Shown here piece by piece: positions 1 through 40,617 of a DNA stretch of 40,617 nt. The stretch covers positions 1 to 40,617 of the IMG/VR virus record IMGVR_UViG_3300005323_000022, one strand, 5' to 3'. How positions within the stretch are numbered: the first letter of the stretch is position 1; each line of letters begins with the position of its first letter. Under the pieces are notes generated by a model. That model had not been told where the DNA came from. It did no database searches and was given only the letters and a program-made list of their open reading frames with translations. The position numbers and the translations under genes were made by a program. This DNA is from a virus (taxonomy: Duplodnaviria > Caudoviricetes).

Positions 1-123
1 CCTTCAAAGAAACTGGCGATCTTGCGTTTCGCCCACCCGCCGCAGATAAGCAGAGACGGATTTCCGCCATAACCCCAAATGGTTTGAACCATGTCCTCGA
101 TATTCTTCAGGGTCAAGGCTGCG
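1..123. repeat. Terminal direct overlap, identical to 40495-40617 (circular assembly)
   Basis: CCTTCAAAGAAACTGG...GGTCAAGGCTGCG occurs at both ends; the capsid ORF reads in frame through the join. Confidence 0.97.
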
Positions 124-830
124 GTTGAGCAATTCGTGGTATTGGTTGAAATGAAAACATCCAACCCGCCGCAGTCTCGATTGGTTGTTGCGGAACCGGC
201 ATCACGAACGCCAAAGTATGGCTTTTTTGTGAGCTGGATTTTTAGTTCGTCCATTTTCTTATCGATCTCATAGTCGATCAGATTGGGAATACCATATCTC
301 TGTAAGCGTGCATCTGACCGCGAGATTTCAATATTTTTGTGAAGGATGAACGAATAGTTGTAGCCCGAGGTTGGCTGGGTGAAGTGAGAGTCCGACGCAG
401 TCGCTCCTTCGAGCCGAGCCTGTGAAACAATATAGGCAACCGTGCTGTTCGCATGGGTGGCTTGTGTTCCACTGTGATTGCGCTCGATGGTAACGGTATT
501 GCTTGAGATACCGGACACAATCACATATTCTGACTCGATGAGCACGATATCGCCGACATGGAATTTGCTGCCGTCGGTTGCGCTGAATGTGGTTGTAGTT
601 GAGTCGGATGCCAGCCCGGAATTTACGATATCGGAAACATCTGAATAGGCATCTTCAAGCCATTCGTAGACTTTTCCGGGGGCATTAACAAATTTGAATT
701 TAGATTCCGCGTCCAAGCCAAAGGCATTGATAAGCGGAATATCCATCGGGTCGCTAAATAAAATGCGATCCGATACGACACGTTTCTGTGGGACGGTCCC
801 CACATAAGAAGTTTGCATTCCTTGAGCCAT
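1..830 (-). CDS. Major capsid protein, 5' part (DUF5309/SU10-like); continues at 40494-40191, about 377 aa in total
   Basis: Manual translation from ATG at 830 (MAQGMQTSYVGTVPQKRVVSDRI...VYEWLED...ARLEGA...GGLDVFI) is open to base 1 and joins the 40191..40610 ORF; follows the scaffold gene; missed by the ORF track because of the break. Confidence 0.85.
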   Translation of the reverse strand, partial: MAQGMQTSYVGTVPQKRVVSDRILFSDPMDIPLINAFGLDAESKFKFVNAPGKVYEWLEDAYSDVSDIVNSGLASDSTTTTFSATDGSKFHVGDIVLIESEYVIVSGISSNTVTIERNHSGTQATHANSTVAYIVSQARLEGATASDSHFTQPTSGYNYSFILHKNIEISRSDARLQRYGIPNLIDYEIDKKMDELKIQLTKKPYFGVRDAGSATTNRDCGGLDVFISTNTTNCSTAALTLKNIEDMVQTIWGYGGNPSLLICGGWAKRKIASFFE

Positions 831-856
831 TACTTATCTCCCTGCGGGAGATGCTC

Positions 857-1609
857 TCACCACGTCAGGCGAATATTGTCAACATCAACACCTTTTTGTC
901 TGTACCTGGTTTTGATCTCGTTGGCAACTTTCATTCCTTTACCGCGGTTTTCCAGCATTTCCCGCTGATATTGTTGAATTAGATTAGCCGGTGCACTGCC
1001 GGTGGCAACTGCGCCGGGCGTTGCGGCAGGACTTCCGGCCGGGCGGGAGGCTCGCTGTTTCTTGGCTTCGATAGCTTTCCGCACCGATTCGAGAAACGCA
1101 GAAGGGTCATCCGTCTCGCCGTCCACGAGCGATAGCTCTGGATCGTCTTTTTCGAGAACGACACCCGCTTTCTGCATCATCAGTTGAGCGGTAGCGGTAA
1201 CCGGATCAACCTGTGGTGCATTCGGCTGAGCAACCGTCTGCTGAACAGATTGATTGGAAGGCGGTGAATCACCGGTCATCAAAGCCTGGTGGACGGCGCG
1301 GTCTTTCAGTTGTGCAATTTGTTCATCGGTAAACTGCATTCCCGTTGACTTGCCGAGATCAACCAGCTTTGCAACCTCGTCTACAGCCTCCTTGACGCGC
1401 TTATCGAGCCTGGAAACATTCTTATCAACGAATCCTTGAAACTTGCGCTCCTGTTCTTGAAGCACACGGGTGAATTCGTCACGTGAAACATATTGCGGTT
1501 GCTGGTCCTGCACCTGCTCCAATTGTGGAGCGTTCACATTCTGGTCAACCTGCCCGGATTGGCCGTCCTGCTGCGCAGAAACATCGTCGCTTGCTGTTCC
1601 AATAGCCAT
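857..1609 (-). CDS. Putative capsid scaffolding protein (about 250 aa)
   Basis: Q/D/A-rich helical protein directly upstream of the capsid gene; start moved to ATG 1609 behind CAGGAGG. Confidence 0.65.
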   Translation of the reverse strand: MAIGTASDDVSAQQDGQSGQVDQNVNAPQLEQVQDQQPQYVSRDEFTRVLQEQERKFQGFVDKNVSRLDKRVKEAVDEVAKLVDLGKSTGMQFTDEQIAQLKDRAVHQALMTGDSPPSNQSVQQTVAQPNAPQVDPVTATAQLMMQKAGVVLEKDDPELSLVDGETDDPSAFLESVRKAIEAKKQRASRPAGSPAATPGAVATGSAPANLIQQYQREMLENRGKGMKVANEIKTRYRQKGVDVDNIRLTW

Positions 1610-1628
1610 TCGAAAACCTCCTGAAAAC

Positions 1629-1659
1629 AAAAAACCCCGTTCCAAATTTGGAACGGGGT
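1629..1659 (-). terminator. Intrinsic terminator in the leader of the scaffold/capsid genes
   Basis: ACCCCGTTCC-AAATTT-GGAACGGGGT followed by a U-run on the minus strand, just before the RBS. Confidence 0.8.
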
Positions 1660-1838
1660 GTATAACCACGTCTTGCTGCGGTTGCCGGTAATATAACCGG
1701 CCATATTCAATTAGTTAAGTAACTAATGGTTAAGTTACCTAATTAATATTATACCTCTTTTCAATGGATTTCACTATCATAATTAACAGGCCGCGAATCC
1801 ACAGCGCGAACTCTCGATCTCCCAGAACGACAAACTTA

Positions 1839-4800
1839 TTAATGTCCATTCACTGCACCTCTTACTGCCGCAAGATACTTGTCGAATGAACCGCCGGGTT
1901 CGCCTGCAAGTTCCCATTGCCGGCGTAGTTCTTCGCGCGCTCCCTGGCTCAACTGCTGCCCGGCAAACGCCCAGCCAAATAACTGCCGGGTGAGCGCAGA
2001 ATCAAAACCTTCAAGGTCCTGCGCCGTCACAGTGGCTGTGTTTTGCGACGGCTGGTTGTAGACAACCGTCGAACTCTCGCCCGCGATCCGATTGCGCAGA
2101 CTTTCCTCACTCAGGATATACGGAGCGGCGGTCGGCATGTCGGCCGCCCACTTGGTGCGCATGTCCCAATACTCGGATAGTTCCGGATGCTGTTTTAGAA
2201 AAGATTTCTTCTGTGCGCTATTTTGTAGATTGTAGTAAGCATCCTGTGTGTCAAAGATACCCGGATACCGATTGTCACGCTCCGATCTAAATTGGTACAC
2301 ATACGCCTGGATTTCCTGTGGAAGCCCATATAGATTAGACAGGTCTGATGTAACATACTGCGCAATCTGCGGGTTTTTTGCAATATAATTCTGCCGCCAT
2401 TGAGTATATTCATCGAGCCTTTCCTGGTATTTCACCTGGTCTTCTTCCGGAAGGGAATAAATCTCGCCAATATCCGGAAACAGTTTATCTCTTTCATCGT
2501 TATATGCTTGTACTTTATCGGATATTGCTTTCTCCGCAAGCTGTAACTGCATCTGCCCAGCCTGTACGCCCGCCGCATCCCCGCCCAATGCCCTGGCCCA
2601 CATTGCGTATGTCCCGGTGTCGATGCTATCGTAACTGCGAGTCTCTTTGTTTAAGAAGGAATCGGTGAAGATGCTTCCAAACTGTTCTTTTGCCTGATCT
2701 TTGTGCAGGTCAGAAAGATTATGCCAGCCATCCCATACTTCTGATTTCAAGAACATGCGCAGCTTTGCTTCCGGGTCGGACTGCCACGCCAGGCGCTGCG
2801 CTTCGTATTCCGGGAAGGCGTCATCAAATTTACCCAACGCCTCATCGTCGCCGTTCTTCCACGCCTCGATTGCCTTGTCGTATTCACTGCGCAATGCGCG
2901 CTGGTCCTCTTCACCCTCCGGGAAGAAATCCACACCCAGGGGTGCGCCGATATACTGGAAGAAGCCAAGCTTCGCTACCTTACGCTGCGCCTCTTCGAAG
3001 GCCGGGCCTTCCCGGTAGATCATGGCTCGCTTGGCATCGTCCGTGGTCACCTCGCCCATTGCCGTCATACTGGCCAGCATCCGGTCAACCCGGTAATCAT
3101 AGAAGCGATCCACTTCCGGCAGCCCCATACCCTTGCGCACCTTTCCAAACAGGTTCACGCCTGCCGGACCGCCGATACCCAACAGCCCGGTCACCGCCTG
3201 AATACCACGCGTGACCGGCAACTGGCTGATTCGCTCCGGTCGTCCCATTGCCAATTGATAGGCATACTGGATTGGCAGGCTCGCACCATACAGCAGCGAG
3301 ATAGCGTCGAACGGGTTGGCAACTTCAAGGTCAATGTCTTTTTTGGCGCGTGCTTTTGCCTTATCCCATAACGCCCCGCTGCCTGTATCAATCGCTGTCT
3401 GTGCTTCGGCAGCAGTAATTTCTTCGTCGGCTGTCATGTCTTGCAGCGTGCTCACCGTCTTGCGGTAGATCAGGTTATTTTGCTCGGCCATCTTGGTAGG
3501 CAGTTGTCCAAATTGTGCAAACGGAAAGACCAGCCGGTAAGGATCGAAGAATATACCATCGCCCATCCACTCCGGCAGAAACGGCAGCCGGATTCCTATT
3601 TTTCCAACCAGCCGCGTCGGGAAGCCTTCGCGTTCCACTGTGCCCTGCTGGAACTCTTTCAGTCTGGCGTAGTTTGCAAAGATCGACGGCCGATCAATTG
3701 CCCGCCGCGCCCAGTTCAGCATCGAGCGTGTATACCAGAACTGGTACGGGAATACAACGCCAGCCCACGTGTCCCAGTTGGAACGCCGGTTGTAATTCAG
3801 CAGCGAATAGTCCCTGACTTCCTGTCCCCATTTCAGGCTGGCCAGTTTTACCTCGTTCATCTGCGGTTTCACTGTGCCGAGCCATCCGCGCACCTGTTTC
3901 AGTGTCGCGTTGGTCATTGCCTCCACTTCGGCATCCCCCAGGGTCGGGTTCGCGCGTTTCACGCCAGCCCGCACCTGGTCGGGGAATGAGCCGGTCTGCG
4001 TCATATCCGCTTCAAGCAGCCGCGTTTCCAGGTCGCGCATGGCCGGGTCAACCATCGTATTCCAGCCTTCAAGCGTTGCCTCATCAATCGGCTGCGGGCT
4101 GTACTTCTCCACCTCGCCCAGCGGCATCTTCACGGCTTCGGGTTCTGGGGCTGTGTTGATGACAGGCTTTACTTCCTCAACTTTCGGCGCCTCAACAACG
4201 CCGGTCAGATTCACTTCTTCCGCTTTCGCAGTCTTGCGCGCCTCAGTCATGGCTTGCATATCGCCCCAGGTCAGTTCATCCAGGCGGGCGATTTTCTTCC
4301 CCGGCACGTACTTGTTGTAGGCGTTAATCATGTGACGCGGGTCACGGTAGCCTTCCGCATCCATATATCTCCGCAGCAGCGTCCCGGGAACTTTTGTCAG
4401 CGGCGTATCTCCTGGAAGTTCCGGATAAGGCATTACCGGACCCGGTGGTGTCGTAATTTCTCGCGGTGGAACCTGCGCCATCGCTCCTGCGTTGACCATG
4501 TTCTCCTGCATATAATTTGCCTGCATCGGTTTGACAACCTGTTCGGTGAAAGCGCGGTACGCAATATGCCGGTCTTGTGCGCCCATCCCATCCACCGCCC
4601 GCCCGCCGGTGATCTTGTCGATCTGTGTTTTTAGCGCAAGCCGTTCCTCGCCAAAATTCGCCAGGCCGGAAGCATCGCCGGTGCGGAAGTAGATATTTGC
4701 CTCCGCCATCATCTCGCGGATATTCATAATCCCGGCCCGCCATGCCGCCGCAGCATCTGCATTCGAAAACTGACGCCCGAACAGGTCAACAAACAGCGTG

Positions 4801-7800
4801 TCCAATTCGAGCTGCAACCCGCTTTCAATCCCGAGTGCATCGCGGTATTGCCGGTTCATTGCCTGCTTTATAAAATCATGATACGTGCCGTACAGGTCTG
4901 CGTTGACATCGGTCACGGGTAGGAACTCGTCACCCAAAATATCGTCCAGGGCGCGGTTCAATTCGTTCAACGCTCCCAGGTTTTTGTCGTAAGCCACTTC
5001 GCTCATCAGGTTGTACAGCTTCGAGCGCGTATCGTAAAACGCCGCCCAGTTTTGCCGCTGGTTGATCAGGATATCAGTTGCATTCTGTACAACCGCGCTG
5101 TCGCCGCTCTCTTTCAGGGCATCGACCACGCCTTGAACATGGTCGTCAAATACGTCCCACTGCGTGCGCCATTCCGCATCCGATCTTGCAAGCTCCTGCG
5201 CCAGGTACTTGCTGCGGCCCTTGCCGGTGAGCTGGTTGGCAACTTCGAACACGTGCCCCATTTTGTCATGATGGGCATTCCAGAAGTCGATATGCTCCAT
5301 CCAGATACGATCCCATATCTCCAGCCCGGCCTGTGCACCCTCGCCTGTAACGCGGTTGAAGGCTTGCATCTGGCGTCCCATCTTATTGGCTGTCAGTTTC
5401 TTTTGAATGGAGTCGAAAACCTGCTTCTTTACGTCGTCCAGCGCCCGTACAATATCCGCCCTGGTGTTGGCGGTTTTGAGTTTATCGGCCAGGGCGTCAT
5501 ACAGCCCCAACTCGCTGAACAGCTGTTTCGCTTCGGGTGTCAGGGCGCGGTCAAGGTTATCCAGTTTATATCCGCTGGTGAAGTTATCTTCAACCTCCTT
5601 CCAGTTCATCCCGCCTTCGATTTTACGGTATACGCTGTCCGGATCAATACCGATATCTACCAGCGACTTTGCCGTAGTGCTATCCATCCCTGAAAACCCG
5701 GAGCCGTGCTTCCACATGCTGTGATAGGCATTGCGCATCCCGCTGTAGAAGGCAATCTTGGAAGACCAGCTCTCGATCTTTGAGCTGTATTTTGTAGCCA
5801 GTCCCCACTTGCTGGCCGCATCGCGAAACAGATCATCCAATTTGGTTATCGTATCTGCTTTGGCCGGTCTCTTTGCGGCGCGGATGGCGCTTCCAAGATC
5901 GGCGGCTTTCTCTCCGATCTCTGCCGCGCCGATGCCGGCGCTGAAGCGTGTCGGCTCGATGCCAATGCGGGCGATAAATTTCGCCTGTTCCGCCGCCCCA
6001 TCCAGCGCCAACGCGCCGGAGTGCGCCATCGTACCGATGTTTGTAATAAAGTTATTTACCAGATATGAAGGGTTCAGTCCGAGCAGTACCAAAGATTGTG
6101 CGTTTTTAATTGTGTTTCCGAGCCGCACCAGCCACCGGTCAGGCTTCACCCCAAACCAATCCACCGCGCTCTTTTCAACCTTCTCCGATAACAAGTCGAT
6201 GAGTTTATATTTGTATTCATCGAATGTCAGCGGGAAATTACCCTTCCTGAAGTCACTCGCCATGTTGTACATCTTGTCGCCTGTCATTGGACCGGCAGGA
6301 TCGTTGATCGACTTCAGCAGGTCGGCTGCTTTGGCATCACCGGCTTTTGCCATATCGTCCAACTTGCTTTGCAGCAGGTTGATGGTATCATTCGCCCCCT
6401 TGACGGTGGACATATCCTCAACCATCTTTGCGGGTGTGACGCCCAGGATATCAGCCATGTTGTTCAGCATAGTGCGTCTGTTATTGCTGATCCTGAAGTT
6501 GTCGGATATGTCATCAATCATGGGAACATGCTCGCGCATCATCAGCGGGAACACGCCGCCCTCGGCGCTGTTCAGCCAGCTTGCATTCGCCACCTGCGCC
6601 ACCTCTGCCGGTGTTCCATTGGCCGCCAGGTGCAGAAGCTTCTGCACCTCATCGACGCTCTGCGCCTGGTCGATCAGGATATTGGCATTATCGCGGAACG
6701 TCACCGTCGTCTCATGGGCTTTGCTTGCAGCGGGTAACTCGTTGAGCCACAGACGACGGTTCTTCAGGTCAAATCCTGGTTTTGGCTCGGCGATGAAGTC
6801 TGGAGCTGCCCGCCCGCCAGGAAGCGTAGAAACACCTCCAAGCCACTTCTCAAATTTACTCAAGTCGTCAACCGGGGTCTGCCGGATGATCTGTTGATAA
6901 GCCTTCAGCGTTTCGGTCGGCCCTCTGCCTAACGTCGCAGCCGTTTTCAGCAGCGGGTTTTTTGACGCTTTGGCAATATCTCCCACAACTTGTGAAACAC
7001 CCAGTGGAAGCAGGTTGTACAAATCAAATATCACATGCGCCATCAACTCATGCCGCTGACCGGTAAAGCCAAAGCGGTTGCGCATGTCCTGGAACACATC
7101 TTCAAGCGACTCTTTGCTGCCGCCATTCTCAATAGCGGCCAATCGAGTACGCGTCTCTGCTATTGCCGCCGCCCCGGCCTGTTCTTCGCTAAGATACGTC
7201 GGTTGCGGCTGCCCTAAATTCCATACCTTTTGCCGGTAATCTTCCTGTCCCGTTCCAAACAGTGACGCCTTTAAATAATCAATCTGCTGAACCGGTCCAC
7301 CGCTCGGCATTGCAGTATAAAACATCGTCGCTGCCTGCCACGCCTGCGGTAAGTTCTTGATAATTTCACCGACCGTGCCATAGCGATCGGGGTCAGCGAT
7401 AGCATAACCCAACTGGGTCGCCATCCCAAACAGGCGTTCCGGAATTTCCGCGCCCCAGTCCAGAAGACCGGATGCAAAACCCGTTCCCTGATCCGGCTCG
7501 GCATTGGTTGCCCATGTAAACAATCTGGATAAGGCTGTATTCGGTGTTTTTTGCGCTGCTTCACCGGCCGCGCCCAGCGCCGTACCAACACCTGCGCCAA
7601 CAACGGCGCCAACCGGACCACCCGCAAGGCCAAGTGTACCTCCCAGCGCTGCCCCGAACTTTGGTCCACTCGACATGACGGGGATGATTACCTTCTGCCA
7701 CCACGGCAGCTTATCCCATTCCACATCCTGTATACCAAACGTCGCATCCGTCCCGGGCGCAACCGACGGCGGCTCGTACAGGCTCCATTCCGCATTCTTT

Positions 7801-8261
7801 TGTTCCCAATCCGGCATCACCTCTGCCGGCGGTGCAGTAAGCGAACGAAGATATGCCGTACCCGGATCGTCCTCGGCAAGAGGCTCCCAGCGGTACCAGG
7901 GTTTGCCTGGATTGCGAAACTCAAGGTATTTATAGGCGGTATCGATTGCGTCGCGGTCCAGCCACGGCGGCGCTTGCTCGATATCACCCGCCCGGAACGC
8001 ATTAGCATACCGCGCCACGCGCTGCGGGTTCTCCCAGTATGTCGCCTTGCCGGGAACCGTGACGCCGAAATCCTCAACCTGGTTTTGTCCAGGCGGGAGG
8101 ATGGACAGCGTACCGCCTTGTTCTGCCAGTGCTTGTGGTAATGCCGCCAGTGCCTGCTGACCAACCTTGAATTGAACAGGAAGTCCGGCAGGACCAACGG
8201 TCAAACCATTCTGTTGATTACCGGGTTTATACTCTTCGCCGGGTACAATTGGCTTCGGCAA
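1839..8261 (-). CDS. Giant putative internal virion/DNA-ejection protein (2140 aa)
   Basis: Long ORF in the late module with a Gly/Ala-rich hydrophobic stretch (GAALGGTLGLAGGPVGAVVGAG); no catalytic motif recognised. Confidence 0.6.
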   Translation of the reverse strand: MPKPIVPGEEYKPGNQQNGLTVGPAGLPVQFKVGQQALAALPQALAEQGGTLSILPPGQNQVEDFGVTVPGKATYWENPQRVARYANAFRAGDIEQAPPWLDRDAIDTAYKYLEFRNPGKPWYRWEPLAEDDPGTAYLRSLTAPPAEVMPDWEQKNAEWSLYEPPSVAPGTDATFGIQDVEWDKLPWWQKVIIPVMSSGPKFGAALGGTLGLAGGPVGAVVGAGVGTALGAAGEAAQKTPNTALSRLFTWATNAEPDQGTGFASGLLDWGAEIPERLFGMATQLGYAIADPDRYGTVGEIIKNLPQAWQAATMFYTAMPSGGPVQQIDYLKASLFGTGQEDYRQKVWNLGQPQPTYLSEEQAGAAAIAETRTRLAAIENGGSKESLEDVFQDMRNRFGFTGQRHELMAHVIFDLYNLLPLGVSQVVGDIAKASKNPLLKTAATLGRGPTETLKAYQQIIRQTPVDDLSKFEKWLGGVSTLPGGRAAPDFIAEPKPGFDLKNRRLWLNELPAASKAHETTVTFRDNANILIDQAQSVDEVQKLLHLAANGTPAEVAQVANASWLNSAEGGVFPLMMREHVPMIDDISDNFRISNNRRTMLNNMADILGVTPAKMVEDMSTVKGANDTINLLQSKLDDMAKAGDAKAADLLKSINDPAGPMTGDKMYNMASDFRKGNFPLTFDEYKYKLIDLLSEKVEKSAVDWFGVKPDRWLVRLGNTIKNAQSLVLLGLNPSYLVNNFITNIGTMAHSGALALDGAAEQAKFIARIGIEPTRFSAGIGAAEIGEKAADLGSAIRAAKRPAKADTITKLDDLFRDAASKWGLATKYSSKIESWSSKIAFYSGMRNAYHSMWKHGSGFSGMDSTTAKSLVDIGIDPDSVYRKIEGGMNWKEVEDNFTSGYKLDNLDRALTPEAKQLFSELGLYDALADKLKTANTRADIVRALDDVKKQVFDSIQKKLTANKMGRQMQAFNRVTGEGAQAGLEIWDRIWMEHIDFWNAHHDKMGHVFEVANQLTGKGRSKYLAQELARSDAEWRTQWDVFDDHVQGVVDALKESGDSAVVQNATDILINQRQNWAAFYDTRSKLYNLMSEVAYDKNLGALNELNRALDDILGDEFLPVTDVNADLYGTYHDFIKQAMNRQYRDALGIESGLQLELDTLFVDLFGRQFSNADAAAAWRAGIMNIREMMAEANIYFRTGDASGLANFGEERLALKTQIDKITGGRAVDGMGAQDRHIAYRAFTEQVVKPMQANYMQENMVNAGAMAQVPPREITTPPGPVMPYPELPGDTPLTKVPGTLLRRYMDAEGYRDPRHMINAYNKYVPGKKIARLDELTWGDMQAMTEARKTAKAEEVNLTGVVEAPKVEEVKPVINTAPEPEAVKMPLGEVEKYSPQPIDEATLEGWNTMVDPAMRDLETRLLEADMTQTGSFPDQVRAGVKRANPTLGDAEVEAMTNATLKQVRGWLGTVKPQMNEVKLASLKWGQEVRDYSLLNYNRRSNWDTWAGVVFPYQFWYTRSMLNWARRAIDRPSIFANYARLKEFQQGTVEREGFPTRLVGKIGIRLPFLPEWMGDGIFFDPYRLVFPFAQFGQLPTKMAEQNNLIYRKTVSTLQDMTADEEITAAEAQTAIDTGSGALWDKAKARAKKDIDLEVANPFDAISLLYGASLPIQYAYQLAMGRPERISQLPVTRGIQAVTGLLGIGGPAGVNLFGKVRKGMGLPEVDRFYDYRVDRMLASMTAMGEVTTDDAKRAMIYREGPAFEEAQRKVAKLGFFQYIGAPLGVDFFPEGEEDQRALRSEYDKAIEAWKNGDDEALGKFDDAFPEYEAQRLAWQSDPEAKLRMFLKSEVWDGWHNLSDLHKDQAKEQFGSIFTDSFLNKETRSYDSIDTGTYAMWARALGGDAAGVQAGQMQLQLAEKAISDKVQAYNDERDKLFPDIGEIYSLPEEDQVKYQERLDEYTQWRQNYIAKNPQIAQYVTSDLSNLYGLPQEIQAYVYQFRSERDNRYPGIFDTQDAYYNLQNSAQKKSFLKQHPELSEYWDMRTKWAADMPTAAPYILSEESLRNRIAGESSTVVYNQPSQNTATVTAQDLEGFDSALTRQLFGWAFAGQQLSQGAREELRRQWELAGEPGGSFDKYLAAVRGAVNGH

Positions 8262-9287
8262 TTACATTCTCCAGTTTATTAATCCATTGGACCAGGAAGG
8301 ACTGTATGAACTGCCGCCATAATCGTATCCGTATCCGCTTCCACCTCCGCCTCCATAAGAGCGATAGCGTACTGGATACCCATTGCCGCCTCCCGATGTT
8401 GTTGGCGTCTGTCTGCCAAGCAATGCAGTTAATTGTTCTGCCAGCCGTCCTTGCTGAAACTTGAACGTATCTGCCAGTTGCCGCCCGGTTGTATTCTGCT
8501 GTAACCAGCGTAGCGCCAAGTTTTGATAGGTATCCGGGAGCATAGAGGATGATCGGTTCGGAATACCAAGCTTGTAATAATCAAGCGTGGATTGAACCAG
8601 CGGATTGAATGTATCCGGGAGCATGCTGCCGCCGTATGCGTTGTAGAGCGCGTTCCAATACGGGTAATAGGTTTGGCTTCCGCGCCCGTACTGTTCCAGT
8701 GCAGCCTGCGCCATCGTTTTATTAAGAACGCTATTGGCAGTTATGCCTTTATCCTTGCCTTGCTCGCTGAATTTTACCGGGGACGTCTCCGTTTTTGTCT
8801 TGTCTTTGCCGCTGCCATACGCAGAAGTATCAGCCCAGTTAAAACCAGTGCTGTCCATAGCCCAACCTGGAACATTGGCATTTCCGATATTCCATCCTGG
8901 CGGCTGTGTACCCCGAAAGGGAAAACCGTTGGCATATCCATACCCCTCCGGCATACCAGGAACACTACCCACACCTAAACCAGCCTCAACGGTTTGGGCC
9001 GGATACCTTTGCTGGGTTACGGCTGATGGTCCATAGCTCACGCCAACCGGGATGACCTCGCCCTCCTGTAAGCCTGACATGTAATAACTGGCTGTCGGGC
9101 TTACGGTTGCTGCCGGGTATGGGCCATATGTACGCGTGCCGGGAATGACAGAGCCATTAATCCCGGACATAAACTCAATTCTTGGAGCAGATTGCTGCTG
9201 TTGTTTCTGTTCCACCGCTCGCAGATCGCCCATGCCGACCGACTTATTACTGCCGCCCGCGCCTGCAATTCCTAGACTATACGCCAT
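8262..9287 (-). CDS. Gly/Ser/Tyr-rich putative internal virion protein (341 aa)
   Basis: GGAGG RBS, low-complexity composition, abuts the giant ORF. Confidence 0.5.
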   Translation of the reverse strand: MAYSLGIAGAGGSNKSVGMGDLRAVEQKQQQQSAPRIEFMSGINGSVIPGTRTYGPYPAATVSPTASYYMSGLQEGEVIPVGVSYGPSAVTQQRYPAQTVEAGLGVGSVPGMPEGYGYANGFPFRGTQPPGWNIGNANVPGWAMDSTGFNWADTSAYGSGKDKTKTETSPVKFSEQGKDKGITANSVLNKTMAQAALEQYGRGSQTYYPYWNALYNAYGGSMLPDTFNPLVQSTLDYYKLGIPNRSSSMLPDTYQNLALRWLQQNTTGRQLADTFKFQQGRLAEQLTALLGRQTPTTSGGGNGYPVRYRSYGGGGGSGYGYDYGGSSYSPSWSNGLINWRM

Positions 9288-9540
9288 ACTTTACCTCCTT
9301 ATTTTGTTTCTTTCTCGCCTCCGCACTCATGCGGTCCAATTCCCGCCATTCGCGCGGGTTCATCTGCCGGCTTATCTGCTGCACTTCCGGAGGCAGCCGC
9401 TGTAATTGGTCGGTCATCATCCCGAGCATAGTATTGGCTGCCGGCGCGTAGAACTGCGCGTCAAATTCAGCTTTCCATTTTTCAAAGCGGCCCATCGCAC
9501 GCAGCCATGCCGATTCAATATTCGATAAATCCGTCATCAC
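9277..9540 (-). CDS. Hypothetical protein (87 aa)
   Basis: Overlaps the portal stop and the next start. Confidence 0.65.
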   Translation of the reverse strand: MMTDLSNIESAWLRAMGRFEKWKAEFDAQFYAPAANTMLGMMTDQLQRLPPEVQQISRQMNPREWRELDRMSAEARKKQNKEVKYGV

Positions 9541-11339
9541 ACACCGCCCATCATTTCAGGCGGCAACCCTTCCGGCGACATCTGGCCTTGTCCCATACCC
9601 GGAATCATTCCAGCCATTTGCGGGGGTAACCCGCCCATACCAGGATTCATTCCCTGGCCTTCAGCACCTACTGCTGTCGGCATTGCTCCACCTTGTACTC
9701 CGCCCTGCTGCGCCGTCATCTGCTGCAACATTTCGGGCGGTATCTGCTGTCCACCTTGTGGCTGTCCCTGTTGCTGTTGCTGCTGCTGTGCCTGCATCTG
9801 CATCGCCTGTTGCTGCATCCGCTGCGCCAAATACTGCTGTGATAACATCTCAAACGCCAGCTCAGCCAAGATATCCTCATCCATCTGACCGGACTGTCCG
9901 ATGTTGAGGATATTTTCCCGCGCCCACGCTTTGGTCGTGATCGGGTTGTCTTTGCGCGTCAGCATCCCGGTGATATTGGCCATCTGGAGTTTATCCTGCG
10001 GGAGATCGACGTCCAGCTTCACATCAATCTGCAAAAACTCCGGCACATCTTTGGGCTTGATCCCCAGGCTCTTCGACTGCTGCCCGCTGTTGCGATACCA
10101 TAGCAATGCCTTTTCCATCACGTCTGCAATCGCTTCCGAGCATAACTTCTGCGTCTCGATCAGCGGAAGCCTGCCGGACTGTGAGAGCAGCGAGACCGTG
10201 GAGAAAGCAGCGTTACCGGAAAGCGGCTCGCCCATCGCTTGTTTGTAGATCGTGCTCTCGGTCGCTTTTTGGTCGGCAATCTGCAAAGCCTGCCCGAACG
10301 ATGGGTCGATAATACCTTTTGTCGCCATTGGCTCCAGTTTCTCACCGTATTTAAGGGTAATCTGTCCCCCGGGTGTGGATGTATCCATCGCCACATCCTG
10401 CGGGTCAGGATCGCCTGGCGCACCGGTGTGGATGAATGTCGGGTTGATGCCGATATTGAACACGTTGGTATACAGCGTGGTGTAGACCAGGTTCTGCCGC
10501 TTCCACAGCCCGGACTTCTTCAGCGTGTACAATAGCGGCTGCCGCTGCTGCTCGGGTTTTTCGAACAACATCGAGCCGCCCGTCAGAGTGACGCTCACAG
10601 GAATAAACGGAAGCTCGTGCGGCATTGCTATGATCGGCTGATCCTCGACCCACACGGCATAATTGACATCGTCATACCACATGCCAAGCTCAACCTCATC
10701 GGTGGGGGTACGCCCTGCCACGAATGCCTCAACCGCCTCGCCAAACCGCGCCGCCAACTCGTATACCCGCACATCAACCTTGCGATAGTATCCGCGCAAC
10801 CCGGCCACGTCGAACTCCGGGTAACCCTGCTTTGGGTTCCAGATATTGAACAGGTACGGCGTCATCTGCGCCAGCCGCTCAAGCCTAGCCGCGTTGCCTT
10901 TTTGTTTTTTAGCCGCCTCCAGCATATCGGCTGTTGAGGTGATCGCCACATGTACCTCGCCATACAGTAATGCGCTGCTTACCATGTCGTAGTGTGGAGG
11001 CATCCGTGACGCGCGCCCCGCCTGTATCCACAAACGCTTTGCCGCAAGCTCGATATCGTCTGAATTATCAATGCGCTTACCGCCGTCATCGGCAGGCACA
11101 GAAAAAATAGGATCGGTTGCCACCAGTAAACGCCTTGCTCCTAGCAGCGCATTGCGCGCATCCGGGCTGATCGTCTCCATCAAGCCGTCAACGGTGGGTT
11201 TGTCATCCCAGTCCATCAAATACATTTTTTCGTACGCCTCGAACACGGTATTTCTTTCGGCGTACATCTGCTCCAGGTCGTCAGCGCGCGCTTTGACCTC
11301 CGAAAAAATTGCATCATCGATTTTAGTTTTTGCCATCAA
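9537..11339 (-). CDS. Portal protein (600 aa) with Q/G/M/P-rich C-terminal tail
   Basis: Size, position after terminase, portal-like ALLYGEVHV segment, low-complexity tail typical of podovirus-type portals. Confidence 0.75.
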   Translation of the reverse strand: MMAKTKIDDAIFSEVKARADDLEQMYAERNTVFEAYEKMYLMDWDDKPTVDGLMETISPDARNALLGARRLLVATDPIFSVPADDGGKRIDNSDDIELAAKRLWIQAGRASRMPPHYDMVSSALLYGEVHVAITSTADMLEAAKKQKGNAARLERLAQMTPYLFNIWNPKQGYPEFDVAGLRGYYRKVDVRVYELAARFGEAVEAFVAGRTPTDEVELGMWYDDVNYAVWVEDQPIIAMPHELPFIPVSVTLTGGSMLFEKPEQQRQPLLYTLKKSGLWKRQNLVYTTLYTNVFNIGINPTFIHTGAPGDPDPQDVAMDTSTPGGQITLKYGEKLEPMATKGIIDPSFGQALQIADQKATESTIYKQAMGEPLSGNAAFSTVSLLSQSGRLPLIETQKLCSEAIADVMEKALLWYRNSGQQSKSLGIKPKDVPEFLQIDVKLDVDLPQDKLQMANITGMLTRKDNPITTKAWARENILNIGQSGQMDEDILAELAFEMLSQQYLAQRMQQQAMQMQAQQQQQQQGQPQGGQQIPPEMLQQMTAQQGGVQGGAMPTAVGAEGQGMNPGMGGLPPQMAGMIPGMGQGQMSPEGLPPEMMGGV

Positions 11340-11362
11340 TAATCGCCTCCATAAGGCGAGGG

Positions 11363-11428
11363 TTAACGCAGGTCAGGTACAATCTTGACCTCATACTCGA
11401 TCCCACCGATACGTATCTTGTCTATCAC
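11363..11428 (-). pseudogene. 21-codon remnant resembling the N-terminus of small phage HExxH metallopeptidase-like proteins
   Basis: GAGGAGG RBS, GTG start, IDKIRIGGIEYEVKIVPDLR then stop. Confidence 0.4.
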
Positions 11429-11438
11429 CAACGCCTCC

Positions 11439-12089
11439 TCATACCACGCCGGCACGCGCCAGGCGCACCATCGGGTGTTCTGTTTTTGTTGCTTTCTTGG
11501 GGGGCTCGCGATGGCGTTCGCCGAAGTACACCGCCAATGCAACCGATAGCACCAGGTCGTCATGATCGCCATCCCGCCATGCTTCGTATGTATCGTTAGC
11601 CGCCTTAGTGATTTTTAGCTTGAAGTTTTGGAACTCGCGTTTGATTGTCTCGCTCTCTGGCAACTTCGCGAACCGTAGCCTACCATGCCCAAGTACTACC
11701 TGAACCGTACTCACGAGTAATCGTTTTGGGATATACCAAAATCCGGTATCTGCATCAAACTTCTCGACCAACCCCCCTGTAATGACTACGGGGATTATGT
11801 GAACCTTCGAACCGCGCAGTAGGTCTACTACTGGCCGGCCTACACCAGTAGCATCCACCACCAGGCGGCAGTCTCGCAATTGCGGTGTCTCTACCGTTTT
11901 GATTACGCGATTTGCCATGTCTGGATAACTCATTCCGAGTGGGTATCGCTCGACATGCCTGATACGGTGAATTAGGTCGTACGCCAACTCACCGGACGTG
12001 TCAAATCCGGTCTGCTCCATCGTCAGGTCATCCGCCGCGAGTGCGGTATAGTCTGCCGCCTGACCAATGTCCAGCCCCAGGTAGATCAT
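11439..12089 (-). CDS. terL: Terminase large subunit, nuclease domain (separate gene)
   Basis: RNase H-like motifs LGLDIGQAADYTAL, VVDATGVG, HDDLVLSVALA. Confidence 0.85.
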   Translation of the reverse strand: MIYLGLDIGQAADYTALAADDLTMEQTGFDTSGELAYDLIHRIRHVERYPLGMSYPDMANRVIKTVETPQLRDCRLVVDATGVGRPVVDLLRGSKVHIIPVVITGGLVEKFDADTGFWYIPKRLLVSTVQVVLGHGRLRFAKLPESETIKREFQNFKLKITKAANDTYEAWRDGDHDDLVLSVALAVYFGERHREPPKKATKTEHPMVRLARAGVV

Positions 12090-12931
12090 AGTCTTAAAGG
12101 CTCCACGTCCTCATCCTGCTCAGATGGGACAAACAGTTTATCGATCTCATGCCCAAACGCCCTGTCGAGGTCGTCCGTGCTAAACACGTTGTCAATTGGA
12201 TCCACAAACTTGCACATGTACTCTTGCGAAAACCACAGTTCCCCCAGGCTGCGCCGCTCTTCCGCGAGAAACTCCGGTGCGATACGGTCTATCCGCATAG
12301 CCGGCACTTCAATACGCTGCCAGACATCTCCGCCATTTTCCCATTCTTCATAAAAGTGTCCCCTTTTGCCAAACGGTGTGCTCATCAGGATCATAGCTCC
12401 GCCGCTCACCGCCAGCATAGGCCGGATGGAGTAGTACAGCACGTCATCTACCCGGCTCGCCTCGTCCTCGATGATGAGATCGACCGATGAGTAACCGCGT
12501 ATCGTGCTCTCGCTGGATGGCAGGCTGATGATCCTCGCGCCATTAGCCAGTTGGCACGACAACTGGTTGTCCTCGGTGAGCTTTGGCCGCACCGGGAGCA
12601 GCGTCAACCACTCGCGCACCTTACGAAACAACTCCCCCGACTGTCGCAGTGATGGGGAAATCAGCAACGTCAGCCCCGGCTTGTATATCGCGCGGTACAC
12701 GGCCAACAACGAGGATACCGTTGACTTACCCGCTTGCCGTGAGCAGTTGAGCAGCATCCGGCGGCCGCCTTTGCGCAAAACTGACGCCTGCCACGCATCA
12801 GCCGCAAACCCAAGACCCGCCGCCCATGTCACTGGGTCAGGCGGTTGGAGCAGCCCGCGCCGGATACCCTCGTCACGCAGTGCTATCGCTCGCGCTCTCT
12901 GTGCCGCTGTCAAGCATCGCTCTAAGCTCAC
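12086..12931 (-). CDS. terL: Terminase large subunit, ATPase domain (separate gene)
   Basis: Walker A SRQAGKST, Walker B LIIEDEA, coupling motif STP, and FSQEYMCKF. Confidence 0.9.
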   Translation of the reverse strand: MSLERCLTAAQRARAIALRDEGIRRGLLQPPDPVTWAAGLGFAADAWQASVLRKGGRRMLLNCSRQAGKSTVSSLLAVYRAIYKPGLTLLISPSLRQSGELFRKVREWLTLLPVRPKLTEDNQLSCQLANGARIISLPSSESTIRGYSSVDLIIEDEASRVDDVLYYSIRPMLAVSGGAMILMSTPFGKRGHFYEEWENGGDVWQRIEVPAMRIDRIAPEFLAEERRSLGELWFSQEYMCKFVDPIDNVFSTDDLDRAFGHEIDKLFVPSEQDEDVEPLRL

Positions 12932-13388
12932 TCAGTAGCTCCTCGTCTGATATCGTCTGCACCTGCACTGGCTGACCGTCACGCCCGGTTAGCTCCGACC
13001 GCTGAACCGCTTTACCAAGCTCGCCCTCAATCAATTCCGTGGACGCTGCCTGCCTAATCCTTTCGTCTTTACTTTCCAGTCCGGCTATCTTAACCGCCAT
13101 CGCTTTGGGTAGCGTCTTGCGCCGCATCGTGAGCGCGAGTACCGCGCCATCATACGCGGCCAGTTCCAACGCCCGGTCAAGCTGCTTCTTTTCAGGCCAG
13201 CGCACCGGCGTCTTTTCGTCCATGCCGATCATCCGCGCCGCCTCTGCATCTGACTTCGCGTCCAGCCGTGCCACCAAAAAACGGAGCTGGTTTGTGGTCA
13301 AACCGTTGAGAATGTCCTGGTACTCAGTGTCCAGTTTTGGGTCAGAAAGGTGCAAGTTTGGTGCGTTTCGGTTCAAAATTGTCCTCAT
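12873..13388 (-). CDS. Putative terminase small subunit (start uncertain)
   Basis: HTH-like SDAEAARMIG, C-terminal ELTGRDGQPVQ motif, lies upstream of terL. Confidence 0.65.
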   Translation of the reverse strand: MRTILNRNAPNLHLSDPKLDTEYQDILNGLTTNQLRFLVARLDAKSDAEAARMIGMDEKTPVRWPEKKQLDRALELAAYDGAVLALTMRRKTLPKAMAVKIAGLESKDERIRQAASTELIEGELGKAVQRSELTGRDGQPVQVQTISDEELLSELRAMLDSGTESASDSTA

Positions 13389-13551
13389 TTGGTGTCGCCG
13401 TGAATACCAGCGGTATCCCATCGCGTTTGCACTCCGCCAGCATCGCCATCTGCGGGATCGCCGTCTCAGGCAGGTCGAGCGTTAGCCTGATCCCGCCATC
13501 GACCAAAGTTTGTAGTTTGTAAACCGCCGCCTGAAACTTAATCTCTGCCAC
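13342..13551 (-). CDS. Hypothetical protein (69 aa), first gene of the late operon
   Basis: GGGAGG/GAGG RBS with GTG start after the leader terminator. Confidence 0.6.
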   Translation of the reverse strand: MAEIKFQAAVYKLQTLVDGGIRLTLDLPETAIPQMAMLAECKRDGIPLVFTATPNEDNFEPKRTKLAPF

Positions 13552-13577
13552 GCCTCAGATCCTCCCACTGGCCAAAC

Positions 13578-13608
13578 AAAAAAACGGGCCAGCAATTCGC
13601 TGACCCGT
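13578..13608 (-). terminator. Intrinsic terminator/attenuator in the late leader
   Basis: ACGGGTCAGC-GAATT-GCTGGCCCGT followed by a U-run on the minus strand. Confidence 0.8.
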
Positions 13609-13686
13609 CGGTTACCTGTCGGTCAAAAATTTTATCCGAAGAGAAAAAACTGTTACATCGTGGCCCGGTTTTTACCTGTCGGCCAC
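13601..13686 (-). promoter_or_regulatory. Twin leader hairpins (putative antiterminator elements)
   Basis: CCGACAGGTAA repeated 60 nt apart inside stems TGGCC/GGCCA and TGACC/GGTCA; the second overlaps the terminator 5' arm. Confidence 0.6.
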
Positions 13687-13692
13687 AAGATC

Positions 13693-13720
13693 ATTATACA
13701 CGATCTTAGATCATTTTCAA
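13693..13720 (-). promoter_or_regulatory. Leftward sigma70-type late promoter
   Basis: TTGAAA-16 nt-TATAAT on the minus strand. Confidence 0.65.
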
Positions 13721-13758
13721 CCGATAGAACACAATAGAACATAAGATTAGAGTTTTAT

Positions 13759-13805
13759 TATAAGCAAAATTGCCTATTGACAATATAAGCAAAATTGCGT
13801 ATTAT
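13759..13805 (+). promoter_or_regulatory. Rightward promoter with tandem operator-like repeats
   Basis: TTGACA(13777)-17 nt-TATTAT; TATAAGCAAAATTGC at 13759 and 13784. Confidence 0.75.
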
Positions 13806-13849
13806 ATACATAACGAACAAAAAATCAGTCACAAAAAAAGAGAGAGGAA

Positions 13850-14134
13850 ATGAACACAATTTTTGTTTTGAAAAACGGAACCGTTGAGACCACCGACAGC
13901 GTGGAGTATTGGAACCAGGTCCGCCAAGACGCGCAGGACTACCAGAATGAACTGACCGCCAACGGCGAGTTCGACCGGGAAGCCGCCGAGAGCTACATCA
14001 ACGGCCAGTGGCGGCAGGAAGCCACCGCCTTCAACTACAAAACCGGCGAGTCCGAACAGGCCAACATCCCGGATGATCTCTGGACCGGGTACGTCAACGA
14101 CCTGCTCAACCAGATCGAGAAAAATCTGCAATAA
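13850..14134 (+). CDS. Small acidic hypothetical protein (94 aa)
   Basis: GAGAGG RBS; about 17 D/E versus 6 K/R. Confidence 0.8.
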   Translation: MNTIFVLKNGTVETTDSVEYWNQVRQDAQDYQNELTANGEFDREAAESYINGQWRQEATAFNYKTGESEQANIPDDLWTGYVNDLLNQIEKNLQ

Positions 14135-14159
14135 ATATCCCGCCGGGCTAACCACCCGG

Positions 14160-14209
14160 CCTGGTCTCCCGGTGCGAGTCCGGGACCGATGAGCAGAAGC
14201 GAAACCAGG
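14160..14209 (+). ncRNA. Type III hammerhead ribozyme-like RNA with variant core
   Basis: CCUGGU-C^-UCCCGG[UGCGAGU]CCGGGA-CCGAUGA-GC[AGAA]GC-GAA-ACCAGG; all three stems pair; core is CCGAUGA instead of CUGAUGA. Confidence 0.7.
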
Positions 14210-14225
14210 AGGAGGAACACAAAAA

Positions 14226-14474
14226 ATGTCACGCAACAAAAATGAAAATTTTACTCAGTTTTTACACGAGTTTACCGACGCCAACGGCGTCACCCGCTGG
14301 GCAGTCGCCCGCTGGAACCCGGACTCCGGACAGTACACCTGCCCGATGGATGCCCGCGAACGCGCGATCACCGGATGCTCGGCTTTCTTCGCCAAGACGC
14401 CTGCCGGGATCGGCGGATACACTGATCGACGAAAGGCACTTCGCCGCGCCCGCTACCTGTTCGGTGAGCGATAA
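14226..14474 (+). CDS. Hypothetical protein (82 aa)
   Basis: GGAGGAGG RBS overlapping the ribozyme 3' end. Confidence 0.8.
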   Translation: MSRNKNENFTQFLHEFTDANGVTRWAVARWNPDSGQYTCPMDARERAITGCSAFFAKTPAGIGGYTDRRKALRRARYLFGER

Positions 14475-14476
14475 CC

Positions 14477-15034
14477 ATGTATAAAGTCAACGTCAAAATC
14501 GTCGGGGTATCCCCACTGCTCATGAATCGATTTTCAGAAACGCCTCGCATGCGTAGGAAAGCTGGAGAAATTCCACATGATTGGCGTGAAACGGCTTATT
14601 TCATGCCAGGGTCGACAACCGAGCTTGCACAACCCGGTATTCATATCGAAGCAGCAATGGCAAAAGCCGCTTCGCAGTTCAGGGTAGCAGGTCGAGGCCG
14701 CAGCACATACCGGGATATGGTACGAGCTTTCGTTCTAGTGGAACCTGACATGATCCCACACCACATCAGCCTGCCAGAAAAAGGAGGCCTCACCACGGAC
14801 TCCACGCACCCTGTTTACCTCGATATGCGTCCTGTCGTCATCCAGCGTGCCAGGATCATGAAAACCAGAGTCGCATTGTCTACTGGCTGGAGCCTGGTTT
14901 TCACCATCAATGTCTTGGATGACCAGATACCCGCAGAAATTTTACATGATATTCTACTTACAGCTGGAAACGCTTTTGGCATCGGCGATTTCCGCCCGCG
15001 TTTTGGACGCTTTTCCGTGGAAGAATTCAAGTGA
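14477..15034 (+). CDS. Stand-alone Cas7/RAMP-like protein (185 aa)
   Basis: N-terminal strand VKIVGVSPLLM, GWSLVFTI strand and C-terminal glycine loop AGNAFGIGDFRPRFGRF; no other cas genes in the genome. Confidence 0.7.
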   Translation: MYKVNVKIVGVSPLLMNRFSETPRMRRKAGEIPHDWRETAYFMPGSTTELAQPGIHIEAAMAKAASQFRVAGRGRSTYRDMVRAFVLVEPDMIPHHISLPEKGGLTTDSTHPVYLDMRPVVIQRARIMKTRVALSTGWSLVFTINVLDDQIPAEILHDILLTAGNAFGIGDFRPRFGRFSVEEFK

Positions 15035-15037
15035 TTT

Positions 15038-15055
15038 ATGATAAAATTTTATCAT
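15038..15055. repeat. Perfect 18-bp palindrome preceding the pentamer array
   Basis: ATGATAAAATTTTATCAT. Confidence 0.85.
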
Positions 15056-15056
15056 T

Positions 15057-15106
15057 GGTAAGGTGCGGCACGGCATGGTCTGGTTAGGCAAGCTGTGGTA
15101 AGGCCT
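15057..15106 (+). ncRNA. GGY-NN pentamer array (putative guide RNA)
   Basis: GGT-AA GGT-GC GGC-AC GGC-AT GGT-CT GGT-TA GGC-AA GCT-GT GGT-AA GGC-CT: 9 of 10 units begin with GGY. Confidence 0.75.
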
Positions 15107-15107
15107 A

Positions 15108-15129
15108 AAAGCCCCCATCCGGGGGCTTT
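15108..15129. terminator. Hairpin terminator between the convergent RAMP operon and integrase
   Basis: AAAGCCCCC-ATCC-GGGGGCTTT. Confidence 0.75.
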
Positions 15130-16012
15130 ATAATTTCCAGTTATCCACCGGCGAGGCGCGGCGGTGGGCATCCATGATATCGATCTGCGCCAGCTCGATA
15201 TATCGGTTGACCATCTCCATTGTCTCATGGCCGAGGATTTTTTTGAGTGTGAACGGGTCGCCGCCATTGCGAAGATACTCGATTGCAAAGGTGTGCCGGA
15301 ACACATGCGGCGTGTAAGCCGGGACACCGGCCCGCCTGCACAACCTGGCGATCATCTTTGCCACAGAAAACCGGTCCGTCGGATTGCCCGCCGAATTGGT
15401 CAAGAGCCGCGCTTTTGGTACATCGAGTTTGTTGTAACGAAGGATCGCCTGCGCCGTTTTGGGCGAGAATGGGACGATCCGCTCCTTTGCCCCCTTCCCG
15501 AAGATATGAATCGCCTGCTCCCGAATGTCAACATCCTTGCAGCATATCTCGCACAACTCTGTCACGCGCATCCCGGTATCCAACAGCAGCAGGATGATCA
15601 GGTAGTTTTTTTGCGCGCCAGGTAGGCTGCGCTGCATGCTGCCGCGCGCTGACCGGCGATAGATCGCGCTTTTGTTTATCGCAGCCAGCATCAGCCGCAC
15701 ATGCGCAAACGGTATGGGCTGGATCACGCGCTTCTCCGGGCGCGGGCGCGGTATCTCCGGCATGGGATTATGATCGACCAGCCCCTCCCCCACCGCCCAG
15801 CGGAACATGGCGCACAGCCCGGTATGGTAATTGAGCCGCGTCTTGTTACCCACCTGGAGACCGGCCAGAAACTCCCGGATATCGGTTTTTGTGACGGCTC
15901 GCAAATCTCGCGCTCCAAAGCGCTTCAGCGTGACGGAATAATCGGAAATCGTATGAGACGACAGGCCGCGCGCCCTGCAGGCCAGTAAAAAAGAATCAAT
16001 CCATGTGTACAT
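15128..16012 (-). CDS. int: Tyrosine integrase (XerC/D-like)
   Basis: TGMRVTEL, GKGAKER, HVFRH, LGH and catalytic Y; AGGAG RBS. Confidence 0.95.
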   Translation of the reverse strand: MYTWIDSFLLACRARGLSSHTISDYSVTLKRFGARDLRAVTKTDIREFLAGLQVGNKTRLNYHTGLCAMFRWAVGEGLVDHNPMPEIPRPRPEKRVIQPIPFAHVRLMLAAINKSAIYRRSARGSMQRSLPGAQKNYLIILLLLDTGMRVTELCEICCKDVDIREQAIHIFGKGAKERIVPFSPKTAQAILRYNKLDVPKARLLTNSAGNPTDRFSVAKMIARLCRRAGVPAYTPHVFRHTFAIEYLRNGGDPFTLKKILGHETMEMVNRYIELAQIDIMDAHRRASPVDNWKL

Positions 16013-16085
16013 TGATAGCTCCTGTTTCGGATTTTTGCTATCAATGACATCACGGATTGACCGCTATCGATACCGTGTGTGTTTT

Positions 16086-16134
16086 GTGGGCGCGAGAGGG
16101 CTCGAACCTCCGAACCTCACGGATGTGAACCGTG
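16086..16134 (-). mobile_element. attP core: 3' half of tRNA-Val(CAC)
   Basis: Minus strand CACGG-TTCACAT-CCGTG anticodon arm, GGAGG-TTCGAGC-CCTCT T arm, CGCGCCC-A acceptor strand; 5' half absent; next to integrase. Confidence 0.85.
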
Positions 16135-16213
16135 CCTTGAAAAACGGTCATTGGGACACACACTTGTGGTCGATTTCGTTATCCGTGTTGTACATGATAG
16201 GCCTTTCCGTGTG

Positions 16214-16567
16214 TCAGTTAAGCGCCTTCCTCCATCCCGCGGCCTTCGCCTCTGCCTCGGTACAAAACCAGCGCTCGCCGTATTCAGGCGAGATTTTGGT
16301 CTGCGAGTAGTACGACTGCCCGGGCACGTGGTAAATTTTCTCTCCGCCGTCAACACTGATATTCCCTTTGATATCACAGCCCAGCTCGTGGGTCTTGCAG
16401 CCGTCCGGGCAATTGTCGGCACTGAAATCAACCGGGATGGTATTGATCCTCTCCGGCGCGCGGGTCGGTATCCTGGTGGCCAGCGGTCTGACTGTCGGCG
16501 TTGACGTTGTTTCCCCGCAGCTCATCAGGACCAGGGACACTACAAATACAACGATTAACTTTCTCAT
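16214..16567 (-). CDS. Lipoprotein with IKGN..YHVP..ERWFC.E.EA..AGWR ('sunset'/nuclease-associated) domain
   Basis: Signal peptide ending LMSC and the conserved C-terminal motif. Confidence 0.75.
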
Positions 16568-16983
16568 GTTCCACCCCTCATGTTAACTTCGTTTATCCTT
16601 TTTGATGCCGCAATCAGCAATCCTATCAAAGCTATCATCCCGGCCCCGGTAATACTCAGCGCCGCGTATATCAAAGTAGCCCACCATTTTTGACCAAGAA
16701 CCCTTGAGAACCACAAATTCAACCCGGTCGCGCAGATTCTCGCGACAATCTTTGTGCCCGACAGCGCAACATTAAGTGATTGCTCTAAAACTGGGTATGC
16801 CGGATCAATCACGGCCGTAGATGTAAAATAAAACGCCAGTCCCCAAAAGAATAGCAGCATAACAACGTAGATTATTATGAATTTTTTTCTTGCTTTTCTT
16901 ATCCTGTCAAGCTGGTTTCCACAGTATCGGCAAATAATTGCATCATCCTGGATCTCTTCGGAACAAAACGGACACCTTTTCAA
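16564..16983 (-). CDS. Zinc-ribbon membrane protein
   Basis: [18 protein letters not shown] followed by several hydrophobic segments. Confidence 0.8.
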
Positions 16984-16993
16984 TCAGCCTCCA

Positions 16994-17287
16994 TCAATCA
17001 GGCAAACTTTTCCCAACAGCAAATAGAACTATTAGCATTGCAACTTGAGCCGCCAACAATATCAAGAACCATGTTATCGAGAACCTGAGAATGGCCGCCT
17101 CTCCAAATAAACCAATAATTATTCCGACCACCGAAATCCCCAATAATATTCCGACTACCCACCGCGCCGCCGCAACTATCATCACAATTGAAAGTAATAT
17201 CGTGCTTGGTTCCTGGCTCTTCCTACAGTGCGGACAAATCCTGGCCTCATCCTGGATTTCCTCAGCGCAATAGGGACACTTTTTCAT
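16994..17287 (-). CDS. Zinc-ribbon membrane protein
   Basis: CPYCAEEIQDEARICPHC followed by hydrophobic segments; GGAGG RBS. Confidence 0.8.
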   Translation of the reverse strand: MKKCPYCAEEIQDEARICPHCRKSQEPSTILLSIVMIVAAARWVVGILLGISVVGIIIGLFGEAAILRFSITWFLILLAAQVAMLIVLFAVGKSLPD

Positions 17288-17298
17288 GGGACCCCTCC

Positions 17299-17336
17299 AA
17301 TTGCCTATTGAATTAATAGAACATAAATACTATAAT
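17299..17336 (+). promoter_or_regulatory. Rightward promoter facing the repressor gene
   Basis: TTGAAT(17308)-17 nt-TATAAT(17331), preceded by the shared AATTGCCTA element. Confidence 0.7.
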
Positions 17337-17368
17337 AAATTACACTGTTCACCGATAAAGGGGATACG

Positions 17369-17452
17369 ATGATTTTCAACGATAAAAAGCTAAAAGGTTT
17401 TTCCATTTGTATTTTCGGTGTCAAGATTGAATTTCTGATCTGGCTTAAGTAA
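17369..17452 (+). CDS. 27-aa peptide MIFNDKKLKGFSICIFGVKIEFLIWLK
   Basis: AAGGGG RBS, own promoter, stop abuts the repressor stop. Confidence 0.5.
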   Translation: MIFNDKKLKGFSICIFGVKIEFLIWLK

Positions 17453-17785
17453 TTATTTGCCACCTAACATAACAACTTGAATATAACGCAATAAACGCTC
17501 TTTGTCCTCATCGGTCAATTGACCTACCAAGTGCATGAGTTGATCCTGGTATTCTTTATTCACCCCAACCTTTTGCAAAAACCCAACCGCCCTAAATGTT
17601 TCCTCGGGCGATACATTCAATGCCACCGCAATCCGGTTGAGCGAATATTCACTCAATCCTCGTTGTCCTGACATAGCACGCGATATCTGGCTGGTAGATA
17701 CGCCACTTCTTTTGGCCAGGTCTACCTGCTGCCATCCCTTTTCGTCCAATTTTTTCTGAAGCCATTCCGAAAAATTATTGTTCAT
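17453..17785 (-). CDS. CI-like XRE helix-turn-helix repressor (110 aa)
   Basis: WQQVDLAKRSGVSTSQISRAMSG; divergent from the cro-like gene; no S24 peptidase domain. Confidence 0.85.
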   Translation of the reverse strand: MNNNFSEWLQKKLDEKGWQQVDLAKRSGVSTSQISRAMSGQRGLSEYSLNRIAVALNVSPEETFRAVGFLQKVGVNKEYQDQLMHLVGQLTDEDKERLLRYIQVVMLGGK

Positions 17786-17793
17786 AAGTCAAC

Positions 17794-17910
17794 ATTATAT
17801 TAACCGATTGGCAATTGCCATTGGGAAAACGATAATTGCCTATTGACAGATACATTATTTAATTGTATAATTGCCTAAAGGCAATTAGAAATTTATCTTA
17901 TGGCAATTAG
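17794..17910. promoter_or_regulatory. Genetic switch: divergent promoters and operators
   Basis: TTGACA(17843)-17 nt-TATAAT(17866); leftward TATAAT 8 nt before the repressor ATG; inverted repeat TAATTGCCT-AA-AGGCAATTA (17868-17887) and further AATTGCC/GGCAATT half-sites. Confidence 0.85.
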
Positions 17911-17919
17911 GAGCATTTT

Positions 17920-18150
17920 ATGCCAAAAGAATTTACCCAAGCAAATATCAATCTAACTAAGGATGACGCCAACATGGTCGATCATATGATGCGACTAGAT
18001 GGTTATGTCGTGCGCTCTGCCTTTGTGCGTAAGCTCATCCGCCAGGAATGGGCGCGCCGCCATCCCACTAACGAAGATGCAACTCCCAGTCCGACCACCG
18101 AAGAATTAACCAATCTTGTTGCAAAGATCATGCCAACCAGCGAATTGTAA
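17920..18150 (+). CDS. Cro-position regulator, ribbon-helix-helix-like
   Basis: ANINLTKDD...RSAFVRKLIRQE pattern; first gene after the rightward promoter; AGGAG RBS. Confidence 0.6.
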   Translation: MPKEFTQANINLTKDDANMVDHMMRLDGYVVRSAFVRKLIRQEWARRHPTNEDATPSPTTEELTNLVAKIMPTSEL

Positions 18151-18630
18151 GCGGGGTGTCCCCCTCACCCTGTTGACAAGATTATCGGTAAAAGCCTCGC
18201 CGATGCGGTTCCTTCCCTCGTAGACGGCGACCCGGCGGCAACCGGGAACCTTAACAATCAAAAAGTGCAGTCCTGGCGGTGTCTCAAACTATCGGTGGTA
18301 TGAGCGCAAGAATCCGAGCCGCCAGTTGCAGCCAGCCGATGCGTCTGATTGGCATCGCTCCCGACCGTCAAGTGATCGGTGAGAACCCGAAGTGGTAAGT
18401 GGGCAGTATGGCCTAGCCCCAGGCGAAAGCAGACCACATGTACTGAGTTAAGACAAGGCCAGGGGAAAGTCGAAATGGGAGTCGGCGCAAGACGGGGCGT
18501 TCATGCTGGCAAAACGAGTCACCTGCTTTAGTGGTGAGCGCCAGTGGCTCCGCTGGAAACCATGTGGTGCATGGTGACGGCCATCAACAAGGTGGCAACG
18601 GGCGGCGGCCAAATGCCGCCGCCCAAAATC
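18151..18630 (+). ncRNA. Putative structured non-coding RNA/leader
   Basis: No credible ORF; many complementary segments; boxA-like ACCTTAACAA at 18248. Confidence 0.45.
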
Positions 18631-18645
18631 AGAAAGGAGCAGAAC

Positions 18646-18741
18646 ATGATCTCAATCGAAATCGCAGTTGTGGCAATCGTATCTTATGCCTTCGGGGTGA
18701 TGTTCGCAAACCTCGTGGCGTATCTAAGGAGCGGAAAATGA
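18646..18741 (+). CDS. Small membrane protein (31 aa)
   Basis: AAAGGAG RBS; MISIEIAVVAIVSYAFGVMFANLVAYLRSGK. Confidence 0.6.
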   Translation: MISIEIAVVAIVSYAFGVMFANLVAYLRSGK

Positions 18742-19079
18742 CTGCCCTGGGCATCGGCGTTACCGACCGCGATCCAGAAACAGCCCATGACTGGCAACCA
18801 GGCCGCCGTGACTATAAGCCGGATTACCTGCGCAAGGCCATCGCTGAGTACAACGAGGCTGCTGCCGCGCTTAGCGAAGCCGCCGACCGGCACGAGCAGG
18901 GCGATCCAAACCACTCCGAAGTCACGCGTGCCGCTGTCCAGCGCTGCCTGCACATGATGAACGTCAGGCGCTGCAAGATGGAACTGGCCTGGCTGCGGTT
19001 TGAAACCGAACAGTCCGCCCGCACCGCCGACTGGCAGGACGAACAGACGATGTACTCGGACCTGCGCCGCGGCGGATAA
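18738..19079 (+). CDS. Hypothetical protein (113 aa)
   Basis: AAGGAG RBS, ATGA overlap with the preceding gene. Confidence 0.7.
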   Translation: MTALGIGVTDRDPETAHDWQPGRRDYKPDYLRKAIAEYNEAAAALSEAADRHEQGDPNHSEVTRAAVQRCLHMMNVRRCKMELAWLRFETEQSARTADWQDEQTMYSDLRRGG

Positions 19080-19097
19080 CCAAAAATCAGAAAGGAG

Positions 19098-20303
19098 ATG
19101 AAAATGGATACGTCTTTAGCGAATCATCACGAAACCGGCATGACCCGGGTGAAAAATTACATGCTTTCACCCGAGGTAAAAGAGCGCTTCTCGGAAATGA
19201 TGGGCGCGAACGGAATTTATTACCTCAATCAGGTCCTTATCCTGGTGGCGAACTCAAACGACCTACAACAGTGCGATCCAAAATCAATCCTGATCTCGGC
19301 CATGCGCGCTGCCAGCCTCAAACTCTCCGTCGATCCCGCCCAGGGCCAGGCATGGATTATCCCTTACAAGGGCAAGGCGACTTTCCAACTGGGCTATCGT
19401 GGCGTTTATGAACTGGCGCAGCGCACCAATCTCTACCGGTTCATCAACGTCATCGGCGTTTATGAGGGCGAGGAACTGATCGAAAACCGCATGACCGGGA
19501 ATCACACCTTCGGCGGGCAGCGGATCAGCGACAAAGTCATCGCCTACATGCTGTACTTCCAGCTCGTCAATGGCTTCGAAAAAACTTTTGTGATGACGGT
19601 CAAGGAAATCGACGAACACGCCAGGCGCTATTCCGCAGCTTATCATATGCCGAAGTCAAAATGGAACGATCCATACGAGCGTCCGAAGATGGAGAAAAAG
19701 ACCGTCCTGATGAACGGCCTGCGCAAATGGGGTCGTTTCAATGCCGCCGATCTGGACACCATCGAACAGATCGAGAGCGATCAGGGTTGGATCGATCGAT
19801 CGCTCCCTGAAGTAAATGAGGTCAGCAATCCCGAGCCCGAACCAACCCATTCTGCGGCGCAGAACCTTTCTGATTTGGGTTATGACGGAGAAACTGCTGA
19901 AACAGAAACTCCAGATTTGCCTGAAGAACCGGAGTTTAAAACCGAACAACTCTTGGTAGAACCGCTCCGCTATGATCCTGAAACCCTGCGCCAACGGATT
20001 GCCGACATTGCATCGAAATCGCCAAAAGCAAAGGTCACCGCAGAACAGCGCGGCCTGGTCTGCGTCTGCCTAGAGCAGGCGCTAACGGGCAGAGACCCAA
20101 AAGCCAACCGCAAGATGCTTCTGCATTGGTTGACGGGAAAATCCAGCATGACCGAGATTGATGATCCGACCGCTGTTGCACTCTATCGCTGGCTTGAACC
20201 CTCGAAGGACAGCGGCGGCGCATGGATGGCATCGCCAATGGCGGCGAGAGAGGCAGCGGCAGCTTTCGTTGCCGCACAGCCGGAGCAAGAAGGATTGTTG
20301 TAA
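19098..20303 (+). CDS. recT: RecT-family single-strand annealing protein with C-terminal extension
   Basis: LQQCDPKSI, GQAWIIPY, FQLGYRG, MEKKTVL motifs. Confidence 0.88.
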   Translation: MKMDTSLANHHETGMTRVKNYMLSPEVKERFSEMMGANGIYYLNQVLILVANSNDLQQCDPKSILISAMRAASLKLSVDPAQGQAWIIPYKGKATFQLGYRGVYELAQRTNLYRFINVIGVYEGEELIENRMTGNHTFGGQRISDKVIAYMLYFQLVNGFEKTFVMTVKEIDEHARRYSAAYHMPKSKWNDPYERPKMEKKTVLMNGLRKWGRFNAADLDTIEQIESDQGWIDRSLPEVNEVSNPEPEPTHSAAQNLSDLGYDGETAETETPDLPEEPEFKTEQLLVEPLRYDPETLRQRIADIASKSPKAKVTAEQRGLVCVCLEQALTGRDPKANRKMLLHWLTGKSSMTEIDDPTAVALYRWLEPSKDSGGAWMASPMAAREAAAAFVAAQPEQEGLL

Positions 20304-20322
20304 AACGGGAGGAGAGGCAAAA

Positions 20323-20691
20323 ATGATTAGCCAACTCTTGGATCAACTGGCTGAATACCAGGCGCAGAAGGATGCAATCAGCCTGAAGAAACAAGACTTA
20401 ATTGATAGCATCCTGACCGCAGAAATCAAGGCGAAACTCACAGAAATTGAAGCCGAGTTTTCCATCCAATCGGAAGGTGTGGATACGAACATCTCCGAGC
20501 TTACCAATAAGATTAAAACCGAAGTCATCGCTCACGGCGAAAGCGTGAAGGGAACTTATCTGCACGCCGTCTATGCCAAAGGGCGTGTTTCTTGGAACAC
20601 CGAAAAGTTGGACGGTCTCATGCTCGCATTTCCGCAGCTCAAAGAAGCCCGTAAAGAGGGCGAGCCTTCGGTTTCAATTCGAAAAATTTAA
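20323..20691 (+). CDS. Coiled-coil hypothetical protein (122 aa; possibly Gp157/Gam-like)
   Basis: GGAGGAG RBS; helical N-terminus; follows recT. Confidence 0.6.
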   Translation: MISQLLDQLAEYQAQKDAISLKKQDLIDSILTAEIKAKLTEIEAEFSIQSEGVDTNISELTNKIKTEVIAHGESVKGTYLHAVYAKGRVSWNTEKLDGLMLAFPQLKEARKEGEPSVSIRKI

Positions 20692-20813
20692 CCAGGAAAC
20701 GCTCCCTGCGTGCGGTCTACGGATCGCCCCCAGGGAGTGGTTACCCCTGGAATCTCCTTTCTAACGCCGGGCGGTACAAAGATTAGTGCCGCCCGGCAAG
20801 GAGCGCAAAACAA

Positions 20814-21215
20814 ATGCCGACCACAAAATATTACGATGAAGTTGTCTCAAAAATTCCTCTAGGCGTGGAGCGCAAAATTTATAGCGTCCTCTGCAACCAT
20901 GTCGGGGAGCGCAACGCCATCAGCCTGCGCGATTTGACGAAGTTGGCTTTCGGCGGGTTGTACAACTCCACCACGGAACGCCAATGCCGCGAGGCCATCC
21001 GCGTCCTACGTATCGAGCATCACATTCCGGTGATGTCACACTCCGGCAAGCCCGGCCGCTGGATGGCTGCAACCGACGATGAAATTACGGTATCGGCCAC
21101 GGAGTTGGAGACCAGGGCATACGCCGACCTGGAAACCGCGAAAGCGCTGAGGCAGGCCAGAATTCATGGCCGGGACCCATTCCAGGAAAGACCGCTTCAG
21201 GAGGCATTGCTTTGA
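20814..21215 (+). CDS. Putative winged-helix DNA-binding protein
   Basis: AISLRDL...ERQCREAIRVLR...GRWMA pattern; AAGGAG RBS. Confidence 0.6.
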   Translation: MPTTKYYDEVVSKIPLGVERKIYSVLCNHVGERNAISLRDLTKLAFGGLYNSTTERQCREAIRVLRIEHHIPVMSHSGKPGRWMAATDDEITVSATELETRAYADLETAKALRQARIHGRDPFQERPLQEALL

Positions 21216-21406
21216 AAGATTTTTACCTCAATGACATTGTGATTACGCCTTTCGGGGTCGGCATCGTGCAGGGCACGCTCACCAAAGACGGCAAAGTCAA
21301 GATATTGGTCTCGCATGAGGGAAGCCTGGATGACAAACGGCAGCCGGCGGTTTTGCATGCCCATCCCCCGGAGCTGCTTACCAGGTTGGTCAGGAGTAGC
21401 GAATGA
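21212..21406 (+). CDS. Hypothetical protein (64 aa)
   Basis: GGAGG RBS and overlaps with both neighbours. Confidence 0.6.
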   Translation: MKDFYLNDIVITPFGVGIVQGTLTKDGKVKILVSHEGSLDDKRQPAVLHAHPPELLTRLVRSSE

Positions 21407-21798
21407 CCCTCTGCCAGTATCCCGGCTGTACGAACCCAGCCATAAATCCCGGCCGCAAATCCGTACCTCCTTACTGTCTTGCCCACAAAAGAGAAATTAT
21501 GAATGAATGGTATCGGAAATATTATCTGATTCATCGTGAAAAGCTCGCAGAACAAAAACGGCAACACTACCAGAAGAAATCAACCGAAAAACGGAATGAC
21601 CGGGAGAAGTCAAAACCGAAGAGATATCAACTCACGGGCAGTATGGCCGACATCCGGCTCGTCGAAGACGAACTCGGAATCCACCGGCCGACCAAAGTCT
21701 GCCGGCGCTGCGGGCAAAAACTTCCGCCGGTCAACAAACGTCCGTACATGTCGTACTGCTGCCGGGAACATTATCTCGCGGCGTTTAGGAGTGTGTGA
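21403..21798 (+). CDS. Basic Cys-rich hypothetical protein
   Basis: CQYPGC...YCLAH and CRRC...YCCREH motifs. Confidence 0.65.
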   Translation: MTLCQYPGCTNPAINPGRKSVPPYCLAHKREIMNEWYRKYYLIHREKLAEQKRQHYQKKSTEKRNDREKSKPKRYQLTGSMADIRLVEDELGIHRPTKVCRRCGQKLPPVNKRPYMSYCCREHYLAAFRSV

Positions 21799-22565
21799 TG
21801 GCGGGAAGAACTCCTTTATCGAAAAAGATAAGATTCGAGGTATTTAAGCGGGATCGCTTTATTTGCCAATACTGCGGAAGAAGTGCTCCCGAAATCGTTC
21901 TTCAAATAGATCACATAAAACCTGTTTCGAAGGGCGGAGATAACGATATCACAAATCTTATCACCTCATGCTTCGACTGCAATTCCGGGAAACGAGACAG
22001 AGAGTTGTCCGATGATGCGGTTGTCAAAAAACGTAAGGCGCAATTGGATGAACTGCAAGAACGGCAAGAACAGATCAGGATGATGTACGAATGGCAAAAA
22101 GGTCTGATCGACATCGAAAATTATCAGGCTGGAAAAGCGGCGAGTCTATTCGAGGAACTTACAGGATATCACGTTACCACACAGGGAATAAATACATTGA
22201 GGAAATTGTGTTCCAAATATCACTTCGGAGAAGTGATAGAGGTGATCCATATATCCGTAGACCAGTATGTTAAACAAAATAAAGATACCGAATCGGTCAA
22301 CAAGGCGTTCGATTATATCGAAAAAATATGCCGATCAAGAAGGGCATCCCAAGAAAAGCCTTATTTGAGGGACATATATTACATCCGTGGAATCCTACGT
22401 AATCGCTTCAGGTATGTGGCTGATTACGATGCAAAAAATATGCTGGAAAAAGCGATACTGAGAGGTTGCGACGTCGATAAACTCAAAATAATCGCTCTTG
22501 ATGCGACTAACTGGTCAGACTGGAAAGCAAAGATGGAGGCTTTATGGGTAAGCGAAGAACCCTAG
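21795..22565 (+). CDS. HNH endonuclease-domain protein
   Basis: RFEVFKRDRFICQYCG...IDHIKPVSKGG...CFDCN. Confidence 0.9.
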   Translation: MMAGRTPLSKKIRFEVFKRDRFICQYCGRSAPEIVLQIDHIKPVSKGGDNDITNLITSCFDCNSGKRDRELSDDAVVKKRKAQLDELQERQEQIRMMYEWQKGLIDIENYQAGKAASLFEELTGYHVTTQGINTLRKLCSKYHFGEVIEVIHISVDQYVKQNKDTESVNKAFDYIEKICRSRRASQEKPYLRDIYYIRGILRNRFRYVADYDAKNMLEKAILRGCDVDKLKIIALDATNWSDWKAKMEALWVSEEP

Positions 22566-23449
22566 ATAGCAAAATCAGATCTTCCCAGTCTTTCGCCAGG
22601 CTAACATACCGCCAACGAGACCTGTGGCAGGGCCTAATTGTAATAGCGGATGATCAGGGGCGACTGCCAGGAACCACAGCTTATATACGCTCCCAAGTTT
22701 GGCCTTATGACGACATGCCTTTGAGCGAGGTCGAAGAAGACTTATCCGTCCTCGTGGCCAGCGGTTACATACTGCGATACTCTAAAGACGGCAACGGCTA
22801 TGTACAGATCATCAAATGGCACAAGTATCAGAGCAACGCCGAATGGTTGGGTTTGTCGGATTACCCGGCCCCAGACGGCTGGATTGATCACGCCAGGTAT
22901 CACGGAAAGGGAAACAAGGTAGTAACTCTCAACTGGGAAACAAGGCTGATCGATAGCGAGCTACCTACCCCTCTACCTACCCCTCTACCTACCCCTCTAC
23001 CTACCCATCTACCTACCCCTCTACCTTGCCGCGATGGTGATGGTGATGGTGATGGTGATGGTGATGGTGATGGTGATGGTGATGGTGATGGTGATGCGAA
23101 GGCAAAAACCTACTCCGGCAACGCCAAATTTTTCAGCGATGATGCCGAAATCTTGCAGATTTTGACCGCAGTTACAGGTTTTACAGCCTTCCCAATCAAA
23201 AACCGCGAAGAGCATATTGCGCAGATCCGATCCATTCGCGGCAGAGATAGCCCGGCCGAATACCTCCAGCCGTTTTATGCCGAGTGGATCAAGCGCGGTT
23301 ATAGCAAAGCCAATCTTTCGTGGCTGGATTGGGCGGTGACCGGTGAGATACCGCCGCCGCACAAGAAAGACCCGCCGCCGAACAGGAAATTGACCCGCGA
23401 GGAGCAACTCGCGGCCGCATCAGCAGAACTTTATGGGAGCCAGACATGA
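22544..23449 (+). CDS. Replication initiator protein
   Basis: N-terminal ADDQGR...QIIKWHKYQ pattern, internal tandem repeats, upstream of the helicase. Confidence 0.8.
   Translation: MGKRRTLDSKIRSSQSFARLTYRQRDLWQGLIVIADDQGRLPGTTAYIRSQVWPYDDMPLSEVEEDLSVLVASGYILRYSKDGNGYVQIIKWHKYQSNAEWLGLSDYPAPDGWIDHARYHGKGNKVVTLNWETRLIDSELPTPLPTPLPTPLPTHLPTPLPCRDGDGDGDGDGDGDGDGDGDGDAKAKTYSGNAKFFSDDAEILQILTAVTGFTAFPIKNREEHIAQIRSIRGRDSPAEYLQPFYAEWIKRGYSKANLSWLDWAVTGEIPPPHKKDPPPNRKLTREEQLAAASAELYGSQT
22961..23026 (+). repeat. 12-bp tandem repeat CTACCTACCCCT x5.5 (putative iterons)
   Basis: Directly visible; encodes LPTP repeats. Confidence 0.85.
23033..23096 (+). repeat. GATGGT x10 microsatellite
   Basis: Directly visible; encodes (DG)10. 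Confidence 0.95.
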
Positions 23450-24750
23450 CAGACATCGCACCGCTATACTCGCAAGAGGCCGAAGAGGGTGTACTCGGAT
23501 CGGTGATCGTCAACCCGCTGCTGGTGGATGACATCGACCTGGACCCAGAAGAATTCTACCTGCACAAAAACGGGTTTATCTGGCAGGCGGTCATGGCGCT
23601 CAAACGTTCCGGTCAGCCGGTGGATTACGTCACCCTATCCGACCAGCTCAAACGCACCGGCAAACTCGACGAGATCGGCGGGGACGCGTACCTGCTCAAA
23701 TTGAGCGTGGCCGCCGGCATCAACGGCGAGAAATACGCCGGTATCGTGCGCGAATATTTCAAGCGCCGGCAGCTCACAGCGGAAGCCTCCGCCCTGGCAA
23801 ACGCCGCCCGGGACATGGAGCGTCCGGTTGACGATATCATCGCTGAGCGAACGACCGGGCTGACCGCCATCAGCACCAGCAGCGGCGACGGCTCGCTGTC
23901 CTACGAGAAGCTGCTGTCCAGGCACTACGACCGCATGGCCGAGAAGGTGCCGCCATCGGGCATCAAAACCGGTTTCAAGCAATTCGATAACATCACCGGC
24001 GGCATCTTCCCATCGGAATTTATCTTGTTCTACGGCAAACCGAAGGTCAAAAAGACGCAGTTCCTGCACCAGATGGCGGAGGGCATCTCCAGGGGCGGTG
24101 TTCCGGTGGCGGTTTTCCAGGTCGAAACGCAGGAAGAGACGATCATGGACCGGGATGTTTCCAGGTTATCGCTTGAATTCCAGGAGCACATCACCACCCG
24201 CGAGTTGGAGAGCCGGGACCTGAAAGAATCGCAATGGCCGGTCTACACGGCGCTGATCGAGAAAAATTCTAGCTTGCCAATTTTTATAAACTTCGACCAG
24301 CAGACGACGGCCAGCATCGAGGCCGAGGCCGCCAGGCTAAAGGTCAAGCACGGCATCAAGGTCGTGATGATCGACTACCTGCGCCTGCTGGGTGACTCCA
24401 TCGGGCGCATGGAGGAGTGGCAGCGCCAGGAGATGATCGCCCGGCGGCTGAAGATATTCTCCCGGCGCTCCGGTCTGGCCGTCATCGCCATCCATAACCT
24501 GCTCAAGGAGGGCATTGAGTCGAGCCGGCCAAAGACCGAGGACGGTAGCGGTGGCGCAGGCATCCCGTACGACTGTGACAAGAGTATTTTTATCACCGAG
24601 CACATCCCCGGTCCGAACGAGACACAGCGCGAAAACATCCGGACGTTTATCATCGACCTGAGCCGCCGGGCGGTGAAGAAGAAATTTTTCCACATGGTCG
24701 CACACCCTGAATACCCATGCTACCGCGATCCTGTTTTTGGAGAGATATGA
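23446..24750 (+). CDS. dnaB: DnaB-like replicative helicase
   Basis: EAEEGVLGS N-domain, GIKTGFKQFDNITGG, VMIDYLRLL; Walker A is atypical. Confidence 0.85.
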   Translation: MTDIAPLYSQEAEEGVLGSVIVNPLLVDDIDLDPEEFYLHKNGFIWQAVMALKRSGQPVDYVTLSDQLKRTGKLDEIGGDAYLLKLSVAAGINGEKYAGIVREYFKRRQLTAEASALANAARDMERPVDDIIAERTTGLTAISTSSGDGSLSYEKLLSRHYDRMAEKVPPSGIKTGFKQFDNITGGIFPSEFILFYGKPKVKKTQFLHQMAEGISRGGVPVAVFQVETQEETIMDRDVSRLSLEFQEHITTRELESRDLKESQWPVYTALIEKNSSLPIFINFDQQTTASIEAEAARLKVKHGIKVVMIDYLRLLGDSIGRMEEWQRQEMIARRLKIFSRRSGLAVIAIHNLLKEGIESSRPKTEDGSGGAGIPYDCDKSIFITEHIPGPNETQRENIRTFIIDLSRRAVKKKFFHMVAHPEYPCYRDPVFGEI

Positions 24751-24971
24751 TGTGCCGAAAATGTGACTACTTCCAGATCCAGCTGCATCTGCGCCGGGAG
24801 GAACTTCTGCGGACGCCGGTGTGTCAAACGCAGCGCCTGGAATCGATCTGCGACGAGATCGACGCGCTGGAAGTGGATTGGTTGTTCCACCGCTGCTATG
24901 GACATGGCGCTTTCTGGCAGGCATGGCCGGAAGTAAAACCATGTATGGCATTTATAGAGAGGCTAAACTGA
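24747..24971 (+). CDS. Hypothetical protein (74 aa)
   Basis: GGAG RBS, ATGA overlap. Confidence 0.55.
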   Translation: MMCRKCDYFQIQLHLRREELLRTPVCQTQRLESICDEIDALEVDWLFHRCYGHGAFWQAWPEVKPCMAFIERLN

Positions 24972-25174
24972 TGGACACCGATATGCTTGGAAAAACAGTT
25001 CGCAACGTCTGCACCGGCGAGGTCGGCCAGGTACGCGGCGTTCGGGCGCTCGATATCAACGGCGAGCCCGGCGTGTACGTCGAAGTGCCGGTCATCACCC
25101 AACGCGGCAAGCACCCTTTGATGAACCGCGTGTGGAACCTGAAAGAGATCGAGGTGGCCGATGAACAAATATAA
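24971..25174 (+). CDS. Hypothetical protein (67 aa)
   Basis: GAGG RBS, TGATG overlap. Confidence 0.55.
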   Translation: MDTDMLGKTVRNVCTGEVGQVRGVRALDINGEPGVYVEVPVITQRGKHPLMNRVWNLKEIEVADEQI

Positions 25175-25493
25175 TGCCCGCAAGGTTATGATCGACGGCA
25201 TCACTTTTGACAGCCAGAGGGAAGCCGCAAGGTATCAGGAGTTGAAGCTCCTGGAGCGGGCAGGCGAGATAACCTGGCTGGAAGTGCACCCGTCCTTCGA
25301 GTTGCTGCCGTGCTTCGCCTATAACGGCAAGCGCGAGCGGGCGACGCATTACGAGGCTGATTTCCAGTACCAACAGAACGGCAAGGTGATCGTGGAGGAC
25401 GTGAAAGGAATTTCAACCGAGGCGTTCAGGCTTAAACGCAAGATGTTCCTGTTCGTCCACGGCGACAAATACGATTTCAGGATTGTGAGATAG
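25161..25493 (+). CDS. DUF1064-family PD-(D/E)XK nuclease-like protein
   Basis: NKYNARK..IDGITFDSQREA..YEADFQY..VEDVKG. Confidence 0.9.
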   Translation: MNKYNARKVMIDGITFDSQREAARYQELKLLERAGEITWLEVHPSFELLPCFAYNGKRERATHYEADFQYQQNGKVIVEDVKGISTEAFRLKRKMFLFVHGDKYDFRIVR

Positions 25494-25502
25494 GAGAGGA
25501 AA

Positions 25503-25979
25503 ATGACTGACTTTACACCGGAATTTATCGCGGATGAACTTGCCAAAGCGGAGAAGGCAACGCCGAGGCCATATTACTATGGTCCTGAAGGTGATTATAT
25601 AGCAATTGCGTCCCATGTTTATAACGTATGGAGCGATTTGTTATGCGAAGGTAACCGCATGGAGAACGCAGAGTATCTCATAACTGCCGTCAATCATTAC
25701 GAGGATGCGCTGAAAGAGATCGGGCGGCTGAGAGCTTATATAGATCGCCTGTTGCAGGACGACGAACATACGCTCCAATGTACTCGATGCGGGGAGAAGT
25801 ACATTGCTCTAGCAGGGATGGAGGCGGTGTTGCAGTGGTATGCAGATTGTCAGAACTGGATTAATGGCATATGCGGATCGATAAAATATAAATTTGATTT
25901 TGGCGCAGAAACTTCGTATTGGAAACCGGATAATGGCGATTTGGCACGCAAGATACTGAATCTAGGCGGTGAGGAATGA
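25503..25979 (+). CDS. Hypothetical protein, Ead/Ea22-like N-terminus
   Basis: AEKATPRPY...NAEYLITAVN pattern. Confidence 0.6.
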   Translation: MTDFTPEFIADELAKAEKATPRPYYYGPEGDYIAIASHVYNVWSDLLCEGNRMENAEYLITAVNHYEDALKEIGRLRAYIDRLLQDDEHTLQCTRCGEKYIALAGMEAVLQWYADCQNWINGICGSIKYKFDFGAETSYWKPDNGDLARKILNLGGEE

Positions 25980-26379
25980 GCGAAGAATTTAAGTGTGGGT
26001 ACTGCGGAATGAAACTAACATCTGCCGATGCTTTTCACAATCTGTCGGATTGCGCGGTTCGATATCAAGATGCACTTGAAGCCATTATCAATGGCGAGGG
26101 TGATCCGAATAATTTGGCAATAAAAGCCCTGAAAGGCGGTGAAAAATTACCAGATTATAACGAAAATGGGACAGCTAATCCGAAGGGAGATGCGGCATAT
26201 TGGCGCACTCGTGCCGAAGCCGCAGAGAAGCGGATAAATGAACTGGAAGCGGCATTGCAGTATGCAGAGGGGCATAATTGGATGGGTGTTGATTTTGGTG
26301 TCGAGTCGTCTTGGGAACCGGATAATGGCGATTTGGCACGCAAGATACTGAATCTAGGCGGTGAGGAATGAGCGAAGAA
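25924..26379 (+). repeat. 64-bp exact direct repeat (25924-25987 and 26316-26379)
   Basis: AACCGGATAATGGCGATTTGGCACGCAAGATACTGAATCTAGGCGGTGAGGAATGAGCGAAGAA occurs twice. Confidence 0.95.
25976..26371 (+). CDS. Hypothetical protein (131 aa)
   Basis: ATGA overlaps; C-terminus shared with the upstream gene. Confidence 0.7.
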   Translation: MSEEFKCGYCGMKLTSADAFHNLSDCAVRYQDALEAIINGEGDPNNLAIKALKGGEKLPDYNENGTANPKGDAAYWRTRAEAAEKRINELEAALQYAEGHNWMGVDFGVESSWEPDNGDLARKILNLGGEE

Positions 26380-27027
26380 ATTAAAAATTGTCCATTTTGT
26401 GGAAAATCTGTTATGCGGAGACGTGTTCGACTCGAGACGGGGTTGATGACCGTTTTACGCGCGAGTGACGAGACGATCCGGGCATTGAAGGCGCGTGTTG
26501 CAGAACTTGAGCAGATCATCATTGAAGCCGACGCGCAGTACAACACCGACCGGAAACCGGCGGATATCGAGTCGGCATCCCTATTCCTGGTCAGAATGTG
26601 CAGCTATGGCAGGGAGGCGATGGATAGAGTTGCGGAGTTGGAAGCGGAGATAAAAAATCGGTTTGTCTCTTTCATGGGCAAACCGTTTAGTTATTGGGTG
26701 GCTCTGCAAGCTCATGCAGAGGCATTAAATTATCCTGAGTTAATCGAAAGAATTGCAGAACTGGAATCCGAGATAGAGCACCTTAAAAATCCACGGCACA
26801 TGGAACATTGTGGCGGAACAGGAACTGTGGACGATGGTGATGCGATGAGAGACACCAAATTATCCGATCAAGAAATACGTGCAAAATGGAAAGAAATTTG
26901 TACCGCTGATAGGAAGAAAAACTGCATTATTGATAGCGGAGCATTTGCTATTGAGCTAATCCGATGGGTAGAACAAAAGAGACGGCAGCCACACCCCCAG
27001 CCGACGAAGTCGGAGGAAGAATCATGA
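26368..27027 (+). CDS. Hypothetical coiled-coil protein with CPFCG motif
   Basis: Repeated R(V/I)AELE segments. Confidence 0.65.
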   Translation: MSEEIKNCPFCGKSVMRRRVRLETGLMTVLRASDETIRALKARVAELEQIIIEADAQYNTDRKPADIESASLFLVRMCSYGREAMDRVAELEAEIKNRFVSFMGKPFSYWVALQAHAEALNYPELIERIAELESEIEHLKNPRHMEHCGGTGTVDDGDAMRDTKLSDQEIRAKWKEICTADRKKNCIIDSGAFAIELIRWVEQKRRQPHPQPTKSEEES

Positions 27028-27443
27028 AAGAAAGACCGATTATATTCAGCGGCGAGTCGGTGCTGGCGATTTTGGAAGGTAGAAAAACACAAACGCGGAG
27101 AGTAATCAAAAATTGGCCACCGGAAATTAACTTGCCAAACCGTGTTTATGGGGATTGGCCTATCGGACATAATCTGATAGCTGAACCCGGAATTTACACG
27201 TCTTTAAGCAATCCTCTGGGAGCCTTATCTGTTTTAGTAGACGGCCAGGAATTAGGTGTCAAGCCTGGAGAATTTGAATGGGTTTGTCCTTACGGCAAAC
27301 CCGGCGATAGGCTATGGGTTCGGGAAAATTATATGGTACAGGTAGCACCATGCAAAACATATCCAAAAGGAGAAGTAAAATACGCAGCCGATTATCCAGA
27401 TCAAGATTGTGTTTTTCAATTTGAGGGGGCGGCTCTGCTATGA
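27024..27443 (+). CDS. ASCH-like phage protein, N-terminal part
   Basis: MKERPIIFS..ILEGRKTQTRR..CPYGKPGDRLWVRE. Confidence 0.8.
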   Translation: MKERPIIFSGESVLAILEGRKTQTRRVIKNWPPEINLPNRVYGDWPIGHNLIAEPGIYTSLSNPLGALSVLVDGQELGVKPGEFEWVCPYGKPGDRLWVRENYMVQVAPCKTYPKGEVKYAADYPDQDCVFQFEGAALL

Positions 27444-27709
27444 AACCCTCTATCTTTATGCCACGTTGGGCGAGCCGCATTGCGCTTGAAATCGTCAGCG
27501 TGAGAGTGGAAAAGGTACAAAATATCAAAAAAGAGGATGCTGTCTCAGAGGGTTTTCCATATCCACTTGGCAAGACTGGCGCAGATCCAATTTCGTGGTT
27601 TGCGAGGTTATGGAATAGTCTCAATGCCAAACGAGGTTATTCCTGGGCGTTGAATCCCTGGGTGTGGGTGATCGAATTTCTGAGATTGCCGAAGCCGGAG
27701 GAAAAATGA
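27440..27709 (+). CDS. ASCH-like phage protein, C-terminal part (different frame)
   Basis: KPSIFMPRWASRI..NPWVWVIEF, normally the second half of the same protein. Confidence 0.75.
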   Translation: MKPSIFMPRWASRIALEIVSVRVEKVQNIKKEDAVSEGFPYPLGKTGADPISWFARLWNSLNAKRGYSWALNPWVWVIEFLRLPKPEEK

Positions 27710-28167
27710 TGATTGGCCATTGGTTGGCCGTAAAAGACGGAGAACCAGCTGCAATATCGCTGTATAAACGCCATTACACCTACCACAAGTATAAAGATAA
27801 CCGGCGTTTAGTTGGGCGCAATCGGAATTTGATAGTTGGCCCAGGTAAAAAAATGGTATTGATCACGCCTGACTATAAAGCGCTTTTTGTTTGGCGCAAA
27901 TTCATCGATAAGAGCGGTCAGAATGGAGTTAATTGCGCTGTTTTTAGAAATGAAAGTCCAACGCTTTCTAGTGAATTGATCAAAGAAGCGTGTGATCTCG
28001 CATGGAATCGTTGGCCAGGTGAACGCCTTTACACTTACGTCAATGGAAAGATAGTAAAAGGCGATGGTAAGTGCTTCAAAGCCGCTGGATGGAAAAAACT
28101 TTCACAAAGAACAAAAGGTGGCTTAATTATTTTAGAAATTGAGCCGAAGCCGGAGGAGGGGAAATGA
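27706..28167 (+). CDS. Putative Mom-like (GNAT-fold) DNA modification protein
   Basis: LYKRHY N-terminus and RLYTYVN...GKCFKAAGW C-terminal motif. Confidence 0.55.
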   Translation: MMIGHWLAVKDGEPAAISLYKRHYTYHKYKDNRRLVGRNRNLIVGPGKKMVLITPDYKALFVWRKFIDKSGQNGVNCAVFRNESPTLSSELIKEACDLAWNRWPGERLYTYVNGKIVKGDGKCFKAAGWKKLSQRTKGGLIILEIEPKPEEGK

Positions 28168-28370
28168 ATAGAATTTATGTAACCTGTCCGGTTTGCGGAA
28201 GAAATTATGTTGGTGTTATTCCTAAAGGTGGCGACGGGAGTTTACTATGCCCTAGATTGCATTTTCAACAGCCCGCACCGGCCACAAGTAATCTGGGGAT
28301 CATGATAGCCAAATATCCAGGTAAAAGAGTTTATTGTCCTGGTTCTTTTATGGAGGGAAGGGGTCGATAG
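28164..28370 (+). CDS. Small Cys-containing hypothetical protein
   Basis: CPVCG motif; strong RBS. Confidence 0.65.
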   Translation: MNRIYVTCPVCGRNYVGVIPKGGDGSLLCPRLHFQQPAPATSNLGIMIAKYPGKRVYCPGSFMEGRGR

Positions 28371-28383
28371 AGGAGGGAGAGGA

Positions 28384-28581
28384 ATGAAATGTATTGAAGT
28401 TATCCGTGACGGGTATTACTCAACAATGATAATCCCATTTGCCGGTATCGATAATCTTGTTGTCGAAATTAAGAAACTCAAGATGGATGATGTGATGACC
28501 ATTAAGGTCATCAATTTATATAAAAAGGATTTTGAGTCCCTTGAAGATTGGGTCGGGTGGACACAAGAGGAGGAGGGATGA
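28384..28581 (+). CDS. Hypothetical protein (65 aa)
   Basis: Strong RBS. Confidence 0.65.
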   Translation: MKCIEVIRDGYYSTMIIPFAGIDNLVVEIKKLKMDDVMTIKVINLYKKDFESLEDWVGWTQEEEG

Positions 28582-28940
28582 CCTACGATGAAATCCTTGC
28601 CATGACGCCCGCGGAGCTGCGGAAAGCGATTGCGAAGGCGAAGGGGTACGAATGCAAGCATGGTTTCATGGATGCCGCCTGCATCAATCCAGTTGATTAC
28701 TGGATGACGCATGATGGGTGTTTGACATCTGTGTTACCTGACTGGACTACCAATATTGCCGACGCTTGGAAGCTGATGGAGGAAGTCCAAGTGGAATCTC
28801 TGGAACAAGCAGTATTTATTGGGCGGGAGGTAGCACTATCTTCGGATTGGCACTGTTGCATCGGAGTACATCGTTCCATCGCCCCCACCGCCGCGCATGC
28901 TATCTCCCGGTGTTGGCTGATGTGGAAGAGGGAACAATAA
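28578..28940 (+). CDS. Phage ABA-sandwich (BC1872-like) protein
   Basis: PDWTTNIADAWKLMEE...APTAAHAISRCWL. Confidence 0.7.
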   Translation: MTYDEILAMTPAELRKAIAKAKGYECKHGFMDAACINPVDYWMTHDGCLTSVLPDWTTNIADAWKLMEEVQVESLEQAVFIGREVALSSDWHCCIGVHRSIAPTAAHAISRCWLMWKREQ

Positions 28941-28942
28941 TT

Positions 28943-29752
28943 ATGATCCCAACCCGCCCGGCACTCCTTTATTTTGGCGGCAAATGGCGCATTGCTCCCT
29001 GGATCGTGTCCCATTTCCCGGAGCACGTCAGTTATGTCGAACCATTTTGCGGAGCGGCATCTGTACTTTTACGCAAAACGCCGTCAAAATTGGAAACTAT
29101 AAACGATAAGGACGGAGAAGTCGTAAATTTTTTCAAAGTTTTGCGGACATACCCGGAGCAGCTAATTAGAGCAATTGAATTAACCCCATACTCGCGGTCA
29201 GAGTATTGGAACGCTTATATGCCCGCAGATGATCCAATTGAACAGGCGCGAAGGTATTATGTGCGGTCATGGTTTGGCCGGGGAGGGATGCGAAAGGAAT
29301 CCGGTGGCTGGCGCTTTAGAAAAACCGATAGCCGGGGCGGATCGTTTGTCGATTGGAGCCAGATCAGCCACTTGCGCCAGGTGGTGGAACGCCTGCGGGC
29401 GGTACAGATCGAAAACGATGATGCCCTGACCATTATCAAAAAGTATGATACCCAAAACACGCTTTTCTACGTGGACCCGCCATACATCATTTCAACCAGA
29501 TCGGAGCAGAAAATAGCTTATCGCCATGAGATGACCAACGAAGAACATTGCCAATTAGCGGAAGTTTTGAACAGCGTGAAAGGTATGGTGATACTGAGCG
29601 GCTATAAATCCGAACTGTACGAAAAATTATATCCAGGATGGAAAACCGTCTCAAAAGTTTCTCGGAAAATAAATTCAAAGGAAGCGCTTGAAACATTATG
29701 GATCAGCCCATTGGCACAATTAAAACAGCCGGCACTCTGGCCAGGGAGTTGA
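28943..29752 (+). CDS. dam: DNA adenine methyltransferase (D12/Dam class)
   Basis: YFGGK, YVEPFCG and FYVDPPY motifs. Confidence 0.93.
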   Translation: MIPTRPALLYFGGKWRIAPWIVSHFPEHVSYVEPFCGAASVLLRKTPSKLETINDKDGEVVNFFKVLRTYPEQLIRAIELTPYSRSEYWNAYMPADDPIEQARRYYVRSWFGRGGMRKESGGWRFRKTDSRGGSFVDWSQISHLRQVVERLRAVQIENDDALTIIKKYDTQNTLFYVDPPYIISTRSEQKIAYRHEMTNEEHCQLAEVLNSVKGMVILSGYKSELYEKLYPGWKTVSKVSRKINSKEALETLWISPLAQLKQPALWPGS

Positions 29753-29832
29753 TGACTACTCTCGGCATCGTCGGTTTGCTGGTCGTGTGCGGAGTAATCG
29801 CTTTAATATTTTTGTCAGGAGAAGAAAAATGA
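29752..29832 (+). CDS. Small membrane peptide (26 aa)
   Basis: GGGAG RBS; MTTLGIVGLLVVCGVIALIFLSGEEK. Confidence 0.5.
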   Translation: MTTLGIVGLLVVCGVIALIFLSGEEK

Positions 29833-30050
29833 ACATTAATGAATTTATCGGTTATTTGTATAAATTGATGGATGAAAATAAACTCAACGAAAAAGAACTT
29901 GCATATCGGATTGGCATTTCTCCGTCGTACCTCAGTGATGTACTCAAAAAAAATAGAAAACCAGGTGAAAAATTTCTGAGGGGATTAGGATTCATGAGAG
30001 AGGATAACTACAAAATGGTTTCTTTGGGAGGAAGAAATGACCGAACTTGA
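29829..30050 (+). CDS. XRE-family HTH protein
   Basis: EKELAYRIGISPSYLSDVLKKNRKPG. Confidence 0.8.
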   Translation: MNINEFIGYLYKLMDENKLNEKELAYRIGISPSYLSDVLKKNRKPGEKFLRGLGFMREDNYKMVSLGGRNDRT

Positions 30051-30210
30051 TGAAATTAAAAAGAAATGCGAAAAGGCCTGGATCAATCGCGAATCGGTGA
30101 CGCTCACATGGGATGAAGCCGCGGCGGTCGTGGATAATATCCAGATACTCGGCGATATTATGGCAGAGATGGAGGGAAGCAAAGATGCCTCTAACCAGAG
30201 AACAAATTGA
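30037..30210 (+). CDS. Hypothetical protein (57 aa)
   Basis: GGGAGG RBS; manual translation MTELDEIKKKCEKAW... Confidence 0.55.
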   Translation: MTELDEIKKKCEKAWINRESVTLTWDEAAAVVDNIQILGDIMAEMEGSKDASNQRTN

Positions 30211-30364
30211 TTTTCTTAATCGCCTCGTGGAGCAGATCACAAATAGCCCCAACCGCGAAGGGACAATCACGATTGAAATCAAAAATGGTCATGTCCGGCG
30301 CGTCTCACCGGCCCCAACCTATTACATGCCGAAGCCCGAAAACATTCCCCCGAAAGTGGAATAA
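30185..30364 (+). CDS. Small DUF2292/YezD-like protein (59 aa), last early gene
   Basis: Helix followed by EGTITIEIKNGHVRRV hairpin; GGAGG RBS. Confidence 0.5.
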   Translation: MPLTREQIDFLNRLVEQITNSPNREGTITIEIKNGHVRRVSPAPTYYMPKPENIPPKVE

Positions 30365-30385
30365 CCCATTCGGGGGAATTATTGA

Positions 30386-31114
30386 TTAATGCAGCTCCCT
30401 GTACCATTCCCATAACCGGCGCAGCTTCTCGGCATCGGTCAACTCTGGCGCAGGCGGCACGCCTTCGACGCCCGCAAACTGGCACAGTTCGGTTTCATTC
30501 CCGTTGAACCAGTCCATATCCAGCCCCTTGCTCTCCATGCCATAGTCCAGCCCGGGCCCGGTGCTGCTGTACTGCCAGAATGTCCAACTGCCCCACGGCG
30601 CAACTGCTTTGGCTGTGGGCTGGTTGACGCCGTAATGTGCGATCCAGAGCGGCAGCGCCAGAAGCTCGTTGGGAATCGGCGAAAGGGTATTCAGGATGAT
30701 ATCCGGGTTGCTGTAGAAAATCACGCGTGGATGACCGGCCTTTTTCAGCGTTTCGACCATGATGCTGATAGCGGAAAGCCAACCTGCCCGGGTCGGGTAA
30801 GGCGTCCAGTACTTCTCTATATCCAGCACTGGCGGCAATTCGCCTGGATCATCCTTGAGGCGGGCAGCAAAGAATTCAGCCTGTCCACTGGGAGTGACGC
30901 GGTAATCGTGGAAGATGTACGCTCCCCGTAGAATACCAACGCGCCTGGCTTCCCGCCAGTTGTATTCGAAATCGCTGTCGGGCGTGAAACCGTTGCAACA
31001 GCGTATGAAGGCAAACTTTGTGCCTTTGTCGGCCGCCTTCTGCCAGTCGATCTGCTGTGGCGTGTTGTCGTTATCCTGCCACGCCGAAATATCGATGCCA
31101 GGCGTATAGGTCAT
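30386..31114 (-). CDS. Endolysin, GH25 muramidase
   Basis: GIDISAWQ, PVLDIE, LWIAHY, WTFWQYS, LDMDWF. Confidence 0.93.
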   Translation of the reverse strand: MTYTPGIDISAWQDNDNTPQQIDWQKAADKGTKFAFIRCCNGFTPDSDFEYNWREARRVGILRGAYIFHDYRVTPSGQAEFFAARLKDDPGELPPVLDIEKYWTPYPTRAGWLSAISIMVETLKKAGHPRVIFYSNPDIILNTLSPIPNELLALPLWIAHYGVNQPTAKAVAPWGSWTFWQYSSTGPGLDYGMESKGLDMDWFNGNETELCQFAGVEGVPPAPELTDAEKLRRLWEWYRELH

Positions 31115-31431
31115 GTTTTCTCTGGAAAGAACTGGCTGATGACCTGGTGCAGGTAATTGGAGCCCTTCCCGATGGCAATGCCGGTCAGGACGATCCCGAA
31201 GACCGATGTTGCAATCGTGATCTCCAGGTACTGACCCAGCAGCGCCGGCAGGTCGAATTTATAGACGAACGCGCCAAGCACACCGGCTGCCACGGCAAAG
31301 TATTTGAGCGTCCATTTGAAAGGTGTCAACACCGTGATCTTGTCGAACACGTCGCCGAGCAGGAACTCGGTCAGGCTCTCGACCAGGAAAGCCAGGAGCA
31401 GGATTACCATTAGAATCGCAAGTACAGACAT
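31111..31431 (-). CDS. Putative holin
   Basis: Three hydrophobic segments, GKGSNYLH motif, adjacent to the endolysin. Confidence 0.8.
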   Translation of the reverse strand: MSVLAILMVILLLAFLVESLTEFLLGDVFDKITVLTPFKWTLKYFAVAAGVLGAFVYKFDLPALLGQYLEITIATSVFGIVLTGIAIGKGSNYLHQVISQFFPEKT

Positions 31432-31433
31432 AA

Positions 31434-32423
31434 TTAACCTCCGTTCAACTTTCTGAAAAATTCCGCCACGGGCGCCAGGTTTTCTTCGATGGCTGCCAGG
31501 CTCGCCTCGATGGCGGTTAAATCGACATTGGCGTTGTTGCCGCCCTCATTTTCTTGATCGTCATTCTGATCATCGTTTTGATCGTCATTCTGATCGTCAT
31601 TCTGATTTGGCGCGGTGAAACCAATCGCCTTGTACAGGCTCTCTTTGCTGCCGTAGTATAGATAGACGATCAACGGTACGGTTGCGCCAGAAGCGTTTTT
31701 CACACCTGGCCATGATACGGTCTTGACCCGCCAAAAACTTCCGCTGCGGGTCGGCATCAGGTACATCGGCATATGCTCTTCCGGGTATGTAAGCGCATCC
31801 AGATCAAGCGCGCCGGTCACAGGCTGTGGTGATGTGCTTTTGCTGTAGTCCCAAACCGACATGATCCAGTTTTGACTGTCCAGTTCAAGCAATCCCTGAT
31901 CATCCCAGGACCTATTATCAATCACGCCTGCCTTGAATTCCGGCCAGACCAGTTTTTTGTAGGCAGCCTTGATCAGGTCTTTGACGCGCAACACTGTTCG
32001 GCTGACCCACAACGCCGAAACATCATAGGTATTGCCCTGGGTATTATACGCGCCGGGATCGACGCCTAAAATCATGCCGTGAAAATAGGGCCGGTTTTGC
32101 AGCATCCGGTCGATCACGCTCATGCTCATATCCTGGCTGCGATCATACCAGCGGCTGAAGTCATTGACTGGCCAGGAAGTATCGCCATACTTTTTCACGT
32201 TCAAGTCAAACCAGGCGATCACCGGGATACCCTTCTCGTAAGCCTTCTGGACAAACTCGGCATATTTTTGATCGACATACTCGCTGGTCGCCTCAAGCGC
32301 GCTCGGCGTCGCACCGACGCGTAGTACCATGAAGTCGACGTCGAGATTATCCCAATCGACGGATGCTATTCCGTCGTGGAGCAGTACTCCCTTTGCATAC
32401 GTATCTTTGTTTCCCATGCTCAC
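31434..32423 (-). CDS. Divergent GH25-like protein with acidic repeat linker
   Basis: VDWDNLDVDFMVLRVG...YVDQKYAEFVQKAYEKGIPVIAW resembles the GH25 N-terminus; catalytic motifs not evident. Confidence 0.55.
   Translation of the reverse strand: MSMGNKDTYAKGVLLHDGIASVDWDNLDVDFMVLRVGATPSALEATSEYVDQKYAEFVQKAYEKGIPVIAWFDLNVKKYGDTSWPVNDFSRWYDRSQDMSMSVIDRMLQNRPYFHGMILGVDPGAYNTQGNTYDVSALWVSRTVLRVKDLIKAAYKKLVWPEFKAGVIDNRSWDDQGLLELDSQNWIMSVWDYSKSTSPQPVTGALDLDALTYPEEHMPMYLMPTRSGSFWRVKTVSWPGVKNASGATVPLIVYLYYGSKESLYKAIGFTAPNQNDDQNDDQNDDQNDDQENEGGNNANVDLTAIEASLAAIEENLAPVAEFFRKLNGG
31555..31604 (-). repeat. 12-bp coding repeat (QNDD x4)
   Basis: TGATCGTCATTC-like units. Confidence 0.85.
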
Positions 32424-32731
32424 CTCACCAACAAACTGACTATGATTGTTACAGCCTGCCCGATAAACAACATAATCATGCTGTTGCGCAGGCTTCTATT
32501 CGAGTTCTCTTGCGCCTCGGCGTTTTTCTTACGCTGATCGTATTCGTCCTTCAAAGTTTTCACGGTCACCTTCAGCCCTTCCTTCGCATTTCCGTTGATG
32601 ATATGGTCAAGGTCATCCACACATGATTTTAGATTCTCGTAGCGTGTTTTTTCGTCTTGAGCAAACATGTCAAAACGGTGCGCCAGACCGTCCACCGCAT
32701 CTTTTACCTGTGCATTTGTGATTGCTGCCAT
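32420..32731 (-). CDS. Coiled-coil protein with C-terminal membrane anchor (lysis region)
   Basis: GGAG RBS before MAAITNAQ; hydrophobic C-terminus. Confidence 0.65.
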   Translation of the reverse strand: MAAITNAQVKDAVDGLAHRFDMFAQDEKTRYENLKSCVDDLDHIINGNAKEGLKVTVKTLKDEYDQRKKNAEAQENSNRSLRNSMIMLFIGQAVTIIVSLLVR

Positions 32732-32750
32732 TCTTTGTTCTCCGTCATAA

Positions 32751-32891
32751 TTATGGTTTCCTTCTTTTCTTTTTCTTTCCGGCTTTATTAAGAGCAATCG
32801 CAATCGCCTGTTCGCGGGGTTTCCCATGATGAACTTCAGTGGAAATATTCTGCGAAATTACCCTTTTGCTCGTTCCATTTTTTAAAGGCAT
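32751..32891 (-). CDS. Small basic phage protein (46 aa)
   Basis: Manual translation MPLKNGTSKRVISQNISTEVHHGKPREQAIAIALNKAGKKKKRRKP; GGAG RBS; a common phage family pattern. Confidence 0.8.
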   Translation of the reverse strand: MPLKNGTSKRVISQNISTEVHHGKPREQAIAIALNKAGKKKKRRKP

Positions 32892-32900
32892 ATCTATCTC

Positions 32901-34010
32901 CTATGCAAGAAAAACCAATTTGCCGCCGTAATTGGGCCCATAAAAAGTAACGTTTCCACCGGAGGCGTACTCACTCTGCGTGAGATAGTGGTATCCGGCG
33001 GCAACCGAAATTAAGTTTGAATTGTTGATTCTAACGGGATATATCGAGGCGTTTGTCGCTTGAATTGTCTGGAATGTGGATGTGTCCAGGGTCAATCCGC
33101 TGTATATTGTCGGGGTTCCAGAGGTAACAATAAAGAATGGGGTTGCAAACAGCATAACCCCGGGTTGTATCACTCCCAGTATAAATTCTCCCCGGGTTTG
33201 CCCTGTGCCGTTATTATATTCGCGCACATCCACCGCTCCGGTATAAGACCAGTTTGCCGTTGAATTACTGGTCAGAACCGTTGTAAAAACCTGGTTGTAG
33301 TAGTTATAGACAAACCGCTTGGTATAACTATGTTCGCATTGTCCGGCTGTGCCCGTTGTTCTGAATGATCCAAGATAGCGCGCGCTGTACTGCGCCAGCT
33401 CCCCGGCAATTCCGCTGCTGATTTTATCAGGTGTAAAAGCGGCGTTGTTCATAAGGACGCCATCCTTATAGGCGGTAGCCACAGCAGGAGTTGTATTATT
33501 TGTCCATGCTTTTGCGGCAAGTTTTAATGTACTTCCATCTTTAAACATGAACATATCAAAATTGGTATTCGCGCCAAGCCCGGATAGAGACAGCGATGTT
33601 TCAGGAAACGCGCTTACCCGCCACTCCGAATCGATATATAACGCAATTCGATTGCCCTTGAAAGGTGTAAAAAATATTTCCACAGCCGCGGTAACATCGG
33701 AAGATGTAATTGGCGTCCCACTGGTAAGCGTCAGGCGTCCATCGCAAGGCAATCCGGCTCCGGCTTCAGGTGGAGCCCATTTTGCCCCGGCAGCCTGTGC
33801 ACTATCTGCGGTCCACACATCACCATTTGCGCCAACTGCAACGTTATCCACTGCGCCGCTTCCAGTACCAACAATCATGTCTCCTTTCGCCGTAATAGTC
33901 GCCAGTGGAATTGCGCCAACCCCGGTATCAAACGGAGCAATCACACAGTTGGCAATTTTCTTTTCAACTTCAACTGCATTGGATATGGTTTGAGAAATAA
34001 CCAGCTTCAT
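32901..34010 (-). CDS. Tail fibre/receptor-binding protein
   Basis: TAKGDMIVGTG..VGANGDVWTADS segment and GRLTLTSGTP domain. Confidence 0.7.
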   Translation of the reverse strand: MKLVISQTISNAVEVEKKIANCVIAPFDTGVGAIPLATITAKGDMIVGTGSGAVDNVAVGANGDVWTADSAQAAGAKWAPPEAGAGLPCDGRLTLTSGTPITSSDVTAAVEIFFTPFKGNRIALYIDSEWRVSAFPETSLSLSGLGANTNFDMFMFKDGSTLKLAAKAWTNNTTPAVATAYKDGVLMNNAAFTPDKISSGIAGELAQYSARYLGSFRTTGTAGQCEHSYTKRFVYNYYNQVFTTVLTSNSTANWSYTGAVDVREYNNGTGQTRGEFILGVIQPGVMLFATPFFIVTSGTPTIYSGLTLDTSTFQTIQATNASIYPVRINNSNLISVAAGYHYLTQSEYASGGNVTFYGPNYGGKLVFLA

Positions 34011-34384
34011 ATCGTCATCCTCGTCACCCGCGGCGTTACTACAAAATCACCCTCCAAAAGATAAGTGACCGTTCCGCTCGAACTTTTTATTAGCAAGTCG
34101 TATTTCGCGTTCTGAACTTCAAAGATCGCACTCTGCGCCGCAGTAATGGCAATGTCAATTTTTCCTTCTGCGGCAGTAATGGTAATTCCCGATGTTGTTG
34201 TCAGATCAAGAATGACGACATTTGTATTTTCTTCCCTGACCTGCATCTGGGCGGTATAACCGGTCAAGTCTATAGCAACGCCGTTGTCGTCTTTATAATA
34301 AAGAGCTGTTGCAAACGTTGAGCCCTGTTTAACTGAAATGTTCCACGGTACAGGCAATGGCCCGGTATAGTAGATCTCGCTCAT
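34007..34384 (-). CDS. BppU-like/tail-associated Ig-fold protein
   Basis: QGSTF..IDLTGYTAQMQVR..YDL..LLEG. Confidence 0.7.
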   Translation of the reverse strand: MSEIYYTGPLPVPWNISVKQGSTFATALYYKDDNGVAIDLTGYTAQMQVREENTNVVILDLTTTSGITITAAEGKIDIAITAAQSAIFEVQNAKYDLLIKSSSGTVTYLLEGDFVVTPRVTRMTI

Positions 34385-34833
34385 CCGATTAACTTCCTTC
34401 GGAGCAGAGTGTAAGCGGCGTTTGCGCTGCTTAAATCCTTCTCCTCTAAAATTAAGTTTGGCATCACCTGTCCCTTATACCTACGCTGCACGCGTTCCTG
34501 CTTCAGCGTATCCTCGGCTTCGGTCTTACGGTTGTGCCAATACTCGCCCTGTACAAAGCACGGTGTTGGGTATGGCGCAGTGTAAATCCAGAAGTCGATT
34601 ACCTGACCGCCGCGCACCCTTCTGCCGCCGCCGATGGGCTTTTGAAATTCGAATTCAATCCCAAGTTTTATCAATGCCAGCGCCACCCGCCATTCCTGAA
34701 CGCTACCCGGCGTCATGCCTTGAACTGCCTGGATGGGCGGCTCCTGATTGGCCGGTCTCGGAGCGGCATGCCCCTTGTTGGGCTGCTGTCTCTTTGCGCG
34801 CTGCGCTTTCACTTTTCCGAACTGGTATACCAT
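34381..34833 (-). CDS. DUF559/Vsr-like endonuclease-fold protein
   Basis: E.RVALAL..IEFEFQ..IDF..VQGEYWH. Confidence 0.65.
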   Translation of the reverse strand: MVYQFGKVKAQRAKRQQPNKGHAAPRPANQEPPIQAVQGMTPGSVQEWRVALALIKLGIEFEFQKPIGGGRRVRGGQVIDFWIYTAPYPTPCFVQGEYWHNRKTEAEDTLKQERVQRRYKGQVMPNLILEEKDLSSANAAYTLLRRKLIG

Positions 34834-34835
34834 CG

Positions 34836-37427
34836 CTATATCTCCACCGTGGTCAGTTTCTCGATATATCCCTCGCTGTTTTCATGGATCGGGCTGCTCT
34901 GCGTCGGGTCAATAAATACGGTTTTATTATCAAACCGTTCCCGCCATGCCCGCTGTACCAGCGGCGTCAGGTTGGCGGCCCAGTCATCAATCGTGTCCTG
35001 AAAATCACCGGCGGAGATTTCGGCTGACTCACCCAGCAGGTTGACATCGCCATCTGCCACGCGGTACATAAACCCGTATGAATATTTGACGGCCACCTGT
35101 GATATATTCTCGATTACGGTTGTCTTTATCAGGGGCGTCTTGCTGTTATCATTCGTGTACAGGTGCAGCCGGAAGCGTAACCGCTTACCCATCACACCAA
35201 AGTTTTCTTTCAGGTCAATTTCCTGTACCGGGGACGTATCGAAGGCTTTGTCCAGCGGTATCCATTCGTCACTGTCATCAATCTGATATTCGGCTTCCAC
35301 AATCTGCCCGGCATCTGTCAGGTTTTCTGCGAACAACTTCAAACTCTTGAAGAACTTGAACGCGTCCACCATCCCGACGTATATCCAGCCGCTTGTGAAA
35401 TTGCCGTAATGCGCGAAGTGATAATTACTGTCTTTGGTTGGGTCCAGTGTAAGCGAAGGGAATGGCAGCCAGATAACATCGCTTCCGACACACACCCAAA
35501 GCCGGTCAGATACCGTACTTTGAATGGGCTGAAAGTCGATTGCGAGTATGCGCAGCCCGGCAGCCGGCGCAGTGTAGATGTTGTGCCAGCCCGTTCCATT
35601 GTGCATCATTACCGAACTTGCGCCGCTTGCTCCGCCGTCAATCGCCGCCATGTACCGGCCCGGGTAAGCCAGCAGTACAGAAACGACGCCCTGTTTGTCG
35701 GTTGGGAGTCCATCGTCCCGGTTTGGTCCGACATCGTCCATACTCGATGAGTAATAACGTTCGATTCCTGCCCCAAGATTGAAGAACAGGTATACGTTCT
35801 GCACCGTCACGGCCATACCGTTGGTGCTTTCCATCATCGTATGAATTTCGCGCAGGTTGATTTCGTCAACCTTCGTCCCGGCTGCGGCAAACACGCTGCC
35901 TTCGCGCATCACCCAGCATTTCTGATCGTATTCCTGAAGCTGTGTAATCTTTCCAAGCTGGTCTCGCAGCGGAATGGCTGTTCCAAAACTCAGGTCAGCC
36001 CATGTAGTAGGCGAAGCCGCCCTGCTAAGGCTGATATCACCGCTTGCGTCTTTGTTGTTTGCCCGCCACAGATAAAGCACACTGTCGCTCTCGCGCGTCG
36101 GTTCAAGAAACATTGCTTTATTGGTGCTATCGGCCGCAAACTGGTTGGTAAACGTTCCGCTGTTGTTGTATGCCCGCCAGCGCATGATTGCAACATCATC
36201 CCCCTGGCACAGATAGCAATAATTGTTGACCACGCACACATCCATGACCGGAGCCGTCAATCCGTGCCCGGTGATTTCCGTCCATTTGCTCGAATTGAAG
36301 ATGACATACTCCGTAGTCGTGTCGTGGGTGATTTTCCAGGCGGCGTCAACCGTCAAAGTCGTGCCATTATTATCGGTAATCGTTCTCCACGGCTGTCGCT
36401 CACTCGAACCCGTTCCCTTGAATATATAGACGATGGAACCAATCCATTCGTCATTCGTCCAACTTTTAGTTGCATCCACAAGCGTGGTCAATACGCCCGT
36501 ATTGGCATCCGCCACGCCCCGGTCACCGTTGATGTACAGCGCCGGCGCGCCGCTGTCACCATTCAAAATCAGGTATTGCGCGTATAAATATCTAAAAAGA
36601 ATGGGATACTTGACCGTTTCGGCATCCGTCACCCGGTAATACAAATCCACACTCGACATACTCCACGTTGCGCCATCACTGCTTTCTTTACTGGCTCCAC
36701 CGGTGTTATTCACGCCAACTTTCCAATGATCTTGATCGGTCCCGCCAGAACTGTATATCTTTATCCAATACAGCGTACCGGAGCTCAGCGCTTCGGCGGT
36801 AATGGCCGCTTTGTAAAATCTTGCGTCTGTGTCATTAATGTTTGTAGTAGTAATGGTCGCGGTTTGCAGAACCGCATCGGGTTCACCAGCGCTCGAACTG
36901 CACAGTTCAACCGTCAGACTGGAAGCCGGCGTCCCAACCCTGCGTACATGGATATAAATGTTTGCTGCGCTGAAGTTAGCATTTGCCGTGAATAATGCTG
37001 CGATGTATTCCCTGCTGCCCGGTTTCATAGCCGTCCATGTCAGATCGCCGGGGAGATTGTTGACTTGATTGCGTAACCCGGTTGTGTAAGTTTCCTGTGG
37101 TCCCAAAAACATTTTTTTTGTGAACGTCGTATTGATACGATTGGCATCCCAGAAACGGGTGATATTGTCATCGAAGTCCAGTATGCCGCTGCCGCCGCTC
37201 CAATCCTCCTGTGCTACAGGCGACCACGGAGGTTCAAAATCGGAATAGGTCTGGCTTCCGCTGGTGGTTTTCAGGGCTGTACGGTTGACCGGTGCACGCG
37301 TGATCGAAAACGGTGCAGCATTGCCTTTGCCATCCACTGCTATAAAGCCGAGTGTTTTTTGTCCATCACTCAGGCTGATATGGTGCGTCCGTTTTATCTG
37401 GTCTGGGGATACGATAACGCGTCTCAA
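34836..37427 (-). CDS. Large tail protein (863 aa; nozzle/stabilisation-like)
   Basis: Beta-rich, T/S/G-rich; follows the adaptor gene. Confidence 0.6.
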   Translation of the reverse strand: MRRVIVSPDQIKRTHHISLSDGQKTLGFIAVDGKGNAAPFSITRAPVNRTALKTTSGSQTYSDFEPPWSPVAQEDWSGGSGILDFDDNITRFWDANRINTTFTKKMFLGPQETYTTGLRNQVNNLPGDLTWTAMKPGSREYIAALFTANANFSAANIYIHVRRVGTPASSLTVELCSSSAGEPDAVLQTATITTTNINDTDARFYKAAITAEALSSGTLYWIKIYSSGGTDQDHWKVGVNNTGGASKESSDGATWSMSSVDLYYRVTDAETVKYPILFRYLYAQYLILNGDSGAPALYINGDRGVADANTGVLTTLVDATKSWTNDEWIGSIVYIFKGTGSSERQPWRTITDNNGTTLTVDAAWKITHDTTTEYVIFNSSKWTEITGHGLTAPVMDVCVVNNYCYLCQGDDVAIMRWRAYNNSGTFTNQFAADSTNKAMFLEPTRESDSVLYLWRANNKDASGDISLSRAASPTTWADLSFGTAIPLRDQLGKITQLQEYDQKCWVMREGSVFAAAGTKVDEINLREIHTMMESTNGMAVTVQNVYLFFNLGAGIERYYSSSMDDVGPNRDDGLPTDKQGVVSVLLAYPGRYMAAIDGGASGASSVMMHNGTGWHNIYTAPAAGLRILAIDFQPIQSTVSDRLWVCVGSDVIWLPFPSLTLDPTKDSNYHFAHYGNFTSGWIYVGMVDAFKFFKSLKLFAENLTDAGQIVEAEYQIDDSDEWIPLDKAFDTSPVQEIDLKENFGVMGKRLRFRLHLYTNDNSKTPLIKTTVIENISQVAVKYSYGFMYRVADGDVNLLGESAEISAGDFQDTIDDWAANLTPLVQRAWRERFDNKTVFIDPTQSSPIHENSEGYIEKLTTVEI

Positions 37428-38180
37428 TTACCACCTCGCAAAATGCGGATCGCGTGGCATTCTCCGCATGGCATATTTCCGCGCCTGCCGTAGTGCATCT
37501 GCTTCGTTTACCTTTGCCTCATTCAGTAATTCTTGAGCAGTCGGATTATCCTTGCGAATTTTTCGGATGGTGTCGCGCCACAGGTACACGGCTGCCGACC
37601 AGGTCAAATAATTCATATCAATCGCGTCACTCAATATGTCATCGTAGTCGGCCACAACTCCATCTGACATGTAATAAATATCCAGCGCGCCTTCGGTTGA
37701 CGGGTCATCAAAATAGATATAGCCATTCAGTTCTCGCCAGTGATAATTGCGTACGTCATCTACAAACACCTGGCGCACATTCGAAATAAGCAGGGTGGAA
37801 CCATCGTTGATTTGCACACTGCCGCTGCCGGCGCTCAGGGCTGTATTTACGGTTGGAATTTCAATCTTACCCAGCACGTACAGCGCCGCCTGTTTCAACT
37901 TGTACATTGGGAATGTAGAATCTGCGATCTGGTATGGACCGGTCAAGGCCAGTGTCTGTGTGGTTGTCATGGTAAATGTATTCTGTCCCTGCGTTTTGAT
38001 ATCGGCAACGCCTTTATCGCATTTCGGACTCCACACTGTTCCACCGTTGAATGTTCCGGCAGGATACTTCAGGCTTGCGTCTGAAATTTCAGACGTTGTG
38101 CTGCTTACGGATCCGACACCCTCAAACACATCGGTTACCAGCTTCGCCGTTTCAAGCATCGCATCGGCTAAAGTTGTCAT
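37428..38180 (-). CDS. Putative head-tail adaptor
   Basis: Position and size; C-terminal YLTWSAAVYLW helix. Confidence 0.5.
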   Translation of the reverse strand: MTTLADAMLETAKLVTDVFEGVGSVSSTTSEISDASLKYPAGTFNGGTVWSPKCDKGVADIKTQGQNTFTMTTTQTLALTGPYQIADSTFPMYKLKQAALYVLGKIEIPTVNTALSAGSGSVQINDGSTLLISNVRQVFVDDVRNYHWRELNGYIYFDDPSTEGALDIYYMSDGVVADYDDILSDAIDMNYLTWSAAVYLWRDTIRKIRKDNPTAQELLNEAKVNEADALRQARKYAMRRMPRDPHFARW

Positions 38181-38182
38181 GC

Positions 38183-38389
38183 TTACACCAACCGGATGAT
38201 CCACCCGCTTGGCTTATCCTGGATAAGACGGTCGAAAACGCTTTTCTTTAAAATGCGTTTTTCGCCAGGACTCCACGCCGGAATACCAATCATTCCATTG
38301 CCGGGATAATAAGAATTTGCCATGACTTCGATCAAAGAATCGTCCTGCGTTTTCGGTTCGTCAAGTTTTACTTCTTTTTTTGCTGCCAT
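38183..38389 (-). CDS. Hypothetical protein (68 aa)
   Basis: GAGGT RBS; tight packing. Confidence 0.65.
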   Translation of the reverse strand: MAAKKEVKLDEPKTQDDSLIEVMANSYYPGNGMIGIPAWSPGEKRILKKSVFDRLIQDKPSGWIIRLV

Positions 38390-38398
38390 TGCTACCTC

Positions 38399-38692
38399 TT
38401 AGTCGTAAAAGATGTAAGCCCGTCCGGCGCTATCCGCACTGGTAATTTTTACGTAGCATTTACTACTGAAATAGAGAGGGCCAAGATCTGATAAATCAAT
38501 AAATATGCTAGTTGTGTATGCGTAGGCCTCAAACAGCGGCGTACCGCTTCCATCTGCGTTATCGTACAGAGCAACCCATGTCGCGCTTGTCTCTGGCACA
38601 CCTTGAATGCCATAAACAGTTGTCGGTACAGAGGTTAACGCTCCGCTTGTCGCAACACGTGCTAATTTATGAGCAGGTAAGTTCTTTACCAT
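38399..38692 (-). CDS. Small beta-rich structural protein (97 aa)
   Basis: GGAG RBS; structural operon. Confidence 0.65.
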   Translation of the reverse strand: MVKNLPAHKLARVATSGALTSVPTTVYGIQGVPETSATWVALYDNADGSGTPLFEAYAYTTSIFIDLSDLGPLYFSSKCYVKITSADSAGRAYIFYD

Positions 38693-38701
38693 GTTGTTCT
38701 C

Positions 38702-39424
38702 CTATACAAACGCCACGCCCGCATGAGCGCAGGCGATATCCCAATCAATATGAATGTCAAAGCCGGCTTTTTTTATCTTCATGCAAAAATCCATATCCTC
38801 GCCGCCTTTTTCCATTTCATAAGGCTGCTCTCCTATAGCTTCGGCAACCTTCTTCTGTAGCAGCCAGCAGCCTGCGCCGGCGCCGTCTACCTTTTCCAAA
38901 CCGCGCCCTGGTTTTTTTCTTATCCTCCACCAGTAGTAACCGTCTTTGCCGCTTTCTTCGACGTAGTCATATACCACCGGTTCACTATTTCCGCCTTTCT
39001 TCTTGTACCATCCGCCAACAATTGGAAGGTTATGCGCCATGAGTTTTTTTAGAAAGTCTGCCGGGGGAAGCACGTCGCTATCCAGCATTACCATCCAATT
39101 GGCGTCCGATTCAAGAAAGCGCTTATGCAGATAGTTTCTGGCCATAGGAAGATAAGTGTTCATGGTGATCCCGGTATCATCCCAGGGCATGATATCAAGC
39201 TGTAAGAAGTTCCTGAACCACAGGCTGAAAAGAATCTCGTCCATTGGAAACGCCCAATAAACCTTTTCCGTTCGCAGTTCAAAAGGAACTTCTAAAATCT
39301 CTCCATTGCAAAAAACGCGCTTTCTCGTATTGATAACCGGAATGGTTTCTCTATTCTTGTGTCTCTGCCGCATCACTGCTTGGCCCTTCCGGTTTTTGGG
39401 GGGCTTGTTCAGCCCCCCATTCAT
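38702..39424 (-). CDS. GT-A fold (GT2-like) glycosyltransferase (start uncertain)
   Basis: ARN, MLDSD (DxD), GAGCWL, GEDMDFC, H-terminal motif. Confidence 0.8.
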   Translation of the reverse strand: MNGGLNKPPKNRKGQAVMRQRHKNRETIPVINTRKRVFCNGEILEVPFELRTEKVYWAFPMDEILFSLWFRNFLQLDIMPWDDTGITMNTYLPMARNYLHKRFLESDANWMVMLDSDVLPPADFLKKLMAHNLPIVGGWYKKKGGNSEPVVYDYVEESGKDGYYWWRIRKKPGRGLEKVDGAGAGCWLLQKKVAEAIGEQPYEMEKGGEDMDFCMKIKKAGFDIHIDWDIACAHAGVAFV

Positions 39425-39542
39425 TGATTAACCGTTCAAGTTCTTCCTCTGCGCCAAGCACCCGTCCAACTTCAACGAATGCGGTTCGTTCTCGCTCTCG
39501 TAGTTCGGCGAGTCTTTTGCGTAAGGAATCCTCCGGATTCAT
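39351..39542 (-). CDS. Small coiled-coil protein (63 aa)
   Basis: GGAGG RBS. Confidence 0.6.
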   Translation of the reverse strand: MNPEDSLRKRLAELRERERTAFVEVGRVLGAEEELERLINEWGAEQAPQKPEGPSSDAAETQE

Positions 39543-39549
39543 ATGCCTC

Positions 39550-40179
39550 CTAACTTGCTGCTACCATATTGATATAGTAAGCCGTGCCAAGCACATTAAC
39601 TTTCAGCGACTTGTACGCCGATCCAGATCCAGGATTTGATAACACCTGATCGTCGTCAATGTACATAAAGGTTGAAAGGTCAACACTTCCGGATTTTGAC
39701 AACCGGATGAAAGCCCAGTTTGCGCCAGGCGTATTATTTGCTCCGATATCGCTGTCAAGCTGTAAGGCTGCCACCGCGCCGCCAAGCGTTCTTGTTGCCG
39801 CTGCCGCACTGATAGTCGCTCTCACGGCATTCGCGGCCCCGGATACGGCACAGGAAGCGTTGACGCTTATGGTCGCGTGCAGGGCATTGATCGTCCCGCC
39901 TGCAGCCGCTCCGTTGTAGTTCACGGTCGCCCACAGGCGCGCAACCTCCCCGCCTCCGGCAGCATTGAAGTACTGCCGCCAGTAAACACCGCGGGAATCT
40001 CCGCTTGCAGCGGTAGACTTTGTCCACAGGCCGACAAAGTTTTTATTGGCTACGCCGTCATCACCAATCTGAGAGGTTGTAGAGCCGGCGCCATAGAGAA
40101 GCGCGCTGGTATCTCCAACACCGGATTCATATTCGCCAGCCCGATTAGTCCCGTCAAGCGATTTTGTTCCGAAAGCCAT
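39550..40179 (-). CDS. Putative capsid decoration/head fibre protein
   Basis: A/G/S-rich, directly after the capsid gene, AGGAGG RBS. Confidence 0.55.
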   Translation of the reverse strand: MAFGTKSLDGTNRAGEYESGVGDTSALLYGAGSTTSQIGDDGVANKNFVGLWTKSTAASGDSRGVYWRQYFNAAGGGEVARLWATVNYNGAAAGGTINALHATISVNASCAVSGAANAVRATISAAAATRTLGGAVAALQLDSDIGANNTPGANWAFIRLSKSGSVDLSTFMYIDDDQVLSNPGSGSAYKSLKVNVLGTAYYINMVAAS

Positions 40180-40190
40180 GTCACACCTCC

Positions 40191-40617
40191 TTAGGCGCTG
40201 AGCGAGAATCCATAAACTTTCCCATGATGTTTCTCGTTGGCAACGGCAAGGCCATACTCGCCGACAATCTGGCCGTAAGCTGCGGTATCCTTAGTTTTTG
40301 CCAGGTCTTCGTAGAAAAACTCATCGATTGTGACAAAACTAATTTTTTCCGGGTCGGTCAGGTAAAGCTTTCCGGTTGACGAACCGATATCGATATAGCG
40401 GTCGACCAGCACGTCCAGCGTTGGACCCATCGCAGTTTGAATCTTGGTAATCTCAACGCCGCCAAACTTTTCACTGCGTTCGGTTCGAACAGCGCCTTCA
40501 AAGAAACTGGCGATCTTGCGTTTCGCCCACCCGCCGCAGATAAGCAGAGACGGATTTCCGCCATAACCCCAAATGGTTTGAACCATGTCCTCGATATTCT
40601 TCAGGGTCAAGGCTGCG
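40191..40617 (-). CDS. Major capsid protein, 3' part
   Basis: EDLAKTKD..GQIVGEYGLAVANEKHHG C-terminus typical of DUF5309-like capsids. Confidence 0.85.
   Translation of the reverse strand, partial: AALTLKNIEDMVQTIWGYGGNPSLLICGGWAKRKIASFFEGAVRTERSEKFGGVEITKIQTAMGPTLDVLVDRYIDIGSSTGKLYLTDPEKISFVTIDEFFYEDLAKTKDTAAYGQIVGEYGLAVANEKHHGKVYGFSLSA

What the first reader, a model, noticed from the sequence alone, without database searches (positions are those of the whole stretch)
14142..14215. Variant hammerhead ribozyme inside the RAMP operon, overlapping an RBS
Seen: complete type III hammerhead topology with a GUC cleavage triplet (cut after 14166), 6-bp stem I with a UG-start loop, 2-bp stem II and GAAA. 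The core is CCGAUGA (U4C). Stem III overlaps the GGAGGAGG RBS of the next gene, and another hairpin (14142-14160) precedes it. Inference: self-cleavage separates the first ORF from the 82-aa/RAMP/array transcript and may tune its translation or stability.
Basis: partly seen in the sequence, partly recalled or inferred. Interest (0 to 1): 0.75.

Follow-up and report, generated by a model that had tools for sequence, protein, structure and literature searches.

The report
Phage gene-junction hammerhead with C4 core
A temperate phage carries a small hammerhead RNA motif, with one non-standard core letter that many phage relatives share, that likely cuts its early messenger RNA between two genes; such motifs between phage genes have been known since 2011, and this one is likely not part of the RNA-guided VIPR module further downstream.

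Summary
14160-14209 (+) is a complete type III hammerhead (GUC, predicted cut after 14166, 6-bp stem I, 2-bp stem II, core CCGAUGA), the only one in the window, and 0 of 300 shuffles give one as strict. Rfam misses it. It belongs to a family of small phage hammerheads: 86 of 87 other distinct viral matches pair stem I fully although pairing was not imposed. With the core left free, six core positions are invariant (77/77) while position 4 is U (57) or C (20), so C4 is a recurrent, tolerated letter. The downstream RAMP is a VIPR module (Vipr plus a GGY/NN guide), but the ribozyme is not tied to it: 0 of 80 Vipr loci carry this family, and a related phage has the U4 twin between unrelated genes with no Vipr. 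Most likely it is a gene-junction ribozyme that splits a phage early mRNA, as described in 2011. Cleavage is untested, U4C is reported to lower activity, and folding gives no support for cleavage unlocking the RBS. The scan noted a C4 phage hammerhead before on other DNA (e1-8185478). Modest interest.

The parts
13777..13805 (+). Predicted strong sigma-70-type promoter of the early operon (TTGACA-17-TATTAT), overlapped by a repeated 20-nt operator-like sequence (13759-13778, 13784-13803)
   Evidence: 11 of 12 consensus matches; repeat family D7
13850..14134 (+). 94-aa ORF of no known family, first gene of the operon; stop codon 32 nt before the predicted cut
14142..14160 (+). Hairpin abutting stem III; would cap the 3' end of the upstream cleavage product
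   Evidence: pair probability about 0.9; a hairpin of 6 bp or more in this place in 48 of 87 family members against 298 of 1740 control positions (the window itself scored 5 bp there)
14160..14209 (+). Type III hammerhead motif, U4C core variant; predicted cut between 14166 and 14167
14207..14215 (+). Shine-Dalgarno AGGAGGAGG of the 82-aa gene; the first three bases lie in stem III
   Evidence: sequence
14226..14474 (+). 82-aa phage protein of unknown function (conserved C-terminal ALRRARYLFG); not a regular Vipr partner
   Evidence: 63 homologues besides itself; no Vipr in 76 other loci of this gene, many of them short
14477..15034 (+). Vipr-type RAMP protein, 185 aa (context, not part of the ribozyme)
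   Evidence: Cas7/Csm3-like fold, best Foldseek E 4.9e-7; 63 of 80 homologue loci have GGY/NN arrays
15057..15131 (+). Single predicted VIPR guide: 10 pentamers, 9 with GGY (15057-15106), then a G+C hairpin tail facing the convergent integrase gene (context)

Best explanation
The element is a type III hammerhead motif of a widespread small phage family, and it likely self-cleaves after C14166, probably more slowly than the U4 form, splitting the phage's predicted early mRNA at the junction between the 94-aa and 82-aa genes. Shown: the fold, its covariation, the conserved core, its place at gene junctions and its independence from Vipr. Inferred: one transcript from the promoter at 13777-13805; folding as stem III is completed; a cut that leaves the upstream piece ending in a hairpin plus a cyclic phosphate and the downstream piece starting with a 5'-hydroxyl directly on the 6-bp stem I hairpin, about 40 nt before the RBS. 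Both ends would resist nucleases, so the downstream 82-aa/Vipr/guide RNA would get a standard protected leader whatever gene lies upstream, much as the engineered RiboJ insulator does. The hairpin-ribozyme-RBS unit would thus serve as a reusable joint in an operon whose cargo genes are swapped; the VIPR module is one such cargo.
For: Fold beyond chance. 86 of 87 other distinct viral matches pair stem I 6/6 without pairing imposed, whereas 16 of 25 matches to the same pattern in cellular genomes do not look like the family and mostly do not pair. Covariation score 0.49 against 0.11 shuffled, 0 of 500; 5 of 6 stem I pairs and 4 of 6 stem III pairs change on both sides. With core positions free, G5, A6, A9, G12, A13, A14 are invariant in 77 of 77 distinct contexts and position 4 is only U (57) or C (20). 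Five stem I types occur with both U4 and C4. Loop 1 is a U...U heptaloop and loop 2 ends in A, the tertiary motif of natural fast hammerheads (PMC2632901 abstract); the loop 2 A was not imposed and is at least 90% conserved. An RBS plus ORF follows within 60 nt in 54 of 87 members against 4 of 87 on the opposite strand. Related phage G001 has the U4 twin, with a compensatory stem I change, as the first gene junction of the equivalent operon but between unrelated genes. Homologues of the 82-aa gene in another phage lineage have a canonical type III hammerhead at the same distance from the ATG (L133, L147), with up to three per operon. Such clustered prophage hammerheads cleave in vitro and in E. 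coli (PMC3088659).
Against: No cleavage or expression data. U4C is reported to decrease activity considerably in vitro (PMC3088659), and an Aedes cCgauga construct was made in that study while Aedes examples appear among its inactive RNAs (I could not confirm it is the same one). Stem II shows no covariation. 5 of 77 members carry G8A, so weakened or dead copies exist in the family. In the longer native context the predicted probability of stem III falls to 0.27 (14100-14215) or 0.05 (14100-14260). Only 2 of 76 other loci of the 82-aa gene have a hammerhead directly upstream, and both are one lineage. A test for promoters upstream of family members showed no enrichment (18 of 53, against 23, 23 and 11 in control positions), so 'early operon' rests on the window, G001 and L133/L135 only. 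Nuclease protection by such ends is recalled knowledge and depends on the unknown host.
Confidence: 0.55

Rival explanations
1. Ribosome-controlled switch: the ribozyme folds and cuts only while the 94-aa ORF is being translated, and an initiating ribosome on the 82-aa RBS blocks it; the slow C4 core widens the time window for this competition.
For: Predicted stem III probability rises from 0.27 to 0.99 when 14100-14148 is masked as by a ribosome, and falls to 0 when 14206-14240 is masked. A ribosome footprint starting at -20 reaches stem III in 32 of 66 members.
Against: Secondary-structure prediction only, without tertiary contacts. C4 members are not closer to their RBS than U4 members (5 of 13 against 27 of 53 reach stem III). 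RBS opening energy in the window does not fall after the cut (3.4 to 3.8 kcal/mol); family mean 5.7 to 5.3, with 19 of 66 gaining and 6 losing more than 1 kcal/mol.
Confidence: 0.15
2. C4 has largely killed catalysis and the motif persists as a structured spacer carrying the RBS.
For: U4C lowers activity in vitro; Rfam score far below threshold; the nearest relative has U4; about two thirds of the C4 contexts are one gut-phage clade (13 of 20 share stem I TTACGG).
Against: None of the 20 C4 contexts has a second change at G5, A6, G8, A9 or G12-A14; C4 occurs with 9 different fully paired stem I sequences; the window's stem III (6 bp) is longer than that of its U4 twin (3 bp); a viroid U4C ribozyme keeps enough activity in vivo (PMC3088659).
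Confidence: 0.13
3. The cut destabilises the downstream piece (as glmS cleavage does) and so limits or delays 82-aa/Vipr/guide expression; C4 sets how much escapes.
For: glmS cleavage is followed by degradation (PMC6765202 passage). Host nucleases are unknown.
Against: The downstream product would begin with a paired base in a hairpin predicted at 0.96, which is a protective end by established knowledge (recalled). RiboJ raises transcript about twofold and protein two- to tenfold in E. coli (PMC6206723 abstract).
Confidence: 0.12
4. It is a VIPR guide-processing ribozyme like the published hammerhead-interspersed vrRNA arrays.
For: Hammerhead-interspersed arrays are described for VIPR types I and V (10.64898/2026.04.26.720920); 3 of 80 Vipr loci here have hammerheads, and L338 has one 326 nt upstream of vipr with a short ORF between.
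Against: Those three are type II hammerheads, lying just after vipr among the guides. Here the cut is 890 nt and two ORFs upstream of the only guide, and no GGY/NN tract flanks it. The family model finds 0 of 80 Vipr loci (best E 0.11, the type II in L338).
Confidence: 0.05

Closest known systems
Intergenic, often clustered hammerheads of prophages and phages (Perreault et al. 2011, PMC3088659)
   Same: Hammerhead between single genes or short gene blocks of variable identity in a phage transcript; stem II of 2 bp; proposed processing of polycistronic RNA
   Different: Fixed small architecture (6-bp stem I, U-N5-U loop, GC/GC stem II) with C4 in 20 of 77 distinct contexts. That paper's consensus excluded core changes unless activity was shown. 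Its Dataset S1 could not be read for this family.
Type III hammerhead, Rfam RF00008 (Hammerhead_3)
   Same: Topology, GUC site, C3, G5, A6, G8, A9, G12-A15.1, U16.1, loop 1/loop 2 motif
   Different: U4C; no RF00008 hit for the window; U4 members of the family score 25.9-35.6 bits against a gathering score of 48.5
Natural U4C viroid hammerhead (Ambros and Flores 1998, known to me only through PMC3088659)
   Same: Same core change, reported to be slower in vitro but sufficient in vivo
   Different: Here a DNA-phage mRNA element, and the change recurs across many stem I types
VIPR ribozyme-vrRNA arrays (10.64898/2026.04.26.720920, Fig. S19 legend)
   Same: A hammerhead and a Vipr/GGY-NN guide on one predicted transcript
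   Different: The hammerhead is not between or next to guides; it lies two genes upstream and is a type III of a family absent from 80 Vipr loci
RiboJ synthetic insulator (PMC6206723)
   Same: Self-cleaving ribozyme placed just upstream of an RBS, removing upstream sequence
   Different: Engineered; the analogy for function is inferred, not tested

Membership tests
Type III hammerhead ribozyme | Three stems around the core, stem III open-ended, stems I and II closed by loops | tested here: met
Type III hammerhead ribozyme | Core C3, G5, A6, G8, A9, G12, A13, A14, A15.1, U16.1, H17 | tested here: met
   sequence; consensus as given in PMC3088659
Type III hammerhead ribozyme | U at position 4 | tested here: not met
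   C14187; so filed as a core variant, not a consensus member
Type III hammerhead ribozyme | Covariation of stems I and III | tested here: met
Type III hammerhead ribozyme | Covariation of stem II | tested here: inconclusive
   one pair imposed by the pattern, the other C-G in 72 of 74
Type III hammerhead ribozyme | Loop 1 (5' U, 3' U heptaloop) / loop 2 (3' A) tertiary motif | tested here: met
   sequence motif present: UGCGAGU and AGAA; the contact itself is not shown
Type III hammerhead ribozyme | Rfam RF00008 gathering score | tested here: not met
   no RF00008 hit at E up to 10
Type III hammerhead ribozyme | Site-specific self-cleavage in Mg2+ | not testable with these tools
   needs an in vitro assay
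VIPR ribozyme-vrRNA array | Hammerhead between or adjacent to vrRNA segments | tested here: not met
   nearest GGY/NN tract is 890 nt downstream
VIPR system (downstream module) | Stand-alone RAMP-fold protein without CRISPR array | tested here: met
   no CRISPR-like repeat family among the 20 largest shown for 8000-24000
VIPR system (downstream module) | Adjacent tract of GGY/NN pentamers (4 or more) with a structured tail | tested here: met
   9 of 10 GGY at 15057-15106, hairpin 15108-15131
VIPR system (downstream module) | Conserved vap accessory gene | tested here: not met
   82-aa profile finds 0 of 80 Vipr loci; P0003 and P0066 each sit on a 2476-bp contig, possibly the same one (unverified)
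VIPR system (downstream module) | DNA target by the 1-nt skip rule | tested here: inconclusive
   no exact match in viral contigs; best self match 14 of 20

The most novel reading that the evidence does not exclude
Position 4 is a natural rate dial: phages flip U4 and C4 to set how fast the gene-junction ribozyme cuts, and here the slow C4 form lets ribosome traffic on the first early gene decide when the Vipr/guide transcript is released and stabilised, timing an RNA-guided anti-phage weapon.
Probability: 0.1. Interest if true: 0.7.

Novelty: new variant of a known kind. Interest (0 to 1): 0.33.

Why it matters
Why phages place self-cleaving ribozymes between small genes is still described as unresolved (PMC6765202 passages). 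This family is compact (50 nt), missed by Rfam thresholds, and offers natural U4/C4 pairs in related phages (window against G001; L231 against L210), which is a ready comparison for linking cleavage rate to downstream expression. It also shows that consensus searches that demand CUGANGA lose about a quarter of this family. The concept itself is known since 2011.

Tried and rejected
RNA evidence: no RNA holder listed, so no reads were laid. Single-protein locus searches for the 82-aa protein and Vipr in viral contigs found nothing; alignments did. blastn of 14130-14230 against annotated phages: no match. C4 compensated by loop type: it looked linked by raw count (loop 1 second base G in 16 of 20 C4 against 5 of 57 U4) but vanished when collapsed to stem I types (4 C/6 U with G, 5 C/13 U with A): rejected. 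Stop-codon recoding as the reason for missing ORFs behind C4 members: not supported; the large clade has a 4-codon mini-ORF and the real gene further on. Promoter enrichment upstream of family members: none. RBS release by cleavage: no gain at this locus. A switch by pairing of the upstream hairpin arms (CCCGG/CCGGG) with stem I is possible on paper here but other members lack the complementarity (read): set aside. Guide target: no exact match in viral contigs, no self target. 82-aa protein: no Pfam or PHROG hit below E 0.001; Atlas hits all under 0.9. Whether the family is in Perreault's Dataset S1: cannot tell, as that file is held cut and even CUGAUGA gives no hit in it.

Full report
Observation. 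Stem III 14160-14165 / 14204-14209, C17 at 14166, stem I 14167-14172 / 14180-14185 with loop UGCGAGU, core CCGAUGA at 14186-14192, a 2-bp stem II with loop AGAA, then GAAA. A descriptor allowing U or C at position 4 finds only this site on either strand; 300 dinucleotide shuffles of the window gave 0 hits at the same strictness and 0.02 per window at loose settings. The fold is the MFE of the isolated motif but is no more stable than shuffles (z about -0.5). Rfam does not call it. The RBS overlap is partial: stem III ends at 14209, and the better spaced AGGAGG is 14210-14215.

Setting. The window is a 40.6-kb virus record with integrase, repressor, RecT, replication initiator, DnaB, terminase and endolysin genes, so a temperate phage; the host was not determined. 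Between the terminase genes and the integrase lies a rightward unit: an 11/12 sigma-70-type promoter, a 94-aa ORF, the hairpin and hammerhead, an 82-aa ORF, a 185-aa ORF, and ten pentamers of which nine start with GGY, followed by a hairpin. The 185-aa model (pLDDT 90.9) matches Cas7/Csm3 RAMPs (best E 4.9e-7), and 63 of the 80 best homologue loci (of 365 found) carry GGY/NN arrays. This is a VIPR module as defined in bioRxiv 10.64898/2026.04.26.720920 (read: parts 1, 2, 3 and 6 of 6 plus passages; figures and supplements not seen, and Fig. S19 could bear on the comparison).

A family. A first pattern for the C4 core found many matches with the same upstream architecture. A second pattern fixed only the triplet, the two loop-end Us, the core outside position 4, the first stem II pair, GAAAC and the spacing. 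Of the 87 others, 86 pair stem I at 6 of 6 positions, G-U allowed. The same pattern in cellular genomes gave 25 matches, of which 9 look like the family (8 with 6/6, one with 5/6; mostly Clostridia-type genomes) and 16 do not, which shows what chance matches look like. On the 74 distinct rows, unpaired L208 included, 94.7% of cells pair against 74.1% shuffled and the covariation score is 0.49 against 0.11 (0 of 500); slid controls reach at most 43% and 0.125. Five of 6 stem I pairs and 4 of 6 stem III pairs change on both sides; stem II does not covary. Related sequences inflate such shuffle tests, but up to four pair types at single positions are hard to get by descent alone.

Is C4 decay? 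A third pattern left positions 4-9 and 12-14 free (104 loci, 106 matches, 77 distinct contexts). G5, A6, A9, G12, A13 and A14 are invariant in 77 of 77; position 7 varies as expected; G8 is A in 5; position 4 is U in 57 and C in 20, never a purine. No C4 context has a second core change. C4 occurs with 9 stem I types, 5 of which also occur with U4, which points to repeated switching, though 13 of the 20 C4 contexts are one clade. Against activity: PMC3088659 says U4C considerably decreases activity in vitro while staying sufficient in vivo for a viroid (the original paper was not held), and it made an Aedes cCgauga construct while listing Aedes examples as inactive (identity unconfirmed). The G8A members show that weak copies exist. 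I put in vivo cleavage at about 0.75.

What it is tied to. Not Vipr: the family model finds 0 of 80 Vipr loci; three of them have type II hammerheads among the guides, the published arrangement; 0 of 120 family loci have a GGY array or Vipr in the flanks held (1.5 kb each side for up to 80, 0.3 kb for the rest); 0 of 5 whole records searched have Vipr (4 are incomplete). One Vipr locus, L338, does have a type II hammerhead 326 nt upstream with a short ORF between. Not strictly the 82-aa gene either: among 76 other loci of it, many short or redundant, 2 have a canonical type III hammerhead at the same spot (L133, L147) and 7 have one somewhere nearby at E below 1e-4, 6 of them one lineage; many copies sit directly behind a promoter-like sequence instead. 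What is constant is the junction: an RBS and ORF within 60 nt downstream in 54 of 87 (4 of 87 on the opposite strand), an abutting hairpin in 48 of 87 (17% in controls), an upstream same-strand stop within 150 nt in 76 of 87 (no control), and RBS overlap with stem III in 20 of 87. The clearest case is G001, a related phage (several replication-region and lysis proteins 40-88% identical): at the equivalent place it has a first ORF, hairpin, the U4 twin of this ribozyme with a compensatory stem I pair, and a second ORF, neither matching the window's, and no Vipr. G003 and G004 carry three and two copies.

Mechanism. Most likely the ribozyme cuts the early transcript at the first gene junction (inferred). 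The upstream piece would end in a hairpin and cyclic phosphate; the downstream piece would start with a 5'-hydroxyl on the stem I hairpin (pair probability 0.96). That such ends resist nucleases is recalled knowledge and host-dependent; RiboJ, the engineered analogue, raises downstream transcript and protein in E. coli (PMC6206723, abstract only). Folding does not support the idea that the cut frees the RBS here (3.4 before, 3.8 kcal/mol after; family mean 5.7 to 5.3). It does predict that upstream coding sequence competes with stem III and that ribosomes could tip the balance (0.27 to 0.99 with the upstream ORF masked, 0 with the RBS masked); this is the main rival and the basis of the novel case.

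Known and new. Hammerheads flanking short gene blocks of variable identity in prophages, 2-bp stems II, activity in vitro and in E. coli, and the mRNA-processing proposal are all in PMC3088659 (read: parts 2 and 3 of 8, section 17, passages, supplement file 7, supplement searches). The loop motif is in PMC2632901 (abstract). The open question of function is in PMC6765202 (passages). PMC5737381 and 10.64898/2026.04.26.720927 (passages) added nothing on this motif. In seven literature searches only PMC3088659 was listed with the term U4C together with hammerhead, and I saw no description of a phage family with frequent C4; the library lacks most subscription papers and Dataset S1 was unreadable, so prior inclusion is not excluded. 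Two earlier notes of this scan reached similar verdicts on other genomes; they were read after my analysis and are not evidence.

Verdict. Real hammerhead variant, U4C not met as consensus, works like a type III hammerhead; a gene-junction element of phage operons that happens to precede a VIPR module. New variant of a known kind; interest 0.33.

Noticed in passing
window 14477-15131 (+): VIPR module: Vipr RAMP plus a single 10-unit GGY/NN guide and hairpin tail; no target found by exact 1-nt-skip search.
   Followed up: partly
window 16080-16135 (-): 3' half of a tRNA (anticodon loop reads CAC, Val; T arm and acceptor end) beside the integrase, likely the attP core; read from the sequence, not called by ARAGORN.
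   Followed up: no
window 13759-13803 and 17825-17887: Repeated operator-like sequence overlapping the early promoter and recurring near the repressor; similar palindromes overlap promoter-like sites upstream of many 82-aa homologues.
   Followed up: no
window 11439-12931 (-): Terminase large subunit appears split into a 281-aa and a 216-aa ORF; G001 has matches to both in the same order.
   Followed up: no
window 1627-1703 (-): Weak match to Rfam anti-hemB (29.4 bits, gathering 49.5), mainly hairpins and a terminator.
   Followed up: no
window 22949-23110: Low-complexity tandem repeats inside the replication initiator gene, possibly the origin.
   Followed up: no
L198, L204, L205, L223, L253 just downstream of the ribozyme: In the large gut-phage C4 clade a strong RBS leads to a conserved 4-codon mini-ORF and a small hairpin before the real gene's RBS, like a natural bicistronic leader.
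   Followed up: partly
L231 against L210: Same downstream gene, different upstream half: L231 has C4 and a mismatched stem III, suggesting recombination within the ribozyme.
   Followed up: no
L458, L463, L481, L487, L493: G8A core variants with C3 retained, 5 of 77.
   Followed up: no
L337, L338, L351: Type II hammerheads among VIPR guides; L338 has a second one 326 nt upstream of vipr.
   Followed up: partly
L213:657-716: Twister-P1-like ribozyme (50.6 bits, below gathering) about 800 nt upstream of a family hammerhead.
   Followed up: no
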